Made by a program: the position numbers and the translations under genes
Virus record (IMG/VR): IMGVR_UViG_3300042540_000565
Coordinates: 2,018 to 66,017 of that record
Length of the DNA: 64,000 bases
Direction: 5' to 3' (one strand)
Source: a virus
Lineage: Duplodnaviria; Caudoviricetes
Shown: positions 1 to 64,000 of the stretch, in pieces
How positions within the stretch are numbered: the stretch's first letter is position 1
How the letters are laid out: every line of letters starts with the position of its first letter
The notes under the pieces: generated by a model
What the model saw: only the letters and a program-made list of their open reading frames with translations
Databases searched by the model: none
What the model was told of the DNA's origin: nothing

Positions 1-2
1 AA

Positions 3-44
3 TCCGTTGCGTCCATTAAAGATATAACCCAAGAACTTGAATAA
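3..44 (+). CDS. 3' end of an upstream ORF (SVASIKDITQELE*), truncated by the window edge
   Basis: Open frame from base 3 ends in TAA 42-44, overlapping the portal ATG (TAATG coupling). Confidence 0.45.
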   Translation, partial: SVASIKDITQELE

Positions 45-2284
45 TGAACTTTAATATAGTTGTAAACCCTGTCCGCCCAAATCAGCTTGATGAAGTCAAG
101 AATGAGGCGTATCATAATAAATTTGCTCGCTGGACGCTAAACGGGTTAAATGACTTATATCATAGAGAATTTATTTTAAAGTCTATGACCAACTGGTCCT
201 TCTATAAAGGAGGAGATGGTCAATGGATATTTGATGAAGATTTAGAAGGCTTTTTCCTTGACGAAAGCGGTGATGTCCGTAATCGTCTTAAGTGGACAAA
301 GAACTTAATCCGCCCTATGGTGGAACAATATGTAGGTAATGCTATTCGATTATCTTATAACGCAAGAGCTAAAACATTTGGAGACTTTGTTGTTAATCGA
401 AGAGAGAAAGAAATGTTAAGGCTTAAAGGCTTCCATAAACTTTCTAAGTTGATGCCGGATATGAAGGATATAATTTCTGACCGTGTTCCTATTCGCGAAA
501 CCGAAGAGGAGACTATGGAGGATTTCGACCTTATGTTTGACGATAACCTTACAGAGACGATTAACAACCTTCTTACATATATAGAGAAGGATATTGATAT
601 TGTCGAGATAAAAGTTCGTATTGCTAAATTTATGGCGATAAACGGAATCGGAATTTACAAGGGTTACGAGTCTAATATGAAATATTGTGGCGAAGCTATC
701 GACCCAATGTTCTTCTTTTTTGATCATACCGCAATAAAACCAGATTTATCAGACGCAGCTTACCAAGGTCAATGGTATTGGATGAACCCATCTTCTATTT
801 ATGAAAGGTTCCAGGATATCTCCGCTGAAGATAGAGAGTCAATAGAAAAATCTTCTGTTACCACATCAATTAATGCACAGTCATTAATCAACCAATATTA
901 TACATACGGAACTCCGGGTGGACGCATTCCTGTTTATGAAACATATTGGAGAGATACAGAACCACAAGAATACGGATACGTATTAGACGACTATGGTTAT
1001 GCTATGTTTGTTCGTATAAATACGGAAGAAAGCAAGTATAAAACCAAAGATGTTATTGATCCTCCTAAGAATGAAAAGACAGATAAGCTTTTCACTAAAG
1101 GCAAGAAGACAACTAAGATTTACGTAGACACATTAAGATATTGCATTTTTGTTCCTTCCGAACAAATTGGTGCAGCTAAAGATATTATTCTTGAGTGGGG
1201 AGAGTTGCCATATCAAGAAACAAACAGATATGATCCATCAAGCGTTCAGTATCCATTCAAGGTTTATACTTGGAACTATGACAAGGGACAAATTGTTACG
1301 CCATTAGATGACGCTATTAATCCTCAAAGATTAGTTAACCGTATGTATTCTGTTGCGGAGAGCCAAATTAATAATTCAGGCGTATCAGGAACAGCCATCG
1401 CTGCTGAGGCTATAAACCCTCGTGATGGAGAAGAAGGAACTAAGAGAGCTGTTAATACAGGAAAGCCTATCGTTTTAGAAACGGTTCGTACAGGATCAAT
1501 TCAAAATTCGATTGGACAATATTCAACCACACTTAATCCAAACGTCTTTACCTTATTCAATACCGCTAAAGAATTCCAAATGTCAATGGGAGACGTTACA
1601 GGTATCAACGAATCAATGATGGGTGCAGGAAGTAATGCTGATACCGCTGTTGGAGTTACCCAGGCTAATATTGGAAGAGGAAGTCTTATTCAGGAGCCAT
1701 TCTATTATGGAATAACAAAAGTTCTCGAACAAGCATATCAACACATGGCTACGGTAGGTAAGAAAATCTATTACGATTCCCCACGAAGAATGGCAATGAT
1801 TACCGGTGATGGAGGGTATGAGATTCTGACTGTCACTAAAGACCACATGTTAGAAGATTTCCGTATTGATGTTGAGAGAACAGAAAATATTGCTACACTT
1901 CGATCTAATGCTGATGCCTTAATTTGGACGCTATATCAAGCTCAATTAATAGATCCATATCGTTTCTCTATGTTACTTGGAAGAGCTACACCGGATCAGG
2001 TTACTAAATCTTTCCGTGAATATCAGACAGAGTTACTTGCTGCTAAAAACCAACAGGACAATATTAATCAGCAGAGAATGATTCAAGAGCAGGAACAAAT
2101 GGGCGCTATGCAACAACAACAAGCAGGGATGATGCAACAACAACAAGAGCTTGCTATTGCTCAAGACGAGAGAGATAAGGATCATGAATTACAAAATACA
2201 GCCCTAAAAGAAGAGAGTCAAACTGAGAGAACAATTATTGGCGCTGAATTAAATAATAGAAATAACTTGCAGAATAGGAAATAA
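44..2284 (+). CDS. Portal protein (crAss-like podovirus type)
   Basis: 746 aa, mostly helical; NLIRPMVEQYVG and DAINPQRLVNRMYS portal-type segments, Q-rich C-terminal barrel; directly precedes scaffold and capsid genes. Confidence 0.85.
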   Translation: MNFNIVVNPVRPNQLDEVKNEAYHNKFARWTLNGLNDLYHREFILKSMTNWSFYKGGDGQWIFDEDLEGFFLDESGDVRNRLKWTKNLIRPMVEQYVGNAIRLSYNARAKTFGDFVVNRREKEMLRLKGFHKLSKLMPDMKDIISDRVPIRETEEETMEDFDLMFDDNLTETINNLLTYIEKDIDIVEIKVRIAKFMAINGIGIYKGYESNMKYCGEAIDPMFFFFDHTAIKPDLSDAAYQGQWYWMNPSSIYERFQDISAEDRESIEKSSVTTSINAQSLINQYYTYGTPGGRIPVYETYWRDTEPQEYGYVLDDYGYAMFVRINTEESKYKTKDVIDPPKNEKTDKLFTKGKKTTKIYVDTLRYCIFVPSEQIGAAKDIILEWGELPYQETNRYDPSSVQYPFKVYTWNYDKGQIVTPLDDAINPQRLVNRMYSVAESQINNSGVSGTAIAAEAINPRDGEEGTKRAVNTGKPIVLETVRTGSIQNSIGQYSTTLNPNVFTLFNTAKEFQMSMGDVTGINESMMGAGSNADTAVGVTQANIGRGSLIQEPFYYGITKVLEQAYQHMATVGKKIYYDSPRRMAMITGDGGYEILTVTKDHMLEDFRIDVERTENIATLRSNADALIWTLYQAQLIDPYRFSMLLGRATPDQVTKSFREYQTELLAAKNQQDNINQQRMIQEQEQMGAMQQQQAGMMQQQQELAIAQDERDKDHELQNTALKEESQTERTIIGAELNNRNNLQNRK

Positions 2285-2290
2285 TTTCTT

Positions 2291-2298
2291 TAACTTTG
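2291..2298 (+). promoter_or_regulatory. Bacteroidota sigma70 -7 box (TAACTTTG)
   Basis: Matches TAnnTTTG in the 29-nt gap before the scaffold gene. Confidence 0.55.
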
Positions 2299-2313
2299 TG
2301 AAAACTAAACAAT

Positions 2314-3528
2314 ATGAGTGAATCATCTAAAGAAACCATTGAGGTTGAGGATTCTACCAATGTTGAAAATCAGGTACTTAGACAGGCAGAAGTAAGCCCT
2401 GTTGACCTTCAACAACAATGGGAGAACCTACAAGGTCTTACAATCTTACATCCTGGAGTTAAAGACTCTGATGAATATAAGGCGATTGAAGCCCGCATGA
2501 AAGATGCGGTTGACAGGTCAGCTAAAACTTCCACAAAGCAGTCTGCTAAAAAGGAAGAATATTCTGAAGACGAAGAGACAAAAGGAGAAGAAAAAGAGGG
2601 TAAGGCTACAAATCCATTTGGTTTAAAAACCAATAAACAAAATTCAAAACAGCCTAATCCGGCACTTGATAAAATAGATCAAGAAGCACTAAAGGAAGTT
2701 GTTAAGAGTTTTGGGGCGGAAGACCCAAATAAGTTCTTTGAAGAAATAATACCTAAGTGGAGGACAGACTCACAATCTCTGGCTAAAGTACAGGAAGATT
2801 ATGATGGTCTTAATGAAGAATTAGGAAAGCTACCGGACGATTTAAAGACAGCTCTTCTTGCTTATGCAAATGGGCATGATTGGAGAGAATCGGTTGCTGC
2901 TATTGGTTCAAGACCTGATTTTAATCAGGCTTATGAGAAGCTGGACAAACAGAATGTGGTAAAATTTTATTACCCTGACAAGTATAAGTCTTTGTTGCAA
3001 AAATTTGAAGATGGAGATTATGACGAGGAAGACCTCGAAGAAAGAATCGACATGTTGAGAGATGCTGCAAAGCCACTCTTTGAAAGGGATAAGGGGCAAT
3101 TTGAGAACAAGCGTGCCGACATCATGCGTAATGCAGAGGAATCTGAAAAGAACCTTCGCACTTCCGTATCCGGTTCCGTGGATGCCCTAAAAAAAGAATA
3201 CCCTGACTTCAGTAATGCCGAGATACAACGTATCCGTCAGTTCTTGGTCAAAGGTAATGTTGAAGACCTTTTAAAGGAAAAGAATGGAGCCTATAAAGAG
3301 AATGCTGCAAAATTTGTCGCATTTGCATTATACGGTGAAGATCTGGTTAAGGATTTGCTAAACCAAGCTGAGAACAGAGGAGAGTCAAAAGCTAATCTTG
3401 AAATTGTAGAGAGAGGCAAAAAGACAATTCAAAGTTCGAAAGCGATTGAGAATGCAGAAAAGCAAGCGACTAATGAAGCCGTTAGACACTTGTCTTATAT
3501 GCAGCAATCAAAAAACCCTTATGCTTAA
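2314..3528 (+). CDS. Probable capsid scaffolding protein
   Basis: 404 aa, acidic and coiled-coil rich, between portal and major capsid genes. Confidence 0.65.
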   Translation: MSESSKETIEVEDSTNVENQVLRQAEVSPVDLQQQWENLQGLTILHPGVKDSDEYKAIEARMKDAVDRSAKTSTKQSAKKEEYSEDEETKGEEKEGKATNPFGLKTNKQNSKQPNPALDKIDQEALKEVVKSFGAEDPNKFFEEIIPKWRTDSQSLAKVQEDYDGLNEELGKLPDDLKTALLAYANGHDWRESVAAIGSRPDFNQAYEKLDKQNVVKFYYPDKYKSLLQKFEDGDYDEEDLEERIDMLRDAAKPLFERDKGQFENKRADIMRNAEESEKNLRTSVSGSVDALKKEYPDFSNAEIQRIRQFLVKGNVEDLLKEKNGAYKENAAKFVAFALYGEDLVKDLLNQAENRGESKANLEIVERGKKTIQSSKAIENAEKQATNEAVRHLSYMQQSKNPYA

Positions 3529-3559
3529 AAACTTTAAAAAAACAAAAAACAACTAAAAA

Positions 3560-4801
3560 ATGGCACTTTTCAACTTACCCAATGACGCGTTCAGTAACGT
3601 AAACCTGAACTCAATCGGATCCGATTATGCACAACAATTCGGACACGATATTTCGCTTTTAGTAGCGAAGCAAACAAGAGCTGCAATCTTTGATTCATCT
3701 CCTCAGCAATTTTATGATTTGGCATTAATGAATGCTAAGTCACCTAAGTCTTGGAATTCTGACGAATTCTTCTACAAAGAAATGGGATACCAACGTCAAC
3801 CGTTGACAGCTTCAAACACAGCTGTTGCTGTAACTTGGCCTACAACTCAAACTTTCCCAATCCAATCATTAACAAATATTGCAACTGACACAATCATTGC
3901 TTATCCTAATGGTTCACTTGGAAATGTTACTGCTATCAATACTGCAACCAGCGAAATTACTGTGACTCCAATGACCAACAGTACTCTTCCTGCAGTTGCT
4001 TTAGGTGATATCTTCGCTAACATCTCTTCTGTTGAAGCTGATGGTGTTGATGGATTCGCACAATATTTCCGCGCTGACACAATCGAGCGTAATGGTTATA
4101 TCCAATTGTTTTCAAAAGCTATCCACTACGGAGCTGTTGAATTGTACAAGTTACAAAAAGGTGCAGTTAACGCTGACTTCCTTTCAATGGAAAGCCAAAA
4201 TATGATGCGTCAACACAAAATCGATTTATCGAATGCTTTCTGGATGGGCCGTAAGGGAGAAATCACTACTGCTGCTGGAGATAGAGCTAAGATGACTGAT
4301 GGTGTTTTCACAATGATGCAGAATGCAGGTTCGCCAAACGCAACCACAACTTCTGCTACATTAGTTGACGCTTTCGAAGATATGGTATTATCTTCTGAGT
4401 ACGGAAACTATGGTGAAGTTCGCTTCGCTTATATGACTCCACGTATCGCAAACGAATTACGTAAGGCATATACTGACCAATTAATCCGTTACACTCCGGA
4501 GAACCAATCTATCGCTAAGTTACACCTTAACGAAATCCAACTTGGATCTTCTCGTATCGTTATCGTTCCTTTCCAAAGATTCCAGTCACAAGCTGACTTC
4601 TATCCTGGATTTGAAAACCGTATCGTTATCTTAGATCATAACACAATTGATACTTATGAAATGTGGGGAGCTATGTCTGGAACAACTCCTGACCGTTCAC
4701 AAGGTTTCGCTAAGTCATACAAAGATATGTGGGTAGCTTGTCAAATGGGTGTTGCAATGAACAACCCAATGTCATCTGCTTACATTGACTTGACTTTCTA
4801 A
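3560..4801 (+). CDS. Major capsid protein (HK97 fold, DUF5309/SU10-like)
   Basis: 413 aa with highly biased codon usage; RQHKIDLSNAFWMGRKG...KMTDGVF segment typical of this capsid family; followed by a hairpin. Confidence 0.85.
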   Translation: MALFNLPNDAFSNVNLNSIGSDYAQQFGHDISLLVAKQTRAAIFDSSPQQFYDLALMNAKSPKSWNSDEFFYKEMGYQRQPLTASNTAVAVTWPTTQTFPIQSLTNIATDTIIAYPNGSLGNVTAINTATSEITVTPMTNSTLPAVALGDIFANISSVEADGVDGFAQYFRADTIERNGYIQLFSKAIHYGAVELYKLQKGAVNADFLSMESQNMMRQHKIDLSNAFWMGRKGEITTAAGDRAKMTDGVFTMMQNAGSPNATTTSATLVDAFEDMVLSSEYGNYGEVRFAYMTPRIANELRKAYTDQLIRYTPENQSIAKLHLNEIQLGSSRIVIVPFQRFQSQADFYPGFENRIVILDHNTIDTYEMWGAMSGTTPDRSQGFAKSYKDMWVACQMGVAMNNPMSSAYIDLTF

Positions 4802-4823
4802 TATTCCTAATCAATACTTAAAT

Positions 4824-4848
4824 CCCTCCTCTCACGGGGAGGGCATTT
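4824..4848 (+). terminator. Hairpin after the capsid gene (weak terminator or mRNA stabiliser)
   Basis: CCCTCCTC-TCAC-GGGGAGGG stem followed by only a short T run. Confidence 0.5.
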
Positions 4849-4866
4849 AGGTTATAAATCATAAAA

Positions 4867-5625
4867 ATGGCAACACCAGTAAAAACCACCCAAGATAATA
4901 AGGGTGCTGAGGCAAAAGTAAGCCCTCAAGAAAATAAGGAAAAAGTATCAAATATTGATAATGAAATCCTTCAAAAAATTCTCGACAGTCAAAAGAAGAT
5001 GGAGGCAGAAAACGCTTCTCTTCGTGAAGAGATAAAAACAATAAAAGAAACCAAAAGTAAGTCGCCAGAACAACATTATTCAGAGTTAGACGAAGACACT
5101 CTTGATGATTATTTAGATGTTCCTGTTGCTTTTTTCGCCTACACATCTCAATGTTCTTTACATAGCTATAAATTAAAAGGCAAAATGCTTTTACCTCCTA
5201 ATGGCCCAATTCGTTTTGTCCCTTCTATCAGATACACATCTGGTACAGGATTCAACGCTAAGGTTCACGCTATATGTGAACACAAGAGCCAAAGCAAAAG
5301 AGAGGTAAAATACATGGAGGGTAGCCCTGATTTTGGTGTTAAGTTTTACAAAACTATCACCGAAGCTAAGAACTACAACCACGCCTATGCTGATATCTTG
5401 AGTAAAGAGTCTACTCGTGTTGCTCAGTTGAGTGACCAAATGGTTATAGCTGCAATTAAGGGTGATCCTCGATTGACTGTAAAAACCGATATTGCGGGTA
5501 TGCGAACAGAACTAATTCAACTAAGAGCAGACGACACAATGAAGTCCATAAAGGACAGAGAGAATCAAGATGCTAAAAAAATGCTTGAGGATCGAAATTT
5601 GTTGGAGACTGTGATGAAAGGATAA
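4867..5625 (+). CDS. Conserved virion-module protein of unknown function
   Basis: 252 aa with N-terminal coiled coil, between capsid and ring genes. Confidence 0.55.
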   Translation: MATPVKTTQDNKGAEAKVSPQENKEKVSNIDNEILQKILDSQKKMEAENASLREEIKTIKETKSKSPEQHYSELDEDTLDDYLDVPVAFFAYTSQCSLHSYKLKGKMLLPPNGPIRFVPSIRYTSGTGFNAKVHAICEHKSQSKREVKYMEGSPDFGVKFYKTITEAKNYNHAYADILSKESTRVAQLSDQMVIAAIKGDPRLTVKTDIAGMRTELIQLRADDTMKSIKDRENQDAKKMLEDRNLLETVMKG

Positions 5626-5661
5626 GTTATTAAAATCAACAGGGGTAACGTATAAATTTAT

Positions 5662-5669
5662 TATATTTG
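5662..5669 (+). promoter_or_regulatory. -7 box TATATTTG, 4 nt before the ATG
   Basis: TAnnTTTG match in the intergenic gap. Confidence 0.6.
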
Positions 5670-5673
5670 CCCT

Positions 5674-6435
5674 ATGCCTATCGATTCACAAGATATTGCC
5701 GATGCTATGAGAGCTGCGCTTGACGCAGAAGGAGCTGACTACTATAGTGATACTTTAGATATTATTCCAGCTATTAACGATTCAGTTCGTTGGCTGGAAT
5801 CTGTCGTTAATGCCACTATTGGACAGAAAAAACCAGGAGAAGAAATTTTCCGAGATCTATCTTATGCACATGTTTTCCGTACATCTAACTTTAGCCGACT
5901 AACATTAGCCGCCTTTCCATTCGAAGTATGGACGATAAATTCTGTAGAAGTAGAACCTGAAACATCTACCACCGGAGCCGCTGTTCCTGCTATGACGAAT
6001 GACAAGCAGAGTTATTACCGTCCCGACTTATTTCATGTTAGGGCAACGAAATACACAAAGAGACTTACTCAGGAAGAATGGACATATAACAGACAGAATC
6101 CATTTATGCCAGGATATGACGGAGTAGCTATATGCACAGGGGTACAAGAATACGCCTACTTAAATCCGGTTACTTACAATCCTGACAACACCGTTTCTAT
6201 TGCTTCTGAGATTGAGATTCGCCCTGTTGCAAACAAGGCATTGGTGACAGTTTTCTATTCAAAGAAACCAACTCCCGTAGTCGCTTTGGGAGACCCTATT
6301 GAGTTTCCTGCCACCGTATTTCAATTGATATTAGCCAAGTCGCTTGCTTACATCGCTTACAAACAAGGTGATGGAACTAACCTTTGGGGAGTTACTCAGG
6401 CAGACATTTCATTACTACTTAAAACAATTAACTAA
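5674..6435 (+). CDS. Tail ring/head-tail adaptor protein (crAss-like)
   Basis: 253 aa; N-terminal helix pair DIIPAINDSVRWL and C-terminal PIEFPATVFQLILAKSLAY typical of adaptor/ring proteins; position. Confidence 0.65.
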   Translation: MPIDSQDIADAMRAALDAEGADYYSDTLDIIPAINDSVRWLESVVNATIGQKKPGEEIFRDLSYAHVFRTSNFSRLTLAAFPFEVWTINSVEVEPETSTTGAAVPAMTNDKQSYYRPDLFHVRATKYTKRLTQEEWTYNRQNPFMPGYDGVAICTGVQEYAYLNPVTYNPDNTVSIASEIEIRPVANKALVTVFYSKKPTPVVALGDPIEFPATVFQLILAKSLAYIAYKQGDGTNLWGVTQADISLLLKTIN

Positions 6436-7169
6436 TGAGGGAGGTGTTTATATATTGTTTGATTGATCCGATTACAGGGCATGTAAGATATGTCGGAAAA
6501 ACTGTTGATTTATCAAGAAGATATAGATTACACATAAACCAAAAAGAAAATACATGGAAGGGTAAATGGATTCAGTCGCTTATAAAAAAAGATTTAAAAC
6601 CAAATCTTTTTGTTATTGATACTGTTAGTGATGAAGATTGGGAGTTTTGGGAACGGTTCTATATTTGCCTTTTTAAAACTTGGGGGTTTACATTAACTAA
6701 TTTGGATGAGGGCGGAAGAGCAACCAAATATAGAGCTAAAGAAACAATAGATAAATTAAGGAAAGCATCAACTGGTAAGCCAGGTTATTGGCTTGGAAAA
6801 AAAAGAGACCCAGAAATGGTGAAAAGAAGTGCAGATAAAATTAGAGGAAGAAAACAAGGTGAAGAAGAAAAGCAGAAAAGGATAAAAAGTTGTACAGGTA
6901 AAAAAAGAACTAAAGAGCAACGAAAGGCGATGTCCGATAGGTTAATGGGCAAAAAACTATCAGTGGCTCATAAAAAATCATTATCAGATGGTCACACAAG
7001 AAAATTGCCTGTCGAAATGTTCTCATTAGATGGAAAAAAGATTAAAACATTTAATTCCATAAAAGAGGCTTCTGATTATTTAGGCAAGGAACAAGCAACA
7101 TCTGGCATACTTAGGTGTGCGCGAGGAGAAAGAAAAACAGCGTTTAAATATAAATGGAAACTAATATAA
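6435..7169 (+). mobile_element. Free-standing GIY-YIG homing endonuclease with NUMOD3 repeats and C-terminal NUMOD1 HTH
   Basis: FIYCLIDP...RYVGKT...RRYRLH...E..YI...GFTLTNL nuclease motif; GKKRTKEQRKAMS-type repeats; KTFNSIKEASDYLG...ILRCARGERKTAFKYKW. Confidence 0.9.
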
Positions 7170-7173
7170 CTAT

Positions 7174-7896
7174 ATGACTTACAGAATAGTTGCGTACGAT
7201 TTATTAACATCTTTCAAGCGTGTGTTTGACGATGCTGATATTCGTATTACCCAAATAATTTGGTGGATTCAGGTAGTGGCCAATCGCCTCCGCGCTGAAC
7301 ATTATAACCTAAACAATACAGGTAGTTTTATTTCTACCTACTCTTCCGTTACGGTTCAGGTGGACAGTAAGGGTAGACCTTACATTGATCTTCCTGTACA
7401 GGTTCTTGATTTAATGAATGAGAAGGGTGTGGTTTATATTACATACAACGAGGAGACTTGTTGTTGTGATGGTCCGCCAATGGCTCAGGTATTTTTTCAA
7501 CCAACAAAAGTTTCAATGCTTAACAGATTATATGGTGATGAGTATGAAAAACCATCTCCTTCTAATCCGTATTTCTACAGGATAGGTCATCAAATGGATG
7601 GTGTAGATGTTAATCGATTATATTTATTGGGAACGGAATGTATTGTCGTTACAGACGTGGAGCTGGCTGTTATATCAGCCCTTGACCCATCACAGGTGTG
7701 CAGCTTGGATGACGAGATACCTCTTTCCCCTGAGCTTATAGGCATACTTCAAAAGGAGATCTTACAGCTTGGAAGATTTGTTATGATGGTTCCGTCTGAG
7801 CGTGTAAACGATGGTGACGATGACGCGAAAGCTTCAACAGCCGGTGTTCCTCAACAAATGGTTCAACAACAACAAGCACAACAAACTACTGAATAA
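7174..7896 (+). CDS. Tail ring protein (crAss-like)
   Basis: 240 aa; MTYRIVAYDLL...DDADIRITQIIWWIQVVANRLR start and DDEIPLSPELIGIL end resemble crAss-type ring proteins. Confidence 0.65.
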   Translation: MTYRIVAYDLLTSFKRVFDDADIRITQIIWWIQVVANRLRAEHYNLNNTGSFISTYSSVTVQVDSKGRPYIDLPVQVLDLMNEKGVVYITYNEETCCCDGPPMAQVFFQPTKVSMLNRLYGDEYEKPSPSNPYFYRIGHQMDGVDVNRLYLLGTECIVVTDVELAVISALDPSQVCSLDDEIPLSPELIGILQKEILQLGRFVMMVPSERVNDGDDDAKASTAGVPQQMVQQQQAQQTTE

Positions 7897-8675
7897 TGAA
7901 TAGTAACTCATTTGTATCCGTCAATCATATCCTTTCGGAGGTTACTGCTACCCTAAACGATAGGGAGTATCGTAACGGACTAAGCAAGGGATGGTATATT
8001 TCCCGTATTCAGGATGCTTTACAGGAATTAGCTTTTGATTCTTTTTACCAAAAGATTACTCGTGATTTTGATTTTCCTTCTGATGATTTAAAAATTGAGA
8101 TGCCGGCAAACGCATTTAACCTTCGTGAAATCTACGGATGGAATGGAAGCTGCTGCTCTCCTCAAACGTCTGCTATTATTTACCCTAAGCGATTATTCAA
8201 TAACAAGGGTGGTGACGGAAGAGGATATACCGCAAGAGTTAAAAAAACAGGAGAGTCTATTGGCAATGATCCATTTCAGCCTAACTATACAAATGATGGT
8301 AATTTCACTAATTACCCTGACGTAAAATTCTACTATAATATTCAGAATGGCGTAATCATGTTTAGCTCATCATGTGCGGGCTTCCAAAAGATACGATTAG
8401 TATATAATGGTATTGGTGTTGAAGATATCGGTGACTATCCATCTGTGCCTCGTTTTTTCGAGAGAGCTATCAATGATTATATTGCTGAAAGATATTATGC
8501 CGTTAAGCAAGGCGAAGACCCTCGTATGTGGGTTACAATGCACGATAGAGCATTGGCACAGCTTAATGATTACCGTGATGGGAACTGGCATAAATCTATT
8601 CGAAGAGTTAAGTTCATGGATACCGCTGAAAAGGAAGGGTACGAAGAATATTTCTCTAACCCACTTCATAAATAA
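7896..8675 (+). CDS. Tail ring protein (crAss-like)
   Basis: 259 aa; SFVSVNHILSEV start and PSVPRFFERAINDYI; directly before the muzzle gene. Confidence 0.65.
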   Translation: MNSNSFVSVNHILSEVTATLNDREYRNGLSKGWYISRIQDALQELAFDSFYQKITRDFDFPSDDLKIEMPANAFNLREIYGWNGSCCSPQTSAIIYPKRLFNNKGGDGRGYTARVKKTGESIGNDPFQPNYTNDGNFTNYPDVKFYYNIQNGVIMFSSSCAGFQKIRLVYNGIGVEDIGDYPSVPRFFERAINDYIAERYYAVKQGEDPRMWVTMHDRALAQLNDYRDGNWHKSIRRVKFMDTAEKEGYEEYFSNPLHK

Positions 8676-8677
8676 TT

Positions 8678-11600
8678 ATGCCTAAACAACAACATTGGAC
8701 ATACGATATCCGCACCTTAAATAATGGCGCTAATCGTGATTTAGAGGATGAGTTAGTATTCCTTGAAGATGGATCTTATATTGATGCTTGTAATTTTCGT
8801 GTTGTTTCAATGGGAGGGGATTATGCCGCTGCCAAAAAAATAAATGGAGAGGAATTGCTGTATCCGAATATCGATAACCGTTGTAACGGAGGTACGGGTG
8901 CAGCCCTTTCCGCCAATTATGAATGTATAGGAGCTGCAGAGATTAATGACCATATCATTGAATTTTGGGCAGACTCTGCAAGTGTTGAGCCTTCTTTAAT
9001 TAGAATAGATGGACAAATAGTTTTATATTCTGTAGATTTTCCTTTAACATATAATCACCTTCTTCAGATTGCAAAGAATGAATCTTGTATAGGTGGCGAA
9101 ATTTATATTACAGACGATAATGTTCCTCCGATGATTTTCAATATCGAGGACTTGATGGAAAAGTCTGCAATGATAAACAATGGTATTTGTAGTGAAAAAT
9201 ACTTTACTGAATTTAATCTGGCAGAACATCAACTGCAAGTTACTAATCCAATTGACCATCCTGTTTTTATAAAACTTACCTCTAACCAATCCGGATATAA
9301 CGCTGTGTTTGGAAGTGGTGGTTTGCCTGTGGGAACATATTCTTACCAAATAAGATATTCGACTACTGCGGGAGATAAAACCATTTGGAGCGTTCCAACA
9401 CCTCTTATTCCGGTTGTAAGTAGGCTTTCTGCGGGATGCTCCCCTACATTTCCTAATATGCAAACGCATGGTAAGGACCCGGACACAAGTTCTCCATCTC
9501 TCTACGGTATTCACCTTAAGTTTAGAGTGAATAACATAAATAATTTCGACTTCATGGAGATAAGGAGAAATAGCTTTAATGCTGGAGATCCTTTTGGTGT
9601 GTTGCCTGTTTCAGAACTTATAGGCTCTATAAATATTACTAATGGTTTAGTTGGTGTTTTTAATATTCTTGATAATGGTTCTCAGGCAGAGGAAAGTCTT
9701 TCTCCTGACGAGGCAGCTGAGTCTATGGGAGCTATTCAGAAAGCTAAGGCGATTAGATATTTCAATGGGAAATTATACTTAATGAATATTGAGTATGCTT
9801 CGAGAGATGTATCAAATGATATTACTTTTGTTGATGCAGGACCAACTTCAATGTTTCCTATCGTAGAAAAGATTTATAAGGCAGGATTAAAGGATGCGTG
9901 GAAATATACTTATAATCGTCCCTATATGGATGGCGAGAAGTATGGTTTTGCGGCTGTGCTTTATGATGACAACAATCAGTTTACATACGCTGTACCTATT
10001 ACTGACTTTGAGAATTTTCAGATGCCAGATAGAAGAGACGTTCCTTCTGCTGACACTATTAACCATAGTTACTTTGGAATGTCTGATGCTGCTCGTATTG
10101 ATGGTACTATAGGTGAGTCGCACGAGATATTTGATCTTGATAACGCTGTATCTAAGTCAGACGCATGTTCTTTTTTAAATATACTGAATACATCAGGATC
10201 AGGTAAATCATTTGGATTTGATGCTTATAATGTTTTTGAATTAGGATGTTCGCCATCCGGAGACGTAAGCACAAATTCTATTGGTTTTAAACCATTAACA
10301 CCGACATCTCAAAATGACTTTAGATGTGACGGAACAGACTATGTTGTAAATACATGGATATCTAATAACATGGGTCTTACGCGAAAAGAATATAACCCAC
10401 AAGGTTTTGCCCCTAACTACTATTCCGCAGGAATGGCATTAAAAGGATTAGAATCATATCCTGATTGGGCTAAGGCTTTTTCTATTGTTCGTACCGCTCC
10501 CGCAAAGCGTGTTGTCGCTCAAGGGATAGGATATTATTCTTTAACAGACGACCGAAGTAAAGATACAAATGAGTTTTGGTTTTATTCACCTGACACAGAT
10601 GCCGGAACATCACTTGAGCCAGGAATTGTAACTGATTTAATGGATAATCCACAAAATTATTCTGTTGAACTTGTATCTCCTCTTGGTTTTTTCACAGAGG
10701 TATATTCTTCAAATTTTGATTTAGTAAGAAATAGTGGAGTTGACTTAATAACATACGCAAGGATTATAAAAGAAAATGCTAATAATCCTCAAATGAATCC
10801 TGATGAAGATCCACTAAGAGGAATAACATCTGGTAACGATGCTTATACATGTTTTGGCGCGTGGAGAGCACCTATATCAGGCACGAATATTTTTCCAAAT
10901 GGAAATGCTACTGGACTTGTTGGTAAGACAATAATGTCAGTTTCAGATGTAACTGACAATAGGACGCAATATTTAAAGCTTCGATTAAGTTCAAATGTAT
11001 ACAATACACCTTCATCAATATTTACTAATGGAGATAATTCTTTTGTTAGAAAATGGCACGAGCCTCTTTATATCGTAAACATTGTTCGAAGGGTTGCTGA
11101 TATCGCGGATTCGAATATTCAAAACTATATCCATACAGGACACTACCAAAAAATTGAATCTTTGGTTGGTATTTCAGATGGATCAAACGGACAAGTTTTT
11201 GACTTAGTTGATGAGAGATGGGAAGATTGTATGCCTTCCATAAATGGAATGGTAACAAATCCTTATTCAGGACTATTTAGATTTGTGCATATAGACTATG
11301 GTGATGAAATTAAAAAAAGATGGATAAATTCTTCCAACCTAACCATAGCACAACTTACAAATATTTACGCTCAATTAACTGCTTCGGGTGTCGCAACAAT
11401 CATTGAACCTGTAACACTTGAGTCATTTCAAGTTTATGGTGTTTATAGCCAATCCCAAACAACAGATAGTACAGCTCCGGTTTACAGATTAAATTTCCAA
11501 CAATTAACCGCAACCGTAAGTAGTGTTTATTTTAATCCTCCGGCTACAAGTAAAATTTATGTTCTCTATGATAACCGAATTCCTGTAAGATTTTTTGGTG

Positions 11601-13624
11601 GAGATGTAAGTCAAGGTGAAGCTACTTGTGCTTTTGTGGATAAACAATATGACAAAAACGCTAATCCAAATGGAGGGCAAAATGAATTTCAACTTGCAGT
11701 AGGATTCCCTAATAGTTTATATAATATAAATGATAGATATTTTATAGTTAATAATACTCAGAATATTAATAAAATACAAAACTTTAATACATGCTTTTTT
11801 AGCGCAAGTGATTTAGGAGCATTCCCGTCTTATATAAGGCAACTAACATGTATGTTCGCTTGTAGAAGCAGGGCAGATATTACTTATTCATTCAATGATG
11901 AATCTACAACACATTCTTCCGATCAATATTTCACACTAAAAAATTACGTAATACGTCCATATAGATGGAGAGACCAACAGTTTGTTAATGGAGCCGATGC
12001 TGTTTATACAGATAATAATATGTGGTTAGAGTATAAGGATGACTATGGAAATGAGTTTGAGTTGTGGGGTTATGGTGGCTTCCGCTTTATCCATAATGTA
12101 AACCTTGATTACTCTAAAGACCTAACCGATGGCATTGCCCTTACATCTATTCCTGAAGTTGGCTTTGTTGAAGAAAATGATTTTTGTACTCGTATTGCAT
12201 GGTCACTACCAAGACCTATCAATACTCAAAATACGCCAGGACTAAGAACATTCTTATCTCAAAACTACTTCGATATTTCTGATGATACAGGAGAGATTAA
12301 GTTTGCTTATGACTCTTTATCCGGAAAAGGAAATAACCTTTATGCCTTCACCCAAGATGGTGCTTGTTTACTATTAGTAGACAAAAGAATCATCTCTGAA
12401 ATTAATGCTGATGAGTTGGCTACTGCTGGAAGTGATATTGGAGGAATCCTTGGTGAATATTGGTTAAGTAAGGAAATAGGGATGAACGATGAGTTTTGGA
12501 GATCTGCAGCTGACTATAATAATATTTTATATTTTGCTAATAGACAATCTGCCTATTCTATGGCGGACAACAATATCAGAGACATCGCTAAGGTAAAATA
12601 TCACTCTAAGCTTTATCCTGACTTTTTAAGAGATTTCGCTCCGGGGTATGACTCTAAACTATCTGCTACATACGATGTTTTACATGATGAATATTGGATA
12701 ACCTTTGGTAAGCGTGAGCCACTCGATGTTGAATGGTGTATGGTAGGAGGCGCTTATAATCTTACTGATAGCGAATATTTCCCAAACAATCCCGCATTTG
12801 GATATAACTGCTTTACATACAATATTGGTATTAATGCTAATCAAACATTGAACGTACTTACTCGTCCGTTATCAAATAATACTTTGATATTAGGAGGGGC
12901 AAGTGCAACAATGCTTACCGAGTCTGTTCAGATTTGCTCTATGGAAAATAGTGCTACTCCTCTACAGATTGCTTATAACGATTATTCATCTTCGTTACCT
13001 GTAAGTATTGTTATTGCTACACTTGCTCCTGGTGAGTGTATTTGTATCGATCCTGTACCAACACGAGGTGATGAATATACCTTTGTAACGAGAGAATGTA
13101 CTCCATTTATGGATTACGATTGCCCTACCGTTTCTTATGCTCAAAAATTAAGTCAAGGTAATGGCGGATGGAATGGAAGTTTCGATTATAAGTTTGATAA
13201 ATATGTCTATGTAGGCAATAAGGTTTATGGTATGCGTAACCTTGAGACGTATGAGTTAAATAAAGGGTATATCATAAATGGTGATCCGATTATTGGGGTT
13301 CTTTTATCTTGTATGTCTAATCCTCCATTTATCGACAAGGAATTTGTAAGGATAAGAATCAATAGTGACAATAAGCCTACGGCTGTACAATTTTTCAACA
13401 CTCTTACTCAGGCGTTAAATGACGATGTTCAGGCGGAATTAGATACGACAACCAATGCTTTAGCCTTAAAAGACTATCGCGGATTTGAACAATATATACC
13501 AAGAAAGACTGCTGCGCCAAATAATCGTATGCAAGGTCGTATTGTCATTTATAAAATTATTCATAATTTAGAGGAAGATTTCAAGATAGTAACTGTAGGT
13601 TTACAATATAAACCGATTAAATAA
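8678..13624 (+). CDS. Tail muzzle/nozzle (stabilisation) protein
   Basis: 1648 aa, beta-rich; N-terminal GANRDLEDELV..DGSYIDACNFRV motif of crAss-type muzzle proteins; C-terminal DKEFVRIRINSD...RMQGR..YKI. Confidence 0.8.
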   Translation: MPKQQHWTYDIRTLNNGANRDLEDELVFLEDGSYIDACNFRVVSMGGDYAAAKKINGEELLYPNIDNRCNGGTGAALSANYECIGAAEINDHIIEFWADSASVEPSLIRIDGQIVLYSVDFPLTYNHLLQIAKNESCIGGEIYITDDNVPPMIFNIEDLMEKSAMINNGICSEKYFTEFNLAEHQLQVTNPIDHPVFIKLTSNQSGYNAVFGSGGLPVGTYSYQIRYSTTAGDKTIWSVPTPLIPVVSRLSAGCSPTFPNMQTHGKDPDTSSPSLYGIHLKFRVNNINNFDFMEIRRNSFNAGDPFGVLPVSELIGSINITNGLVGVFNILDNGSQAEESLSPDEAAESMGAIQKAKAIRYFNGKLYLMNIEYASRDVSNDITFVDAGPTSMFPIVEKIYKAGLKDAWKYTYNRPYMDGEKYGFAAVLYDDNNQFTYAVPITDFENFQMPDRRDVPSADTINHSYFGMSDAARIDGTIGESHEIFDLDNAVSKSDACSFLNILNTSGSGKSFGFDAYNVFELGCSPSGDVSTNSIGFKPLTPTSQNDFRCDGTDYVVNTWISNNMGLTRKEYNPQGFAPNYYSAGMALKGLESYPDWAKAFSIVRTAPAKRVVAQGIGYYSLTDDRSKDTNEFWFYSPDTDAGTSLEPGIVTDLMDNPQNYSVELVSPLGFFTEVYSSNFDLVRNSGVDLITYARIIKENANNPQMNPDEDPLRGITSGNDAYTCFGAWRAPISGTNIFPNGNATGLVGKTIMSVSDVTDNRTQYLKLRLSSNVYNTPSSIFTNGDNSFVRKWHEPLYIVNIVRRVADIADSNIQNYIHTGHYQKIESLVGISDGSNGQVFDLVDERWEDCMPSINGMVTNPYSGLFRFVHIDYGDEIKKRWINSSNLTIAQLTNIYAQLTASGVATIIEPVTLESFQVYGVYSQSQTTDSTAPVYRLNFQQLTATVSSVYFNPPATSKIYVLYDNRIPVRFFGGDVSQGEATCAFVDKQYDKNANPNGGQNEFQLAVGFPNSLYNINDRYFIVNNTQNINKIQNFNTCFFSASDLGAFPSYIRQLTCMFACRSRADITYSFNDESTTHSSDQYFTLKNYVIRPYRWRDQQFVNGADAVYTDNNMWLEYKDDYGNEFELWGYGGFRFIHNVNLDYSKDLTDGIALTSIPEVGFVEENDFCTRIAWSLPRPINTQNTPGLRTFLSQNYFDISDDTGEIKFAYDSLSGKGNNLYAFTQDGACLLLVDKRIISEINADELATAGSDIGGILGEYWLSKEIGMNDEFWRSAADYNNILYFANRQSAYSMADNNIRDIAKVKYHSKLYPDFLRDFAPGYDSKLSATYDVLHDEYWITFGKREPLDVEWCMVGGAYNLTDSEYFPNNPAFGYNCFTYNIGINANQTLNVLTRPLSNNTLILGGASATMLTESVQICSMENSATPLQIAYNDYSSSLPVSIVIATLAPGECICIDPVPTRGDEYTFVTRECTPFMDYDCPTVSYAQKLSQGNGGWNGSFDYKFDKYVYVGNKVYGMRNLETYELNKGYIINGDPIIGVLLSCMSNPPFIDKEFVRIRINSDNKPTAVQFFNTLTQALNDDVQAELDTTTNALALKDYRGFEQYIPRKTAAPNNRMQGRIVIYKIIHNLEEDFKIVTVGLQYKPIK

Positions 13625-14109
13625 TGGAAATAGCAATTATAGAAAATAAAGACTACTACTCTACGATTAAAAAAGCGTGGGAGTCGGATATTTCTATTAC
13701 AGAAAAGTGGCATATAAAGTCTGGGGCAGGTATTGAAAACTGTGTAAACGATACAGTTGAAGTTCTAAATACAGATGTTGACAAGTCATTTTTATTATAC
13801 AGCGTTATTAAAGACGGGGTAAATATTGGTTTTTTTGGAGTAGAGAATAATATTATTAATCAATCATTTTTAACTACTTTTTTTATTTTTCCAGAATTTA
13901 GAGAAGCTAATAAAGTTGAGTTTTGGAAAACAATAAATAAAACCATTGGCTCAGATTTTAATACTTGTATCTATGAGAAAAACCATAGAGCTATAAAGTG
14001 GCTAAAGAAAAACGGAGCTACTGAAGAACAGAAGATTAAGCTCCCAAAAGGGACAGGAGTTATATTAACATTTAAAAAAGAAATATTATGCCAGCAGGAG
14101 GACTATTAA
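13624..14109 (+). CDS. GNAT-fold protein (position of T7 gp13-like internal virion/assembly protein)
   Basis: IGFFGV...FLTTFFIFPEFR...CIYEKNHRAIKWLKKNG matches GNAT motifs A and B. Confidence 0.65.
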   Translation: MEIAIIENKDYYSTIKKAWESDISITEKWHIKSGAGIENCVNDTVEVLNTDVDKSFLLYSVIKDGVNIGFFGVENNIINQSFLTTFFIFPEFREANKVEFWKTINKTIGSDFNTCIYEKNHRAIKWLKKNGATEEQKIKLPKGTGVILTFKKEILCQQEDY

Positions 14110-15017
14110 CAGCCGGAGCATTAGCAGCCGCAGCAGGAGGCACAGCAGCCGCAACAGGTGGAGCTGCTGCCGCAGGTGGAGCATTAGCAGCTGGCGGAGC
14201 AGCCGCGGCAGGAGGCGGAGCGGCCGCAGCTGGTGGAGCGGGTATTTTTAGTAAACTCCTAAGTAGTGGTTTAGGAAAAGGAATAAGTAACCTTGCTTCA
14301 GGAATAAATAAAGATTCTGCAGGTATGCTATCTATGGGAATGGGTGCAGTTAAAAACCTTCAGGCAAATATACAACAACGCAAGGCTAACGCTATGTTCC
14401 CCTCCAACGAGGATCCGGAACTAAGGATGCTTGCTAATGATTTCAGAAGACGTAAGCGTGCCTTTCAAACAGGTACAGCTATGACTGCTGAGTTGGCTAA
14501 CCAAAGAGCCTTAGCTAAACAAGGGCAGAATGCTGCTTTTAGAGCTGGTGGAGGGTCTGCTGGATTAAATAGAATGCAACAGATGCTCGGACAGGCTATG
14601 CTTGGAAACAAGGAAGCCGGACTGAAGGGTGAAATGTTTTATGCTGAAAAATTTGGTGATGTAACAAATACTCTTGCTCAAACAAGATTACAGAAGGCTT
14701 TAGCTAAGTACTCACAGGCTAACGCAACGGCTACGCAGACGAAGACGGATGCTAACCGAATGACCAATCTTGGATTGATGAGAACAATGGGATTAGGTCC
14801 GGATGGAAAACCACTTGCTGCTCCAACAGATACAACTACGACTGATGCAGGAACAACTCCTACTACATCTGCTTTTAATCCTGCCTTTACTCCGGGTGAT
14901 GTATCTTCCGCTACTCAATTGAGTGGTAATGTTGGATTAAATTCCGGTAATGTAAATATGTACACTAAGAAGAATGATTTTTACAATACTACTAATGTTT
15001 TACAAGGCTTTAAATAA
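14088..15017 (+). CDS. Ejection (internal virion) protein 1
   Basis: Gly/Ala-rich hydrophobic N-terminus followed by Q/A-rich helices; first of three genes of increasing size after the tail genes. Confidence 0.7.
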   Translation: MPAGGLLTAGALAAAAGGTAAATGGAAAAGGALAAGGAAAAGGGAAAAGGAGIFSKLLSSGLGKGISNLASGINKDSAGMLSMGMGAVKNLQANIQQRKANAMFPSNEDPELRMLANDFRRRKRAFQTGTAMTAELANQRALAKQGQNAAFRAGGGSAGLNRMQQMLGQAMLGNKEAGLKGEMFYAEKFGDVTNTLAQTRLQKALAKYSQANATATQTKTDANRMTNLGLMRTMGLGPDGKPLAAPTDTTTTDAGTTPTTSAFNPAFTPGDVSSATQLSGNVGLNSGNVNMYTKKNDFYNTTNVLQGFK

Positions 15018-15019
15018 TT

Positions 15020-17812
15020 ATGGCAAAGAAAGATAGATTAGCAAGAAGAGCCGAGAAAAAGGCAGCTCAAGAAATAAAGATGCCCACCCAAGCTGATGTA
15101 GATGCTCAGAAGCAAAAATCTTTGGCTGAGGGGGCTTATACAATTAATCCCGATACAGGGAAGCCTGTTGTTCCTGCTACTCCTGCTGTAGAGCCAATGC
15201 AACGGGTAGAGTCTACAAATTTCGAGTCATCTGATTGGTGGTATCAGCTTGGCAAACCTTTAGGAAAGGTAAGTGGTCTGAAGTTTACAACCTCTGCTGA
15301 AGATGTAGCAACAGGTAAGCCGCTTATCACTGCTACGGAGGAGGAACAGGTGGCGTGGGGTAAAAAATATCCAGAAAAAAACAAAAAAGAATGGAGTGAA
15401 TCACCATACCCAAGTTTTGCCGCGACAGGTGGTCCCGAAAGCGAAACAAAAGGCGTAAAAACTTTAGCAGAAAATCTTCCTACATACGGAGGGTATATTA
15501 CTAACAAATACGGGAGAGAAGGTGCTCTTTCTGATATTGAGGGCAATTTTATTGACAAATATTGGTATGGTAGTCGAAAATTTAGTGACGAACAAATTGA
15601 TGCCCAAATAAAAATAGACGCTCAAAAAATAGCCGATGCTGATGCGAAAATAGAGGCTGATGCTGCCATCGCTAAAATGGGGGCGGGTGGAGATAGTCAG
15701 ATTGTAAAAGCAATAAATCAAACCGAGGAGCAATTAAAGACCGCCAACTCAAGCGTAGCAGATGAGACAATGAAAGAGTCTCTTGGTTTAAATTCTCCCA
15801 TTAGCCCCGCTATCGCTGCGGCTGTAGAGAAATCTGAAACCACAGGCGCTCCAATCGAAGTAACCACTGAGGATATTAGAAAAGTAAATGAGGCTATAGA
15901 TTCGGAAGATTACTATAGTATGAGTCCTGAAGAACAAAGACAATTAGAGGCATATAGTAAACTATTGAATGATCCCAAAACGAAAATTAGGAAGTCGGAA
16001 CCCGCCATTGAAAAGTTAGGGGTACAGGATTACTACCCTGATATGAATCAAGGTATTCAGGAAGGGTCTTATTCGGGTAGTATTGTAGGCTCTATTCCAA
16101 TTTATACCGCTAAGGGTGGTGTTTTACCTATCGGAGTTTTTGATGCCCGTAAACGAGCTGTTGAGGCTGAGGCTGTGAAAGCAAAGAAAACAAAGGAAGA
16201 TTTAATAGAATTAGCTAAAGTAAAAACAGCTCCCCAATATCAACAGGCAGCTGATAATTTAGCTTTTGGTATACTGGATAAGTATTTAAACATGGCAAAT
16301 GGAGATGCTTCTGTATTGATGGACCCAACTAATCCTATTGGGATGAGGGTACAAAAGGAGCTTAATAAGGTTAACAATATTAAACAGGAAGCAGATTGGT
16401 TAGAGAAGAGAGGTCAAGAGTTACTAAAGGCTATCAATGACGAAAAGATGTATGTTCCTAATGAATCTAAGGAGGTTCTTAAGCAATGGCTTGGAGGAAA
16501 CTATTCAATGGAAGAATTAATGAATAACAAAAAGGCATTAAAAGATTTTCACAACATATACAACACTCTAAAGATAAACGATAACGAAACTTATGTTATT
16601 GGTCAACATTTTTTAAAATGGAAACAAGATATTGCTCCTATTGTTGCTGACTTTAACGCAAGTATAGAGGCGCTTCCTGCCGATAAATACAATGAATTAG
16701 TAGCTATTAAAGCTCGTGGGAATAATGATATGTTCATGCAGGCTGCACTTAAGTATATGCCGACTACGAGATTAGCAGTTTTAGCCAAAAACCTATATAG
16801 TACAGGTGAGTTCACAATGGGAGAGACAGCCTTTAACACTTATTTAGGCTCTTGGTTTAACAACGAAATTATTACTAAGTTAGATATTAGGGATAGTGGA
16901 CGACTTCAAGAAAGAAAATTCCAATATCAAAAAGAGAAGGATCAACAGGATAAAATATTCGAAAACCTAAAGATAAATACGCTTAACGTAGATAATCAAA
17001 ATGCTATTCTTAAAGCTGCCCAATCATCTACCAAACCAGGAGATAATACCTTTTTATTTAACACCATAAAAAAACTTAATGGATGGGGAGATGTTAGGGA
17101 AAATAATAATGGTGTGCTTGTTCAAACAATAGACACTAAGCCGATGCAGGGTAAAGAAAGTTTTACAACATTTGCTGACGCAGATAAAATTCTAATTGGA
17201 GGTAAATGGCAAACTCCACAAGAAGTGAAAAATAAATACAAGTCATATTCTAAATATTTAGTAGATGATGTCGTTGACGGGAAAGTGGTTGGTAAGGAAT
17301 TAAGCCCCTATCTAATGCAGCTTGATGGTGTTGCTGTACCAAAAACAAAAGAGGAAATTAATTTAATAAAATATGGTTCGGCTACAGGATGGAGTGACAA
17401 TATGCAATTTGATACAAAAGTTGAAAAAGGAAACACATACCGAGCTTATCCCGACCCTGAAACCGGCAAGCTTATTCCAATGACTGCAGAAGATTATAAG
17501 GACGAAATTAAGTTAGCGAATTCAAGACCAATGGTTACAATTTATGAGTCATCAGGAAAGAAAACGGAAAGTGGATTTGCTCCTACTTTTACATCAGTAA
17601 AGGTAGTAGACTTAACTAATACTACTTCTACAGCTGGATTAGATGCTTTTTATATAAAAGAAAATGTTCCATATAGTGCTGCATTCGACATAACGGACAA
17701 AGGAACCCCTTCAGATGACGATGCAGTTGGTGGAGATGCTGGTAATAGCGCTGCTGCTGATCCAGTAATAAATTTCTTAAATGATCCTGTAGTAGAAGAA
17801 CAACAAGAATAA
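15020..17812 (+). CDS. Ejection (internal virion) protein 2
   Basis: 930 aa, largely helical, in the ejection-protein position. Confidence 0.6.
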   Translation: MAKKDRLARRAEKKAAQEIKMPTQADVDAQKQKSLAEGAYTINPDTGKPVVPATPAVEPMQRVESTNFESSDWWYQLGKPLGKVSGLKFTTSAEDVATGKPLITATEEEQVAWGKKYPEKNKKEWSESPYPSFAATGGPESETKGVKTLAENLPTYGGYITNKYGREGALSDIEGNFIDKYWYGSRKFSDEQIDAQIKIDAQKIADADAKIEADAAIAKMGAGGDSQIVKAINQTEEQLKTANSSVADETMKESLGLNSPISPAIAAAVEKSETTGAPIEVTTEDIRKVNEAIDSEDYYSMSPEEQRQLEAYSKLLNDPKTKIRKSEPAIEKLGVQDYYPDMNQGIQEGSYSGSIVGSIPIYTAKGGVLPIGVFDARKRAVEAEAVKAKKTKEDLIELAKVKTAPQYQQAADNLAFGILDKYLNMANGDASVLMDPTNPIGMRVQKELNKVNNIKQEADWLEKRGQELLKAINDEKMYVPNESKEVLKQWLGGNYSMEELMNNKKALKDFHNIYNTLKINDNETYVIGQHFLKWKQDIAPIVADFNASIEALPADKYNELVAIKARGNNDMFMQAALKYMPTTRLAVLAKNLYSTGEFTMGETAFNTYLGSWFNNEIITKLDIRDSGRLQERKFQYQKEKDQQDKIFENLKINTLNVDNQNAILKAAQSSTKPGDNTFLFNTIKKLNGWGDVRENNNGVLVQTIDTKPMQGKESFTTFADADKILIGGKWQTPQEVKNKYKSYSKYLVDDVVDGKVVGKELSPYLMQLDGVAVPKTKEEINLIKYGSATGWSDNMQFDTKVEKGNTYRAYPDPETGKLIPMTAEDYKDEIKLANSRPMVTIYESSGKKTESGFAPTFTSVKVVDLTNTTSTAGLDAFYIKENVPYSAAFDITDKGTPSDDDAVGGDAGNSAAADPVINFLNDPVVEEQQE

Positions 17813-17814
17813 CT

Positions 17815-20800
17815 ATGAATGACCAATTATTAAATGAGGTTGTAAACTCACAAACCGCAGGTATTCCTGTTGTTAAAGCAGATGTTTTACCTAAGAATAT
17901 AAAGCCTGTACAAACACAACCCGCATCACAACCGGTTGTTCCTACTCCTACTCCCGCCCCTACTCCTGTAGTAGAAGGAGGAGAAGATAAGGTTGTACAA
18001 TCAAAACCGGCACAACAAACTCAATCTTTTCAGATTAATGAAGAGATAGCTCGTCCATTATATGAACAGGCAAATAGATATGCTCGTAATATTCAAGGAT
18101 TACAAAAAGATTTAGATTATAATAGTTTTGTATCTAAGTATCTTTCTTCTCCCGAAACCGCATCAAATTACTATAAGGCTGTTGTAGGCATGTCGAGAGA
18201 AATACCCATCAAGGTAGATCTTGGTGGTTCACAAAACTTTCTAAAAAAACTATACATCACTCCCGAAGCGGAGGCTGCCGCAGTTAATAATGTTGCGCCA
18301 CAAAATAATCTTGCCACAATAAAGCAACAGGCTGATAAAAAGATTGAGGAAGTTACTTCAAAGTTTGGTTTAAAGATGGCGGGTGAACCCGAAAATATTC
18401 AACAAACAATGGGTACGGTTAAGGATGAAAGTAAGACAGAAGGTGGCTGGGCTGAGAAGACTCGCGAATGGGGGCAGGAACAACCGAAAGAAAAAAACAC
18501 AGAACCCCTTGTTGGCATTTCATTAGGTGAAGACGGTGCTTGGTCTGGTGGCCGTGTAAAAGATAGTCGTCCAGAGGCAGAAAGGGAGTTTATGCCTAAT
18601 AACGGAGATCTAACCTTTGAGGAATTTAAAGAATCTGTTTCCTCTATTGGCGGGGATGGCCAGAAGTACTATTTGGTGGCAGATTTAATCAACGGGAAAG
18701 AATACTCAATGGAAGACGCTCTTAAGATTGCCTACAAAGAAAGACTGATGACGCCTGAAGCTCGAAAGAAGATGAAAGACCTTACCCTAAAGAATTATTC
18801 CGAGAAGATGGTTAATCCATTAGCGGAGGGGGATTTTGGACCTACGGTTAGTGGTTTACCTTCAAAACCGGAATTTGACTTTACAGATTTCAGCACAAAA
18901 GGCTTGCTTGATTATGGCAATAAAGTAGAAGAATATAATGCACAAATAGCCAACGCTCTACAATGGAATGATAGTGATAGAGAAAAGTATGGTGCTACCC
19001 CTATAATAAAATTAAAGACACCAGAAAAAGTTGATTCTCCTATTTATGATTGGGAATCAAAAGTGGTAAAGAATGGATCATTTACTGATTATTGGAGTAG
19101 TGTTCCTGATAATGTTACCATGATGGATGTTGATAATTATCAAAAAGGATGGGGAACAGTTACAAAAGCGCCAGCTACACTACAAAAAATTGTTGATGAT
19201 TACTATAAGGTAATGCTTAATACAGATAAGCAACGAGCTTACGACATCTTTAAGATGAGAGAACGTGTTGATCAAGGAGGTTGGAATATTAGTAAAGACA
19301 AGTTAGCTATGGATTTCTTAAAGGAAAAACCCACATGGGGAGATTTTTTGGGAGCCATTAAAGACAATATATTAACTATAGGTGGGGATAAGGGGGGTGT
19401 TATATCTAAAGTGGCTAAGTATGTTGGTAGCGGAAAAATGAATGAATCCTTTTCAATGGAGGATTTTGATATGCTAACAAAAATGGGAGCTTCAAAAGAT
19501 GCTCCAGAGACTCAATTAAATATTTTAAGAGAAGCTTTTGCTAATCAAAAGCAAGCTGTTTACGGGGAATATTTACAGAAGAAAAAGGAAGGTATCGATT
19601 ATTCTGAACAGACAGCTAAGGCTTTTGATGCTATTGATAAGCAATGGGCGCTCATGGTTAATGACCCATCTAATCAAGATAAGGTTTTAAATCAAATGAT
19701 GAAAGAGGATGTGGATTATCTGGACTATTTAGATAAAAAAGCAGACGAAGATTGGCAGAAAAAGATTGAAGCAAAAAGACGTAAAGAAAACCCTCTTAGA
19801 GCATCTATTCAATATGATGTTGTAATGCCTGTAAAATACGGTGCAGAATATGGTGCAATTAGTTTGATGTCTGATATTGTAAATCTAACGGGAAAATTAA
19901 CTAACGATTTTTTAGCTATTCCAGGAGCTAAAGAAGGAACTGATTTTGCTATAAAAAAGTTTGAAGAAGAATTACCCGAAAGATTAACAAGATCTATCCT
20001 TCCAGATGAAGGGGGTATAGATTATGGTATGCTTTTATTTCATACCGCAAAAGTTACAACAGAAATGGTTGGAACAATGGGGGCCGCAAGAGGATTTTCG
20101 TTCCTTGGTAGGGGAGCTAAAGCTTTAGGTACTCCAGATGCGATAGCAGGTAGAATTCCTGTTATTGCTGCAACTATCACGCAATATGGTGACGACACTT
20201 TTAGGTCGGCTAAACAAGCTGCTCTTGACAATGGTTTTTCAGAGGAGTATTCAGATATGTTAGCTACTGATTACCGCAATACAGCCCTACCTATGGCTGC
20301 ACTTATTGAATCAATGGTTGGATTTCCTTTTTCTAAAGGTATTGGAAATAAAATGAAGGCAGATTTTTCTGCTCTTTTAAAGACAGAAAAGAATCCATTT
20401 TCAGCTATTTATAAAGCGACAACATCTAATGGAATAAGAGTATTAAAAGAGATTGGAGAGCAATCTATAGAAGAGGTTTCCGCAGAAGCTTCTGACCGTG
20501 TTAGTAATCTTAAATTAAATAAAAGAACAGGCAAGACATTATTAGATGATGATTTGTCTTTTTCTGAAACATTAGAAACAGTTATGATAGCCGGAACATC
20601 TACTGTGGCTGTCGGTTTGGCAAAAGGAGAATTAATAAAACCAACGCTAACTCAACAGGCAGCTGTATGGCAAGCCATGAGTGATCCTGATAAATTTAAT
20701 GAACAGGTTTCTATTTGGGAAAAAGATGGCAAAATAGAGAAGTGGCAAGGGACAGCTATGAAAACAGCTATTAAAGATTTAAAGTCAGCTATGACAGGTC

Positions 20801-23800
20801 TTCCCGCAGTAAACAATCTTAGTGATCAGCAAAAATTAGATTTAAGTTTATTAATCTATGAGAAGAAAAAGCTAAAAGAAGAGGTTAGTTCTGGTTATGT
20901 AGACGATTTATTTAGAGAAAAGAAGGAAGCGGAAATTGCAAAAAAAATAGCTTCTCTTGATGGAAAGATAATGGAGGTTTATGGCATGACAGAAAAGAGA
21001 GAAAGTTTTCTTGCCCAAAAGAAAAAAATGGAACAAGAAAGAGAAGAGGCAAAGTTACAGGCAGAAAAAGAATTACAAGAACAAAAGATAGAGGTATTAA
21101 AAAATGCTGGTGCTGAATTAGACGAAGAAGGACAAAAAAGTGAAGATGTTTCAAAAGAAGGAAAGGTTAGAGATATATCAGCCGTTAATGATGTTACAGG
21201 AGAAACAGGATTTAAAACGGGTGAGGAATTAGTTCCTAACACTACCGTTGTTGCTGATATTCCTAAAAAAAATGCTGTTGTTGTTACAAAGGTTTTTGAA
21301 CAGAAGCCAGTTGTAAATAAGCCTGAATTTAAAGACGAGGCAAGTAGACAAAAGTTCGCAGAAGATAACCAAGGAAATATTGTAGCTGAAACAGTAAGTG
21401 TTGCAGACATTATACCCACCCAGAAAAAACTTGATAAGACTAACACAGGAGGTGAAGGGAAGCCTTTGCTTGTCCGCACTAACGAAGGTTTGTTTGTATT
21501 AGATGGACATCACACGATAGCTAATCAAATTAAGGATGGCACTAAAGAAGTAGATGCCGATATTATTGACTTAACTACTAAAGCGGAAACCGTAACTCCT
21601 GAAGCAAAGGCGGAGGCAGGTAGTGTTGATGCGTTAAAAGATGTAGAGAGTACGGCTAAAGCGTTGGAGGGGACTGATAAAGATAATTTACCATTGGCGA
21701 GAAATATTGCTGATAATATTGTAAAAGAATATGAAAGTGCTAATAAGGAAATAGAAAGATTAAATGCAGAAAAAAATAATTTATCAGATCAAGAAAAGGA
21801 AGCTATAATTAAAAAGACAAGGTATAAAAAGTCTGAAAAATATGCCGGCAAGTACGAATACAATACAGGATCGTCTATAACAAGAAAAACAGAACAACAA
21901 TTAATTGATGATTATTACGATAATAAAATTAAGAAGGTAAGGAAAGATAAGCCATCACAAGCAGTATTGGATATTTACATAAAACAAGATAAAGAATTTT
22001 CTACACCAAAAAACATCTCCGAAGCCTACCACAAAGCTAAGAAGGATGGAAGTAATCCCGAATTAGTAAAAGCGGTAGAAAATTTATTAGGAAAACCTAA
22101 AACTAAAACAGATGATACAAAAGACAAAACAGGGCTTCCAAGTGAAGTCGGAAAAGGGCAAGAATCTGTCAAAGCCCAACCTATCGAAAAAACAGGCGCA
22201 GAAGCGACTACAACAGGTGGAAATGTTCAAGCATCTCAACAAGGCGATAAAAAAATAAACAAGGCTAAAGAAGTTGTATCTAACAAATCAACAAGTAAGG
22301 CTACTCGTAGCACCGCAGTTAAAACACTCTTCTCCACTCCACAATCAAAAGGTAAGACAACAACCTATGATACTTGGAAAAATGACAAGAAGGGTAAAAA
22401 ACAATTAGCTGACGCGAAGAAAGCTTTAGGGATGAAAGCAAGTACAGCTGCCACTCCGGTTGAACTTTATAATGCGGCTATGGCTAAAGGTAAGACAGCT
22501 CAAGAATTTACTGATGCTGCTGATATTGCTATGGGAAGAAAGGAAGCTGTTAAGGAAAATAAGTCTACCGTTAGAAAGGCTCTTGAGACTATTGCTAATA
22601 TGAAAGTAATGGATACCGTTAAGAAAATTGGCGGTACAAATATTAGTCTTTTCCCTTATGACAAACAAATAATTATCGGAGTTCCCCTTTTTGTCGCTAA
22701 AAAAATGGCTAACGCTATTATTAAAGCGATGGATACATTCGCTGACATTAAAGGAAATATTGATTATAAGAGAGCTGGCGATGCTGTTGTTAAAGAAATG
22801 AAGGCTACGGATTGGTATAAAAATCTAAATCCTGATCAGAAAAATGCTATTAACATGCACATTAAGTCTATGGATCCGTTTTCCGCTATGGTAGATATTA
22901 CCGAGATGGCTGCGATGGATAAAAAGACTTCTACTGAGAAAATAATAAAGGCTGAGGAAAAAGCTCTTGAAACTAAAATCGCTACCGATTTAACTAAGGA
23001 AGTAACGAAAGAAGAGAAGCAAAAGCTTATAGATAAAAACAAGGCGAACAGAGAAAAAGCTAAAGCTGAAAAAGAAAGTGCTAAAGCTAAAGCTAAAGAA
23101 GAGAAACAAAAAATTAGAGAGAAAGCTAAAGCTGAAAAAGAAAGAATTAGAGCTGAGAGAAAAAAGGAAAAGGAACTCTTATCACAGGCGGCAAAATATC
23201 CTCGCAAATCAAAATCAAAAGTAAAACTACCTAAATCAAAAACATCATCCCTAATTGGTAAAGCAACAAGGGCTACTACAGAGAAAGGGTTAAGTGAATT
23301 TACATCTAAATATGATGACGCGGTATATGAAGCGGAAGCAACAGAGGAGCAAAAGAAACTGGATAAAGAAAAAATGGATAAGGCTAAAAGAAATAGAACA
23401 GCTTTAGCTAAGAAAAGAAAAGATAAAAAATTCGTTTCTTCTTCCGACAAAAATGTAATTAGGCAATTCCTAATGCTTCCAATAGCTACCGTTAAACGAT
23501 TAGGCGGGATGGATATGGTTGAGAGATATAATCAATTAGCAGAAGCCTTACTTGGTAACGTAACTCCAGGAGGCGTAAGAACTGTTGATAATGTGACTGC
23601 GCTGGAGTTCGTTAATAATATGAATGCAAGAATAAAAGAAGATTCTGATCGTGCATTTTTAGAAAACGATGCTATAAAAATACTGCAACAAATTTTAGTG
23701 AGTGAAGGAGAGCTTTCTCCTAACGCAACAATTGATGAGATAAAGGAAAAAATAGAAGAGTTTGGCATAATAACAGCTGAAGAAAGAAAAGTTATAAATG

Positions 23801-26670
23801 AAAAATTTAATAAAGAAAAAATTATAGAAGAAAAAAAGAAGTTAAAACAAAATATTGCCAATCTAAAAGATGTAGCTAATAGTGGAGAAAGATGGGAGCT
23901 TTATGATGTTAATGGTAAGCCCAAAATGACGAAAGTAGCCATTGATAATATTGTTGAAAAATTAGATCCTGATAATTTAGATTTTACGCAACTTGCATTA
24001 GCAAATCATCTTATTTCAAATTTTATCTTAAATAATACGGCTAATGAATTAGGTAAAATAGAGGCTATTGCCATAGCTCAGGATGCTGTGGTTCAAATGA
24101 CCAAAGCTTTTGAGGCAGCCAAGGTCTCTAATAATAAGTTGAAGGGGTTAAAAACAACAATAAGCGACAATCAAAGATACGTAAACACACACTTAAGAAC
24201 ACTCCCCGGATTATTAGATGCAATGGCGTTGGACTCTGATTTAGCCGCTAAGATACAGGAGATACTACAGATTTCTGCACTATCTTCTGCTTATACTAAT
24301 ATGATTGATGAAATTCAGAAAGATTGGAATAAACAAGTTCGTAAAATAAAATTAAGTAATGCTATAAAATTTAAGGGTGTAATAACTAATCCTAAAAACA
24401 GATTAAGACAAGGTATTTATTCTACACTATTACAAACAAAAGGCAACACTGATAAAGAACAACAAGAGTCGTTTGAAGACAATAAAAGGTTAATTCTTGA
24501 GGATATAGCGGCTAAAAGAAAATCAGCAAAGAAAAGCCTTATAAGAGAGGCTGATATGGAAGAGAAAATATTCAATGAGCTTTTTGCAAACGTAAGTTCT
24601 ATTGCACAAGCGAAAAGAGCAATGAATAAATATGCAGGTGATAAAAAAATGGTTGAATTAGCTCAGTCAGTTTATGAAAAGAACCTTGACAAACTACAAG
24701 AATCTTCTATATTATATAGTGGTAAGGAATTAGATTTATGGAATAATTACACCCATAGGAAATGGAAGAAAAAAGATAATAATTATGGAAGTTACGAAAA
24801 AGATTTATTTACAAATACAGACTTAAATAAAAACTATCTTAACCAAAACGTAAACAAGAAAACATCTGGTGTAATCGAAACAAGAGGTAGTGATGTTCGC
24901 CCTAATGATAATAGAGTGCTAAATCTTGATTTTTATCAAGTACAAGATAATGCTATAAACGAATCTTACTATCAAGCTAATACCCTTGGGACAAGAATGG
25001 CGATGAAAGAAATATTCAATCGTCCAGAGATGAGGGATATGTTAGGTGAAGAAAATTTTAATCTAATAAGAAATAGGGCTATTCAGATGGTAAATCACCA
25101 TTTAGGAGTTACGTCCGCAGAAGCAGAAAATCTTGTCTCTCTTGGAAAGGTTTATAACTATCTCTTAAGAACTAATACAGCTCGTGCTTTAGGTGGATTT
25201 GCAGCATTCGCTCAACAGCTTGTTCCTGCTGTCGCAGGAGCTATGGTTAGGCTTATACACAGCCCTATTATATCCGCGAAGATTGTAAAAAATATGTTCC
25301 GAAAGAACAATAAAAACCTATATGCTCACTCTAATTTTCTCGGAAGAAAAAGATCTTTATTTGAAGGTAATCTTGAAAAAATTGGGTCAGTCACTAACTC
25401 TGGCGTAAAAGGGTCTCTTTTGGGTAATTATGGTTTTAATCTTGTTGGCGTTCCATTGGTTAAGTTAGCTAATGGAATTGATAGAATGACATCAACTGGT
25501 GTTGAGTTAGCAATGACTCCTTTACAACACGGGGATTATGTTGCAGCTAAGGGCGCTTGGATGGCATATTATGAGAAGAAATGGAAGAGTATGCCTGAGA
25601 ATAAAGGGAAAAAATTTAGTTGGAAGGAACAGGAACAGAATCCAAGTAAATCCGTAAGTGCTTATGCTGATCAAATGGTAGAATCGTCAATGAACGTAAA
25701 TGATCAAGCTAAGGCTGGCGCATTTTTCAGGTCACAAGACCCTACTTCTAAACTTATACGAACAGTATATACCCCATTCTCCTCTTTCGCGGTTGGTCAA
25801 GATTTAAGATTTATTACAGCTATAAGAAAGGCTACATCATTTAATACTGCATTTAAGAGAGGGAAGCCTGGCGTAAAAGCTATGGCTCAAGGATGGCTTG
25901 ATATCGGGGCTATATTATCTGAACAAATAACTTTCCAATATGTGAAGGCTGCCGCAGCAGCTACTACATCTTTATTAGCCGCAAAGTTTTTATTTGGAAG
26001 TGATGATGAAGAAGAAAAAGCAGAAGAAGAATTAAAAATAATATTTAGTCCATTCTCAGAAGAAGGTAAAAAGGTTCGAAATAAAATTGCCTTAAATGCC
26101 GCTATAGATAATCTTCCATTGAACGCGGTCCCACTGAATTGGGCTGGTCCCCTTATTGGAAATCAGATTGAGGATCTTGGAAAGGTGTATCTAAATTCTA
26201 TGCACAACGAGAGTGAAGCCTCAAAAGCTATTTTTGGAGATCAAAAAATATTCTCAACAAAAGGGCTTACTAAATTTCCAGACAAAAACTTTGAAGTAAC
26301 AGATGGTGTTAAGGCATCATTTGGTTTGTTCGGAATGGCAGGTAACGAGGCGTTAAATATGTACACAGAGGTTATTGCGCCACTTATTGTTTTAAATGCA
26401 GGATATGAAACAAAATCAGGGAACCGCGTAGATTTAAACCCCAACCAAAAGACAGGGCTAAAATTATTAATAGGCACAAACCTACTTAGGTATAGTACCG
26501 GATTAGGGGCTAAGGATTGGGACAATATGGTAAAGCTTCAGAAATATAAGATTCAGGACCAACTTAAAAAAGGAAAGAGCAATAAAAAAGGAGGGGGAGG
26601 TTCCTCCGATAATTTGGGATTAGGTAATATGGGATTGGATATGAACCTTGATTTAGATTTAGGATTATAA
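17815..26670 (+). CDS. Giant ejection/polyvalent protein (2951 aa) with an internal ParB/Srx-like domain
   Basis: Size and position; helical C-terminal region typical of large podovirus ejection proteins; VSVADIIPTQ..PLLV....LFVLDGHHT segment at ~21380-21570; no DxDxD RNA polymerase motif seen. Confidence 0.7.
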   Translation: MNDQLLNEVVNSQTAGIPVVKADVLPKNIKPVQTQPASQPVVPTPTPAPTPVVEGGEDKVVQSKPAQQTQSFQINEEIARPLYEQANRYARNIQGLQKDLDYNSFVSKYLSSPETASNYYKAVVGMSREIPIKVDLGGSQNFLKKLYITPEAEAAAVNNVAPQNNLATIKQQADKKIEEVTSKFGLKMAGEPENIQQTMGTVKDESKTEGGWAEKTREWGQEQPKEKNTEPLVGISLGEDGAWSGGRVKDSRPEAEREFMPNNGDLTFEEFKESVSSIGGDGQKYYLVADLINGKEYSMEDALKIAYKERLMTPEARKKMKDLTLKNYSEKMVNPLAEGDFGPTVSGLPSKPEFDFTDFSTKGLLDYGNKVEEYNAQIANALQWNDSDREKYGATPIIKLKTPEKVDSPIYDWESKVVKNGSFTDYWSSVPDNVTMMDVDNYQKGWGTVTKAPATLQKIVDDYYKVMLNTDKQRAYDIFKMRERVDQGGWNISKDKLAMDFLKEKPTWGDFLGAIKDNILTIGGDKGGVISKVAKYVGSGKMNESFSMEDFDMLTKMGASKDAPETQLNILREAFANQKQAVYGEYLQKKKEGIDYSEQTAKAFDAIDKQWALMVNDPSNQDKVLNQMMKEDVDYLDYLDKKADEDWQKKIEAKRRKENPLRASIQYDVVMPVKYGAEYGAISLMSDIVNLTGKLTNDFLAIPGAKEGTDFAIKKFEEELPERLTRSILPDEGGIDYGMLLFHTAKVTTEMVGTMGAARGFSFLGRGAKALGTPDAIAGRIPVIAATITQYGDDTFRSAKQAALDNGFSEEYSDMLATDYRNTALPMAALIESMVGFPFSKGIGNKMKADFSALLKTEKNPFSAIYKATTSNGIRVLKEIGEQSIEEVSAEASDRVSNLKLNKRTGKTLLDDDLSFSETLETVMIAGTSTVAVGLAKGELIKPTLTQQAAVWQAMSDPDKFNEQVSIWEKDGKIEKWQGTAMKTAIKDLKSAMTGLPAVNNLSDQQKLDLSLLIYEKKKLKEEVSSGYVDDLFREKKEAEIAKKIASLDGKIMEVYGMTEKRESFLAQKKKMEQEREEAKLQAEKELQEQKIEVLKNAGAELDEEGQKSEDVSKEGKVRDISAVNDVTGETGFKTGEELVPNTTVVADIPKKNAVVVTKVFEQKPVVNKPEFKDEASRQKFAEDNQGNIVAETVSVADIIPTQKKLDKTNTGGEGKPLLVRTNEGLFVLDGHHTIANQIKDGTKEVDADIIDLTTKAETVTPEAKAEAGSVDALKDVESTAKALEGTDKDNLPLARNIADNIVKEYESANKEIERLNAEKNNLSDQEKEAIIKKTRYKKSEKYAGKYEYNTGSSITRKTEQQLIDDYYDNKIKKVRKDKPSQAVLDIYIKQDKEFSTPKNISEAYHKAKKDGSNPELVKAVENLLGKPKTKTDDTKDKTGLPSEVGKGQESVKAQPIEKTGAEATTTGGNVQASQQGDKKINKAKEVVSNKSTSKATRSTAVKTLFSTPQSKGKTTTYDTWKNDKKGKKQLADAKKALGMKASTAATPVELYNAAMAKGKTAQEFTDAADIAMGRKEAVKENKSTVRKALETIANMKVMDTVKKIGGTNISLFPYDKQIIIGVPLFVAKKMANAIIKAMDTFADIKGNIDYKRAGDAVVKEMKATDWYKNLNPDQKNAINMHIKSMDPFSAMVDITEMAAMDKKTSTEKIIKAEEKALETKIATDLTKEVTKEEKQKLIDKNKANREKAKAEKESAKAKAKEEKQKIREKAKAEKERIRAERKKEKELLSQAAKYPRKSKSKVKLPKSKTSSLIGKATRATTEKGLSEFTSKYDDAVYEAEATEEQKKLDKEKMDKAKRNRTALAKKRKDKKFVSSSDKNVIRQFLMLPIATVKRLGGMDMVERYNQLAEALLGNVTPGGVRTVDNVTALEFVNNMNARIKEDSDRAFLENDAIKILQQILVSEGELSPNATIDEIKEKIEEFGIITAEERKVINEKFNKEKIIEEKKKLKQNIANLKDVANSGERWELYDVNGKPKMTKVAIDNIVEKLDPDNLDFTQLALANHLISNFILNNTANELGKIEAIAIAQDAVVQMTKAFEAAKVSNNKLKGLKTTISDNQRYVNTHLRTLPGLLDAMALDSDLAAKIQEILQISALSSAYTNMIDEIQKDWNKQVRKIKLSNAIKFKGVITNPKNRLRQGIYSTLLQTKGNTDKEQQESFEDNKRLILEDIAAKRKSAKKSLIREADMEEKIFNELFANVSSIAQAKRAMNKYAGDKKMVELAQSVYEKNLDKLQESSILYSGKELDLWNNYTHRKWKKKDNNYGSYEKDLFTNTDLNKNYLNQNVNKKTSGVIETRGSDVRPNDNRVLNLDFYQVQDNAINESYYQANTLGTRMAMKEIFNRPEMRDMLGEENFNLIRNRAIQMVNHHLGVTSAEAENLVSLGKVYNYLLRTNTARALGGFAAFAQQLVPAVAGAMVRLIHSPIISAKIVKNMFRKNNKNLYAHSNFLGRKRSLFEGNLEKIGSVTNSGVKGSLLGNYGFNLVGVPLVKLANGIDRMTSTGVELAMTPLQHGDYVAAKGAWMAYYEKKWKSMPENKGKKFSWKEQEQNPSKSVSAYADQMVESSMNVNDQAKAGAFFRSQDPTSKLIRTVYTPFSSFAVGQDLRFITAIRKATSFNTAFKRGKPGVKAMAQGWLDIGAILSEQITFQYVKAAAAATTSLLAAKFLFGSDDEEEKAEEELKIIFSPFSEEGKKVRNKIALNAAIDNLPLNAVPLNWAGPLIGNQIEDLGKVYLNSMHNESEASKAIFGDQKIFSTKGLTKFPDKNFEVTDGVKASFGLFGMAGNEALNMYTEVIAPLIVLNAGYETKSGNRVDLNPNQKTGLKLLIGTNLLRYSTGLGAKDWDNMVKLQKYKIQDQLKKGKSNKKGGGGSSDNLGLGNMGLDMNLDLDLGL

Positions 26671-26718
26671 TGTTGAATAAAAGTATTGACTAATTGATTA
26701 GGATTAAAATAAAAATTT

Positions 26719-26726
26719 TATATTTG
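26719..26726 (+). promoter_or_regulatory. -7 box TATATTTG upstream of the fibre operon
   Basis: TAnnTTTG match 7 nt before ATG 26734. Confidence 0.6.
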
Positions 26727-26733
26727 CGAAGCA

Positions 26734-27978
26734 ATGGCATTTCAATCAAACATATTAGGACTACAAAGTAACTTAGCCGCTGGCTGTACGTTACTTGCAA
26801 TCGATAACTCTAATTACGACACTAACGGCCAATCAAGGTTTGTTCGCGCCCAATGGAATAATCTTTACGTTTGGGTTACTCGCCCAGACGCTTCTGAATA
26901 TGTTTTTGGAAGTGGGACATTGATTACTGTTGATGAGACTATCGATGATCCATCCGGATTATCAGCCCCTCAAAATATTACTTACAATTTTATTAACACC
27001 GATGTAAATGGTGTTTATCAGGTTGATATGGTTAATATTCCAGACTATACCGCAGGGACATACGTTCAAGATGACGTAGTTGTTTTTGGTGGTCAGGTTT
27101 GGCAAAATGGAAATCCTACTAATGCTCTTTCTCCTTCCGTTCCTAATGGATGGGCTATAGTTGCAATTGCTTCTTTAAGAAGTGCATTGCTTCCTTTTGA
27201 TTCAGGGATGAACGTGACAATTGATTGTATTCAAGATACGGCTTACCGTACTTTAATGTATGATACAACTACACTTACAGATTATATTTCGGTTAACGCT
27301 ACATGCTCTGCCATCACTTTTACAGATACCTCTAATTGGGTAACAAATAATGAGCAAGGTCATGCTTTGGCGGATTTTTCAGATTACAGAAGAATCATCA
27401 TAACTCGTCCTAATTTAGGGCAGTATGTTATGTCGACTATTGCTGGTGATGATGTAGATGAGATTATTTCTCCTGCTTCTTCCGGGAACCAAGACTTCAC
27501 TTATACTATTTTAGATACCGATATTGATGGTAGATACCAAGTATCTATTTGTGAATACCCTACATGGGATTCTACTCCTACCTATAATTATGGCAATACA
27601 GTTATTGTTTATTATAATGGGGCATTATATCGCGCTCTTCAGAATAGCACTAATCAACAACCCGATACTGCGATAGCTTATTGGGAACTTTACGAGCCTA
27701 CCGCTGCAGAGCAATTGGTTAGTAGATACTGTTATATTGCCAATATTTCTGTTTTATGTATTGCTTTAAACCAATGTATTGAAACGAAATTACACGAGGC
27801 GATTTGTGAGATTCAATCAGATTTTTGTAATGACGATGTCCTTTGTAAGAACAGACGTTTCTTAGCTGTAAATAAACTCATGCTTTTAAAGAGTGGGGTG
27901 AACTATTCTATGAATAGACGTATGTGGTCAGAAGTGGATCAGGATTTTAATATGATGCGACAACTGTGTAATTGTTAA
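26734..27978 (+). CDS. Virion structural protein with two tandem modules, each ending in a CBM5/12-like motif
   Basis: Internal repeat (NTDVNGVYQV..PDYTAGTYVQDDVVVFGGQVW versus DTDIDGRYQV..PTWDSTPTYNYGNTVIVYYNGALYRA); Cys-rich C-terminus. Confidence 0.6.
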   Translation: MAFQSNILGLQSNLAAGCTLLAIDNSNYDTNGQSRFVRAQWNNLYVWVTRPDASEYVFGSGTLITVDETIDDPSGLSAPQNITYNFINTDVNGVYQVDMVNIPDYTAGTYVQDDVVVFGGQVWQNGNPTNALSPSVPNGWAIVAIASLRSALLPFDSGMNVTIDCIQDTAYRTLMYDTTTLTDYISVNATCSAITFTDTSNWVTNNEQGHALADFSDYRRIIITRPNLGQYVMSTIAGDDVDEIISPASSGNQDFTYTILDTDIDGRYQVSICEYPTWDSTPTYNYGNTVIVYYNGALYRALQNSTNQQPDTAIAYWELYEPTAAEQLVSRYCYIANISVLCIALNQCIETKLHEAICEIQSDFCNDDVLCKNRRFLAVNKLMLLKSGVNYSMNRRMWSEVDQDFNMMRQLCNC

Positions 27979-28226
27979 GCCTTATGGAAGTAACAGACGC
28001 TGGAAGGATCGAATATGCAAAGAACAAGCTTGGAAGCGATATCGCCAACCTTGCTCGGACTACGCTTATTGGTATAAAGCCTTGCGGTGTTTCATGGTCA
28101 GCAGCCTTAGTTAAACAAACTATTATTGATGTTTATGAGTGTTCAGAGTTTCAATACCTGAATACCGAACAGAAGGAGTGTTTACTTGGCAAGCTGACAG
28201 AGGATTTAACTACTAATTGTTGCTAA
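27972..28226 (+). CDS. Small Cys-rich structural/hub protein
   Basis: 84 aa in the fibre operon; true start may be a few codons downstream. Confidence 0.5.
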   Translation: MLSLMEVTDAGRIEYAKNKLGSDIANLARTTLIGIKPCGVSWSAALVKQTIIDVYECSEFQYLNTEQKECLLGKLTEDLTTNCC

Positions 28227-28227
28227 A

Positions 28228-29961
28228 ATGAGTGATTGTTCAGCTTTCTTACGATCTATAGGATATAACGGTGTGTTATGTACCTCAGATATTGCGTGCT
28301 ATGATGGTCCGCAATTCGCGTGTGTAACCATTCCTACGGATGCTACGCTTAACCAAGTATTAAATGCTATAGCCGGAAAGATATGTGAGGTTGAAGCCTC
28401 TATTGTTGTTCCTGTTAATGCGGAAGATGTTGTTTATTCTGGCACTTTAGTTTTCGGATGCTTTACTTTAGTTGGCGCAAATGTAGAGGCGGTGATAGAA
28501 TCACTTGCTACAGAATTATGTGCTTTAGACGCTACTATCCCTGCTGATGCGGGAGATTTATCCAGAGGTTCCGGTGTGGTTTATGATGGGGGTGTTCCTC
28601 CGGGACTTACTACTGATCCTATCTTAGGTTTATTCAATGATATCATGGCTGAGATGGGCATAATGGTAACAAACATTGCTGCCGCTGCTACCGATGCTGA
28701 AATTGCTGATACTACTGCTGTATATTTTAGAGATTCAGATTTCGTTTATGATGGTGCGAATAATACTCCTTCCGGATTAAATGTAACTATTAATAATGGT
28801 TTTTTTGATTCCGTTTATGGAATCAATGGATATATTGTAAGAGTTGCTTCTACGGTTGTTGCTCTTACTGCTACGGCTGACAACTATGTTGACGTTACAG
28901 AAGCGGGAACCTATACGGTTACTCCTGTTTCTATAGCTGCCCCTGCGCCTCCTGTAGGCACAAATGCTTTGAGGTTATATATGTTCACCACAAATGGATT
29001 GAACGTAACTGCTACTTCTGATTTAAGAAATACCTATCCGATCAATGATAATTTATTGGTTGGTGATGATGTTATTGAAACTCGAAATATTTTAAACCTT
29101 GCCGTTACTGGAGCTAAGATGGAGACATTGGGAGCTGGAGCTACGGTTGGTGATACAGACTTATTCTCTTTAACCTACGATACTAAAGGACGTGTTACTG
29201 CTGCCTCTGCTAATTATACAATTACAGGTGTTCTTACCGGAGACCTTTTAAGATATGATGGCGCGGGATGGGTAAATTGGGTAAACAATTTTGTTGATAC
29301 TGCGGGTGGAACTGCGGGACGTGTTCCTTACTTTACTGATTCTAATACGGTTGCTGATTCGACACTAAGAGATAATGGAACCGTTGCTGCTTTTAACGCT
29401 GCAATAAATGCCACAAGACAATTATATGTAAATGCTACTGCTGTTGGAGTTACTAATTCTGGTGTTTTTCTTATATCAGGTGCTAACGCTTCAAATGTTG
29501 GTGTTACTGGTCAATCTACAAATGCAACAAATGTTGATATAGGTGTTCTTGGTATTGGTGGTGCGCTTATTACTTTTCCAAAAGCTACCGGTATTGCAGG
29601 TCTTGTTGGAACAGGATATACTGCCGCTGCCAAAGAAGCTTTCGGTGCATTTTTAGCTGTAGATACTGATGCTTTAGCTACTGCCGATACGTTTGGTGTT
29701 TATATTGACGCTCAAAACTCAGGATCAGGAAGAGCTTATGGTATTGTTGTTGAAAATGGAAAATCTTTATTTGGCGCTTCCGGAAGTACTGCTGACTCTG
29801 CTATTCTTGAGGTTATTTCAACCACTAAAGGGGTAAGATTCCCTAATATGACTACAGCTCAGAGAGACTTGATTGCTGGACCTGTTGCGGGATTAGTAAT
29901 CTATAATACATCTACCTCTGTTCTTAACTTTTATAATGGAGCTGTTTGGGGTGCAGTTTAA
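28228..29961 (+). CDS. Tail fibre/spike protein
   Basis: 577 aa, G/A/T/V-rich; Cys-rich N-terminal anchor; C-terminal STTKGVRFPNMTTAQRDLI..P.AGLVIYNT motif common in Bacteroidota fibre proteins. Confidence 0.75.
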   Translation: MSDCSAFLRSIGYNGVLCTSDIACYDGPQFACVTIPTDATLNQVLNAIAGKICEVEASIVVPVNAEDVVYSGTLVFGCFTLVGANVEAVIESLATELCALDATIPADAGDLSRGSGVVYDGGVPPGLTTDPILGLFNDIMAEMGIMVTNIAAAATDAEIADTTAVYFRDSDFVYDGANNTPSGLNVTINNGFFDSVYGINGYIVRVASTVVALTATADNYVDVTEAGTYTVTPVSIAAPAPPVGTNALRLYMFTTNGLNVTATSDLRNTYPINDNLLVGDDVIETRNILNLAVTGAKMETLGAGATVGDTDLFSLTYDTKGRVTAASANYTITGVLTGDLLRYDGAGWVNWVNNFVDTAGGTAGRVPYFTDSNTVADSTLRDNGTVAAFNAAINATRQLYVNATAVGVTNSGVFLISGANASNVGVTGQSTNATNVDIGVLGIGGALITFPKATGIAGLVGTGYTAAAKEAFGAFLAVDTDALATADTFGVYIDAQNSGSGRAYGIVVENGKSLFGASGSTADSAILEVISTTKGVRFPNMTTAQRDLIAGPVAGLVIYNTSTSVLNFYNGAVWGAV

Positions 29962-29971
29962 TAAATAGATT

Positions 29972-30424
29972 ATGGCAACACAATTAGATAGTTTAGGAGA
30001 AAATCAATTTTTGGCAGTTAGGGATATTAACCACCCAAGACAAGACCTTATTATTGATGCTAATAATTTGAATAATGATCCTGTTCCATATAAATTATAT
30101 GTAGCACTATTAAGCCAATCAGGTAAAGTTAATCCACCAACTACGAAAATATTAGAAAATACTATTGGAAATATTGTTTGGACAAGAGAAAGTCCGGGAG
30201 TATATAGAGCAACATTAGTTGGGGCATTTCCTAATGAAGATAAGTTCTTCACACTAAATTATAAAAGTATGATTGAAGCTCAAAAATTCATAGCTGTACA
30301 GTGGAACAATTCTGATTCATTTGAAGTTCGCACTTCTGTTGTAGGATATTCCCCTTCAATTGCTTATACACCTGAAGATAGTCTATTGTCTAATTACCCA
30401 ATCGAAATAAGAGTATATAATTAA
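29972..30424 (+). CDS. Fibre-associated beta-domain protein (paralogue A)
   Basis: YKLYVALLSQSG...ILENTIGNIVWTR..PGVY domain; paralogue of the next ORF. Confidence 0.6.
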   Translation: MATQLDSLGENQFLAVRDINHPRQDLIIDANNLNNDPVPYKLYVALLSQSGKVNPPTTKILENTIGNIVWTRESPGVYRATLVGAFPNEDKFFTLNYKSMIEAQKFIAVQWNNSDSFEVRTSVVGYSPSIAYTPEDSLLSNYPIEIRVYN

Positions 30425-30434
30425 ATAAAAAATC

Positions 30435-30854
30435 ATGGCAACATATTTAGATAACTTAGGAGATAATCAGTTTGTAGTAGTTAGAGATATTAATCATCCT
30501 CGACAGGAGCTTCTTATAGACGCTAATAGTTTGAATAATGATTCTGTTACATACAAAGTATATACCGCTTTATTAACTCAGTCAGGAATAGATGCACCAA
30601 CAGCTATTGTTTTAGAAAATACTATTGGTGATATTGTTTGGACTTATGATAGTGTTGGTGTATATTTTGGACAATTAACTAATGCTTTTATAGAAGATAA
30701 AACTTATCTTTTTGCATATATACTTCCAACATCAATAATAGGATTTCAAAGAGACGATGAAAATCAAATTAATATAGGAACTACTGATAATTTAGGAGTA
30801 AAAACTAATGGATTACTGAATAGTACATCAATAGAAATTCGAGTTTACAATTAA
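30435..30854 (+). CDS. Fibre-associated beta-domain protein (paralogue B)
   Basis: Shares the N-terminal MATxLDxLGxNQFxxVRDINHPRQxLxIDANxLNND and the C-terminal IEIRVYN with the previous ORF. Confidence 0.6.
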   Translation: MATYLDNLGDNQFVVVRDINHPRQELLIDANSLNNDSVTYKVYTALLTQSGIDAPTAIVLENTIGDIVWTYDSVGVYFGQLTNAFIEDKTYLFAYILPTSIIGFQRDDENQINIGTTDNLGVKTNGLLNSTSIEIRVYN

Positions 30855-30875
30855 AAAAAATTAAATAAATAAATT

Positions 30876-31208
30876 ATGGCAAGTAGAAGATTATATGTAA
30901 GCAATGGTATTACCGTTGATGCTGCCTGGACTAAATATATTGCTGTCTCTGAAAATGGGGTAAACTGGACCACCATTCCTAAAGAAGGAACAATGGTTAG
31001 ATCTTCATTCCGTTCATCAGGAAATACTATTCCTCCTAATGTAATAGGACCGAGACTTAATACCCGAATCTCATTAGTGGATTCTGGAGGAACTCAGATT
31101 ATGGGATTTGAATGTGACAATGTTGTTAACCAAGCTACGTGGCAAGGTAAAACTCCTGCTGCACTTCAGGTTGCTGTAGACGATATTACAACATGGTTAT
31201 CATTGTAA
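30876..31208 (+). CDS. Small structural protein of unknown function
   Basis: 110 aa in the fibre operon, with an A-rich start context. Confidence 0.5.
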   Translation: MASRRLYVSNGITVDAAWTKYIAVSENGVNWTTIPKEGTMVRSSFRSSGNTIPPNVIGPRLNTRISLVDSGGTQIMGFECDNVVNQATWQGKTPAALQVAVDDITTWLSL

Positions 31209-31211
31209 TGA

Positions 31212-33122
31212 ATGTCTCAAACCAAGATATACACTCTATCAGAGATACAAAGAATTAATGACTCCCGGGTTGCTATATCCGGGCATCGTTATACTGATAC
31301 TTTTGGTAATGTATGGGTTGGAACTGATTACAGGAGATTACAAATATTAAGCGGCTCTACCGCTGTGTGGGGGAACATTTCAGGAACCCTTTCTGATCAA
31401 TCAGATTTATGGTTGACTCTTCAATCAAAACAAGATTTACTTGTTAGTGGTACAAACATAAAAACCATAAATGGAAATTCACTCCTTGGCTCTGGGAATA
31501 TTTCTATTGTTGGAGGAGTACAAAGTGTTACCGGTTTAAATACGGATAATACTGATCCCTTAAATCCCGTAGTTGAAATTTCTGTTGATGGCGTAACCAT
31601 TACAGGAGATGGAACGCCAGGCAATCCTTTGATTTCCGTTAGTGGTGGAGGTTCAGTCAACTCAGTTACTGATGATGGTAATGGAGTGGTAACGGTTGAC
31701 AATACAGATCCCGTAAATCCCGTAATAGAATTTAATGGAGTCAATGTAGATGGAACTACAGTTACAGGAGATGGTACTTCGGGCAATCCATTGGTTGCTA
31801 CTGGAGGAATATTGAAGGGTACAGCTTCGGGAACAGATACGTTCACTACTACAATTACAGGAGTAGCTGCATACACAGATGGTGATGCGTATCTTATCAG
31901 GTTTACAAATGGAAATACAACTGGATGCACATTAAACATTAATTCACTCGGTGCAAAAACATTGTATCGAAACAATGATGGGCAATTAATAGGTGGAGAT
32001 ATTACTGCCGGAGCGGAAATGTTGTGCGTTTATAATTCAACTGCGAATAATTTTCAGCTTATTGGGACTGCTCCAAATAGTTTGTTTGCTTATGTTACGA
32101 ATGACGATTCTGTGACTATTACTAAAGGAATGCCTGTATATGCTTTTAGTGGACAAGGTGACCGTTTGACTGTTAAACGGGCATACAATACCACAGATGC
32201 TACTTCGGCACAAACAGTAGGGCTTGTATTATCTACATCGATTGCTGCGAACCAAAAGGGATTGATAATGATGCAAGGTTTGTTGGACGGGTTAAGTATA
32301 TTACCAACGGCAACATGGAATGATGGCGATCCTGTTTACTTAGGCGCAACTGCCGGAACTATTACTAAGGTAAAGCCACACGCTCCAAATCATTTGGTAT
32401 ATTTAGGCTTTGTTACAACAGCAAGTAATGGTAGTGCGGGAAGATTATACGTAAGGGTTCAAAATGGTTATGAGTTGGATGAGATTCACGATGTGAAAAT
32501 TGTTACACCATTAAACAATCAAGGTATTTTTTATAATAACTCGAATACATTATGGGAAAACAAAACAATAATTTCTGCATTGTCAGGAACGAAAGCAGAA
32601 TTTGATACTGCGTGTTCAGATGGTAACTTTGTTTTTGTTGGGGATGCAATATTGAATCCAGAAGGTTGGACAGTAATTGTGAAGAGTGCAAACCAAGACG
32701 TAACAAATAGTGCAACATTAACTAATGATACAGATTTACAATTCTCAGTTGTCGCGGGTGGTCATTATATGATTGAAATGGATATTGTAATTTCTGCAAG
32801 CAATATAACGGGCGATTATAAAAATGCATTTTTCGTAAGTGCGGGAACAATGTTAGGAACGGGGTTTATGATAGGACCAACGGCAACGGGAACGGCACAA
32901 GTAAATATTTATTCTTCAAATACGGTAGCGACAAGCACAAGTTTAGTGTTAGGTACACAAACGGCAAATATTGATTTGTTATCGAGTATAAAAATTATAT
33001 ACTCGTTTCAAGCTTCAGCAAATGCTACCTTATCATATCAATTTGCAAATAATGCAGCAGCAGCGGGTAGAATTTCACGAACGTGGAAAGGTTCGATTTT
33101 AAAATATAAAAGAATAGATTAA
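31212..33122 (+). CDS. Tail fibre/receptor-binding protein
   Basis: 636 aa; KQDLLVSGTNIKTINGNSLLGSGNI fibre motif, duplicated DNTDPxNPV..VDGxTxTGDGTxGNPL repeats, and a distinct C-terminal beta domain. Confidence 0.8.
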   Translation: MSQTKIYTLSEIQRINDSRVAISGHRYTDTFGNVWVGTDYRRLQILSGSTAVWGNISGTLSDQSDLWLTLQSKQDLLVSGTNIKTINGNSLLGSGNISIVGGVQSVTGLNTDNTDPLNPVVEISVDGVTITGDGTPGNPLISVSGGGSVNSVTDDGNGVVTVDNTDPVNPVIEFNGVNVDGTTVTGDGTSGNPLVATGGILKGTASGTDTFTTTITGVAAYTDGDAYLIRFTNGNTTGCTLNINSLGAKTLYRNNDGQLIGGDITAGAEMLCVYNSTANNFQLIGTAPNSLFAYVTNDDSVTITKGMPVYAFSGQGDRLTVKRAYNTTDATSAQTVGLVLSTSIAANQKGLIMMQGLLDGLSILPTATWNDGDPVYLGATAGTITKVKPHAPNHLVYLGFVTTASNGSAGRLYVRVQNGYELDEIHDVKIVTPLNNQGIFYNNSNTLWENKTIISALSGTKAEFDTACSDGNFVFVGDAILNPEGWTVIVKSANQDVTNSATLTNDTDLQFSVVAGGHYMIEMDIVISASNITGDYKNAFFVSAGTMLGTGFMIGPTATGTAQVNIYSSNTVATSTSLVLGTQTANIDLLSSIKIIYSFQASANATLSYQFANNAAAAGRISRTWKGSILKYKRID

Positions 33123-33124
33123 TT

Positions 33125-33475
33125 ATGGGTTTAGAAATTAGCAAAGGTTTGCCAACACAAATCACAAATGAAGATGGCACAATTACTACGGTAGATGCGA
33201 AAGCAATTCACATCAAAGGAACGGATATTGAATTGCAATCGGTGTACGGTAGAGCATCATTAATTTGTTTGCAGGATGGTTTAACAATAAGCGTTACCGT
33301 TAAGACTTATATGGATTATTATGCCTATAAAAATACAAGTGAGTTAACTACTGACATCAATCAATTATCATTTGACTTTGTAATATTAGAAACGGAAACG
33401 CAATCGATTGATGTGGCTCTTGAATATGCGAAAAATAGATTTATTGAAATGGGTTATAACTGTGAAATAAATTGA
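33125..33475 (+). CDS. Probable tail fibre assembly chaperone
   Basis: 116 aa directly after the fibre gene; MGLEISK start and aromatic C-terminal helix as in fibre chaperones. Confidence 0.5.
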   Translation: MGLEISKGLPTQITNEDGTITTVDAKAIHIKGTDIELQSVYGRASLICLQDGLTISVTVKTYMDYYAYKNTSELTTDINQLSFDFVILETETQSIDVALEYAKNRFIEMGYNCEIN

Positions 33476-33497
33476 GGGATAAATTGAAATAATTTTA

Positions 33498-33505
33498 TAT
33501 TTTTG
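33498..33505 (+). promoter_or_regulatory. -7 box TATTTTTG before the lysis region
   Basis: TAnnTTTG match in the intergenic gap. Confidence 0.45.
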
Positions 33506-33522
33506 TAAAAATAACTAACCCT

Positions 33523-33951
33523 ATGAAAATAAAAAACAAAAACCTGAAAGCCTTGATGGAGGTAAACAACATTGTTATCAGCAATGTAACTCTAAAAGTA
33601 CAACTTGAAAAGCCATTATTATCTATTTTGTCAGCGCAAAAGAACTTTAAGACGCTGAGAGAATTTCTTATTGCTTTTGAGAACGACAAGGAAACAATCA
33701 AAAAGGAATCATCCCTAAAAGACGAGAAGGGTGAAGCTATTGTTTTAGATACTCCACAAGGAAAGGCTTATGATATCCCTGAAGAAAAGAAGGCTGAGGC
33801 TATGGCTGCTATGTCTGAAGTTGCGGAACAAGACGTTGAAGTTTCTTTATCTGTTTTTTCAGAGAATAGCTGTGATGTAATTTGTAAGCATCTGAATGGT
33901 GAGCAAACGGAAGTTTTGATTGAGTTCTTGCTTGAAAGAAAGGATGAATAA
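33523..33951 (+). CDS. Helical phage protein (DUF1617-like) between fibre and lysis genes
   Basis: 142 aa, charged and helical; typical position. Confidence 0.45.
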   Translation: MKIKNKNLKALMEVNNIVISNVTLKVQLEKPLLSILSAQKNFKTLREFLIAFENDKETIKKESSLKDEKGEAIVLDTPQGKAYDIPEEKKAEAMAAMSEVAEQDVEVSLSVFSENSCDVICKHLNGEQTEVLIEFLLERKDE

Positions 33952-33963
33952 AAACTACACAAT

Positions 33964-34404
33964 ATGGTAATCTTGGACTCCGGTACAGCTATGGACTTAA
34001 CTTTTACGTTAAGTGATATAATAATTATATTAAGCATAATTGCCGGAGGAATTGCCGGGTGGGTAAAGATGGTGAGGAATGATGACCGTGTTGATAGTCA
34101 GATTTTATTTTTATCTGAAAAGTTAAAAGACCATAGAGAAAAGGACAGCTCTGATAAGAAAGAGTTTTTCGAAAAGTATCAGGAGTATAAGATCCATACC
34201 TCCAATGGTAGAAAGGCTGAAAAAAAGGAAATCATGGATATGGTAGAGAAACAAATTCAAACTACCCACGCCCGTATAGACAGGGTTAGGGATGACAATA
34301 TTAAGTCATACGAGAAGCTTGAAAAAGAAATAGCTGAACTGCGTAAAGAGCAGACTGCTCACACAGAAAAAATCCTTGACGCAATAAGTAAAAAACGAGC
34401 TTAA
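33964..34404 (+). CDS. Membrane protein with one TM segment plus coiled coil (holin-associated)
   Basis: IIIILSIIAGGIAGWV TM segment, then a long coiled coil; immediately upstream of the endolysin. Confidence 0.55.
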   Translation: MVILDSGTAMDLTFTLSDIIIILSIIAGGIAGWVKMVRNDDRVDSQILFLSEKLKDHREKDSSDKKEFFEKYQEYKIHTSNGRKAEKKEIMDMVEKQIQTTHARIDRVRDDNIKSYEKLEKEIAELRKEQTAHTEKILDAISKKRA

Positions 34405-34871
34405 TGGAAAATATATCCGCTCACATCACCTATAAGGAGGCTACTAAAAGTGATACCGCTATTAGGTTAGGTATAGAGAACGAGCCAAACGAATATCAGC
34501 TTTCTAAGATGAAGGCTTTAGCTGAAACTATTTTTGAACCTACAAGACGTCACTTTGGTAAACCAATTAAAGTATCTTCTTTCTTTAGGTCAGAGGAATT
34601 AAACTCTGCTGTTGGTGGAAGTTCTACTTCTCAACACGTAAGGGGTGAGGCTATGGATATTGATAATGATGGTTCATCCCCCACTAATCGTGAGATATTC
34701 GATTACATCAAGGATAACCTTGTATTCGATCAATTAATTTTTGAGGCAGGTACTAAAGATAATCCGGATTGGGTACACGTTTCTAAAAAATTAGAAGGTG
34801 TAAATCGTGGACAGGTGCTACGAATGAGCTACAAGAAAGGCAAAGTCATTTACGAAAACTATGTGCCATGA
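34404..34871 (+). CDS. Endolysin, peptidase M15A family
   Basis: SSFFRSEELNSAVGGSSTSQHVRGEAMDI...WVHVS is the Peptidase_M15_3 zinc-binding motif. Confidence 0.9.
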   Translation: MENISAHITYKEATKSDTAIRLGIENEPNEYQLSKMKALAETIFEPTRRHFGKPIKVSSFFRSEELNSAVGGSSTSQHVRGEAMDIDNDGSSPTNREIFDYIKDNLVFDQLIFEAGTKDNPDWVHVSKKLEGVNRGQVLRMSYKKGKVIYENYVP

Positions 34872-35128
34872 GTGAAATAAAATACAGAGGATTTGTAATT
34901 GAGATGAGAGCTTTATGGTCTAATGAACGAAGCTACTTTTCCAAGAAGAGAATAGAAAGCACATTTATTTTTCTGTCGGTTTTAGTTACCTACATTTGGT
35001 TCTGTGCCTTAAACCTTGACATAATTAGCGCGATTGATTTTACGATTGTTTCCGGAGCTATGATGGTGTATGGTGGATATACCGTCAATAGTATTCAGAA
35101 GGAAAAGAAAATTAATAAGGAGTTATGA
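34868..35128 (+). CDS. Holin (two TM segments)
   Basis: 86 aa, two hydrophobic helices, FSKKRIES motif and basic C-terminus; next to the endolysin. Confidence 0.7.
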   Translation: MSEIKYRGFVIEMRALWSNERSYFSKKRIESTFIFLSVLVTYIWFCALNLDIISAIDFTIVSGAMMVYGGYTVNSIQKEKKINKEL

Positions 35129-35463
35129 ATATAAGTAGAGAAGCTATAATGGGAATATTTTTTGTGGCATTCTTGTTTGTTGCCGCCATTTATGTTCGTA
35201 ATCAGAAGTCAAAAGTTGTTTTTTCTGGTGACAAAAACTCACAAGAAATAATCGATAGTCTGTATAAAGCTAATAAGCAAAGCCTCGACAGTATTTATTC
35301 ACTAAATGTTTTGTTAGAAGCATCCCACAATCGTGAGAAGGAATTAACCCTGATTGAATCTAAAATAAAATATATCTATGTTAAAGAACGTATTGATTTT
35401 GTTAACGCTACTATTAGTGGCAAAGACTCAATCCTCCGCGCAGATCTTGGTATTGAAAGGTGA
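35125..35463 (+). CDS. Inner-spanin-like protein
   Basis: N-terminal TM segment plus coiled coil in the lysis cassette. Confidence 0.55.
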   Translation: MNISREAIMGIFFVAFLFVAAIYVRNQKSKVVFSGDKNSQEIIDSLYKANKQSLDSIYSLNVLLEASHNREKELTLIESKIKYIYVKERIDFVNATISGKDSILRADLGIER

Positions 35464-35788
35464 TACCCTCTCTTGTTACACATCGAAGGAGCTGGATATT
35501 ATTGGAAGCAGAATAAAGGACGCTAAGGAGTGCGACACTACCCTTAGTGTTGTTCGTTTACAGTTAGAGGAGGAAAGGGAACAGTCAGCCTATTTAGAGG
35601 CTCAGGTGGGGGAATATGAAAGCATCAGACTAAATGATCAGACTATTGCTAAACAGAAGGACTACCTGATAGAGGCAAGGGATATGGAAATTAAATCTCT
35701 TTCTAAAGAGGTAAGGAAACAAAAGGTCTTAAAGGTTATTGGAACCGGACTATTCGCTATAACAACAATCATTTTTATAGTTCTCTAA
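35378..35788 (+). CDS. Second spanin-like protein in an overlapping frame
   Basis: Signal peptide, coiled coil and C-terminal hydrophobic segment; overlaps the previous ORF by 86 nt. Confidence 0.5.
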   Translation: MLKNVLILLTLLLVAKTQSSAQILVLKGDTLSCYTSKELDIIGSRIKDAKECDTTLSVVRLQLEEEREQSAYLEAQVGEYESIRLNDQTIAKQKDYLIEARDMEIKSLSKEVRKQKVLKVIGTGLFAITTIIFIVL

Positions 35789-35931
35789 TGTGCGGGTGTA
35801 CATCTTCAAGTAACAAAAAGGTTACAGCCCCCAAGCCAAATAATATAAAGGCGGTTAAAAAGGCGGGTAGTTATGTTGTGTCCCGCCCTATTCAGACAAG
35901 CATTAAGCCTAAGTATGGGTACACGTCTTAA
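35788..35931 (+). CDS. 47-aa basic protein starting MCGC (below the ORF-track threshold)
   Basis: TAATG-coupled to the previous stop; MCGCTSSSNKKVTAPKPNNIKAVKKAGSYVVSRPIQTSIKPKYGYTS*. Confidence 0.55.
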   Translation: MCGCTSSSNKKVTAPKPNNIKAVKKAGSYVVSRPIQTSIKPKYGYTS

Positions 35932-36239
35932 ATAGGTAAATCATTTTCATCATCCATCTTAAATTTAGGTTTCTCTGGCTCCCCGCCACCTCCCTTATAA
36001 AGTTTTTGGGCGAACTCTTGATCATCCTTTTTAGAGATAACTACTTTTAAAACTTTCGTATTTATTGTGGGGTCCCAATGAATCCATCCAAGAACAACGT
36101 AATCGTTTCCTTCCGCATCAAACTTATTGGTGAACCCTATCAGATCGGGGTGGTTAGGTTTTAGCTTACGAATGTTTGGTTTCATCACCAACTTTACTTG
36201 GTGGATAACCTTCTCGAAGAATGCTCTTTTATCTTCCAT
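35928..36239 (-). CDS. Small beta protein with an SSB-like acidic tail (DENDLPI), DUF736-like
   Basis: PNHPDLIG motif and acidic/hydrophobic terminus. Confidence 0.45.
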   Translation of the reverse strand: MEDKRAFFEKVIHQVKLVMKPNIRKLKPNHPDLIGFTNKFDAEGNDYVVLGWIHWDPTINTKVLKVVISKKDDQEFAQKLYKGGGGEPEKPKFKMDDENDLPI

Positions 36240-36705
36240 TGAGTTTGTCTTTTAGGTTAATGATATACGACATTACCGCATCCTTTTTATGGAGCCAAAT
36301 AATTTGATGTTTCACCCCTGATGTTATGAGTTGATAAGAAAGCATTTTATATTTCATCTTCGACTCTTCCGTTTCGAATCCTTTGGTGTCAAAATAAATG
36401 AATGTTCCATCAGGAAGGTTAATCCTAAAGTCAATAAACATATTCATCCGCTTGATTGTTTCTCCCTTCCAATTAACGTGGGATGGGAATAGTTGATACT
36501 TGAATTGGTAATCAAATTTGAATTTGAATTTGGTTAACATCTCATAGGCGTATAGCTCCAGCTCGGAATCGAAGGTTAGACCGTATCGTTCCACCTTATT
36601 GTTGTTATACTTCTGTCCATTGCCTTGTGATTTCTTTTTGGACTTACCCCATCCACCGGAAGCTGCTAAAGCTTTAGCTTGGTCAACGCTTATTTGCTCA
36701 CTCAT
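36229..36705 (-). CDS. PD-(D/E)XK endonuclease, DUF1064 family
   Basis: KYNNNKVERYGLTFDSELE...FIDFRI...YFDTKGFET. Confidence 0.8.
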   Translation of the reverse strand: MSEQISVDQAKALAASGGWGKSKKKSQGNGQKYNNNKVERYGLTFDSELELYAYEMLTKFKFKFDYQFKYQLFPSHVNWKGETIKRMNMFIDFRINLPDGTFIYFDTKGFETEESKMKYKMLSYQLITSGVKHQIIWLHKKDAVMSYIINLKDKLNGR

Positions 36706-36706
36706 A

Positions 36707-37192
36707 TTATTTTTTTATTGCGTGATATCTATTTACTAATCTTTCAAAATGTGTGTCTGCTTCAGGGAGCGATCTTTCTTTTACTGAATTATACTTCTTG
36801 ACGATATCCAGGTTAGGTTTATAGGCGCTCAATCTTTCTTGATAAGATCTTCTGTCGAAGTTATATGAAACAGACATATTTTCTATTTTATCAGCTGAAT
36901 AAACAGGGGTATATATTTCTCCTCCCGACAACATTTGTTCCTCTGTTAATTCCGTATAGTATCCTGTAAACTTATCGTGTTGTTTGGGGAGATCAAGAAG
37001 CTTTGCTTCCACGGGGTTTTTCATTTTCCTCTGCTCATCTATTGATGATGTATAGAATGAAACATAACTCTTTACTACTTCGAATGGCACGTCTATAAAT
37101 TCAGCTGTCTTTTCCATTGTTACATTTTCCTTGATGCAGTAATGATATATTCGTTTGCGAATATGTAGGGTTGGCATTTCTATTTCTTTCAT
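36707..37192 (-). CDS. Hypothetical protein with an N-terminal HTH-like segment
   Basis: 161 aa ORF in the operon. Confidence 0.5.
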   Translation of the reverse strand: MKEIEMPTLHIRKRIYHYCIKENVTMEKTAEFIDVPFEVVKSYVSFYTSSIDEQRKMKNPVEAKLLDLPKQHDKFTGYYTELTEEQMLSGGEIYTPVYSADKIENMSVSYNFDRRSYQERLSAYKPNLDIVKKYNSVKERSLPEADTHFERLVNRYHAIKK

Positions 37193-37196
37193 AATT

Positions 37197-37616
37197 TTAG
37201 TTTTTAAATAATTCTTTTAGTTCTCGTTCTTCTACAATCTCATCCCTGTTGGATTTCTTTTCGTGATACCAGCTATGACACTCCCTGCAAACTAAGGTGA
37301 GGTTCTTTGTGTTGTGTATCTCGGGGTGGTATGGCTGCTCACTACGATAGATAAGATGGTGAATTTCCACGCTTCCAATTTTATTACATCGTTCACAGGA
37401 GGTTTTCAGATTCTTTTTTAGTTGCTCAAAGATTAATCTTTTACGTTGGCGTGAATAGAAATTTAATTCCGCTTTACGCTTGTCGCTAATCTGAGGGATT
37501 GGTTTTTTAATCTTCGGCTTCTTATGCTTCGATGCACAGTAGGGTGAACAATATTTTTGGCAGAAGTTCTTCACCTCAAACTCCTTCTCACAAGCCTTAC
37601 ATTTCTTTGGCTTCAT
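37197..37616 (-). CDS. HNH endonuclease with an N-terminal Zn ribbon (NinG/Rap-like position)
   Basis: CKAC...YCSPYC; CERC...HHLIYRS...NLTLVCRECHSWYH. Likely start is ATG 37616 rather than 37700. Confidence 0.75.
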   Translation of the reverse strand: MKPKKCKACEKEFEVKNFCQKYCSPYCASKHKKPKIKKPIPQISDKRKAELNFYSRQRKRLIFEQLKKNLKTSCERCNKIGSVEIHHLIYRSEQPYHPEIHNTKNLTLVCRECHSWYHEKKSNRDEIVEERELKELFKN

Positions 37617-37762
37617 TGTCTGCCCCTTCTCTCCGCTTTCATTCTTTTCCTGTTCCTTGCCTCCTCGATCAGCAGCGTTAATCCACTCAGGTAATACCAC
37701 GCTACGTAGATTCCAAAGAATATGTATAGACCGATTGGCGTGTATAAAATTGTGTCTTTCAT
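37613..37762 (-). CDS. 49-aa single-pass membrane protein
   Basis: MKDTILYTPIGLYIFFGIYVAWYYLSGLTLLIEEARNRKRMKAERRGRQ*; ATGA-coupled to the HNH start. Confidence 0.55.
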   Translation of the reverse strand: MKDTILYTPIGLYIFFGIYVAWYYLSGLTLLIEEARNRKRMKAERRGRQ

Positions 37763-37772
37763 ACTTACTTAT

Positions 37773-37997
37773 TTATAAAAAATTTGTAGGAAATACAACT
37801 GAGTTTCTTTCAATATTCCATTTAGCACCCATATTTGCCAATTCTTTTAATGTTTTTACATCTCCCCATTTTTTTTCTTTTACAAGTTTTTCTATCAACT
37901 CATCTGTTAAAATTACTTCATCTTTGCCTGATAAAAAATCATTAATTTGTTTTTCTGTTTTCATGTTATGGTTTTGGAGGGTTAGTTGTTTCTTCAT
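37773..37997 (-). CDS. Hypothetical protein
   Basis: ORF in the operon; the likely start is the internal MKTEKQ. Confidence 0.45.
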   Translation of the reverse strand: MKKQLTLQNHNMKTEKQINDFLSGKDEVILTDELIEKLVKEKKWGDVKTLKELANMGAKWNIERNSVVFPTNFL

Positions 37998-38316
37998 ATT
38001 GCAAGTTCATTTGAAATCTTCTTCCAATCCAAATAGCAGAATCTAAATCTTTAATATTGATTTTAAATTCAGTATCACAAAATGGCTCTTTTTTTAGTAT
38101 TTCATAATCTATATTTAAGTATTTCAATAGTTCCTCGAATGTAGAATCATTTAACCTATGAATAAATACAGAGCCTTTTACTTCCTCCCTCTCTGATGCT
38201 TTGAGTTGCCTAATTTTTTGCATTAATAATTTCATTAAGTATTCAGAATTACCTGTGCCTAATACTTTTTTATTCTCATCAATCCAATTTTCTAATTCTT
38301 CAAGTTCTTTGCTCAT
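37966..38316 (-). CDS. Hypothetical protein
   Basis: 116 aa ORF with an A-rich start context. Confidence 0.5.
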   Translation of the reverse strand: MSKELEELENWIDENKKVLGTGNSEYLMKLLMQKIRQLKASEREEVKGSVFIHRLNDSTFEELLKYLNIDYEILKKEPFCDTEFKINIKDLDSAIWIGRRFQMNLQYEETTNPPKP

Positions 38317-38369
38317 TTTAGTTTTGTTTAGTTAGTTAATATTTCCCCGATTCCGCAATTGGAAACTGC

Positions 38370-38500
38370 GGATAACATTGTGTATAAGAAATAGGGACTG
38401 TTGTGCCACCATTCGATGGTGTTAATGAATTGAGTATGCACCCTCGCATCAAAACCGTTCGCCAAATTCCCCTACTTCTCATGCACAAGTACTGTTATTA
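38370..38500. mobile_element. Integron attC-like recombination site (Bacteroidota type)
   Basis: GGATAAC-ATTGTGTATAAGAAATAGGG ... CCCTACTTCTCATGCACAAGTACT-GTTATTA: a 131-bp imperfect inverted repeat with AAC/GTT core ends and extra unpaired bases in one arm. Confidence 0.65.
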
Positions 38501-38728
38501 CTACCAATTATTAATATTGGTTATGCAATATCTGCTTCCTACATAAGCATTCATCCAATCACCCTGACTGAGAACAAACTCCTTGTTGTTGTCGCTACAC
38601 TCATTTTTAATTACTACACTATAATTTTGTGCATTATCTGATTGTATAATACCACAGTTACATGGCTCATCTTTTTTGCAGGAGCTAATTAAAGCTACAA
38701 CCGCGATTGCTAAAATTGTTTTTTTCAT
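38501..38728 (-). CDS. Small lipoprotein
   Basis: MKKTILAIAVVALISS-C-KKD signal peptide and lipobox; CNCG and YC cysteines. Confidence 0.75.
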   Translation of the reverse strand: MKKTILAIAVVALISSCKKDEPCNCGIIQSDNAQNYSVVIKNECSDNNKEFVLSQGDWMNAYVGSRYCITNINNW

Positions 38729-38761
38729 TTTGTTTTGTTTATTGATTTTACTTTTGATTAA

Positions 38762-39121
38762 TTATAAAAATTTTTTCAATCCGTTAGCCCCTGTTAATAT
38801 TCCGGCAGCCCGTTCTTCGAGGGAGGTAATTTGTTTAGCTATCTCTTCTTTATCGTGAGAAACATAATACCCTCGTGAAGTTCCTATAAGTGGTATCATT
38901 CCATTCCTCCGTATAAAGTTACACAATTTTCTCAGGCGAGATCCGGAGAGTTTCTTTTTCAATCCGAACTTTTCTTTGTTATCATTGATAGCCTTTATGA
39001 TTGCCGGCTCCTTAATCGGGTTGTTCTTTCCGTGTGTAGAGAACCCTTGTATAAGTAGAGGAACCAACTTTTTTTCTTCGGGGGTTAGTTCCGCTGTTTC
39101 GAGGGGAAAGTTTGTTATCAT
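38762..39121 (-). CDS. Winged-helix DNA-binding protein
   Basis: LSGSRLRKLCNFIRRNGMIPLIGTSRGYY wing motif. Confidence 0.6.
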   Translation of the reverse strand: MITNFPLETAELTPEEKKLVPLLIQGFSTHGKNNPIKEPAIIKAINDNKEKFGLKKKLSGSRLRKLCNFIRRNGMIPLIGTSRGYYVSHDKEEIAKQITSLEERAAGILTGANGLKKFL

Positions 39122-39193
39122 TTTGTTTTTCTTTAAAGATTTTCCATCCGTTCTTTTGTTGTTCTTGGTATTCCTTCCAAGATAAATTTTCTG

Positions 39194-39490
39194 TCATATA
39201 ATTTTTATTTTATTATTTTTAATTGCCTCATCAATTTCAATTCCTGTTTTAAAGAAGGGCGTCTTACCATCCCCCTCCTCCACGAGCCATAGGCAGAGGG
39301 ATTCCCATTCTTTGTTAACGGTTACATTAATGACCGCTATAACCTTTTCCCCTACCATAAACTTTTGGTGGGGTTCAAATCCTGTTCCACCTTTTTCATT
39401 CCATAGAGGTTCCGCCCACTCTTGGGTTTCCATTACCGTCTTGGAGGGCAGGAGGTGATCGTAGTTAGTATTGGTTAGGGTTAGAAACAT
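39194..39490 (-). CDS. Hypothetical protein
   Basis: 98 aa ORF coupled to the primase-helicase stop. Confidence 0.5.
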   Translation of the reverse strand: MFLTLTNTNYDHLLPSKTVMETQEWAEPLWNEKGGTGFEPHQKFMVGEKVIAVINVTVNKEWESLCLWLVEEGDGKTPFFKTGIEIDEAIKNNKIKII

Positions 39491-41271
39491 TAGAATGGAA
39501 TATCTTGGTTGTCATTATTAAATTCGTGATTCGGTTCTATAAAACTCCTTGCAGGCTCCATCCTTAATTGAGGGAGGGGAGCTTCAGTTAAAAGGTTGTG
39601 GGTTTGTGGCGACATAAACTTGTCATACATCCTTCCGCTTGGCTTGTGCCACCTAAACTCAATCTCTGAACCAATATCTCCTTGAAAGGCATATTTAACT
39701 TTTAAGTTTTTAAATACTGTCCAGTTATCATTCTCATCAAAGACTCTGTGAATCGCATACCCACAATGAGTTTGGTTTCTAAAGTCAGCCGATCCGGAAA
39801 CATCGTAAAGGTCCGGCATCTTCATAACTCCATCCCTATTCATTTTTGTGGGGTGGGCAACTAAAACAATTAAAACATTGTGAGCTTGAGCAAAAGAGGT
39901 AAGCCTACTTAGTGCCCAATTAATATTCTCACGTTCTGTTTTCTTTCCGGTAAACTCAACCTTGTTGAAGGCATCGATAACAAAAATATTTATACCGTAT
40001 GAATAAATCTGTTCGGTAAACTTTTCAAATATCCAATCCCAAGTTGCGAAGCCTCCATCATCAGGGCTTGTTAGGTAAAGCTTTTGGTCAGCCCAATCTA
40101 TGTATTGTTGGATTTCCTGTTTCGAAACTCTTGGTGTTCCATCCATATCAAAGAAGTAATTCTTCCCGATTACCTTCTGAACAAAGGTGGATTGGTGAAG
40201 TTCCATCGGTTGATGTTCGGGCGAAAAGAAGCTGGCTTTATAATCATTCTCAACCAAAAGGTTTATTACATACCATTCCGTAAAGTTACTTTTTCCATGT
40301 GAAGGTATTCCTGTACAGACAATTAGCTGCCCAAACATAGCCTTGAAAATATTATTCATTCTCTCAAAGGTTGGGTTCTTTACCTGAATGGTTGGGGGAA
40401 GCCCCTTATCGTAAAGGTCAATCATCTTTTCAGACAAGTCCTTTGCGGTGAAGGTTCCACTAACAGGATAAGACGTGGTGTTTTTAACGCTTTTTTCGAG
40501 TTCTCCTGCAATTAAATCCTCGTTGGCATCCTTTCCTACCCAATTTATCCGTTCGCATCTGTAGCGACCTAAACGCTGCGCCATCTTTTCTGCTATCGCA
40601 TTTCCCTTCTCATCATTATCCACCCCGATATAGAATTTCTTTACATCCTTCAGGTAGGGTTCTGAGTTAATCCAGTACTGATCGTTATCATTCGCTCCGT
40701 TGGGTACTGATACTACATTCTTAATCCCTATTTGGATTAAGCTAAGTACATCAATCTCACCCTCTACGATATAAAGTTCGTTAGAAAATATTGCCGAGTT
40801 TATATTGTACAGGATAGGCTTACCATCCTTGGATTGGGTGAAGTTTTTACCCGCATCTCTGTACTTCTTATTCACCAACACATCACCCTCAAAGTAATTG
40901 AAAACAATATTGTTAACTTCCTTTTGGGGGCGGGGCTGATAATACTTTTCCTCGGTTATGTTCATGTCCTTCAGAACATATTGCTTTATTCCTCTGCCTT
41001 CAAAATACTTTACTAACCTGTCTGATAGTTCGGTGTAGTTCGTCCACGTTTGGGGAGGCAACACATACTTCTTTTGGGTTTCAAACTCAACCTTGTCACG
41101 TATTGATATCGCCTCACAGTAGTGACAAAGGGCCACGCCCTTGTCAATGTTTACCGATAAAGATCTGTCTGCCTTATTTGACCTTGTTGGATTACAGTCC
41201 GGGCACTTTGTCTTAATGTTCCCAGAGTTCTTTCCGCCAAGGTTAATATCCTTCCATTCAATTTTCTTCAT
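39490..41271 (-). CDS. Bifunctional primase-helicase (T7 gp4/Twinkle-like)
   Basis: Zn finger CPDC...CHYC, TOPRIM VEGEIDVLS...GVDND, Walker A TGIPSHGKS, LVAHPTK, SGSADF. Confidence 0.92.
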   Translation of the reverse strand: MKKIEWKDINLGGKNSGNIKTKCPDCNPTRSNKADRSLSVNIDKGVALCHYCEAISIRDKVEFETQKKYVLPPQTWTNYTELSDRLVKYFEGRGIKQYVLKDMNITEEKYYQPRPQKEVNNIVFNYFEGDVLVNKKYRDAGKNFTQSKDGKPILYNINSAIFSNELYIVEGEIDVLSLIQIGIKNVVSVPNGANDNDQYWINSEPYLKDVKKFYIGVDNDEKGNAIAEKMAQRLGRYRCERINWVGKDANEDLIAGELEKSVKNTTSYPVSGTFTAKDLSEKMIDLYDKGLPPTIQVKNPTFERMNNIFKAMFGQLIVCTGIPSHGKSNFTEWYVINLLVENDYKASFFSPEHQPMELHQSTFVQKVIGKNYFFDMDGTPRVSKQEIQQYIDWADQKLYLTSPDDGGFATWDWIFEKFTEQIYSYGINIFVIDAFNKVEFTGKKTERENINWALSRLTSFAQAHNVLIVLVAHPTKMNRDGVMKMPDLYDVSGSADFRNQTHCGYAIHRVFDENDNWTVFKNLKVKYAFQGDIGSEIEFRWHKPSGRMYDKFMSPQTHNLLTEAPLPQLRMEPARSFIEPNHEFNNDNQDIPF

Positions 41272-41972
41272 ATCGGGGGGGTGAATTTCTTGACCGTAAC
41301 TGCACTATTTAAAAACCTACTAAGTTTATCGGGGCGTGTAATAAACTCAGGAGTTAAATACACGAGGCCTGTTTTAATATGATGATCGTCATTTTTACAA
41401 TTTCGAATTGCCTTATTAAAATCTTCGGGAGTATATCCTTCTTTTAATCTTGCCTTGAATTGTAATTTTGATTTTGAGTCGCCTCTAAACTTCTTTCCTG
41501 TTATATCATTTAAGGCAAAAATAAACGAATCGTACATATACTCTTCTTCTTTCTTTGTATCTTCTTTAGTATTTGTATTAAGATTAGTTCTTTGTATAGG
41601 GGCACTTTTACCGACATCAGCGTTTGCTGGTTTCGGTTTTTCCCCATCTCGGATTTCATCATCACTAATCGTGGGCATATCATAAACAACATGGTTCCAT
41701 CCGGTAAACTTACCTTCCGCAGAAACAGACTTTACAGATAACACATATCCCTTTTCTTGAAGGCTCCTCCAAACTCTATCAACGGTTCCTTTTTGCTCCC
41801 CTAAATGTTCGTGAAGATTAGTTTTATAAAGAACCCAATCAGAAGGTAATGAAAGAAGAAAAACAAGCAACCCCTTCTCTTCAAGGGTAAGGGATTTAGA
41901 TTGAGATATTGTATTTGTGATTACCGTAAACCTATCGGTTGTACGGCTCTTTATGATTTGACCTGTATTCAT
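41268..41972 (-). CDS. Replication initiator/replisome organiser (N-terminal wHTH plus Phg_2220_C-like C-terminus)
   Basis: FTVITN...LTLEEKGLLVFLLSLPSDW N-terminus; LKARLKEGYT...YLTPEFITRPDKLSRFLN C-terminus. Confidence 0.8.
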   Translation of the reverse strand: MNTGQIIKSRTTDRFTVITNTISQSKSLTLEEKGLLVFLLSLPSDWVLYKTNLHEHLGEQKGTVDRVWRSLQEKGYVLSVKSVSAEGKFTGWNHVVYDMPTISDDEIRDGEKPKPANADVGKSAPIQRTNLNTNTKEDTKKEEEYMYDSFIFALNDITGKKFRGDSKSKLQFKARLKEGYTPEDFNKAIRNCKNDDHHIKTGLVYLTPEFITRPDKLSRFLNSAVTVKKFTPPI

Positions 41973-42099
41973 AATATTATATTCCCTAAAGCGGGGTCAC
42001 GATCACCTGCAAGCGAAAGAAGTGACCACCTCAGTAGGGTTATTTTAAATTAGTATAGTTTGATTTACTCACTTGCAGGTGTATTAGATTTCAAAGATA
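41973..42099 (-). promoter_or_regulatory. Promoter (TATCTTTG at 42099-42092) plus a structured 5' leader of the initiator gene
   Basis: Interleaved inverted repeats CACCTGCAAGTGA/TCGCTTGCAGGTG and GGTCAC/GTGACC. Confidence 0.55.
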
Positions 42100-42123
42100 G
42101 GAATAAAAGTTAATCCCACAAAT

Positions 42124-42396
42124 TTATTTTTTGATACCAACCCTACATCCTTTTACAGGTTCTTTAACCACGGATAAAGCGACCTTAATTCCCTTCATTT
42201 CCGGATCATCCAAACTGAAATTCCTAACTGAAGCTAATGAGAGATATTCGTTGGGGACGAAGAATGATTCGTGATATTTATCCAAAGCAACCATCTTCAT
42301 GATAGTGTTTTTAACTTTTTGGAATTTTAGTTTTGCATCATTGTTTTTAGACTGAACCTTAATAGATTCGATTTCAAATGTATCTTCTGATTTCAT
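42124..42396 (-). CDS. Hypothetical protein, possibly DNA-binding
   Basis: 90 aa basic ORF. Confidence 0.45.
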   Translation of the reverse strand: MKSEDTFEIESIKVQSKNNDAKLKFQKVKNTIMKMVALDKYHESFFVPNEYLSLASVRNFSLDDPEMKGIKVALSVVKEPVKGCRVGIKK

Positions 42397-42413
42397 ATTA
42401 TTTTAGTTTTTAG

Positions 42414-42647
42414 TTATTTACAATTTTCACATTGAACAATCTCGGTACATCCCCCACAACAATAGGATTTTGGTTTACCGCAGTCTTTGGTTACTTCGAC
42501 TGTTTCTGTATTACCACAGTTTACACACCATCCTATGCTTAACAATCGGATATTGATATATGATAATGCCTTACGATTATTATACCAATCAGGTATGATA
42601 TGATTAGCATACTGAAGAAGAGGTAGTGGATTATATTTCTTTGTCAT
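42414..42647 (-). CDS. Cys-rich Zn-binding small protein
   Basis: CVNC...CCGGC...CENC. Confidence 0.5.
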   Translation of the reverse strand: MTKKYNPLPLLQYANHIIPDWYNNRKALSYINIRLLSIGWCVNCGNTETVEVTKDCGKPKSYCCGGCTEIVQCENCK

Positions 42648-42883
42648 ACTCCAATCCTCCCCTTAGCTTTAGCTAATGTTAATGCCTCACTCATTGACAG
42701 GATAATATCCGCATTGGCTATACCCTCATTATGAATAAAGGTAAAGTGATGACCGCCATACTCACAGGTAGCCCTTACCTGAGAACCCCCTTCCTGGAGG
42801 TGGAGTACCTTACAACCGAAGGTGTCGGCAGCCTTAAATATTTGGTTGCTTAGTTTGTTAAATTGTTTGTTCATATTATTCAA
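42644..42883 (-). CDS. Hypothetical protein
   Basis: 79 aa ORF, overlap-coupled to its neighbours. Confidence 0.45.
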   Translation of the reverse strand: MNNMNKQFNKLSNQIFKAADTFGCKVLHLQEGGSQVRATCEYGGHHFTFIHNEGIANADIILSMSEALTLAKAKGRIGV

Positions 42884-43292
42884 TGTTTAGTTTTAATTTT
42901 TCTCCAGGCTCCGGGAGTACAATATGTAATTCATCCGCACAATAGATAATGATTTGGTCAATAAACTTCATCATCTCCAATTTTGAAAGCTCCCGAGTTC
43001 CTTTTATTCGAGTAAAAGCCTCTCCTGTTTTTTCGGATACCTCTTCCTCTGTTAGGAATATTTTACAGAAAATATCGTGAGCCACTTCTTTAGAGAAGCC
43101 CAGCTCATCACCTACTATCTGCATAGCCACCCAAAAATATTTATTCTGTTGGCCGGTACGTTTCTTCCGGACAATAATATCAAGGGTCTCCCCGATGTGG
43201 GAGGACAGGAACTTAGTTAAAAGATCTTTGTTAAACATCTTAAATGTCCCATCCTCATACACTCGGATTGTTGAGTTGAACTCCCCTATCAT
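42876..43292 (-). CDS. NinB/DUF1367-like recombination accessory protein
   Basis: KRTGQQNKYFW...HDIFCKIFL...TRELSKLEMMKFIDQI..CADELHIVLPEP. Confidence 0.75.
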   Translation of the reverse strand: MIGEFNSTIRVYEDGTFKMFNKDLLTKFLSSHIGETLDIIVRKKRTGQQNKYFWVAMQIVGDELGFSKEVAHDIFCKIFLTEEEVSEKTGEAFTRIKGTRELSKLEMMKFIDQIIIYCADELHIVLPEPGEKLKLNIE

Positions 43293-43696
43293 ATCTTAGG
43301 CAGAGTTATAGCTATTGTCTCTTTGTTATAACTAACTATTGCAGGAAGAATCTCCTCTCCTGTGTCTGCGTCCGCCATAATAATATTAGGATTAAGCGCA
43401 CGTTGTTTGGCCGCAGACTCAACCCCCTTCATCTTCTCAGATAAGGCAACCCATTGTGATACTCCTTTGTAATCGTATCGGGCGGATCCTTCTTTAACCT
43501 CTACCTTGGCTCCATAGAACTCAAAAGACTTACTGTGGTTTTTAGCCTCTTTAATGGCTGATTCTTTTATTTGAGCCAATGATGCCTCTAATACTTTATT
43601 CAATCGCATAAGGTCTATATAAGCCTTTAGTGCATCTACGTTACCCTCTTCAACTTCTGTTACGAGGGAGGTGATTTGGTCAATTGATTCCGTCAT
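43289..43696 (-). CDS. Conserved phage protein in the recombination module
   Basis: 135 aa; helical N-terminus, DADTGE motif. Confidence 0.5.
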   Translation of the reverse strand: MTESIDQITSLVTEVEEGNVDALKAYIDLMRLNKVLEASLAQIKESAIKEAKNHSKSFEFYGAKVEVKEGSARYDYKGVSQWVALSEKMKGVESAAKQRALNPNIIMADADTGEEILPAIVSYNKETIAITLPKI

Positions 43697-43697
43697 A

Positions 43698-44036
43698 TTA
43701 CTTTGTGTTTTTTTTAGTTAGTTCAATCATCATTCGGTTTAACTGCATATCCGGAGAGTGAATTGCCTTACTAAGTAAATACATTGTATAGGCAAACTCA
43801 TTTTGATGAAGGCAAATGGTAGCCAACCTTTCCGTAACAAGGGTTATGTCATTCAGCTCGGTTAATAAATCTATAACGATACCACCAAGAGCTTCGTTTC
43901 TCTCATCGGATATACCAAGGACATCATGTATCTTATCTGAGTCCGGGTTAATTCGTAAGATTGGAGGCACAACCCCCTTATTCGGGGGAAGTGTTTTAAT
44001 TTTATTTTTAAAAATATTTCTAAATAGTTTTTTCAT
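43698..44036 (-). CDS. Hypothetical protein
   Basis: 112 aa ORF. Confidence 0.45.
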   Translation of the reverse strand: MKKLFRNIFKNKIKTLPPNKGVVPPILRINPDSDKIHDVLGISDERNEALGGIVIDLLTELNDITLVTERLATICLHQNEFAYTMYLLSKAIHSPDMQLNRMMIELTKKNTK

Positions 44037-44078
44037 TTAAAGTTTTTATTTAATTAATAATGTTTAACTTACTGAATA

Positions 44079-44705
44079 TCAAAAAGGTAAATCATCAGGC
44101 TCCTCGTTATTAAATTGCTCCAACGGATTTGGTTGTACTACAGGCGCAGCCTTCTTCACTACAGGCTTAGGTACTACCGGTGCAGGCACAGGCGCAGGAG
44201 CCACCTCTACAACGGGTGCTACGGGTGCAGGAGTAACCGCCCCTTCTGACTTGTGGGGGATAGAAGACAACGACATTAGCTTATCGTAAATCTTTTCTGT
44301 GGCGGACCACACTTGGTCAACCGTTACCGTTGATCCTTGTGTCTTATTACATATTGACTGAAAAATAGACTCTAAAACAATTCGTCTTTCTTTGTTTGGA
44401 TCAGCTTGCTTAAATCCTCCGCCACCTGACTTGAAGCCTGGCTTAAATCCTCCGCTTGGTGCAGCCGACTTAGGGCGAATCTTGTAGTTAGTGAAGTTAC
44501 CATTCACCTTGGTCTCTGTAGTGAAGGATGCTTCCTCTCCTACTTTAAACTCCGTACAGGTCGGTGTTCTGTTTAATAACTCCCACATCTGAGATGATCC
44601 CTCATAGATGATTCCGTGTTTGTGCCATAATCCGCTACCATCCTTCGCTGCGAAGCTACTTTGGTTTTCTAAAATGTTTAGAATTTTTGCTGTTACTTCA
44701 TTCAT
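44079..44705 (-). CDS. Single-stranded DNA-binding-like protein
   Basis: Beta-rich OB-like N-terminus, Gly-rich linker, Pro-rich tail ending EEPDDLPF. Confidence 0.6.
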   Translation of the reverse strand: MNEVTAKILNILENQSSFAAKDGSGLWHKHGIIYEGSSQMWELLNRTPTCTEFKVGEEASFTTETKVNGNFTNYKIRPKSAAPSGGFKPGFKSGGGGFKQADPNKERRIVLESIFQSICNKTQGSTVTVDQVWSATEKIYDKLMSLSSIPHKSEGAVTPAPVAPVVEVAPAPVPAPVVPKPVVKKAAPVVQPNPLEQFNNEEPDDLPF

Positions 44706-44706
44706 G

Positions 44707-45039
44707 TTATTTTGTTTTTTTGATTTGTTCTAAAATGATACTTAATATAAATCTTTCTTCTGAAAGCTTAGGGTGTTTCAATATTGCTAATTGCTCTCTT
44801 GCCCACTTTTGGAAGTCTGGGGTAAGAACAACTAATGTTTGGGAGGTGTTCTTAAAGTCTTCCTCATAGAATTTTTTAGGCACACTCTTATCAATTAGCT
44901 CAGTCGATATGTACTGAATGTTTGATGCGCCATCGCCATTTGATTTAAGGCTGCGAACTCTTAGCCTTACGATATCCAATGTCTCCACAGGGATACGTAC
45001 TCTCCTTACATAGAAGGGATGTTTTTTTTCTTTACTCAT
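44707..45039 (-). CDS. Probable ribbon-helix-helix DNA-binding protein (two repeats)
   Basis: VRRVRIPVETLDIV and TLVVLTPDFQKW strand-helix repeats. Confidence 0.4.
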   Translation of the reverse strand: MSKEKKHPFYVRRVRIPVETLDIVRLRVRSLKSNGDGASNIQYISTELIDKSVPKKFYEEDFKNTSQTLVVLTPDFQKWAREQLAILKHPKLSEERFILSIILEQIKKTK

Positions 45040-45047
45040 TTTGTTTT

Positions 45048-45266
45048 TTAATTAATAATATCCATTTGTCCATTTAAAAAGTCCGAGAGCAATTCCTCCG
45101 CCTCTACAAACCTGTCCCAAGCGCCAGATGTTATGTCGCTCTCCTCTACATCACCGAACATTCTTTTTGATTCGTAGTAGAAGTTTTCTGTTTGTGTGCG
45201 GTACAAATAAAGCGCTCTGTCTATAATCTTTATTTGATTTGAGTTTAATTTAACTTGTCTTTCCAT
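45048..45266 (-). CDS. Hypothetical protein
   Basis: 72 aa ORF. Confidence 0.5.
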   Translation of the reverse strand: MERQVKLNSNQIKIIDRALYLYRTQTENFYYESKRMFGDVEESDITSGAWDRFVEAEELLSDFLNGQMDIIN

Positions 45267-45277
45267 GTTTATTTTTA

Positions 45278-45505
45278 TTAAGGGTCAATTCGAAGTATGA
45301 ACATAATTACTATCATCACTATTGATATGGCAGAGATAGCTATCATTCCTACGTAGGCTAATAGATAGGCGGGAGCCAATATGTATTTATCTATTGGTGT
45401 CCACGATTCGGGGGCGTTATCTGCTATAAGGTTTACCCAAAAGCAGTAGGCAATTATCCCCGCTACAATAAGCAGGGATATGACAATTGTTTTTATTTTC
45501 CGCAT
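45278..45505 (-). CDS. Two-TM membrane protein
   Basis: Two long hydrophobic helices. Confidence 0.6.
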   Translation of the reverse strand: MRKIKTIVISLLIVAGIIAYCFWVNLIADNAPESWTPIDKYILAPAYLLAYVGMIAISAISIVMIVIMFILRIDP

Positions 45506-45508
45506 AGG

Positions 45509-45727
45509 TTATTCTATTTCGTATTCATCGAGGTTATCAATCTCATCGAGATAATCTTCGAGGGTGGTTAGTTGATCATCTAAATCCGCTGCTGCATCAG
45601 AGTCTTGCCACGTCTCGGATTTCTCTTCCATCCACTCTCGCTTGTTTTCCACGGCTTCCCTTGTTTTCTCTGCCTGAGCTTTTAGATTAAGAACTGCTTT
45701 GTTTAGGTCTTTGATTTCTTTCTTCAT
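45509..45727 (-). CDS. Acidic coiled-coil small protein
   Basis: 72 aa; first gene after the 45755 promoter. Confidence 0.55.
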   Translation of the reverse strand: MKKEIKDLNKAVLNLKAQAEKTREAVENKREWMEEKSETWQDSDAAADLDDQLTTLEDYLDEIDNLDEYEIE

Positions 45728-45747
45728 TGTGTTATTATTAGGTTTGA

Positions 45748-45755
45748 CAAATATA
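45748..45755 (-). promoter_or_regulatory. -7 box TATATTTG (minus strand)
   Basis: TAnnTTTG match in the intergenic gap, 20 nt upstream of ATG 45727. Confidence 0.6.
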
Positions 45756-45872
45756 CTAAAGGTTATTTATATTACCAAGATTGTTGATAAAATAAGTTGT
45801 TTATTTTACTGTTTTTTCATAATGAGTTGGGTTAAAGGATGAGTAAAAGGGTTACTTGAATTAACTGTTTAA

Positions 45873-46142
45873 TTAAATAAGCTGGATTGTCCACTCGTGT
45901 TCTAATTCTCCGAGTTCTTGGTCAGAATCGAAATCATCCTCTTCAGTATATTTTAAAGGTATGCAGGACTTTTCGCACTCATCCCAAATATCATCGGCTG
46001 TAATAGTACATTCACCTTTATCTATCAAGGCATATATAACTGAGAAACCTAATTGAGTTGCCTGATCAATTTGCATTTGGTCATCACCAGTATTGTAATA
46101 CCATTTAAGGAAGCTTGCTTTTGTTATTGTGTAATGTTTCAT
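45873..46142 (-). CDS. Hypothetical early protein
   Basis: 89 aa acidic ORF. Confidence 0.5.
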   Translation of the reverse strand: MKHYTITKASFLKWYYNTGDDQMQIDQATQLGFSVIYALIDKGECTITADDIWDECEKSCIPLKYTEEDDFDSDQELGELEHEWTIQLI

Positions 46143-46143
46143 A

Positions 46144-46704
46144 TTAAAATTGGTTTTTAAGATTAGTTAATTCTTCTGTTATGTATTGTAGTTTAATTGC
46201 AGGATGACTTTGTTTTAAGTTTGCGTCCCACAACTCTTCTGTATTACTTTCAATAGCTGTTATTAATTCATCTATTAAAACCCTCACCTCTCCAATAGAG
46301 AGGGGCGGTCTCATAGGTTTAACTTCCTGACCATCGGGTATAGATACTACGTTACCATCTTCATCGTAGCACTCTTCGTTAAACACATCAGGTATCCAAT
46401 CACTATAGTAGTAGTCATCATCATCAAAGGCTTCTTCGAGAGACGCATAACCTCTGTTCATTGCTATTTTAAGGGCTGACTCTTCGTCAATGGCGTACTC
46501 TTCACCATTACCGAAACAATAACCCTCATTCATTCCCTTGCCTGTTATATTACATTTACGGGCATACAAGTCAGGCTTTTTACTTCCTACCATAGGATAC
46601 CATATCCCGTTCGTTTCCTCCCAATAGTATTGGTGGGGGTTATCAATACCGGAGGCATCATGTACCTGTCCTGTAATTTGGCTAAATAGTTTTGGTCTGC
46701 TCAT
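46144..46704 (-). CDS. Hypothetical early protein
   Basis: 186 aa; CNITGKGMNEGYC motif, acidic. Confidence 0.5.
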   Translation of the reverse strand: MSRPKLFSQITGQVHDASGIDNPHQYYWEETNGIWYPMVGSKKPDLYARKCNITGKGMNEGYCFGNGEEYAIDEESALKIAMNRGYASLEEAFDDDDYYYSDWIPDVFNEECYDEDGNVVSIPDGQEVKPMRPPLSIGEVRVLIDELITAIESNTEELWDANLKQSHPAIKLQYITEELTNLKNQF

Positions 46705-47263
46705 TAGTTGTTTCCTCCTTAATTTTAGTTAGGTATTCATTGTATTCATCATCGGTTAGAAATTCTTTTACCTCGTCCAATATATTCTTAGTTAGGTTAT
46801 CATCCTCCACGAAATAATCTAACTCAAAACCAAGCCTATCTCCTTCGTACTTACCCACATATTTTAGATAGCTCAGGCAGTCATCACTCTCACTATCCTT
46901 TGTGCACTCATACTTACCACCAAAGTCGCATCCTGGTTCGTTGTATTCATTCTCACATTTAACATCAAAGGTTTCAGCAATACGTTTTAATAAAGGATTG
47001 CATGGCGACCATGCTGTGTCGCAGGTGATACTTGTAGACTCCGTTATATCCTCATCAATCCATCCTGTATCTATCCACTTAGTCCCACAGGATTCGTACA
47101 CATCCTTTTTTTCTTTTTCTTCAGGGGTGAATATAGATAGGTCGGTGAGGTAATTAATCTTATCATATTCATCTTTCAATTCTTTTACCCAAAAGGCTAC
47201 TGCCTTTGCTACATTCTCTTTACTTCCCGTAATAAGAATGTAATTACTACAATTATTTGCCAT
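46682..47263 (-). CDS. DUF1281/YubB ferredoxin-like domain protein
   Basis: MANNCSNYILITG...GTKW...CDTAWSPC...YNEPGCDFGG motif set. Confidence 0.75.
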   Translation of the reverse strand: MANNCSNYILITGSKENVAKAVAFWVKELKDEYDKINYLTDLSIFTPEEKEKKDVYESCGTKWIDTGWIDEDITESTSITCDTAWSPCNPLLKRIAETFDVKCENEYNEPGCDFGGKYECTKDSESDDCLSYLKYVGKYEGDRLGFELDYFVEDDNLTKNILDEVKEFLTDDEYNEYLTKIKEETTNEQTKTI

Positions 47264-47275
47264 AGATATTTAGTT

Positions 47276-47593
47276 TTAAATATAATCTGTTAATACTACG
47301 CCTCTGTATCTTTCAATAATACTAAGTATTGTTGAAACATTTTGTTTTGCCACATCTTCTGTGTACTCAATGAAACCCCTGCCACTAAATTCGAGATGAT
47401 CTATATCTACACAGTCTGAAAATATCCAATGGGTATTCCTGTCGTAAACAGGATGAGGGTGGAACATTCTTTCAGAATTATTACATAGCCTCTCTATATC
47501 TTCCCATTCGACAGCTTTATTAACTGACCAATCGTTTAATATTCTCACCTCGTTCTCAAGGTACAATTGCAACTCTCTTCTTATACTTATCAT
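47276..47593 (-). CDS. Hypothetical early protein
   Basis: Likely start is ATG 47593 (MISIRRELQ). Confidence 0.5.
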   Translation of the reverse strand: MISIRRELQLYLENEVRILNDWSVNKAVEWEDIERLCNNSERMFHPHPVYDRNTHWIFSDCVDIDHLEFSGRGFIEYTEDVAKQNVSTILSIIERYRGVVLTDYI

Positions 47594-47594
47594 A

Positions 47595-47828
47595 CTAATT
47601 AGTTTTAGGGTTAGACATTTCATAAATTTCATCAACGGTTTCAATACACATAACAGATGTTACCATTGCGTGTGTAAGGTCTATTTTCGTATAAGATGTG
47701 CCGTTTTTCACATCTATGCTGACTGGTTTAGCCACAATTATTTTATCGGTGTTAATTAAATTAACATCGTCTGTTTTTACCCATTTATTGTTTAGGTATT
47801 TTGCCAAGTGAACTTTTATAATAGCCAT
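47595..47828 (-). CDS. Small beta protein (FlbD-like pattern)
   Basis: LINTDKII...TKI.L...V.CIETVDEI pattern. Confidence 0.4.
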   Translation of the reverse strand: MAIIKVHLAKYLNNKWVKTDDVNLINTDKIIVAKPVSIDVKNGTSYTKIDLTHAMVTSVMCIETVDEIYEMSNPKTN

Positions 47829-47841
47829 ACTAATTAGTTTT

Positions 47842-47877
47842 AAAAAAGCCCCCTACTTTCGTGTATAGGGAGGGAGC
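47842..47877 (-). terminator. Intrinsic terminator (minus strand)
   Basis: GC-rich hairpin followed by TTTTTT on the minus strand. Confidence 0.5.
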
Positions 47878-47897
47878 ATACCTACTACCTTAAAACA

Positions 47898-48068
47898 CTA
47901 TTTTATTCTTGACTCCAAATACTCTATTAAGTATTTTGCGTAGCTTGTTACGTATTCGTTTCCGCCAAAGCTAAATGAGTCTAACTTCTTTTTTACGGAA
48001 GCCTCGTACATAAGCTTAAACGATTCGAAGTCGGCTTTGGTAAATTGCACCATTTTATATTCTTCCAT
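47898..48068 (-). CDS. 56-aa hypothetical protein
   Basis: MEEYKMVQFTKADFESFKLMYEASVKKKLDSFSFGGNEYVTSYAKYLIEYLESRIK* (manual translation). Confidence 0.55.
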   Translation of the reverse strand: MEEYKMVQFTKADFESFKLMYEASVKKKLDSFSFGGNEYVTSYAKYLIEYLESRIK

Positions 48069-48104
48069 AGTTATAAATTAATATATTAAATAAAACTTTC
48101 TAAT

Positions 48105-48566
48105 TTAAAATCTTTTTGCAACTTGTTCGTGGTCAAGTATTCTTGCAATATCTTTAATGATATCCATTAAGTTTGCACTAACATCAGTAAAATTAATTAC
48201 CACATCAATGTACCCAAATGGTTGTTTAACATCAGCCATAAATCTATCATCACCTTTGCAAGTATCGTACTTATCAGTTATCCAACCTAAGTTCCTTTCG
48301 GGTATTGCATCCTTTCTATAACCTAATAGGCTTGTTCTAAATCTACAACTATTTTCATCAGCGGTGAAGAATATCGTATTTATGTAACTTGGACTTTTTT
48401 TAATGGCAAACTGGCTACCATTTTGTTGGTCTTCGTTTGAAACAAATAATGTATATACTTGTTGTAAATCACCAATAAGTTTTTTTAAAAACTCTTTGTT
48501 TCTTTTGATTTTGTTGATTGACTCAACCTTATCATTTCCGATTGCTTGTAAAAATAAATTATCCAT
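48105..48566 (-). CDS. Hypothetical early protein
   Basis: 153 aa ORF with the AACCTTAAAAC leader. Confidence 0.55.
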   Translation of the reverse strand: MDNLFLQAIGNDKVESINKIKRNKEFLKKLIGDLQQVYTLFVSNEDQQNGSQFAIKKSPSYINTIFFTADENSCRFRTSLLGYRKDAIPERNLGWITDKYDTCKGDDRFMADVKQPFGYIDVVINFTDVSANLMDIIKDIARILDHEQVAKRF

Positions 48567-48591
48567 AATGTTTTTGTTTTAAGGTTAGTTA

Positions 48592-48873
48592 TTATTCTTG
48601 TGTAAATGCTAATGAATCAATGAAGGCTTTCTCCTCATCGGGAAGGTAGTCATAGGTAGGCACGTTATCAAAGCCTATCCATTGGCACTCATCCGCAAGG
48701 TCAGACAAATGTATCTGCTCACGTCTTGAGTTGGTATAGTGCCCTTGTCTTACGAAACCCTTCTTCCAATCATCAAAGTATTGGAGGGCTTCTTGCCACG
48801 TATCGAATCCTCCCTCTGCGTTAATGGAGAATCCATCGGGGGAAATAATTTGGAATGGTTGTTTTTTGCTCAT
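48592..48873 (-). CDS. Hypothetical early protein
   Basis: 93 aa; SPDGFSI motif. Confidence 0.55.
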   Translation of the reverse strand: MSKKQPFQIISPDGFSINAEGGFDTWQEALQYFDDWKKGFVRQGHYTNSRREQIHLSDLADECQWIGFDNVPTYDYLPDEEKAFIDSLAFTQE

Positions 48874-48875
48874 AG

Positions 48876-49046
48876 TTAATTAAATTTAGTTTGTTCTAAG
48901 AATTTATGTACAGCAATTGCCCAATCGATTGGATCGTTTAAGCATAGCTTTTTACCTAATGGTCTGTACTGATTAGCCACTATTCGAAGGTAGGGTAACA
49001 TAACACTTACCTTAGTGTTATCCCGGGGGTTGTATGATGCACTCAT
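48876..49046 (-). CDS. 56-aa hypothetical protein
   Basis: MSASYNPRDNTKVSVMLPYLRIVANQYRPLGKKLCLNDPIDWAIAVHKFLEQTKFN* (manual translation). Confidence 0.45.
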   Translation of the reverse strand: MSASYNPRDNTKVSVMLPYLRIVANQYRPLGKKLCLNDPIDWAIAVHKFLEQTKFN

Positions 49047-49285
49047 AGTAGGGCGTATTCTTCAGCCGTTATTACTCTCCAATCCATCCATCCATCCATA
49101 TCATTGAGGACAGAAAATAATGTATCACCTTCCCTAATTTGAAGGTGTCCATACATAAGGTCGTTATCCTCATATCTACTTACTACGCCATCAATACCAT
49201 TATCTTCATACTCGTTGCAAGCCTCTGTACCGAGGAGGAGATAAACTGTATCTCCTCCATTAAGATTAATTGTTGCTTTACTCAT
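49043..49285 (-). CDS. Hypothetical early protein
   Basis: 80 aa acidic ORF. Confidence 0.5.
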   Translation of the reverse strand: MSKATINLNGGDTVYLLLGTEACNEYEDNGIDGVVSRYEDNDLMYGHLQIREGDTLFSVLNDMDGWMDWRVITAEEYALL

Positions 49286-49367
49286 AGTTGTTGGTTTTTA
49301 ATTCGTAAATACTCGTAATACAATTTCCAGTTAAAGTTCGTCCAGAACAGGGAGCGTTGGTAGTCAT

Positions 49368-50378
49368 TCATAACTCATCCTTTCCGTCATTAAAGCCATA
49401 ATCATAGTCGTAGCCATCGTACAATAGCGTACACTCAACGTAGCGGGTTACTTCCTCCTGAGTCATCTTGAGTAAATCCTCCACGTCATTTCCATCAACA
49501 GCCATTATAGTCTCACCTGACTCATCGGTTACATACACCTCATTGTATCTATAGCTAACCTCTACTCTCAGTCGGTAGTCTTGTATGTCTACATAGAAGT
49601 CCAGGTCGGGTTTGTCCGTATCTACTTTAACAGAAGGCTTACCAAAGTAGTCCTTACACTCCTTACATAGATAACAACCGTCATCAAAACTATATGAGGC
49701 GATATTATCATTACACCACTCGCAATCGGTAGTGTTTTTCTTATAGCTTTTCTCTGCCTTTACAGGGTTCATAGTGTACGGCTCGTACTTGTATGAACCT
49801 CGTGCTATTTTAGTGCCGCCATAATCAAGATACTGACTAACGTACTTGTATGTGTCATTACTAAACCAGTTACCATCTGCCCAGTGTCCTTTACTCTCAC
49901 CAATAATAGACCACTCGTTTTTAGAGTTGAGGAATATTAATTTTGAATAGTCGATAAAGTCAGAGAGTAACTTCCCGATACCTTCGTTATGTTCGAAGCC
50001 TGACGGTAATGACTTAAGGATTGTTTGATTGAATAGGTATGTGTCCGAGAAGTCGGGGCTACTACCTACACCTCCAATGATACCGTTATGTACAAAGCCA
50101 AGGTCATCGTTGACCATAAAGGGATGGCAATTTGTTTCGTTAATCTTACCGTGAGTACTGATACGGAAGTGAAGCACAAACCAAGAAGACTTATTACGCT
50201 TCTTAGCTTCTTTGTAGTGCTTAAAGTATTTCTTGAATGATGTTAACTCCTTGAAGGAAGTTAGTACTCCATTCTCAATATAGAGCATACCTGCTCCGTC
50301 TGAATTGTTTTCCCAACAATTGTTTAATGTCTGCTTAGACAATACATATTTCGGGGTATTTAAAATTGCTATACACAT
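49368..50378 (-). CDS. Class II (Ntn) glutamine amidotransferase with a C-terminal Zn-finger-like region
   Basis: Met-Cys start MCIAI, NSDGAG, HFRISTHG, NCHPF, HNGII, SDT; CEWC...CKEC. Confidence 0.9.
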   Translation of the reverse strand: MCIAILNTPKYVLSKQTLNNCWENNSDGAGMLYIENGVLTSFKELTSFKKYFKHYKEAKKRNKSSWFVLHFRISTHGKINETNCHPFMVNDDLGFVHNGIIGGVGSSPDFSDTYLFNQTILKSLPSGFEHNEGIGKLLSDFIDYSKLIFLNSKNEWSIIGESKGHWADGNWFSNDTYKYVSQYLDYGGTKIARGSYKYEPYTMNPVKAEKSYKKNTTDCEWCNDNIASYSFDDGCYLCKECKDYFGKPSVKVDTDKPDLDFYVDIQDYRLRVEVSYRYNEVYVTDESGETIMAVDGNDVEDLLKMTQEEVTRYVECTLLYDGYDYDYGFNDGKDEL

Positions 50379-50404
50379 GATGTTTTTGTTTTTAAGGTTA
50401 ATGA

Positions 50405-51655
50405 TTAGGCTAATTCTTCTTGAGATTGTTCTGTCACAACAAATGGGTGGATGTTGTTAATGACAAAGTCATTGTACAGGCGGGAGTAATTGACAAACTT
50501 GTTAGCCTTATCAAGAATCTGCTCGGCTGAATAAACCTTTCTTAGATGCTTATGTAATTTAGACTTGCAGTTAACCAAATCTTTCAAGACTTGCGTTTCT
50601 GACTTACAGAATCCCTTACAAATAATTTGCATGAAGGTTAATCTCCATAAAAGGTTGCTCACATTTTTCACAGCAGAAGGTATTCTAAATTCGACTGTCG
50701 TATCACGAACATAGAAGGCAGAGTACTTATCTTTCTTATAAGCCATCTCCTTTTTCTTTTTGGCTTTACAGTATGTCTGCTCCATTCGTTTCTCATACAT
50801 CGCATAGAATAGAGGGAAGTAACCTGATAGCCCCTCGAATATCTCATCAGGGGAATACTCGTTATGTCCGATATGGATATGCCCACCACACGAAGACGTA
50901 TAGTTACCGTTGATAAGATCCTTAACACTTGTGATTGAGTTGGTGATGTACTTTGTGTCCATAAGTGAAAGGATTGGGGATATTAACTCATACCCTGTCG
51001 CATCATCGAGGGAGCCATCTTTTTCCTTACACCAGGCGGTATCTTTGTGTATTTTACCCGCATCGACTCCTACCATCTCGACATCTTCTTTCTCTACCTC
51101 GAAGCCTACAGACCAACCTTCTTTTGTTCGCTTATCCATTCTTCTCATACCGTGATAAGATTCGTTGCCGTTAGGCACGTTATCATTATCATCATCATCA
51201 TCCGACCACATTTCATCGGCAGGTAGATAGTCTTGGTAGTGGTCACAATAGTAGTAGTCGTTATCGTTAGCTATACGTTCAGTCATAAAATAATGGTCGT
51301 GTCGCTGAGACGAACATCTTTCATCATTATCCTCGCTGAAATATCCCTCACTCCATCTTCTACCAACAATTCCCCATATAGAGTTATCACGATAATTAAA
51401 CTCTTGGGTGTCCTCTTGGTACACTACATCGTAATGGGATTGGTCAGCCATTAGGATTGTCTCGTCATCACAGATGATAATAATGTCGTCATCTGGTGAA
51501 CAGAAGTGATTATCTAACAGGCTTACGGCTTGTGCTGTCAAACAATATTCTCCGTCATTGTTACCCTTATCTAATAGGGTGCAGTTTTTTAACAGGGCAT
51601 ACTTGCCTGTGTACATTAGGACAATTTCTGTCCCATTAAGCGTTTCTTTAATCAT
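50405..51655 (-). CDS. Putative amidoligase (COOH-NH2 ligase, Amidoligase_2 family)
   Basis: SYH...VGFEVE...KDGSL...YELISP...SCGGHIHIG...KYSA...TVEFRI. Confidence 0.88.
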   Translation of the reverse strand: MIKETLNGTEIVLMYTGKYALLKNCTLLDKGNNDGEYCLTAQAVSLLDNHFCSPDDDIIIICDDETILMADQSHYDVVYQEDTQEFNYRDNSIWGIVGRRWSEGYFSEDNDERCSSQRHDHYFMTERIANDNDYYYCDHYQDYLPADEMWSDDDDDNDNVPNGNESYHGMRRMDKRTKEGWSVGFEVEKEDVEMVGVDAGKIHKDTAWCKEKDGSLDDATGYELISPILSLMDTKYITNSITSVKDLINGNYTSSCGGHIHIGHNEYSPDEIFEGLSGYFPLFYAMYEKRMEQTYCKAKKKKEMAYKKDKYSAFYVRDTTVEFRIPSAVKNVSNLLWRLTFMQIICKGFCKSETQVLKDLVNCKSKLHKHLRKVYSAEQILDKANKFVNYSRLYNDFVINNIHPFVVTEQSQEELA

Positions 51656-51686
51656 TTTGTTTTGTTTTAAGGTTTAAGAATTATTA
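51642..51686. repeat. Direct repeat copy 1 (copy 2 at 52031-52076)
   Basis: GTTTCTTTAATCAT-(5/6 nt)-TTTGTTTTAAGGTTTAAGAATTATTA. Confidence 0.85.
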
Positions 51687-51702
51687 AAGGTTAATTTATT
51701 TT

Positions 51703-52044
51703 TTATGCTTCACTATATACTTGTACATCAATTCCTTTTCTTGTTGTGAAGTGATATCTGTGGTACATCTTCGTTTCGTACTCATCAAGAAGTTTTATAT
51801 CATCTTCCGTGAACTCATACACTGTCCCATACACACACCCTTTATCGTGTTCTAATAATCTTGGGTATAAATCACCATCAACTAAAAAGTCACGAGTTAC
51901 TACAAATCCATCGAGAGAATCGGGTTTCCCTTCTATAGTTCTTCCTAATATCTCTAATTGAACCGCTGGTTCTTGAATTGTTCCGTAACAAAATAGTTTT
52001 ATTTTCTTTTCGTAATCAGTAACGGTAAGTGTTTCTTTAATCAT
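51703..52044 (-). CDS. Gamma-glutamylcyclotransferase (GGCT/AIG2-like)
   Basis: LFCYGTI...YPRL...VYGTVYE...LLDEYE...YHR. Confidence 0.88.
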   Translation of the reverse strand: MIKETLTVTDYEKKIKLFCYGTIQEPAVQLEILGRTIEGKPDSLDGFVVTRDFLVDGDLYPRLLEHDKGCVYGTVYEFTEDDIKLLDEYETKMYHRYHFTTRKGIDVQVYSEA

Positions 52045-52076
52045 TGTTTTTTTGTTTTAAGGTTTAAGAATTATTA
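52031..52076. repeat. Direct repeat copy 2
   Basis: Near-identical to 51642-51686; spans the start codon and leader. Confidence 0.85.
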
Positions 52077-52091
52077 TTTGAGTAAAAGCTT

Positions 52092-52319
52092 TTATCCTCC
52101 CATTGTACATTCTAATAGATATTTACCATCAGGGAATAACCATACTTGCATTCCGTTAAATAAGATGCGAACCTCTTCGTCCGATACTTTCACTATAACT
52201 TCCGTGAGGTCGGGTCGGGCTTCGTTTTGATAATAAACAAAGTCATCGAACACGCTTTTCAGATTATTCGTGTCAAGCAACTCGGTGGGTAGGTAGCGTG
52301 GGTTTTTAAAGTCTGTCAT
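52092..52319 (-). CDS. Hypothetical early protein
   Basis: 75 aa ORF. Confidence 0.5.
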   Translation of the reverse strand: MTDFKNPRYLPTELLDTNNLKSVFDDFVYYQNEARPDLTEVIVKVSDEEVRILFNGMQVWLFPDGKYLLECTMGG

Positions 52320-52335
52320 AGTATTTATTTATTTA

Positions 52336-52725
52336 TTACCAATTTTCTTCTGCTTGTGTTCCTTCAGGTATAGTGTCCGTCCACACATCATAAAGCTTGT
52401 TATAAAAGGCTAACATCATTTCTACCGTCACCTCGGCATGAGGCTTGATAGGTATCTCCAATGCCTGACTTATTAATATCAACTCATTAAGTTGCTTACA
52501 TCCTGCGTGACCAGGTCCCGAGTGGTTGTGGTGTGTATTTATTCCTTTAGTATCCCTTGCTTGCCACATCTCTTCCTTGGCGTACTTTCTTATTGTGTTT
52601 ATTTTTGAGTCAGCACTGCCTAATGCTCCACCCCCACATATATGACCAACATTATGTGCATAGTAAACTATGCTAAAGAAAGCACTTTGGATTAAGTCTT
52701 CGATGATGTCTTTTTTAGTTTCCAT
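52336..52725 (-). CDS. Hypothetical early protein
   Basis: 129 aa, His/Cys-containing ORF. Confidence 0.5.
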   Translation of the reverse strand: METKKDIIEDLIQSAFFSIVYYAHNVGHICGGGALGSADSKINTIRKYAKEEMWQARDTKGINTHHNHSGPGHAGCKQLNELILISQALEIPIKPHAEVTVEMMLAFYNKLYDVWTDTIPEGTQAEENW

Positions 52726-52730
52726 AAGAT

Positions 52731-52925
52731 TTAATTATTTAGGGTAATATCTTCATTATATTCAAAGGTTCCTGTCTCAATATATTCAAGGACTTCTTCT
52801 TTGTAGGCATATTCTATAATAGTACCATCTTTAAATGTGATATTATACATTTGTTTGCCTTCGCATTTTTCTTGTGGTGTTACTACATGAGTAAGTAACA
52901 TCCAAATAAATTTAAGTTTAATCAT
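52731..52925 (-). CDS. Hypothetical early protein
   Basis: 64 aa ORF. Confidence 0.5.
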   Translation of the reverse strand: MIKLKFIWMLLTHVVTPQEKCEGKQMYNITFKDGTIIEYAYKEEVLEYIETGTFEYNEDITLNN

Positions 52926-52956
52926 TTTGATTGGGTTAGTTGATTTGTTTATTTTT

Positions 52957-53286
52957 TTATATTTTAGGGTTAATTAATTCTTGAGCATTTGCTAAACACT
53001 TTTGGCAAATAGAAGCGGTTCGTGATTCATAGTCTGGCTGTTCTCCTAATCGAATAAGGGCATCCGAATCTTTCCCGCATTCGTCACAGATAAGTTCTAA
53101 CTCTCTGTATGTGTGTCCAATAATTTCCTGTGCCCTCTCTTGCGTTAAGTTGTCCTCTTGACTTAATTGTTTTATAACGTCAGCTGAGTTTCTGCCACAA
53201 CGGAAAGTTCTATGGTTGCCACCAATCCAATCTATATACCCTTTAAGAAGGGTATCTAAAACTTCTTTTTTCGTAAATAGTTTCAT
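52957..53286 (-). CDS. Zn-ribbon early protein
   Basis: CDECG...ICQKC. Confidence 0.55.
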   Translation of the reverse strand: MKLFTKKEVLDTLLKGYIDWIGGNHRTFRCGRNSADVIKQLSQEDNLTQERAQEIIGHTYRELELICDECGKDSDALIRLGEQPDYESRTASICQKCLANAQELINPKI

Positions 53287-53426
53287 ACTTTTTCTATTTT
53301 AAAGGTTCCTAATTTGAACTGAGTTAACGCCTTGAGTTGTTTCATCTTCCACTTGGCAATAGGAAGGGGGACGTTACGAAGAATCGTTTCCTTGTAGCCT
53401 CCCGCTTGGTAGGTTAGATTTACCAT
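53283..53426 (-). CDS. 47-aa basic protein
   Basis: MVNLTYQAGGYKETILRNVPLPIAKWKMKQLKALTQFKLGTFKIEKV*; ATGA-coupled to the next gene. Confidence 0.5.
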   Translation of the reverse strand: MVNLTYQAGGYKETILRNVPLPIAKWKMKQLKALTQFKLGTFKIEKV

Positions 53427-53433
53427 ATCAATA

Positions 53434-53703
53434 TTATATTATTTCTTGATTACTATTAATGATAGCCATATATCCAAACTTGTAGGGTTGCTCTCCAAAG
53501 TCACAATTTTCTGATAGGTCTACGTGGTTATCTCCGTCTTCTGTTTCGTGAACAGATACAACCGTGTATCCTTTTTCTTGAAGTTCTTTTGCTAAATTAA
53601 TTTCTTGTGGATGAAGAATTAAAAACTCTCCATACTCCGCACAATCATCGGCTACTTTAAATAATTCGTGACCGTGTTGTTTAAAAAATTCTGCTTGTGT
53701 CAT
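53434..53703 (-). CDS. Hypothetical early protein with an AGGAGG leader
   Basis: 89 aa ORF. Confidence 0.55.
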   Translation of the reverse strand: MTQAEFFKQHGHELFKVADDCAEYGEFLILHPQEINLAKELQEKGYTVVSVHETEDGDNHVDLSENCDFGEQPYKFGYMAIINSNQEII

Positions 53704-53733
53704 AATATGTTTCCTCCTTATTTAGTTTTTGAA

Positions 53734-54021
53734 TTACGCCTCGATAGTACATAAGTGTTTTAGTAGCCACCCAGAATAAATTTCGGTATCATTGTTTCCT
53801 ATATGCTTAATAAAAAGAATGGGATCGCCTATAAACAATTCTGCTTTTGGATATTGCTTGTAAAAATCTTCTTCGTTTTCAAAGTCATCATTATTATCTA
53901 TATGCTCTAATAACCATTGTTCAAAGACAGCCCTAACAGTTTCGATAGTGCCACTTGATAATACACAAGATTCGTTTTCGTATTTGTCGTATATTTGATA
54001 TACATCTTTGTTTTTACTCAT
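53734..54021 (-). CDS. Hypothetical early protein with an AGGAGG leader
   Basis: 95 aa ORF. Confidence 0.55.
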   Translation of the reverse strand: MSKNKDVYQIYDKYENESCVLSSGTIETVRAVFEQWLLEHIDNNDDFENEEDFYKQYPKAELFIGDPILFIKHIGNNDTEIYSGWLLKHLCTIEA

Positions 54022-54039
54022 AATATGTTTCCTCCTATT

Positions 54040-54207
54040 TTAAATGATTAATCCGAATTGATTTAATACTAATGTTGCCACCGTAATAATAGCCACAACC
54101 AACAGAGTCCATTGGTTAGCCGTTAATGTTACCTTACCCTTACTAATGGGCGTTGCCTCCCTTTCCTTTTCAAGGCGGGCGGTTATCTCTCGTTTAATTG
54201 CATTCAT
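54040..54207 (-). CDS. 55-aa membrane protein
   Basis: Start MNAIKR at 54207; C-terminal TM helix WTLLVVAIITVATLVL. Confidence 0.55.
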   Translation of the reverse strand: MNAIKREITARLEKEREATPISKGKVTLTANQWTLLVVAIITVATLVLNQFGLII

Positions 54208-54209
54208 AA

Positions 54210-54362
54210 TTAATAGTTTACTAAGGTTGATAATAGGACAGTAAATCCGAAAACGATAGATAATGCTTCGCTTGTTACGTCTTCGTTGCCTTTCTTTTTG
54301 TTTATGCTCATCACACCCCATACAAATAGTACAAGGGCGGAAATGTTAATTAATAAAATCAT
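54210..54362 (-). CDS. 50-aa two-TM membrane protein
   Basis: MILLINISALVLFVWGVMSINKKKGNEDVTSEALSIVFGFTVLLSTLVNY* (manual translation). Confidence 0.55.
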   Translation of the reverse strand: MILLINISALVLFVWGVMSINKKKGNEDVTSEALSIVFGFTVLLSTLVNY

Positions 54363-54574
54363 AGTGATGCTAAATAAGGGTTAATAATTCGTTTCTCTAA
54401 TGGGATAATGTTGCGTACAAACGTAGCCCGTTGAACGTCCGTAAAGTTCTCGGTCAGTTCTTGGATCATTTGCTCTCGTGTTAATTTAGGCTCAGGCTTA
54501 ACCACAGGCTTAACCATTGGCTTGATAGGGGCGGAGGCTTTCACCCAGATTTGTTTCGTTAGTCTTGTTCTCAT
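54359..54574 (-). CDS. Basic hypothetical early protein
   Basis: 71 aa with KP/VVKP repeats. Confidence 0.5.
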   Translation of the reverse strand: MRTRLTKQIWVKASAPIKPMVKPVVKPEPKLTREQMIQELTENFTDVQRATFVRNIIPLEKRIINPYLASL

Positions 54575-54646
54575 AATGTTTGGATTTTATAATTTAACTT
54601 GGTTATTTTTGGTTTTTGACCTTGAAAGTTTGAGGAAATCCCTCAA

Positions 54647-54679
54647 TAAAAATAAGGAAGGGGCCGTTGCCCCTTTCCT
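54647..54679 (-). terminator. Intrinsic terminator downstream of the candidate ncRNA
   Basis: AGGAAAGGGGC-AACG-GCCCCTTCCT followed by TATTTTT on the minus strand. Confidence 0.7.
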
Positions 54680-54753
54680 CACTTACCAATTTATTCACTT
54701 GGTTGTGTCGAATGTTGCTTCCGAATCTATCGACTCAGTCACTCACGTTTGTA

Positions 54754-54801
54754 TGGTTCCTGTCGTGTGAATCGAACACACGCTCCCCTACCAAGCCAGG
54801 A
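54754..54801 (-). ncRNA. Mini-tRNA-like element (acceptor stem plus T-arm plus ACCA; no D-stem or anticodon arm)
   Basis: 5'-TCCTGGC TTGGTAGGGGAGC GTGTG TTCGATT CACAC GACAGGA A CCA-3'. Confidence 0.7.
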
Positions 54802-55440
54802 ATAGACCGAATATGGTTTTGTTACCCTGTGAATATATCGAACTGACCGGCTTACTCGTTGCGGAAAGTCTGTTACCTTTCACTTGCTACCATAAGGATG
54901 GGCAGACAATTTTCTGTTGCCTGGCATTCGGATCTTTTTTAGTGAGTGAAACGCTCACGATTTGTTTAACCTCACTAACCTTGAGGAAGTAATTGAAATT
55001 ATATACAACTACGGTTTTGGGGCCTCGTTTGTATATTCTAATGCTCTTAAGTATTACTATAAATCAGATACATTACTTGTTTATCGCACTCGTATGTGCG
55101 CTTCCAAGTCCGCATAACTCTTCCATCTGTTACCTAATAACTATTGGTTAAATTGTGCGTATATTGTTGCTCCCGAATGAAGCAACCAACTAAGTTATAT
55201 ACAATAAATTGTACCTGTCCACGTTTTGACAGTTTTGCCCACTATAAATGGGGTTTGGTTTCGGTTACATTTGTGCCTACTATATTAATAAATATAGGCT
55301 TACAAATTTTTTCGGCTTTAATGAGTTTAAAAATTAATTACTTTGCAGACTGCCAACAAACTATTTTTTACCTAATAATATAAACCAACGGCAAATTATT
55401 AGAATAGATTGAAGGTAATTAACTTTTAAGTTACCTATAC
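54754..55440 (-). ncRNA. Candidate large structured ncRNA ending in the tRNA-like domain; 5' limit uncertain
   Basis: About 1 kb gap with no credible minus-strand ORF, many hairpins and a downstream terminator. Confidence 0.5.
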
Positions 55441-55569
55441 ACCATCAAAAAAACAAGGAACAAATGAAGGTTTAAATATTAGGCTTTAACCTTCTTAAAA
55501 AGCCAATGAAATAGGGCAAAAGTTCAACTTTTACAGGGGTTTATTTGCAACCCCTTAAGCCCTATTTTT

Positions 55570-55995
55570 TTACTTACTTGTTTGCTCTGTTACGATTGTG
55601 TTAATCATCGTGAACACATCATTAATGTTAAATTTTTCTCTCGGCACATCAACACCTCTAATATTTGTAAATTTTCTAAAATACTTGTCGAAATTTTGAA
55701 TTATAAAAAAATCAGTTGAAATTTTAACTTTATTCAGGTTGTTAACTTCTAAAATAATAGCCTTTAAATTTGCTCTAAATTCGAGGCTATTTGTATCGTT
55801 TGTATATTTGCCTGTTCCTTGCACAAATTTTTCAATTCCTGACATCCCTCTTAATTCATTCAAAGCATTTTTATAATCTTGCTTTGCATCCTTAATTAAT
55901 TCACGAACAAATGCCTTTGTAGTGGTTGTTTGTAATTTTGCTTCTCTAACTAAGTTAGCCTTTACGATTGCGGAGTTGTTTTTTAAGTTTTTCAT
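55570..55995 (-). CDS. First early gene, basic hypothetical protein
   Basis: 141 aa directly after the 56079 promoter. Confidence 0.6.
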   Translation of the reverse strand: MKNLKNNSAIVKANLVREAKLQTTTTKAFVRELIKDAKQDYKNALNELRGMSGIEKFVQGTGKYTNDTNSLEFRANLKAIILEVNNLNKVKISTDFFIIQNFDKYFRKFTNIRGVDVPREKFNINDVFTMINTIVTEQTSK

Positions 55996-56071
55996 AATGT
56001 TTAAATTTTAAGGTTATTAATTATTATCAATTATTTGATGAGACAAAGTAAGGTTGTTTAAATTACTTATG

Positions 56072-56079
56072 CAAATATA
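56072..56079 (-). promoter_or_regulatory. Early promoter -7 box TATATTTG
   Basis: TAnnTTTG match at the head of the minus-strand early block. Confidence 0.6.
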
Positions 56080-56189
56080 TTCTAATATATTAGACGAATA
56101 ACTAATAACTGTAGATTAAACTACCTTTTTAATCGATGAATCAAAGATATATATAACTCCCCCTCTCTACATTCCTACGAATGTAGGTA

Positions 56190-56580
56190 GGTAACAACCC
56201 CAATAACAAGGAAGGGAATTCCCTTAATAGATTACTAACTAACTACTGACTGAAGGGAAGTAATAAGATAGGCACCCCATAAACTAAGTAAGCAACCCAA
56301 AGGGAAGGGAAGGGAGGCAACCCCTAAAGGAAGGAAGGAACAACCCCCCCCCTCAATAATTAATAACCCCGAAGGGGGTGGGATTGATCATTGATCTTGG
56401 TTTTTTAAAATGGTAGGGTAGTTTTTTTTGGGATATTACCCCTACCCATAGAAAAGTACTCCCTACCCATCCAATGTTACCCCCCCCCTACCTTTTCGGT
56501 ACTCCCTTACCTGTTTGGGTTACTCTTTTACCGTCCTGATGTCCGGTGGGGGGATAGGACAGGTGGGGTTACCCTATCCC
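56190..56580. repeat. Low-complexity purine/pyrimidine-tract repeats at the strand-divergence point
   Basis: GCAACCC..AAAGG(G)AAGG(G)AAGG(G)A twice (56292-56341); TAC(Y)nTACC iterations and C-tracts at 56437-56532. Confidence 0.6.
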
Positions 56581-56736
56581 TTATAGAAGATATAGAAGAT
56601 TATCAGAAGATGGTGGAATTTGTAAGTTGCTGAGTGGGTGGATTGTTTTTTAGGCAAAGTATCAAGATTTGATAGTTTTGAAACTGAAAAGTAAAAGAAA
56701 GTGATAGTTTTAGGGTTGGGAACTAAATAAAAGTTA

Positions 56737-56744
56737 TACTTTTG
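56737..56744 (+). promoter_or_regulatory. -7 box TACTTTTG upstream of the tRNA cluster
   Basis: TAnnTTTG match. Confidence 0.45.
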
Positions 56745-56863
56745 TGGTATTATGAAGCATGCAACAAATATTCTGTGGTCCTTCCGGTAAGGACTCCCGT
56801 GAATAGGATGGTTAGCGCCATGAATAAGCGGGTTTAACGGGCTTTGGTGGGTTTTATATTTAT

Positions 56864-56936
56864 GGCGGGGTAGAGAAGTGGTCATCTCACTGGTCTCATA
56901 AGTCGGCAATCGCAAGTTCGAATCTTGCCCCCGCTA
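56864..56936 (+). tRNA. tRNA with CAT anticodon (Met, initiator-like body)
   Basis: Acceptor GGCGGGG/CCCCGCT, D-stem GAGA/TCTC, anticodon loop CTCATAA, T-arm GCAAG-TTCGAAT-CTTGC; CCA not encoded. Confidence 0.85.
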
Positions 56937-56980
56937 CGAAAGTCCAACCATGAAATAAAAACTCAGTGGCTCTGGCGGTT

Positions 56981-57070
56981 TGTGTAGTGCCGCAGATGGT
57001 TAGCGGATGGGGCCTTGTATGAAATTGGCAAGCAACCCTGCAGTCGTTGGTTCGATTCCAACCTACACAA
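56981..57070 (+). ncRNA. tRNA-like RNA with an expanded anticodon arm
   Basis: Perfect acceptor TGTGTAG/CTACACA, D-arm CCGC/GCGG, T-arm GTTGG-TTCGATT-CCAAC, but 23 nt where the 7-nt anticodon loop should be. Confidence 0.7.
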
Positions 57071-57091
57071 TAATTAGTTCTTTAAACGTGT

Positions 57092-57160
57092 TGTGGGTAT
57101 TGGCTATAAACGTCAGTCTCGAAAGGATTATCTATCGAAGGTAGATAGTGCCCACTACCA
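57092..57160 (+). ncRNA. Degenerate cloverleaf ending in ACCA
   Basis: GTGGGTA/TGCCCAC stem, three internal hairpins and a 3' ACCA; lacks T- and D-loop consensus. Confidence 0.4.
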
Positions 57161-57166
57161 AATTAA

Positions 57167-57302
57167 GCATCCGGCTTGTTGCTTTGACCCCCTGAATCGG
57201 ATAACTGGGGTTCCTGAACCTGGGATGGAAATGAGTGGCAAAACAATTGTCAGACACAGGTAAAATCGTGACAGTCGGGAAAGACCGACCCCTTTCGGGG
57301 GA
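57167..57302 (+). ncRNA. Candidate structured ncRNA (hairpin series)
   Basis: CATCC/GGATG, GACCCC/GGGGTT, TGTCA/TGACA, GTCGG-GAAAGA-CCGAC, CCCC-TTTC-GGGG. Confidence 0.4.
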
Positions 57303-57382
57303 TTGATTAGTAACCTATAAATTAATAAATATGGAAAAGAAGAAAGATGGTTCATCCGCAAAAAGTAAGACGGGGGTTCCAA

Positions 57383-57943
57383 ATGAGTAATAAAGATAAA
57401 GTCACTCCTAAAAAGGAGGAGGTAAAGGTTCCCATCTACGAAGTTTTCGACAAGGATTATAATAAGGTAGCTGTATGCTTTGATGAAAAAATCTCGGTTG
57501 TAGTGGGTAACTTCCTAAACAATGTTTACGAAGGAGGTGTTCTTCTTGCTCCCTATCCACCGATGGGTAAAAACTTTTTCATCAATAGAAGGACGGGAGA
57601 AGTGTTCTTGTATGATGGCACTAACTATGCTTGTATTGAAAAGCAAATTGAACAGTCTAAGAAAATACCCTCAGGCACTTGGTTACAAAAACAAGAAGAG
57701 GAACTTCTTGCCAGTCTGAAAAAGGAACAGGATGATATGTGGGGACGTTCCCACGACCTATTGATGGATAAGCTTAACGGCTTGTATCCTGAAAAGGAAA
57801 ATAAGGATTTAGTGCTACGTACCCAACTTCCATCCGACCAACAGGTAAGGGATTGGATTAAAGACAATGAGGAGCTATTCGGATTTGACCAAAACACAAA
57901 ACTAACTATCCTCGCCTTTATGGGGTGGGTTAAAAGCAGATGA
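57383..57943 (+). CDS. Hypothetical protein
   Basis: Likely start is MSNKDK at 57383 within the tracked ORF 57347-57943. Confidence 0.5.
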   Translation: MSNKDKVTPKKEEVKVPIYEVFDKDYNKVAVCFDEKISVVVGNFLNNVYEGGVLLAPYPPMGKNFFINRRTGEVFLYDGTNYACIEKQIEQSKKIPSGTWLQKQEEELLASLKKEQDDMWGRSHDLLMDKLNGLYPEKENKDLVLRTQLPSDQQVRDWIKDNEELFGFDQNTKLTILAFMGWVKSR

Positions 57944-58308
57944 TTAAGAAGAGTCAGGGATATAAGGGTAAGATAGACTTGGAGGCCTGCTCCTACTGTG
58001 GTGATAGGATTAATAGTTTCTCCCGCACTACGGACCACTTGGTTCCTGAAAGTAGGGGTGGGATAAAGAGTAATGATAATAGGGTTCCTTCTTGTTCTCA
58101 ATGTAATAGGATGAAGGGAGATATGAATGTCGAGGAGTTTAAAAGGTATATGGAGAGAGTCATTGAGTTAGAATACAGTTGGATAAAAATTAAGACGGGA
58201 TACTTTAAGCGTGTTGCAATGAACTGCAGGCGAATATTGACAGAAAGCACCCCGCGAGATATTGTTATAGAATCAAAAAATAATCCGGATGCTAAAGATA
58301 ATAGATGA
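57940..58308 (+). CDS. HNH endonuclease
   Basis: CSYCG...TTDHLVPESRGG...NRVPSCSQCNRMKG. Confidence 0.88.
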   Translation: MIKKSQGYKGKIDLEACSYCGDRINSFSRTTDHLVPESRGGIKSNDNRVPSCSQCNRMKGDMNVEEFKRYMERVIELEYSWIKIKTGYFKRVAMNCRRILTESTPRDIVIESKNNPDAKDNR

Positions 58309-58690
58309 TGATGGCGAGATAGTCTATGAGTTTAATCAGTCCGGTTCCTTTGGGATGATAGAAAATAGATTTCTTATAGATATGGCCACAGGCGCCTACG
58401 ATAAAAGCGAAATGAAGGCTATGTGTCATCTTATGAATACCTGCCGGTGGGATAACGTGGTGGAAAAGGAAATAGGAAAAGGAGCCAAGGTAATCGGGAT
58501 AACCTACAAAGCTTATGCGGAATTATTTAATCGCCTAATAGAAAAAAAGGTAATTTTAATCAACGAAGAGGTTCACTACTTCAATCCCTCCCTGTTCAGA
58601 AGGAAGGCATTTAAGAAGAAAACCCCCTTCGTCCCGTGGAACAATAAGGTTCTACATAACGATAAAACAAAAGAAGAGTTCGACACATGA
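58289..58690 (+). CDS. Winged-helix protein (RepL-like pattern; possible small terminase subunit)
   Basis: GITYKAYAELFNRLIEKKVIL...YFNPSLF. Confidence 0.45.
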   Translation: MLKIIDDDGEIVYEFNQSGSFGMIENRFLIDMATGAYDKSEMKAMCHLMNTCRWDNVVEKEIGKGAKVIGITYKAYAELFNRLIEKKVILINEEVHYFNPSLFRRKAFKKKTPFVPWNNKVLHNDKTKEEFDT

Positions 58691-59079
58691 AAGTAATATT
58701 ATTTTTAGATGACTTTCGAAACCCCTTCAAAGAAGGTAGGGTTCACCTTCCCGTAAAGGGGGAGGAAGAAGAGTCTGTGGTGTGGGTAAAAACATTCCAA
58801 CAGTTCAAAAGCTGGATAGAAGAAAATGGATTGCCTGATCATATATGCTTAGACCACGACCTACATAAAGAACACTATCACAAGGATATGTACAAAGGAA
58901 TGGCGGCTTATAATAAACACTACCAAACCTTTGAACATAAAACAGGCAGGGATGCTGCTATGTGGCTTATCAAATATTGTAGTGATGAAAAAAAGCCCGT
59001 CCCCAAATGGACAGTCCACTCATCTAATCCTGTGGGGAAAGAGAATATAAAAATGCTACTTAAAGCCTTTACAAAATAA
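58687..59079 (+). CDS. Cyclic-phosphate-processing receiver domain protein
   Basis: LFLDDFRNP...VWVKT...ICLDHDL...TGRDAAMWL...VHSSNPVGKENI, the characteristic motif set of this receiver-like family. Confidence 0.8.
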   Translation: MKVILFLDDFRNPFKEGRVHLPVKGEEEESVVWVKTFQQFKSWIEENGLPDHICLDHDLHKEHYHKDMYKGMAAYNKHYQTFEHKTGRDAAMWLIKYCSDEKKPVPKWTVHSSNPVGKENIKMLLKAFTK

Positions 59080-61091
59080 TGCCCATAGAAACCTCAGAAT
59101 GGAAGATTAATAAACATCCTCTGGATTACGATCCGGAACTAATATCGTGGATAAAAAAAATCAATATCGATTTTAGAAAAAGAGGCAAGTATAAACCATT
59201 CGAACTATACTGTAAACAAGCCCAGGAGTGGGCGGATGACCCGTTCACATTGGCGGATTGTAAGGACTATGACGAACAAGTATGGTGGCTAAAAAGAAAC
59301 CATATCCGCTGTAAAGAAAATACACTCTTCTATGCCAATCAATATGGCGTTCTAAAGGATGGTTCTGGAGAAGGCGGTATCACAAAGTTCGAGTCTTGGG
59401 AAGGTCAAAAGATTGTCCTCCACCTTCTCGATAGAGGATACTCAACCATGATCGGTAAGGGAAGGCAGTTTGGTTTCACCTCCGTAATGGGGATATTCGC
59501 TAATAAAAAGATAAACTTCAACAAAAACTTATTCATAAAATTCGTTACCCATAACGCAGATAAAGGTGTCGAAATATTCTTGGATAAAATCAAATGGCCA
59601 TTCGGTCAGATACCCGATGCTATCCGTCACCACGTAGTTAACGATAGAGATAACCTACTAAAGCTGGGAGAGAAAGAAGAGAAAGGTAAAACACGAGGGA
59701 TGGGTTCGTCCGTTAAGGTGGATACCCCCGCTGTAGATGCCATCAATGGTGGTTCACCGGATATTGTAATGATTGATGAGATTGGTCTATTTGATATCTT
59801 CGGAACAATGATGCGTGAGGGTAGACCGACAATGTTTAGGTACGACCCCGTACTGAAAAAGCAAACTATGGTTAGACAGCTAATAGCTTGGGGAACGGGA
59901 GGGCAGATGGGAATGGGAGCCACCGCCTTTGAGGAGGAGTTTATGGCAGCCATCCATTCATTTAATGAAGGTAATCTTAGCTACGGTATCATCCCAATAT
60001 TCTTCAATGCCTTTGCTCGTGAAGGTTTGACACAAGAAATGTTCGATGCTGAAAAAGCAAAATACTATAGCGTTCAAGGTAGAGAAGGAGAGATAGCCAG
60101 GGTTCAGTTCCACCAACATTACCCTATGTCTATTGAGGATATGTTCCTGCGTACCGCATCTACACTCGTTCCTGTCGGAGAGATAAATAAAAAAATGCAG
60201 GTCATCTATAACATGGACCCTAAGCCTAAGCATGGATATTTTGAACCGATAATGAATAATCAGGATCAGATTATCGGATGTAAGTTTGTGCCCGTTGGTG
60301 ATGATTCAAATATGATTGCCCCCGTTACTATTATCGAAGAACCGGAGGATGGCTATGACCATAGATACTACCAAGGTACTGACCCCATAAGCTCGGAATC
60401 GGGACACTCAAAGATGGGGTCCGCAATTATCGATGCCCAAAAAATGTCTGTTTCTGCCTTCGTAAACTTTAGAGATAAGGATCTAAAATATGTATTTGGG
60501 CAAGTATTAATGCTCGGATTGTATTATCGTGGCGGAACAAACCCCTGTGCGATGGAACTTACAGAGGCAAATATTGGTGACTTCTATTTCAATTTCAAGA
60601 AGGATAATGGATACGAAACTTCCTTCACTCCTCAACGTGCCCTACCGGCTTTCCTCCAAATTAATACCCAAAAATGGTGGGGTATAAGTAACAAGGTGCA
60701 GACTAAAGGGAAGATTATAACCAAGCTTTCGGAGCTTATAGATGGCTACGGTGATAACATTATGTGCCTTCCATTTTGGGTGCAACTAAAGACCTTCGTG
60801 GAGAAATCTCTTGTTCCTAAAAATGGTACACAGACACAGAATACCGGAAGGCTTACAAGCTACCAAGCTGCAGATTTGAGAAGGGATTATGATGACATGA
60901 TCTTCGGAATCGTATATGCCTACATAAATGTACTGGCTTATCAAAGGTTTGAACCCGTTAGTGTTGGATCTTCAATACAAGGAAGCGGTAAAACAATGGT
61001 CAAGTATATGCAGAACGCACAAACTGGATGGGCAAGAAGACGCTGTTTAGTAGATAGTAAAGGAAAAATATTGAAAATGGGCGTAACTTAA
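59079..61091 (+). CDS. terL: Terminase large subunit
   Basis: Walker A GKGRQFGFTS, Walker B VMIDEIG, RNase H-like YQGTDP...SKMGS...YDD. Confidence 0.92.
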   Translation: MPIETSEWKINKHPLDYDPELISWIKKINIDFRKRGKYKPFELYCKQAQEWADDPFTLADCKDYDEQVWWLKRNHIRCKENTLFYANQYGVLKDGSGEGGITKFESWEGQKIVLHLLDRGYSTMIGKGRQFGFTSVMGIFANKKINFNKNLFIKFVTHNADKGVEIFLDKIKWPFGQIPDAIRHHVVNDRDNLLKLGEKEEKGKTRGMGSSVKVDTPAVDAINGGSPDIVMIDEIGLFDIFGTMMREGRPTMFRYDPVLKKQTMVRQLIAWGTGGQMGMGATAFEEEFMAAIHSFNEGNLSYGIIPIFFNAFAREGLTQEMFDAEKAKYYSVQGREGEIARVQFHQHYPMSIEDMFLRTASTLVPVGEINKKMQVIYNMDPKPKHGYFEPIMNNQDQIIGCKFVPVGDDSNMIAPVTIIEEPEDGYDHRYYQGTDPISSESGHSKMGSAIIDAQKMSVSAFVNFRDKDLKYVFGQVLMLGLYYRGGTNPCAMELTEANIGDFYFNFKKDNGYETSFTPQRALPAFLQINTQKWWGISNKVQTKGKIITKLSELIDGYGDNIMCLPFWVQLKTFVEKSLVPKNGTQTQNTGRLTSYQAADLRRDYDDMIFGIVYAYINVLAYQRFEPVSVGSSIQGSGKTMVKYMQNAQTGWARRRCLVDSKGKILKMGVT

Positions 61092-61115
61092 TTTGGATAT
61101 ATGTAACTTATAGTT

Positions 61116-61123
61116 TACATTTG
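61116..61123 (+). promoter_or_regulatory. -7 box TACATTTG
   Basis: TAnnTTTG match after terL. Confidence 0.5.
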
Positions 61124-61141
61124 AAGTCTAAATTAAAAACT

Positions 61142-61399
61142 ATGACAAGCATGATTCTTTTTATTCTCGGATGCTCAGGCATTACGATTATCATTACTCT
61201 TTCTTTACTAATGGAGCCTTTCCGTAATTTCTTTAAGAAGAGATCACCCTTTTTATTCAAGTTACTTTCCTGCCCTATGTGCTTTGGTGTTTATGTTGGT
61301 GTGGGTATGCTTGCCCTTCAGGGAACGGTGGTCTATGACTACATTATGGCCGGAGGAAGTATTTCCCTTGTTTCTTGGGTAATTGGAAAGAACGCATGA
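61142..61399 (+). CDS. DUF1360-like membrane protein
   Basis: PFRNFF...LLSCPMCFGVYVG between TM helices; likely start is ATG 61142. Confidence 0.7.
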   Translation: MTSMILFILGCSGITIIITLSLLMEPFRNFFKKRSPFLFKLLSCPMCFGVYVGVGMLALQGTVVYDYIMAGGSISLVSWVIGKNA

Positions 61400-61719
61400 G
61401 TCCAGTTTCATTATTTAGGCAGCTCCGCCACCTTCATAAAATGGATTATTCGGTAGGTAAACTACAGAAGGAATTGAAATGCTCCAGGTATACTATCAAA
61501 ACTTATTTCGAAAATAACTATAAGCTCGATGGTCTTACACGTATGGTTTTAGAAAAGTCAATTAATCAAATAATAGCAAAGCACTATGAACTTAGGAAAG
61601 GTAATAAAGAAGCTACGAACAGACAACAAAATGACTCAAGAGGAACTATCCCTCCGCCTTGGGGTAACTCGCCCTTACATTCACATGATGGAGGACGGGG
61701 AGCGCAATCCCTCTCCTGA
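61396..61719 (+). CDS. HTH-like small protein; 3' part overlaps the next gene
   Basis: YSVGKLQKELKCSRYTIKTYF HTH-like segment. Confidence 0.4.
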   Translation: MSPVSLFRQLRHLHKMDYSVGKLQKELKCSRYTIKTYFENNYKLDGLTRMVLEKSINQIIAKHYELRKGNKEATNRQQNDSRGTIPPPWGNSPLHSHDGGRGAQSLS

Positions 61720-61870
61720 TCTTATTGATGGGTTGGCAATAATATTTGATATTCCTGCAGCTATCCTTATGTTTATGGCTATTGAGGAAACGGATATTAA
61801 GGAGTCGAAAAGGAAGTATTTTGCTAAGACAAAAGCGGATATAGATATTCTGATTACTAATTTATTATAA
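61586..61870 (+). CDS. XRE-family HTH regulator
   Basis: IKKLRTDNKMTQEELSLRLGVTRPYIHMMEDGERNPS. Confidence 0.85.
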   Translation: MNLGKVIKKLRTDNKMTQEELSLRLGVTRPYIHMMEDGERNPSPDLIDGLAIIFDIPAAILMFMAIEETDIKESKRKYFAKTKADIDILITNLL

Positions 61871-61894
61871 AGATTATCTAAACCAATACTTTAA

Positions 61895-62359
61895 GTGGCT
61901 AAAAAATTTAAAAAAGTTCACCTTGATTGCGGGAGCTGTGGCAACCAAATAGACTTTACTGTTACTATAAAGACAAGTAACGCCTCCATCTTCTGTGGCA
62001 AGTGTAATGAGTTTATTCGAAAGATACCCACCTTTAAAATGGCTCCTTTTATGGAGACGGAATATAAGAATATGATATTTCCTTTCGGTAAATATAAGGG
62101 GGTAATAATCTCCACTATGATTAGAACGGAGGAGATAAGTTACCTATATTGGGTGCGGACGGATAAGCTTTGGCAGACCATGGACTACCATTTAAAGCAA
62201 TGTATCAACCGTCAGCTGGAGAATTACACCCAAATGCAAAAAGAAGGTACTCTTCCTAAAGACAACGAAATGAGGGAGAAGGGAAGGATTTTGATAGATC
62301 CTTTGGATGGGATGAAGGTTCCTGAAAAAAAATTTACATCGGATGACTTGCCAATTTAA
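61895..62359 (+). CDS. Zn-ribbon plus DUF3820-like (FGKY) protein with a DDLPI tail
   Basis: CGSC...CGKC; IFPFGKYKG...YLYWV; GTG start. Confidence 0.65.
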   Translation: MAKKFKKVHLDCGSCGNQIDFTVTIKTSNASIFCGKCNEFIRKIPTFKMAPFMETEYKNMIFPFGKYKGVIISTMIRTEEISYLYWVRTDKLWQTMDYHLKQCINRQLENYTQMQKEGTLPKDNEMREKGRILIDPLDGMKVPEKKFTSDDLPI

Positions 62360-62369
62360 AAAGTTTATT

Positions 62370-62496
62370 TATCTTTGCCTTGTACTTTTAGCGAAGCACA
62401 AAAATTACTTAGGATTTTTTCTAAAACATATTGGTAGAAATACCGCAAAAAACCCAACAGTTAAAACCTGTACTTCGCTAAAGTATGGGTTTTTTG
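62370..62496 (+). promoter_or_regulatory. Promoter TATCTTTG plus a leader with interleaved inverted repeats and a T-tract
   Basis: TACTTTTAGCGAAGCACA/TGTACTTCGCTAAAGTA and AAAAAACCCA/TGGGTTTTTT. Confidence 0.55.
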
Positions 62497-62753
62497 TTTT
62501 ATATAGCTTTGGGCAGAGATATACCTTACCTACTAAATAAACCAACTAACCTCAGTTCTTTTGATAACTGACGGTACAATGCGGTTGCCGAACTTCAATT
62601 TAAAAGATTGTTGGATCGTGCAAATATTAGAAACAAGGAATTTCTTAAGGGGACTTTTTCCTTTGTTTCTTTATAAGTTATTCTGGGGACTTGTTGTACT
62701 TTGTTTGTTTCCTTTTGGATGTGCTGAATACGTAACTAATAATAATAAAAAAA

Positions 62754-62972
62754 ATGATTAACCTCCAACAAAACCTTAAGTACCTCCGGAAATTATCAGG
62801 TAAAACCCAACAAGAGATGGCGGATGCCATGAATATAGAGAAGGGTACTTACGCCTCTTATGAGGAAGGAAGATGTTCCCCAAAGATTTTGGGGCTTATT
62901 GCTATAAGTGATTATTACGGCACTTCGATTGATGTTTTGGTGAGGAAGGATATAGAAAATAACATACTATAG
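62754..62972 (+). CDS. XRE-family HTH regulator
   Basis: NLKYLRKLSGKTQQEMADAMNIEKGTYASYEEGRCSP. Confidence 0.88.
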   Translation: MINLQQNLKYLRKLSGKTQQEMADAMNIEKGTYASYEEGRCSPKILGLIAISDYYGTSIDVLVRKDIENNIL

Positions 62973-63027
62973 GATAGTTGGTTAATAAAAATATCTAAAG
63001 TTGTTGTTTAAGTTATATATTTTTTTT

Positions 63028-63035
63028 TAAATTTG
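63028..63035 (+). promoter_or_regulatory. -7 box TAAATTTG for the structural operon
   Basis: TAnnTTTG match 65 nt before ATG 63101. Confidence 0.55.
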
Positions 63036-63100
63036 CGAACATAAACCGTCCCATAGTGGGATCAAGTTAAAAACTTCGTTTAATTTAAAAAACAAAAAAA

Positions 63101-63895
63101 ATGGCACAACCAGTTTTTCAATTCACCGTTCTGAATACGATTCAGGCAGCGGCAGCTGACATTACGTTAGCTCAAGGAAATTTATCCGTAACAGATCTTG
63201 GTAGAGCAATCAAGCTCTCTGATGGTATCTCTTACACCGTATCACCTTATGCTGTAGGAACAGCTGCAGAATGGGACGCTACTTTCCCAGCCGTTCCGGT
63301 TCCTTCGACAAGTTATTTTGTAACTTTAGAGTTGCCAAACCACTTGGCTTTCCCTAATGGAGGTCAAAACTCTAACCAACTTTCAAGAATCCGCACCTAC
63401 ACGGTTTATACCGCTACTTCAGGTGAAACAGGAACTACTCTTGCTCAAAAGTTTGAGGCTTTAATTAATGCTGACCTTTGGGATGGCGTTATTAGATTTA
63501 CATCTTCTAATGCAGGTGCTGTATTAACTATCACTCAAGCGGCTGCTTCGGTTACTGCTTTAGATGGTATTCCAGTTGTTACGGCTACTTCAACAGTTAC
63601 TTTAAATAACACTACTCCAGGTGTTTTCCCGTCAGGAACTCCTTCACAGCTTATCGCTGCAGGTATACCAACTGTTAGTGTATCTCCAACTGCTGAGTAC
63701 TCAACTTACGATTTAGTTCTTCGTTACACAACTACTCGTGGAGTAGCTAATGGCGCAAGAGCATTTATCGAAGCTCGCGCAGTTATTTACGCAGATGAGC
63801 TTGCTGCAAACTTCGCTGCTTTTGACACAGAAATTATATCTATCCTTGATGGTTCTTATACACCTGTTGCGGACTTCTTAGGATTCGGTATGTAA
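63101..63895 (+). CDS. Abundant virion structural protein (head decoration/fibre-like)
   Basis: 264 aa, A/T/V-rich, with capsid-like codon bias, its own promoter and a terminator. Confidence 0.6.
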   Translation: MAQPVFQFTVLNTIQAAAADITLAQGNLSVTDLGRAIKLSDGISYTVSPYAVGTAAEWDATFPAVPVPSTSYFVTLELPNHLAFPNGGQNSNQLSRIRTYTVYTATSGETGTTLAQKFEALINADLWDGVIRFTSSNAGAVLTITQAAASVTALDGIPVVTATSTVTLNNTTPGVFPSGTPSQLIAAGIPTVSVSPTAEYSTYDLVLRYTTTRGVANGARAFIEARAVIYADELAANFAAFDTEIISILDGSYTPVADFLGFGM

Positions 63896-63935
63896 TACTG
63901 GCTTTCTTTCATGTTTTATATTAATAGGTCCTTTA

Positions 63936-63964
63936 AGGGTGGTGGTACAACTGCCACCCTTTTT
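63936..63964 (+). terminator. Intrinsic terminator
   Basis: AGGGTGGTGG-TACAA-CTGCCACCCT followed by TTTT. Confidence 0.7.
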
Positions 63965-63988
63965 GGTAAAAAATAAAAAAATAACATT

Positions 63989-64000
63989 ATGGCACTATAC
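63989..64000 (+). CDS. Start of an ORF (MALY...) truncated by the window edge
   Basis: ATG after an A-rich leader. Confidence 0.4.

Follow-up and report, generated by a model that had tools for sequence, protein, structure and literature searches.

Amidoligase and class-II glutaminase as an inseparable gene pair in a phage genome, with a cyclotransferase as a rare add-on

In the phage DNA analysed here (the window, a stretch of 64,000 nucleotides), a ligase of the Amidoligase_2 family and a glutaminase of the class-II (Ntn) type are encoded by an inseparable pair of genes, and the γ-glutamyl cyclotransferase found beside them is a rare add-on. The explanation that we tentatively prefer, at somewhat less than an even chance, is that both proteins make up a two-subunit, glutamine-dependent, ATP-driven enzyme that amidates or ligates carboxylates, with the cyclotransferase as an optional helper. 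Cassettes of this type have been known in phages since 2009, and the trio of the window is a divergent member of them. The amidoligase-glutaminase(-cyclotransferase) cassette is among the more widespread phage enzyme modules without a known product, spanning coliphages, Pseudomonas, marine and mycobacterial phages, as well as the large uncultured group described here. The identification of its product could reveal a new phage route to rewire host chemistry.

Gene organisation and genomic context

The trio occupies positions 49368-52044 on the minus strand (Table 1), all three ORFs being intact and co-oriented, with intergenic gaps of 47 nt (cyclotransferase-ligase) and 26 nt (ligase-glutaminase). 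The first-pass annotation had described three adjacent co-oriented genes with intact-looking catalytic motifs; the ORFs agree with this to the nucleotide, and the motif residues proved to be not only intact but invariant in alignments of homologues. The family assigned to each protein was likewise borne out, by Pfam matches (for the glutaminase, those of its relatives), by catalytic motifs and, for the two larger enzymes, by their folds.

The trio is located upstream of a primase/helicase gene (39490-41271) whose product is 56% identical to its counterparts in Flavobacterium phages, which makes the proposed Bacteroidota host plausible; the host probably belongs to the Flavobacteria. The neighbours of the trio are small ORFs that gave no matches in a Pfam scan, and a promoter search returned no signal above chance. 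Early expression of the trio and the designation of the surrounding genes as host-takeover ORFs, both of which had been drawn from position only, were not confirmed. A terminator pattern scan found no strong-stem site between the three genes, and it is possible, judging from these patterns, that a single transcription unit starts at the second terminator-like site and ends at the hairpin downstream of the trio (Table 1). Among 44 other ORFs scanned with Pfam (the minus-strand block at 36-56 kb and the plus-strand genes at 57-64 kb), neither an ATP-grasp protein nor a further amidoligase was found; in the structural block (1-36 kb), eight of the largest ORFs were screened, by PHROGs alone.

Table 1. 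Features of the amidoligase locus and its surroundings (positions in the window)
Feature	Position	Strand	Remarks
Second terminator-like site	54658-54675		Pattern match only
Copy of the ligase start region at the head of the cyclotransferase gene	52025..52076	-	Near-identical; about 51 nt, 3-4 differences from the ligase copy
Cyclotransferase gene (P0003)	52044..51703	-	113 aa; GGACT/AIG2-like γ-glutamyl(amine) cyclotransferase
Ligase leader and first six codons (MIKETL)	51635..51686	-	Duplicated start region, source copy
Ligase gene (P0002)	51655..50405	-	416 aa; Amidoligase_2, glutamine-synthetase-fold carboxylate-amine ligase
Ligase N-terminal beta-rich domain (residues 1-150)	51206..51655	-	Conserved across the subfamily; pLDDT 74-95
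Ligase linker (residues about 151-166)	51158..51205	-	Polyacidic, D-rich run, predicted disordered; pLDDT 42 in block
Ligase catalytic domain (residues 178-385)	50501..51124	-	Invariant motifs FEVEKED, KExDGS, ExxSP, CGGHIH, ExR
Glutaminase gene (P0001)	50378..49368	-	336 aa; stand-alone class-II (Ntn) glutaminase-like
Ntn glutaminase domain (residues 1-180)	49839..50378	-	Cys2 nucleophile, R72, T75, N98-G99 oxyanion pair, D112
C4 zinc ribbon (C219, C222, C238, C241)	49656..49724	-	Nearly invariant in the partner-glutaminase family
Glutaminase acidic C-terminal beta/alpha domain (residues 256-336)	49371..49613	-	28% Asp/Glu
Terminator-like hairpin downstream of the trio	47849..47872	-	Pattern match only

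Conservation of the pair

About 80 related phage contigs were compared, with 79 amidoligase loci, of which 74 from IMG/VR extend past the ligase. A co-oriented glutaminase gene adjoins the ligase gene in every one of these (74/74), at a median gap of 26 nt and with overlap in several pairs, and both gene orders exist (63 vs 12, window included). This clustering is far beyond chance, and such a constant adjacency is the pattern expected of the subunits of one enzyme, so that the ligase-glutaminase pair is the unit for study. No fusion of the two was found, which counts weakly against a single enzyme.

The cyclotransferase accompanies the pair in only 2-3 of the 79 loci, being missing from about 96%. 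Taking into account one further contig lineage with the same gene order, obtained in a scan from the GGACT side, the order of the trio is present in three separate lineages (the window, L014/L082 and L084/L085). In another phage record (MW202828.1), a single protein of 405 aa has a GGACT domain (residues 167-273) inserted after its glutaminase domain and before its zinc-ribbon region, with an amidoligase gene adjacent. Such a fusion is more in keeping with a helper of the glutaminase than with an enzyme devoted to erasure. The cyclotransferase is dispensable and, on the evidence of this one fusion, goes with the glutaminase.

The ligase

The ligase matches PF12224 (Amidoligase_2; E 2.9e-6, 27.8 bits, cut-off 22), with only residues 213-272 aligned, and phrog_2443, 'amidoligase enzyme' (E 5.8e-5). 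Homologues are numerous (560, many of them on contigs of 58-68 kb; 795 members in its Atlas cluster), and the closest, P0004, is 75% identical and shares the N-terminus MIKETLN.

In the AF2 model (pLDDT 88.8), the catalytic domain has a fold like that of glutamine synthetase (GS). Its best VIA match is the YbdK-like 1tt4 (Z 9.5, rmsd 3.6, 184 residues aligned), followed by others such as human GS (Z 8.8) and yeast GCL (Z 8.7). Every one of the first 19 matches (Z 7-9.5) is to GS, Glu-Cys ligases, YbdK, GmaS or Dop/PafA, the next row falling to Z 4.8, and Foldseek relates the ligase to GS with E 2e-5. The motif residues are E186/E188/K189/E190/D191, E211/D213/S215, C256-G-G-H259 and E322/R324; in 24 homologues, E186, E188, K189, E190, D191, E211, D213, E223, H259, R290, E322, R324 and R338 are invariant. 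Without superposition, we infer that these acidic, His and Arg residues correspond one-to-one to the metal- and ATP-binding residues of GS. To our knowledge, all characterised relatives with this fold activate glutamate or a C-terminal glutamate, which favours a γ-glutamyl product over the amidation of another carboxylate.

The first-pass annotation had also remarked on extra acidic or Cys-rich domains in both larger enzymes, and these are real. In the ligase, residues 1-165 hold 23% Asp/Glu and six Cys. The N-terminal domain is covered in most homologues of the alignment (A1), and its VIA matches to FYVE, RING and LIM (Z about 3) are weak leads only, while its Atlas feature score to LIM clusters (0.79) is below the trust level. 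The linker is followed by a conserved SYH motif, in which Y167 is invariant and H168 nearly so.

The glutaminase

The match of the glutaminase to PF13230 (GATase_4; E 6.4e-5, 22.4 bits) is just below the cut-off of 23. The assignment holds nevertheless because of matches across the family and of the fold: among the partner glutaminases of related loci, 33/46 match GATase_6 (PF13522; best E 1.6e-15) and 30/46 match PF13230, the profile aligns to the glutaminase domain of GlmS (E 6e-8), and the AF2 model (pLDDT 82.5) has the Ntn alpha-beta-beta-alpha fold by VIA. All the residues with which class-II amidotransferases bind and cleave glutamine are retained (C2, R72, T75, N98-G99, D112). In the alignment of 46 sequences M1-C2 is invariant, the nucleophile coming directly after the initiator Met, as are R72, T75 and H97-N98-G99, while S111-D112-T113 is at least 90% conserved.

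The best structural match is tied between EgtC (Z 13.5, rmsd 3.5, 167 residues aligned) and the glutaminase domain of GlmS (Z 13.3), with GFAT and PPAT (PurF-type) at Z 12.1 each. EgtC hydrolyses a bulky γ-glutamyl amide and is not an ammonia supplier. Thus, in view of the tie, the glutaminase could follow the ligase in the reaction instead of preceding it.

Neither Pfam nor the model reveals a synthase (acceptor) domain in this protein, residues 181-336 being a linker, the zinc ribbon and the acidic domain; it is therefore a stand-alone glutaminase-type subunit and not a canonical single-chain amidotransferase. The zinc ribbon has a weak match to a DksA-like zinc-finger PHROG (E 0.0065). The acidic C-terminal domain gives weak structural matches (Z 5.3 or less) and was not detected in the glutaminases of other loci; a phmmer search with residues 201-336 against 4751 ORFs recovered only the query itself.

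The cyclotransferase

The cyclotransferase matches PF06094 (GGACT) over residues 17-109 (E 3.5e-12, 47.4 bits, cut-off 22.8), and a full-library search found 670 relatives, the best with 50% identity. Its YG[ST] motif is Y20-G21-T22, with Y20 and G21 invariant and T22 at least 90% conserved in 30 sequences. E90, a Glu of catalytic type within LDEYE, is invariant in the same sequences, and we take it to be the equivalent of the catalytic Glu of human GGACT. The full set of invariant residues is F18, Y20, G21, Q29, G73, E90 and Y110.

The first 13-15 residues are an extension that all 29 aligned relatives lack. Since the 5' end of the gene copies the leader and first six codons of the ligase gene (Table 1), the cyclotransferase looks like a late insertion in this genome that borrowed the ligase start region. 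A shorter generic leader, AACCTTAAAACAAAAACA, is also found upstream of the glutaminase gene and of at least three other genes of the early region.

Comparison with known systems

The amidoligase cassette of phiEco32, RIO-1 and LUZ24 goes back, according to the summary in PMC5498523, to Iyer et al. 2009 (Mol Biosyst 5:1636) and Hardies et al. 2013. The trio had been annotated as known from the comparative genomics of phiEco32-type phages, and indeed the phiEco32 record (NC_010324, gp77-gp86) has the same three families (GS-like amidoligase, class-II glutaminase, GGCT/GGACT enzyme), clustered on one strand in a non-structural block just upstream of the primase/helicase gene. The core of the cassette, an amidoligase adjoining a class-II glutaminase, is present in the window, where the GGACT gene precedes the ligase gene. 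The phiEco32 cassette extends over about 8 kb, its genes interspersed with small ORFs, and comprises two ligases (gp84, gp86), a glutaminase protein of 676 aa (gp83) and, as a further ligase, the RimK-like ATP-grasp protein gp80, whereas that of the window consists of three compact genes without extra ligases. The beta-rich N-terminal domain, the acidic linker and the zinc ribbon are specific to the window subfamily, and its conserved non-catalytic domains may select a macromolecular target. At E up to 10, the window ligase profile (A1) matches neither gp84 nor gp86, the Pfam family being the sole link, and the glutaminase profile matches gp83 weakly (E 7e-10 over about 55 residues).

The closest glutaminase partners from cultured phages are those of the OM43 phages MEP401 and MEP402 (PMC10580990), with 37-40% identity (MEP402 gp07, profile E 1e-73). 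These phages, whose host is a betaproteobacterium, encode an amidoligase (gp06) immediately upstream of the GATase (gp07), with an overlap of 10 nt, near primase and helicase genes and without a cyclotransferase. The MEP402 ligase (548 aa) does not match the window ligase profile, and its Pfam match is marginal (E 9e-4). Caudoviricetes sp. ctfjg026 (MW202828.1, the record with the fusion) is the sole phage record in GenBank that tblastn matched to the window ligase (E 1e-8); its ligase gene is followed by that of the Ntn glutaminase-GGACT protein, and identity to the window is only about 23-24%. Its cyclotransferase lies inside the glutaminase protein, unlike the separate upstream gene of the window.

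No experimental product or target has been reported for any cassette member in the literature searched, in agreement with what the first-pass annotation had stated. For product work, the cultured phages phiEco32, LUZ24 and MEP402 are easier systems than this uncultured genome.

The cellular class-II glutamine amidotransferases and γ-glutamyl pathways (GlmS, PurF, AsnB; EgtA/EgtC; GmaS; MurT/GatD) resemble the window proteins in three respects: the glutaminase domain has a matching fold and matching catalytic residues, the ligase has the GS fold, and a glutaminase or γ-glutamyl hydrolase is coupled to an ATP-dependent ligase. In the window, however, the glutaminase is a separate domain of 180 residues that carries a zinc ribbon and is free of any synthase, and the catalytic domain of the ligase is minimal (about 210 residues, compared with 350-450 in GS). 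We know of no cellular enzyme that combines a class-II glutaminase with a ligase of GS fold, each as its own subunit.

Proposed mechanism and alternative explanations

In the mechanism that we tentatively propose, ligase and glutaminase would form an obligate two-subunit enzyme. Cys2 of the glutaminase would hydrolyse the γ-amide of glutamine or of a γ-glutamyl amide, releasing ammonia or an amine; the ligase would activate a carboxylate with ATP as an acyl-phosphate and then capture the released nucleophile, leaving a metabolite or macromolecule of the host with an amide. The cyclotransferase would be a facultative third part for the same chemical class, γ-glutamyl amides with a free α-amino group, most likely acting on the glutaminase side as a second amine-releasing or clean-up activity and not as a mandatory eraser. 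Because the module belongs to the leftward block that lies upstream of the genes for replication, a placement shared with phiEco32, it would probably be made before or during DNA replication.

A bolder version, which we consider unlikely, has the pair mark a host macromolecule in the course of takeover with a novel amide-type modification (carboxylate amidation or a γ-glutamyl-amine linkage); a protein selected by the LIM-like N-terminal domain or a cell-wall precursor would be the target, and the cyclotransferase an interchangeable amine-releasing or editing module. If true, hundreds of uncultured phages would encode a modification enzyme of a new class.

First among the alternatives, and still improbable, is the write/erase system suggested by the first-pass annotation; the roles attached to it, in surface modification and against superinfection or immunity, are conjecture. 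Here the ligase would join the γ-carboxylate of glutamate to an amine of a host protein, envelope polymer or small molecule, and the cyclotransferase, perhaps also the Ntn hydrolase, would reverse this, in the case of the former as 5-oxoproline. The three families do converge on γ-glutamyl amides, since GS, GmaS and Glu-Cys ligases make them and GGACT cleaves them, as do Ntn hydrolases of the EgtC type; the fold matches of ligase and glutaminase fit, and the GGACT motifs are intact. Against write/erase as an integral function, almost all loci of the pair lack the supposed eraser, which looks recently inserted here and, in the sole fusion found, is linked to the other cleaving-type domain. Moreover, a writer and a hydrolase obligately co-transcribed and acting on the same bond would amount to a futile cycle.

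It is likewise unlikely, and slightly more so, that γ-glutamyl serves as a transient handle, with the ligase γ-glutamylating an amine, a host enzyme modifying the intermediate, and the Ntn hydrolase or the cyclotransferase removing the handle. There are precedents for such removal, EgtC in ergothioneine synthesis and BtrG in butirosin synthesis, and bacterial γ-glutamylation pathways as a rule combine a GS-like ligase with an amidohydrolase. By structure, the glutaminase domain matches EgtC best, and the γ-glutamyl-amine synthetases GmaS and 1-naphthylamine GS are among the top matches of the ligase (Z 8.4-8.6). However, no gene for an intermediate-modifying enzyme is conserved beside the pair, the flanking clusters being small unknown ORFs; a lytic phage has no obvious need of such a pathway; and an adaptor-like N-terminal domain of 150 residues together with a zinc ribbon is unusual for small-molecule enzymes.

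Remodelling of peptidoglycan stem peptides leading to superinfection exclusion is how the RIO-1, phiEco32 and LUZ24-type cassette has been interpreted (PMC5498523, PMC10580990, PMC11318856), a hypothesis that later papers trace to Iyer 2009 and Hardies 2013, although in these papers the proposal is purely inferential. Here the pair would act on precursors, amidating or extending D-iso-Glu or meso-DAP at their free carboxylates, while fragments would be recycled by the cyclotransferase. Bacteria are known to amidate these carboxylates in a glutamine-dependent manner, as PMC3267633 describes for MurT/GatD. Nevertheless, the scanned ORFs at 36-64 kb include neither a second amidoligase nor a RimK-like gene, both of which the larger cassette has, no envelope-targeting signal or peptidoglycan-binding domain was detected in the trio proteins, and a strictly lytic phage gains little from an exclusion that depends on slow wall turnover. 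We regard it as an unlikely explanation, the third among the alternatives.

Finally, a pupylation-like ligation of a protein tag, in which the Ntn enzyme would deamidate or prepare a glutamine or glutamate and the ligase would attach it, at a lysine or a carboxylate, to whichever host or phage protein the LIM-like domain selects, is very improbable: Dop and PafA are among the fold matches of the ligase (Z 7.0-7.3), the N-terminal domain gives weak leads to protein-binding zinc-finger-like folds and the phiEco32 cassette includes a RimK-like protein glutamyl ligase, but the LIM-like leads do not reach trust thresholds, the pair has no small tag-like ORF as a conserved neighbour, and the glutaminase retains D112 and R72, binders of the free α-amino and α-carboxylate groups, which argues for free glutamine or a γ-glutamyl compound as its substrate and not for a residue embedded in a peptide.

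The gene trio and its genome

The trio consists of three intact minus-strand ORFs within 49368-52044, separated by spacers of 47 and 26 nt, which encode a cyclotransferase (P0003), a ligase of the amidoligase type (P0002) and a glutaminase (P0001). PHROGs are consistent with the Pfam assignments of the ligase and the glutaminase. The first-pass annotation was right in regarding the trio as real, and its family identifications were correct. At the DNA level, no similarity was found between the trio and GenBank phages. The trio is a compact, divergent member of the known phage cassette, that is, the amidoligase/glutaminase(/cyclotransferase) cluster of phiEco32-type phages.

The window represents a novel genome of a tailed phage. 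Its primase/helicase is 56% identical to the counterparts in Flavobacterium phages, which makes a Bacteroidota host plausible. A tblastn search of 50,697 GenBank phage records with the portal protein found nothing at E 1e-5, so the virion module belongs to a lineage without cultured relatives. A Pfam scan of the non-structural ORFs also revealed a cyclic-phosphate-processing receiver domain protein (cREC_REC, E 8.9e-22), two HNH endonucleases, one Phg_2220_C protein and a DUF1064 protein.

Features of the window considered in the analysis (window coordinates)
Feature	Position	Strand	Size	Assignment or evidence
Portal protein	44-2284	+		portal PHROGs, E 2.7e-25
DUF1064 protein	36229-36705			Pfam scan
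Primase/helicase	39490-41271
DUF1281_C / Api92-like ferredoxin-like ORF	46682-47263	-	193 aa	E 5.5e-9
P0001, glutaminase	50378..49368	-	336 aa	class-II glutamine amidotransferase, PF13230, E 6.4e-5, score 0.6 bit below the curated cut-off (Pfam)
P0002, ligase	51655..50405	-	416 aa	Amidoligase_2, PF12224, E 2.9e-6 (Pfam)
P0003, cyclotransferase	52044..51703	-	113 aa	GGACT/AIG2-like, PF06094, E 3.5e-12 (Pfam)
TerL-like protein	59079-61091
Terminator-like hairpins	47849-47872, 54658-54675			pattern matches
Leader-motif sites	48567-48590, 50379-50400, 51656-51686, 52045-52076, 55996-56020	-
AGGAGG-type leaders	46704, 53703, 54021

Conservation of the ligase-glutaminase pair

An alignment-based scan of IMG/VR with the ligase gave 79 loci encoding ligase relatives. 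A glutaminase of the window partner's family adjoins the ligase gene, on the same strand, in all 74 of the 74 loci that reach past the ligase gene, with a median gap of 26 nt and several overlapping pairs; in the five loci lacking it, the sequence ends no more than about 160 nt from the ligase stop codon. Such an arrangement is the mark of a single enzyme made of two subunits. With the window included, the order is ligase then glutaminase in 63 pairs and the reverse in 12. In L013 and L021 (7791-8921 against 6389-7915), the glutaminase ORF as called shares 125 nt with the ligase ORF, which is probably due to an over-extended start call and not to a real overlap.

The cyclotransferase has a different distribution. 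Using a 30-sequence profile, it was found beside the pair in just one other of the 79 loci (L014), and a weak match was located 3.7 kb off in L068. The reciprocal scan from the GGACT side was carried out with a 7-sequence alignment, the 30-sequence version being too diverse; it detected the order cyclotransferase, ligase, glutaminase in one further contig lineage (L084/L085), and a GGACT gene without the pair in four loci. In the Caudoviricetes record MW202828.1, an unannotated 574-aa amidoligase stands ahead of a 405-aa protein (L080:4968-6185, corresponding to MW202828.1 47708-48925) annotated solely as a gamma-glutamyl cyclotransferase. The GGACT domain of this protein (residues 167-273, E 7.5e-18) is located between a glutaminase domain and a zinc-ribbon region, and the protein is in reality a glutaminase-GGACT-zinc-ribbon fusion.

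Two further neighbours were recorded. In reversed-order loci, a conserved ORF of 364-524 aa (cluster C2, 14 loci, including L033, L035, L042, L052-L054, L056, L066, L070, L071 and L074; e.g., L042:4058-5260) lies directly upstream of the glutaminase gene. It has no Pfam match and may be a third component of this sub-lineage. DUF1281_C-like ORFs, one of which is present in the window, appear 1-3 kb from the pair in 16 of the 79 loci; since they recur in just this share, they were discarded as a system component and are treated as shared synteny, probably conserved without being a functional partner.

Features of the three proteins

The database search returned 560 ligase homologues, many of them from contigs of 58-68 kb, the closest (P0004) being 75% identical to the window protein; single-protein pattern scans of IMG/VR and JGI metagenome contigs gave no confirmed relatives. 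Over the 24 ligase sequences of alignment A1, the invariant positions are E186/E188/K189/E190/D191, inside the FEVEKED strand, E211/D213/S215 (KExDGS motif), E223/S226/P227 (ExxSP motif), C256-G-G-H259, R290, E322/R324 and W337/R338. No match to the sequences of solved structures was obtained with the ligase profile at E up to 10. In the AlphaFold2 model built from A1 (mean pLDDT 88.8), residues 178-385 are assigned by structure alignment to the carboxylate-amine ligase superfamily, the best match being the YbdK-like 1tt4 (Z 9.5, rmsd 3.6 A, 184 residues). The remaining top 19 rows correspond to GS, Glu-Cys ligase, GmaS, 1-naphthylamine GS, Dop and PafA, below which Z drops to 4.8, and Foldseek matches the model to GS with E 2e-5.

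The ligase also carries a beta-rich N-domain of 150 residues (pLDDT mostly 85-95), then a disordered, polyacidic linker and the conserved motif SYH, a layout common to most homologues. The structural leads for the N-domain, towards LIM/FYVE/RING-type fingers, are weak. A LIM-like identity was demoted to a lead on account of its scores (VIA Z about 3, Atlas 0.79) and of the cysteines being unconserved in A1; for this last reason, the similarity is taken as no more than a hint of a protein-binding adaptor.

In the glutaminase, alignment A2 (46 partner proteins) shows M1-C2, N25, G30, H70, R72, T75, H85-P86 and H97-N98-G99 as invariant, and S111-D112-T113 as at least 90% conserved. We take these residues to be the nucleophile, the ligands of the glutamine alpha-carboxylate and alpha-amino groups, and the oxyanion pair of GlmS/PurF-type domains. 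The glutaminase profile matches the GlmS glutaminase domain (E 6e-8), and in the model (pLDDT 82.5) residues 2-180 match that same domain (Z 13.3) as well as EgtC (Z 13.5). A zinc ribbon of the C4 type (C219, C222, C238, C241), nearly invariant in the family, is followed in the window protein by an acidic C-terminal domain, which was sought in the other loci and found in none. The resemblance of this domain to AcrIF24 and phiKZ Dip was rejected, its Z of 4.5-5.3 lying within noise. A search for long fused glutaminase forms, itself weak evidence, found none. The extra acidic and Cys-rich domains pointed out in the initial reading of the trio are borne out as the ligase N-domain and linker and the zinc ribbon and acidic tail of the glutaminase; the N-domain, linker and ribbon are family features, not peculiarities of the window phage.

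For the cyclotransferase, an exhaustive profile-free search gave 670 relatives (best identity 50%); a word-indexed search matched just the protein itself. F18, Y20, G21, Q29, G73, E90 and Y110 are invariant over 30 sequences, taking in both the YG[ST] motif and the LDxYE glutamate. Since the catalytic motifs are conserved, all three window proteins look catalytically competent.

Apparent insertion of the cyclotransferase gene

The window cyclotransferase has an N-terminal extension of 13-15 residues that is absent from 29 of 29 relatives. The start of its gene, six codons plus a leader of about 30 nt, reproduces the ligase start region almost exactly, and the ligase is regarded as the source of the copy because its closest relative likewise starts MIKETLN. 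Taking into account this unique extension and the copied start, we read the cyclotransferase as having been inserted later, ahead of a ligase-glutaminase pair that is older. An excisable cassette defined by the 45-bp repeats is upheld in part at most, since roughly half of the repeat belongs to a generic leader motif: the shared-leader portion AACCTTAAAACAAAAACA is also present before the gene of the glutaminase and before no fewer than three others in the block.

Proposed reaction and alternatives

In GS-fold ligases, ATP-dependent activation of a carboxylate precedes the addition of ammonia or an amine. Glutaminases of the class-II Ntn type split the gamma-amide of glutamine, and EgtC splits a bulkier gamma-glutamyl amide; GGACT enzymes convert gamma-glutamyl-amines to 5-oxoproline and an amine. 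In this established enzymology, the three families point to a single chemical class, the gamma-glutamyl amides. Because the pairing is obligate, the most economical model would be a heteromeric glutamine-dependent amidoligase, in which the glutaminase would provide the nucleophile and the ligase would carry out the ATP-driven activation of the carboxylate. The cyclotransferase, being optional and once fused to the glutaminase, would be best placed as an accessory that helps either to supply the nucleophile or to clean up. This model, optional cyclotransferase included, is our tentative preference, and its main uncertainty is the direction of the reaction.

Should the ligase act first, it would make a gamma-glutamyl-amine to be cleaved later by the glutaminase and the cyclotransferase. 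There is room for such readings because GlmS and EgtC tie as structural matches of the glutaminase, and because glutamate is the substrate of all characterised fold relatives of the ligase. Among them, the write/erase system proposed in the first-pass annotation seems unlikely: the cyclotransferase is rare among the loci, a writer and a hydrolase coupled constitutively would run a futile cycle, and the sole fusion unites two cleaving-type domains. A transient handle, which draws on the same structural tie and fold relatives, is about equally unlikely.

Comparison with known cassettes

Iyer et al. 2009 is said to be the founding paper on the cassette. In the phiEco32 record, one leftward block ending at the primase/helicase gp75 encodes a COOH-NH2 ligase (gp86), an amidoligase (gp84), a 676-aa glutaminase protein (gp83), a RimK-like ligase (gp80) and a gamma-glutamyl cyclotransferase (gp77). 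All three Pfam families of the trio are represented there, and the genomic neighbourhood matches that of the window, which agrees with the phiEco32-type kinship originally claimed for the trio; unlike phiEco32, the window yielded neither a second ligase nor an ATP-grasp enzyme in the Pfam scan of its non-structural ORFs. In the OM43 phage MEP402, the ligase adjoins the glutaminase as in the window group, with a 10-nt overlap. The window ligase has diverged so far that gp84, gp86 and even the MEP402 ligase escape its own family profile. The glutaminase is better conserved, its profile detecting MEP402 gp07 (E 1e-73) and phiEco32 gp83 (E 7e-10).

In the published literature searched, cassette members appear in genome-annotation mentions alone, with no biochemical or genetic test, in keeping with the earlier statement that no product or target had been demonstrated. 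A peptidoglycan or superinfection-exclusion role is recurrent in the literature and purely inferential (PMC5498523, PMC10580990, PMC11318856). The function of the cassette is a genuine, long-standing question, for which cultured phages are already at least as testable as the window. What is new here is the obligate two-gene core, the recognition of the cyclotransferase as an accessory, once fused part that apparently entered the window genome recently, and the subfamily-specific domains.

Expression timing and translation starts

The trio lies upstream of the replication genes, inside a minus-strand block that extends leftward between about 56 and 36 kb, and its neighbours are small ORFs without Pfam match. 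Terminator-like hairpins were matched at two sites, and no strong one was found between the trio genes. Promoter patterns, both sigma-70-like and Bacteroidota-type (TTTG...TAnnTTTG), were not above chance, so timing is unreadable from the sequence. Early expression is a reasonable guess because of the genomic position and the phiEco32 parallel.

Five or more genes of the leftward block are headed by the leader motif (approximately TAACCTTAAAACAAAAACA, then 2-3 nt before the ATG), and a few genes of the same block have AGGAGG-type leaders instead, which suggests two types of translation-start context within one phage.

Follow-up and report, generated by a model that had tools for sequence, protein, structure and literature searches.

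We examined a 995-nt stretch (positions 54575-55569) at the head of the early region of an uncultured phage, which is gene-free and which we explain, with moderate confidence, as a modular, processed and untranslated segment of early, minus-strand RNA, composed of small modules and of fast-evolving AU-rich filler. The stretch contains local structure and a tRNA-like element that is conserved with covariation among related phages, and its interior is not conserved. The initial annotation of this DNA had placed at 54802-55440 an early non-coding RNA of about 400-700 nt, either a GOLLD-like member or a new class of large ornate RNA. What remains of that proposal is, most likely, an untranslated minus-strand RNA bounded by processing signals; a single ornate RNA of 400-700 nt does not. 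The untranslated minus-strand reading is favored because the gap holds a mini-tRNA with compensatory stem changes among related phages (L001, L008, L023 and L012), and because the sister phage L001 carries a probable twister ribozyme on the same strand, at the head of its own gap.

Genomic setting and coding potential of the gap

The window, by which we mean the whole 64,000-nt stretch of DNA that was analysed, covers nearly the complete genome of a phage of about 66 kb, with portal, terminase and primase-helicase all encoded within it. The primase shares 56% identity with Flavobacterium phage primases, and neither the terminase nor a protein of 2,951 aa found a tblastn match among 50,697 GenBank phages; the phage is of a Flavobacterium type and belongs to a clade without a cultured member. 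Genes run rightward from 57347 and leftward from 55995, and strand-consistent ORFs account for 92.7% of the window. Gaps longer than 250 nt occur only twice in these 64 kb, namely the 995-nt gap studied here and a second one of 1,351 nt (55996-57346) that holds tRNA genes.

As had been annotated initially, the gap directly adjoins the first early gene, which occupies 55570-55995 on the minus strand. Its 141-aa product gave no Pfam, PHROG or Atlas lead to a function, and has relatives at 78-91% identity, on contigs of up to 13.7 kb, in Logan only. On the 3' side of the gap lies a second early gene (54359-54574, minus strand), encoding a 71-aa protein with relatives at 75-86% identity on short contigs. 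Minus-strand Bacteroidota -7 boxes (TAnnTTTG) are located at 56079 and 56149, 5' of the first gene, and no such box falls within the gap.

The claim that the gap contains no credible minus-strand ORF was borne out for either strand and with recoded stops. The longest stop-to-stop frames inside the gap are 58 aa (minus) and 80 aa (plus), and the gap stays closed under each of the alternative codes TGA=W, TAG=Q and TAA=Q. Small proteins were rejected as its content, since the minus strand offers just three ATG ORFs of at least 12 aa, all of 15-22 aa and none hydrophobic. The gap of a distant relative, L012, is filled by three membrane-like ORFs of 28-41 aa. A plus-strand ORF of 79 aa was likewise rejected as a gene, as a search of 1.84 billion representative proteins found no relative (its single match, at E 7e-5, had no aligned stretch); translation of plus-strand ORFs with conservation at the protein level had been named as an observation that would speak against an RNA, and no such conservation was found. 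Decayed genes can be set aside as well: when 2,734 ORFs taken from 29 related loci were compared with 54300-57400 by tblastn, the gap yielded only noise.

Local structure and the search for known RNA families

Read along the minus strand, the first element of the gap, starting 2 bases past the stop codon of the first gene, is a three-way-junction hairpin (55509-55567), in which a 9-bp outer stem encloses two inner hairpins. Its pair probabilities are 0.87-0.99, and its z-scores, which here and below compare folding energy with that of dinucleotide shuffles, are -4.46 on the minus and -4.13 on the plus strand (200 shuffles). A run of seven A precedes this hairpin on the minus strand and forms a T7 tail on the plus strand. 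An AU-rich domain at 55327-55429 is closed by a 15-bp imperfect inverted repeat, with z -2.5 on the minus and -1.5 on the plus strand. The 123-nt module at 55070-55192 (minus strand) consists of three adjacent stem-loops, formed by a stem of 8 bp, a stem of 9 bp enclosing a 5-bp hairpin and a stem of 5 bp enclosing another 5-bp hairpin. None of 200 shuffles was as stable as this module (z -4.93 minus, -4.29 plus), and its helices are longer on the minus strand by virtue of G-U pairs. Within the interior, clear excess structure is seen in this module alone, and L001 yielded no counterpart to it. The part of the interior at 54802-55069, on the minus strand, is weakly structured filler, with small hairpins at 54942-54958, 54970-54986 and 55001-55036, no ORF and no repeats (z -0.4 to -2.1 in 150-nt windows of that strand).

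The interior is followed by the tRNA-like minihelix (54754-54801) and by an intrinsic terminator at 54650-54684 on the minus strand, with a 15-bp stem, a GGGGC/GCCCC core, a 4-nt loop and U5; the stem-loop is GC-rich and, in the direction of transcription (54684 to 54650), leads into the U run. Such a pair of elements had been noted initially as a mini-tRNA with a strong terminator about 75 nt later, and indeed the terminator starts 70 nt after the minihelix. Its location between the mini-tRNA and the 71-aa gene is seen in the window only, L001 having no equivalent. Of the seven hairpins listed in the initial annotation, five (54942-54958, 54970-54986, 55085-55100, 55166-55186 and 55275-55299) were recovered, pairing with a probability of more than 0.8 on one strand or both; the hairpin at 55001-55036 reached a moderate value of about 0.65, and that at 54901-54921 fell below 0.6.

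Taken as a whole, the 995 nt fold with z -4.67 on the minus and -2.96 on the plus strand, compared with -2.98 and -2.59 for 54802-55440 and -2.77 and -2.29 for the interior (54802-55508). The full-gap value of -4.67 is in good part due to the flanking elements, that is the terminator, the mini-tRNA and the three-way hairpin. Coding sequences of the same genome, folded on their sense strand, served as controls: segments of 707 nt (n=13) had a mean z of -0.98 (sd 1.35, minimum -3.16), with 3 of the 13 at z <=-2.2, and segments of 150 nt (n=90) had a mean of -0.51 (sd 1.25), with 1% below -3. When the gap was divided into 150-nt steps, only 54551-54800, which contains the terminator and mini-tRNA, 55001-55200, and 55451-55650, which contains the three-way hairpin, rose above this background, and the excess structure of the interior is limited in such windows to 55001-55200. 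A z-score near -3 against shuffles is thus a value that ordinary coding sequence of the same genome also reaches. Folding no better than shuffled controls, which had been proposed as evidence against an RNA, is not strictly what we observed (z about -3), but the coding controls remove most of the signal, and structure beyond chance was not confirmed for the interval as a whole.

The arrangement of the helices is also local. In a partition-function fold of the 995 nt, minus-strand helices with P>=0.6 span at most 103 nt with one exception, and this sole longer helix (P 0.62) clashes with the acceptor stem of the mini-tRNA. No confident long-range helices or multistem junctions were found in the 995 nt by this single-sequence fold.

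Searches against Rfam 15 at gathering thresholds returned only two tRNA-type matches in the window, at 56864 and 56981, and none in 54575-55569. At E<=10 with permissive filters, applied to 54000-57500 and to the gap alone, the gap gave only noise of 10.9-18.7 bits, the families concerned having gathering scores of 35.6-100; at E<=0.05 the whole window showed no further RNA family and no ribozyme. GOLLD, ROOL, HEARO, group I and group II introns and all self-cleaving ribozyme classes are absent at these Rfam thresholds, with no twister, hammerhead, pistol or hatchet at E<=10 in 54000-57500 or at E<=0.05 in the whole window. A hidden twister in the window was rejected on the further ground that a regular expression for the core motif matches the L001 copy alone. 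The Rfam search proposed for a GOLLD- or ROOL-like family gave no match even at E<=10, and we reject GOLLD-like membership of the gap RNA.

These results bear directly on the proposal of a single large RNA with one complex tertiary fold, which would represent either a new class or a very divergent relative of GOLLD or ROOL. GOLLD RNAs often occur near tRNAs and in prophages (PMC5737381), and GOLLD and ROOL have been studied by cryo-EM (10.1101/2024.12.08.627333); ROOL has six junctions and three pseudoknots. The gap resembles both in being non-coding, phage-borne, several hundred nt long and adjacent to tRNA-type elements, and a proponent could add the z of -4.67 obtained for the minus strand of the whole 995 nt. 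It differs from them, however, in having neither an Rfam match at E<=10 nor predicted multistem junctions or long-range helices: confident helices are nearly all local, the sequence is AU-rich (29-39% GC) with short hairpins of just 5-9 bp, and the stability of the interior lies within the range of the coding controls. Furthermore, the interior is not conserved in L001, the sole available relative, with which it cannot be aligned. We consider a single ornate RNA highly improbable, and note that a long, gene-free and hairpin-rich stretch beside tRNA-like elements need not be a GOLLD-type RNA.

The strand on which this structure acts may be indicated by G-U pairs, which lengthen eight hairpins on the minus strand versus four on the plus strand and so suggest a weak preference for the former. 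The z-scores are nearly equal between the strands, a result that would also fit inverted repeats at the level of DNA. A DNA-level regulatory region, comprising delayed-early promoters or operators, a replication origin or an injection stop of the T5 iss type, would account for this near-symmetry and for the 15-bp AU-rich inverted repeat at 55327-55429, and the gap of L023, another distant relative, contains at least nine copies of a palindromic 12-mer. The gap in the window, however, holds no repeats, iterons, direct-repeat families or multi-copy motifs, no canonical Bacteroidota promoter lies on the minus strand inside it, and its hairpins are lengthened by G-U pairs mainly on one strand. The T5 iss is an untranslated region with direct repeats, palindromes and DnaA boxes that is better conserved than its neighbouring genes (10.1101/866236). 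The likeness consists in a gene-free stretch of at least 1 kb directly after the first-expressed genes with inverted repeats inside; the window gap differs in having no repeat families and, whereas the iss is so well conserved, in not being conserved in L001. On this evidence a DNA-level role appears quite unlikely.

Another reading concerns the plus strand, on which a full Bacteroidota promoter consensus, TTTG-N21-TATTTTTG, is found at 54579-54611. Transcription from this motif could yield an antisense RNA of about 950 nt ending at the hairpin and T7 at 55509-55568, where seven T follow the three-way hairpin on this strand, and the hairpins at 54942-54958 and 55039-55056 are better formed on the plus strand. 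Against this, the promoter motif is not conserved in L001, each strand here carries about one such motif per 10-16 kb, mostly inside genes, the plus-strand ORFs are not conserved, and the fold excess is smaller on the plus strand. In L001, moreover, the A7/T7 run abuts a minus-strand ribozyme, so that it is more likely a linker of the minus strand. We regard a plus-strand antisense RNA as extremely improbable. Antisense action on the phage's own genes was rejected, as complementarity does not exceed chance, and so were hairpin promoters for an N4-like virion RNA polymerase, in that the 2,951-aa protein has no Pfam or phage tblastn match and the hairpins share no motif.

The tRNA-like minihelix and the gap of a sister phage

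In the minihelix at 54754-54801 (minus strand), the acceptor stem is 7 bp long and has one mismatch; a 13-nt linker connects it to a T stem of 5 bp, whose T loop reads UUCGAUU, and the tail is ACCA. The element has neither a D arm nor an anticodon arm, and no canonical tRNA was called there by ARAGORN in its standard modes or by RF00005 at E<=10. Homologues were identified in L001, L008 and L023, as well as in L012/L013, where the element carries an insert of about 100 nt. All T stems differ in sequence and are fully paired (5/5) in each of the five phages; the acceptor stems differ as well, with 6-7 of 7 positions paired. The T loop reads UUCGAUU or UUCGACU, and the tails are ACCA, ACUA, CUAA, UCAA and ACUA. 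With an acceptor stem of 6 bp, the L008 tail would read ACUA. Among the four relatives, the distance from the element to the early-gene ATG on its 3' side is 12-38 nt (12 nt in L001), and the terminases of the minihelix-bearing relatives share 41-48% identity with P0006, the closest JGI terminase relative, which was used as a query, and about 45% with that of the window itself.

Together, the stems, the T-loop consensus, the CCA-like tail and the covariation point to a genuine tRNA-like minihelix, which marks the 3' boundary of the gene-free RNA. The linker motif UUGGUAG, together with GGGG, corresponds to the anticodon loop and stem of tRNA-Thr(GGU) genes in other phages, suggesting that the minihelix descended from a tRNA by internal deletion. 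An attP site or host tRNA fragment was rejected as an explanation: a search of 185,579 species genomes for the 24 nt formed by the T arm and acceptor strand gave no exact match, the minihelix also has its 5' acceptor strand, which covaries, and none of the ORFs scanned contained an integrase domain.

L001, an IMG/VR contig whose terminase is 99% identical, is the only available relative that reaches the junction. Protein and DNA-pattern queries, which included the 141-aa, 71-aa, amidoligase and terminase proteins and three DNA patterns, recovered no further relatives at this position from viral, metagenome and genome contigs or from GenBank phages. L001 is a mosaic, without tRNA genes and with an unrelated gene of 148 aa in place of the 141-aa first early gene. 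Homology between the two phages is anchored by the conserved 71-aa gene, the leader and N-terminus of which align to L001 68-1, and on the promoter side they have in common a non-coding block (85% over 415 nt) and a further block at 72%. The flanks thus align, but the interior of the gap could not be aligned by blastn, nhmmer, Smith-Waterman or MAFFT. It measures about 700 nt in the window versus about 400 nt in L001, whose own gene-free stretch extends from about 126 to 656 and whose interior folds with z -3.7 on the minus and -3.2 on the plus strand. The non-conservation of the interior may reflect replacement rather than an absence of constraint, given that L001 is the single relative available for comparison here and that its entire first-gene module has been swapped.

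At the head of its gap (619-559, minus strand), L001 matches the type-P1 twister over the full model (1-68) with 52.7 bits, below the gathering score of 67.2, and with an E-value ranging from 1e-10 (in 1.3 kb) to 2e-11. All five core motifs (UAA, GCC, CAAGCC, AAA and GAG) are present, and the pseudoknot CCC/GGG is, as judged by eye, replaced by UUA/UAA. Situated between a hairpin 3' of the first gene and the A-run/three-way element, this is a probable twister ribozyme. A ribozyme is only sensible as RNA of its own strand, and therefore the L001 gap is very likely transcribed on the minus strand, with transcription proceeding from the first gene into the gap; its RNA is very likely bordered by a 5' end that the ribozyme generates and, on the 3' side, by the tRNA-like element. 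An 18-nt sequence comprising the A-run and the start of the outer stem of the three-way hairpin recurs in L001 at 566-549, directly after the twister. The same 18-mer also occurs by chance in phage coding sequence, and a scan of viral contigs with it returned unrelated coding sequence only.

Of the L001 twister itself the window keeps just the last few nt, fused to the end of the 141-aa ORF. This remnant, and the fact that first gene and interior differ wholly from those of L001 between flanks that are common on both sides, would be compatible with a non-functional scar of module exchange, left after the swap of the first early gene and not yet purged. Such a scar is nevertheless very unlikely: 0.7 kb of junk would be costly in a genome that is 92.7% coding, the ORFs of the 29 related loci revealed no pseudogene remnants by tblastn, a long gap has been kept in both lineages, and the 123-nt module is unusually stable.

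A further reading is that of a discrete, lineage-specific cargo, a non-coding RNA of 0.4-0.7 kb acting in trans after its release by a conserved processing frame, the head of which would be a ribozyme or the three-way hairpin and the tail of which would be the tRNA-like element cut by RNase P. The RNA might possibly serve, for example, as a decoy or sponge against a host nuclease or defence system. A probable twister at one end of the L001 gap and a tRNA-like element at the other would suit the excision of an RNA, the interiors of both phages are more stably folded than their shuffles, and both compact genomes have kept a long gene-free stretch. The window itself, however, has no ribozyme, the fold excess does not exceed that of coding controls, the two cargos share no motif, and the phage's own genes offer no complementarity; nor is a target or partner known. 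We regard a cargo RNA as unlikely. If it did exist, this uncultured Flavobacterium-type clade would release lineage-specific RNAs early in infection.

A proposed model of early transcription and its processing

According to the processed early-RNA reading that we favor, the host RNA polymerase would start at the promoters near 56079 and 56149, transcribe the 141-aa gene and pass the three-way hairpin at 55509-55567, which may stabilise a 3' end or act as a partial terminator. Transcription would then continue across the gap. The minihelix at 54754-54801 would be recognised by host tRNA-processing enzymes, with an RNase P cut at 54802/54801 and trimming of its 3' end to the CCA tail. The terminator at 54650-54684 would stop most transcripts, and expression of the 71-aa gene and of later genes would need read-through or a separate promoter, such that the terminator would set the boundary between immediate-early and delayed-early genes. 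In combination, an RNase P-type cut and termination at 54650 would uncouple the first gene's transcript from the early genes that come afterwards. L001 would differ in that the twister makes the first cut, right after that phage's own, different first gene. Where transcription starts, which strand is used, how the RNA is processed, where it ends and whether the region times early expression are all inferred. Three points weigh against an interior made up of modules and spacer: the interiors of the window and L001 both fold somewhat better than shuffles (z -2.8 and -3.7), the stable 123-nt module (z -4.9) has no assigned role, and phages seldom retain 0.7 kb that does nothing but fill space, a point in favor of the interior having some function.

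Terminators at the boundary between immediate-early and delayed-early genes are known from lambdoid and T-even phages. The present arrangement is similar in that a strong intrinsic terminator separates a first early gene from the rest of the early genes, but differs in that no antiterminator protein or nut/put-type element was identified and in that the terminator is missing in L001. In mammals, a tRNA-like structure forms the 3' end of the long non-coding RNA MALAT1 and gives rise to mascRNA. By analogy, RNase P would define the 3' end of the phage RNA and release a small, CCA-tailed, tRNA-like RNA; the mammalian system differs in being eukaryotic and nuclear, and the phage element additionally precedes an mRNA.

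A closer parallel may be found in the punctuation of transcripts. tRNA-like elements that are cut by RNase P can punctuate polycistronic transcripts. For self-cleaving ribozymes located close to phage genes, a role in processing such transcripts has been proposed (PMC6765202), and the processed early-RNA reading agrees with this proposal. Consistent with this mode of punctuation are the minihelix, an early-strand element that borders a gene and is conserved with covariation across five phages, and, at the opposite end of the L001 gap, the probable type-P1 twister. The resemblance is incomplete in that the window has no recognisable ribozyme, and in that the pieces lie 0.4-0.7 kb apart rather than at adjacent gene borders.

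If our favored reading of a modular, processed early RNA is true, it would add another case of Bacteroidota phages that cut their early transcripts with tRNA look-alikes and ribozymes, here in a clade that has no cultured member. The conserved tRNA-like family in five phages, and the pairing in L001 of a probable twister with a tRNA-like element around a variable RNA, provide exact predictions of where the ends of these RNAs would lie.

Minus-strand gene leaders and sequences in and near the gap

A recurrent leader close to TAACCTTAAAAC, followed by an A-rich stretch and the ATG, lies 10-25 nt upstream of minus-strand starts in the window, with the recurrent motif at starts 55995, 52044, 51655, 50378 and 48566 and variants of it at 54574, 46142 and 36239. 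It is probably a translation-initiation leader; the phage is Shine-Dalgarno-poor, and the TAAAA core agrees with the reported Flavobacterium ribosome-binding consensus. On the plus strand, positions 54579-54611 carry a complete Bacteroidota promoter consensus (TTTG, 21 nt, TATTTTTG) directed into the gene-free gap at 54575-55569. This match is not conserved in L001, the sister phage contig whose terminase is 99% identical, and it probably reflects chance in T-rich sequence. The best-conserved non-coding DNA between both phages (window 56129-56768 versus L001:1248-1841, 72-85% identity) is a C-tract and repeat-rich block situated at the divergence point, and the tRNA genes and 198-aa gene of the window are missing from L001.

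Counterparts of the gap in related phages

Immediately downstream of the hairpin that trails its first early gene, L001 harbors a probable type-P1 twister self-cleaving ribozyme (L001:559-619, minus strand), predicted from a match to RF03160 that spans the full model. At 52.7 bits (E 1e-10) this match falls short of the family's gathering threshold, 67.2, and the candidate is an AU-rich variant. Among the more distant relatives, L023 has a palindromic motif resembling TATGCGTGCATA that occurs at least nine times in the gene-free stretch upstream of its mini-tRNA (440-1100, minus strand). These copies look like operator, promoter or iteron sites; no counterpart of this array is present in the window. 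The equivalent of the gap in L012 (4640-4960, minus strand) holds three small ORFs in tandem, of 28, 29 and 41 aa, each with a single hydrophobic segment.

A family of tRNA-like elements and its possible origin

The tRNA-like elements of five phages, encoded in each case on the opposite strand to the terminase, form one family in which the acceptor and T stems covary (window 54754-54801, L001:67-129, L008:37-83, L023:255-305 and L012:4495-4622). In four of the five, an early-gene ATG follows 12-38 nt downstream. The L012 element accommodates an insert of ~100 nt containing a D-arm-like hairpin, and that of L001 an additional 7-bp hairpin. As parsed, the five tails read ACCA, ACUA, CUAA, UCAA and ACUA, of which the L008 tail depends on the parse, becoming ACUA when its acceptor stem is set to 6 bp. 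Comparison with tRNA-Thr(GGU) genes from many IMG/VR phages revealed that the linker of the window's mini-tRNA (UUGGUAG plus GGGG, 54782-54794) matches their anticodon loop and 3' stem at every position, which hints that the mini-tRNA may have descended from a tRNA-Thr gene through loss of the D arm and 5' anticodon stem.

Follow-up and report, generated by a model that had tools for sequence, protein, structure and literature searches.

A tRNA-shaped gene in a metagenomic phage carries, in the place of the anticodon loop, a 23-nt hairpin that is also conserved in a diverged phage lineage, where it lies outside any tRNA. On this comparison, the gene is more likely to be a carrier for a functional hairpin than to decode, to hold an intron or to be dead. 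We give about an even chance to the specific proposal that the gene specifies a non-decoding tRNA-shaped RNA of which the hairpin module would be the selected, functional part; with the same measured confidence, the tRNA body may be seen as a scaffold or processing handle for the hairpin. tRNA-like RNAs and insert-bearing phage tRNAs are already known kinds. What is new is comparative evidence that points to the insert, rather than the tRNA, as the conserved element.

The gene and its genomic setting

We analyzed a 64,000-nt stretch of the phage genome (the window; G+C content about 37%), in which replication and early genes are grouped in a leftward block. The large terminase gene (TerL) is followed by a long plus-strand series of large ORFs, which are taken to be structural genes. 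The primase-helicase is 56% identical to homologues in Flavobacterium phages over 99% of its length. The consensus of the Bacteroidota -7 promoter box is TAnnTTTG, and a box of this form precedes the tRNA genes. For these two reasons the host is taken to be a Bacteroidota-type bacterium and not an archaeon. Terminase relatives were gathered from IMG/VR and metagenomes (160 loci, numbered with the prefix L). L001 is nearly identical to the window (terminase 99%, DNA 96.7%), and the terminases of L081 and L082 are 65% identical to that of the window. The features relevant here are as follows.

44-2284: portal gene
56737-56744, plus strand: candidate Bacteroidota-type -7 promoter box TACTTTTG, which would head the rightward operon
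56757-57937, plus strand: 1.18-kb block (leader, both tRNA genes, structured spacer, ORF198), absent from L001 by blastn and reading of the junction
56777-56832, plus strand: conserved structured leader, with the hairpin GGUCCUU-CCGGU-AAGGACU followed by a CCCG/CGGG stem
56864-56937, plus strand: tRNA(CAU), Met or (if lysidine-modified) Ile2; ARAGORN, Rfam 59.6 bits, homologue at L081:585-658
56981-57070, plus strand: tRNA-shaped gene, discriminator A, no encoded CCA; Rfam RF00005, RNAfold, ARAGORN -i and direct reading
57008-57040, plus strand: whole anticodon arm of the tRNA-shaped gene, outer stem UGGGG/CCCUG around the 23-nt module; Rfam alignment and direct reading
57013-57035, plus strand: conserved hairpin module (bulged C, stem CUUGU/GCAAG, loop AUGAAAUUG, bulge CAA); comparison with L081/L082
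57347-57943, plus strand: ORF198, a near-orphan protein; gene callers start at M13, which gives 186 aa
58687-59079: protein with a stand-alone cRec domain (PF20274, E 9e-22), flanked by a small ORF and the large terminase
59079-61091: large terminase (TerL), a weak match in the Pfam/PHROG scan

Within the head of the packaging/late operon, the tRNA-shaped gene is on the sense strand, 240 nt 3' of the promoter-like box and 43 nt 3' of the tRNA(CAU) gene on the same strand. The box is found at the same place in L001 (TACTTTTG) and L081 (TATGTTTG). Across the window its motif occurs 84 times against 79 expected and is thus not enriched, so that the promoter call is one of position and conservation only.

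The acceptor stem has seven of seven pairs (TGTGTAG, 56981-56987, with CTACACA, 57063-57069) and is followed by U8 and G9, a D arm at 56990-57006 (CCGC-AGATGGTTA-GCGG, or CCGC-AGAUGGUUA-GCGG as RNA) and A26. The variable loop is CAGTC (5 nt), the T arm at 57046-57062 reads GTTGG-TTCGATT-CCAAC, and the discriminator is A57070. All core nucleotides are there (U8, A14, G15-C48, G18G19, A21, G46, U54U55C56, A58 and G53-C61). Against RF00005 the gene scores 44.4 bits (E 5.5e-8 in a 1-kb search), with a gathering score of 29, and by this cloverleaf match it belongs structurally to the tRNA family. Both default ARAGORN and the default Rfam filters overlook it; the RF00005 match appears once the search is small enough to pass the filters.

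The anticodon arm is lengthened by 16 extra bases, and the RF00005 alignment accordingly places a 22-nt stretch at a spot where the model expects 6. The outer stem, TGGGG (57008-57012) with CCCTG (57036-57040), consists of two G.U and three G-C pairs and encloses 23 nt. In the RNAfold minimum-energy fold, the cloverleaf is continued by an inner helix CUUGU/GCAAG with a 9-nt loop. The fold energy is ordinary relative to shuffled sequences (z -0.53), so that energy by itself is no proof of the structure. As encoded, the arm does not present the 5-bp stem, 7-nt loop, U33 and purine 37 that together mark a decoding tRNA. A preliminary description made from the DNA letters had claimed perfect acceptor, D and T arms and an extended anticodon arm with a second helix CTTGT/GCAAG under a loop of about 9 nt; direct reading bears out both claims, together with the RF00005 score for the three arms and RNAfold for the fourth.

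The leader upstream of the two tRNA genes is likewise structured. Its CCCG/CGGG stem encloses two GAAUA(G/A) internal loops flanking AUGG/CCAU, and collinear exact blocks of 8-9 nt are held in common with L081:510-559, where the outer stem changes to ACGG/CCGU with pairing kept. A search of IMG/VR with the leader pattern gave 0 matches. A GUGAAUA(G/A) motif adjoins tRNA(CAU) at the packaging operon head in four diverged phages of this terminase family (window 56796-56832, L081:529-565, L138:3627-3634 and L062 at about 4095). The window and L081 each have two copies, which form the symmetric internal loops of a stem with compensatory changes.

Other parts of the window are recorded here for completeness. 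Adjacent genes for an amidoligase (PF12224) and a class-II glutamine amidotransferase-like protein lie in the early region (49368-51655, minus strand) and recall phage base- or peptide-modification modules. About 1 kb at the head of the leftward region (54575-55569) has no credible ORF, and Rfam gave nothing in this gap at E up to 1.

Conservation of the hairpin module

The counterpart of the module in L081 lies at 1142-1164 and reads C-UCCGU-AUGAAAUUG-GCGGA-CAA, as compared with C-CUUGU-AUGAAAUUG-GCAAG-CAA in the window; it is also present in L082. The bulged C, the loop, the U.G closing pair and the CAA are the same, and an exact core of 13 nt (GTATGAAATTGGC) is common to the window and L081/L082 in addition to the C and the CAA. 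All 13 unpaired bases of the module are identical. The 5-bp stem, of which U.G is the last pair, has changed around them: when the two pairs that close the module are counted with the inner stem, five of seven pairs are altered on both sides (three of the five inner pairs and both closing pairs). In the covariation count, 100% of the cells are paired, as against 29-57% in slid controls; the count stands for one pairwise comparison, between the two independent lineages that carry the module. The conserved U.G pair would read as an A.C mismatch on the opposite strand, which favors an RNA from the plus strand.

A covariance model built from L081 and L082 only (R2) was searched on both strands of the window (128 kb). 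Its top match was exactly 57013-57035 (21.5 bits, E 4.4e-4). As the window sequence did not enter this model, the match is an independent measure and not a fit by construction.

The surroundings of the module differ between the lineages. The overall layout of L081 and L082 is that of the window, with the box TATGTTTG, a structured leader homologous to that of the window, tRNA(CAU), about 600 nt of non-coding sequence, ORFs, HNH and TerL, and the L081 module is syntenic, downstream of tRNA(CAU) and ahead of the ORFs that precede HNH and TerL. There it is carried by an ordinary stem (UC/GA, then UCCCCU/AGGGGA), with another hairpin after it. At the L081 module, Rfam gives only the tRNA-Met of the region and ARAGORN -i nothing. 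Alignments of the module flanks with the tRNA body of the window are no better than those of shuffled sequences (z about 0), on which ground we rejected the possibility that L081 holds a decayed or permuted copy of the body. A few 8-mers, for example TTGTGTAG, recur in L081 in shuffled order. With the module kept and its scaffold exchanged, it is the hairpin that counts as the conserved unit; the tRNA body is represented by one sequence from one lineage.

The non-coding stretch that follows the tRNA genes looks like a modular structured RNA. Window positions 57071-57335 and L081:659-1255 contain exact blocks of 8-13 nt in shuffled order (TAGTTCTTTAA, GCTATAAACG, AAACTCAGT, GATTAGTAACCT), and the two stretches have 40 8-mers in common, as compared with about 10 in shuffles. 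The L081 stretch also contains a perfect terminator-like hairpin at 1057-1113.

In L001, the junction at 1823-1826 fuses the promoter-like box straight to the HNH gene, and there are no tRNA genes and no ORF198. As a tRNA, a non-coding region and an ORF198 homologue are found in L081, the 1.18-kb block is most likely ancestral to the clade and was deleted in L001. Its absence from so close a relative indicates that the block is accessory and dispensable. ORF198 and the RNA block are present or absent together. The ORF198 protein has no Pfam or PHROG match, no useful Atlas match and no recognizable fold; its homologues form two clusters only, a search for relatives in IMG/VR gave none, and its C-terminal 36 aa are homologous to L081:1917-2459 (E 3e-12). 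A 19-codon upstream ORF (MEKKKDGSSAKSKTGVPNE) at 57331-57390 overlaps the likely true start of ORF198, and its Lys-rich beginning together with the preceding 30 nt has 81% DNA identity to the start of an 88-aa ORF of L081 (L081:1216-1295).

Searches for further copies of the gene and the module were conducted at several levels. IMG/VR contained 0 matches to the exact anticodon-arm pattern as a probe for whole-gene homologues and 0 to a pattern of T arm plus acceptor, hence no insert-free allele, and blastn against 50,697 phage records returned generic T arms only. GTATGAAATTGGCNNNCAA has 24 matches in IMG/VR, about the chance number by a rough estimate, all in unrelated and mostly coding contexts and one with a chance stem. 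CNNNGTATGAAATTGGCNNNCAA has 58 matches in 185,579 GTDB genomes, again about chance by a rough estimate; they are taxonomically scattered, and a stem is present in eight. Chance frequency and scatter give no sign that the module mimics a host RNA. Covariance model R1, run on the 160 terminase-relative loci, found nothing credible (best other match 19.3 bits, in L043), and the remaining 157 related loci did not yield the module. Near the gene, no site complementary to the loop is conserved in both phages.

An invariant loop and bulges on a stem that is free to change but remains paired are the signature of operator hairpins, which argues for reading the module as a recognition hairpin. In the mechanism that we envisage, host tRNA-processing enzymes would release the tRNA-shaped RNA from a late/packaging leader transcript, with RNase P cutting the 5' end and the 3' end being trimmed and supplied with CCA. 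The tRNA fold would lend stability, as in engineered 'tRNA scaffold' RNAs, and loop and bulges would form a putative recognition site for a protein or RNA partner.

Alternative readings of the gene

That the gene is a decoding tRNA whose insert is removed by proteins, like the 'enigmatic introns' of Lak megaphage tRNAs, is distinctly unlikely. ARAGORN -i calls a tRNA-Thr(UGU) with U33 and A37, the stem GGGGC/ACCCU, the loop CUUGUAU and a 14-nt insert (GAAAUUGGCAAGCA, at 38/39); when the cut is moved by one base, a 14-nt insert (UGAAAUUGGCAAGC) falls at the canonical 37/38 position and leaves the loop CUUGUAA, the loop after excision thus being CUUGUA(A/U). Removal of 16 nt would instead give a Gln-like UUG tRNA. 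As in pre-tRNAs spliced by proteins, a 3-nt bulge holds the 3' boundary, and the insert pairs with the CUUG of the anticodon loop. The codon usage of the phage suits Thr(UGU) and Gln(UUG) alike (ACA is the commonest Thr codon, with 41%, and CAA makes up 73% of Gln codons) and does not discriminate between the registers. The Thr register comes at a cost: 31-39 is a C.A mismatch, position 26 is filled by two bases and the variable loop grows to 6 nt, or, put otherwise, the anticodon stem is six pairs long. The acceptor pairs U1-A72/G2-C71 would not fit the identity set of E. coli ThrRS. In the canonical register the loop starts with C32 C33, every excision leaves C33 or A33, and the 16-nt excision gives U37 and never U33. 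Excision therefore yields a canonical mature tRNA in neither register. A bulge-helix-bulge is not formed either, as there is a single 3-nt bulge (CAA) with an unpaired C opposite, 5 bp and a 9-nt loop. The host, as judged from the primase-helicase, is bacterial; scanning of ORFs with Pfam and PHROGs turned up neither a splicing endonuclease nor an RNA ligase nor a polynucleotide kinase among them, which also leaves the earlier idea of a substrate for cut-and-ligate maturation without its enzymes; and in L081 the 'intron' is conserved outside any tRNA. Two observations nevertheless keep an intron-type reading alive for this phage group. Unexplained tRNA introns occur in Lak phages of Prevotella, a member of Bacteroidota (PMC6784885), and L029 (TerL 46% identical; the same contig as L098) has on its minus strand at 6113-6204 a tRNA(UCA) with 52.6 bits on RF00005, U33, A37 and a clean 18-nt insert exactly at 37/38. 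This gene could be either a tRNA of the opal-suppressor or Trp type that has a short 'intron' or a further look-alike of a tRNA. The preliminary description had stated that after a 16-nt excision at 37/38 the loop would lack U33 and have a pyrimidine as base 37, which is correct for the canonical register. Its further verdict that a simple intron is unlikely holds for that register but had left the shifted ARAGORN register, with U33 and A37, unconsidered; its broader view of a probably non-decoding gene without a simple intron is supported, as both registers are defective and the hairpin is conserved outside a tRNA in a relative.

The other alternatives keep the tRNA out of decoding in different ways. 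It is unlikely, if more deserving of attention, that the gene is a disabled tRNA, with recombination having dropped a pre-existing leader hairpin into the anticodon loop. The body would then be a recent relic, and any function would be that of the hairpin alone, acting in cis within its transcript or signalling processing or termination. This reading agrees with the occurrence of the tRNA body in one lineage only, with the ability of L081 to manage without it, with the dispensability of the whole block in L001 and with the short conserved blocks that are shuffled between the non-coding regions of window and L081, suggesting frequent rearrangement. It does not sit well with a body that is undecayed (seven of seven acceptor pairs, perfect D and T arms, every tertiary nucleotide) or with a hairpin that continues the anticodon stem coaxially, an unlikely product of random and then tolerated recombination. 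The pseudogene with random decay, which the preliminary description had named as its own counter-case, is contradicted for the hairpin by conservation and compensatory changes; for the body, the comparison is confined to one lineage. Very improbable is a decoy for tRNA-targeting defences (PrrC, RloC, VapC or Schlafen-type), or an RNA-end-healing module formed together with cRec. Phage tRNAs have been reported to counteract anticodon nucleases (PMC10264068), and the cRec gene, of a family predicted to process 2',3'-cyclic phosphate ends (PMC7824862), lies 1.6 kb downstream of the tRNA-shaped gene. A decoy, however, must resemble the anticodon loop of its target, and here a 9-nt loop sits on a double-length arm. 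The decoy for anticodon nucleases, synthetases or T-box-like sensors that had been proposed earlier would need the tRNA shape and is not supported, as the hairpin occurs in L081 and L082 with no tRNA body around it. Among the scanned ORFs, neither an RNA ligase nor a kinase for end healing was found. L001 has cRec itself but no tRNA-like gene, and L081 has the hairpin but no cRec. cRec thus does not co-occur with the hairpin, and a link between cRec and the tRNA-shaped gene was rejected on this opposite pattern. It is also quite improbable, to a lesser degree than the decoy, that the hairpin is an active recognition element working on tRNA, either as a codon mimic or as the cassette of a protein-dependent mini-intron. 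As a codon mimic, the loop sequence 5'-UAUGA-3' would be complementary to positions 33-37 (UCAUA) of a CAU anticodon loop and could target the co-transcribed tRNA(CAU) and the host initiator tRNA, as a trans-acting, T-box-like clamp on a tRNA body. As a mini-intron, the hairpin would be a recognition and cleavage cassette able to sit in different RNAs. The support for either form consists of the invariant loop and bulges; if true, phages would have an RNA device of a new kind.

In L081, the position that corresponds to the cRec gene is taken by a gene for a RepL-like winged-helix protein.

Several further candidates were rejected. A group I intron does not agree with an insert of 14-16 nt, the ribozyme core being about 200 nt or more, and no Rfam intron match was found in 56500-57500 at E up to 10. 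An intron of the Lak type was set aside as no insert-free allele turned up in IMG/VR, L001 lacks the whole gene, and removal of the insert fails to restore a normal arm. A tmRNA would combine the alanine identity pair G3.U70 with a tag reading frame closed by a stop; here the pair at 3-70 is U-A, and ARAGORN calls none. The frame that opens at the AUG of the loop runs through the T arm. A small ORF starting there has only MKLA in common with L081, beyond which conservation ceases, and coding would leave the conservation of the C and the CAA unexplained. GOLLD and ROOL models gave no match at E up to 10 in window 56500-57500 or L081 400-1400, or at E up to 1 in window 54300-56600.

Relation to known RNAs

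When the anticodon arm of a phage tRNA gene is odd, gene finders usually pass over the gene, or it is called a pseudogene or an intron. The comparative evidence points to a third option, namely that nature may use a tRNA body to carry an unrelated functional hairpin. If this is true, such genes of Bacteroidota phages would supply new small modules for RNA-protein or RNA-RNA recognition, and some 'tRNA introns' of metagenomic phages would deserve re-examination. The case lends itself to direct tests, the hairpin being small and well delimited.

The protein-spliced introns of archaea and eukaryotes have a bulge-helix-bulge, with two 3-nt bulges on opposite strands and a 4-bp helix between them, or else a relaxed form of it that goes with a matching endonuclease. 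The gene described here resembles them in the site beside the anticodon, in the pairing of four anticodon-loop bases with the 3' portion of the insert and in the 3-nt bulge at the 3' boundary. It differs in having an extra unpaired C and no second 3-nt bulge 4 bp away, and in its bacterial host and non-canonical product, and no endonuclease gene was found among the ORFs scanned.

The lambda boxB/N, MS2 and PP7 coat operators and HIV TAR all have invariant loops or bulges on a free but paired stem. The module has the same design, and like them it lies in the leader of a long operon, the likeness being one of design, with no sequence similarity to any of the four. Plant-virus TLS, MHV68 vtRNAs, mascRNA and bacterial YrlA similarly use a tRNA fold for processing, stability or recognition without decoding. 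They have no normal D/T core or show other topologies, whereas here the canonical body is complete and the anticodon arm alone differs.

The Lak megaphages of Prevotella have 'enigmatic' tRNA introns (Devoto et al., 2019; PMC6784885) and share with the present phage a Bacteroidota-type host, an anticodon loop broken by a short conserved sequence and the absence of a ribozyme and of known splicing machinery. In Lak phages, however, alleles that lack the intron are known and a normal tRNA results from excision; here the searches gave no insert-free allele, excision leaves an abnormal anticodon arm, and the insert also occurs outside a tRNA. The design matches that of the engineered 'tRNA scaffold' (Ponchon and Dardel; PMC3753655), which has a hairpin instead of the anticodon loop; the cell folds, trims and protects this chimera as it does a tRNA. 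In both cases a foreign hairpin continues the anticodon stem while acceptor, D and T arms are kept. Those scaffolds are laboratory constructs; the gene described here is natural and phage-encoded, its insert is conserved between phage lineages, and its RNA would probably be processed and stabilized in a like manner.
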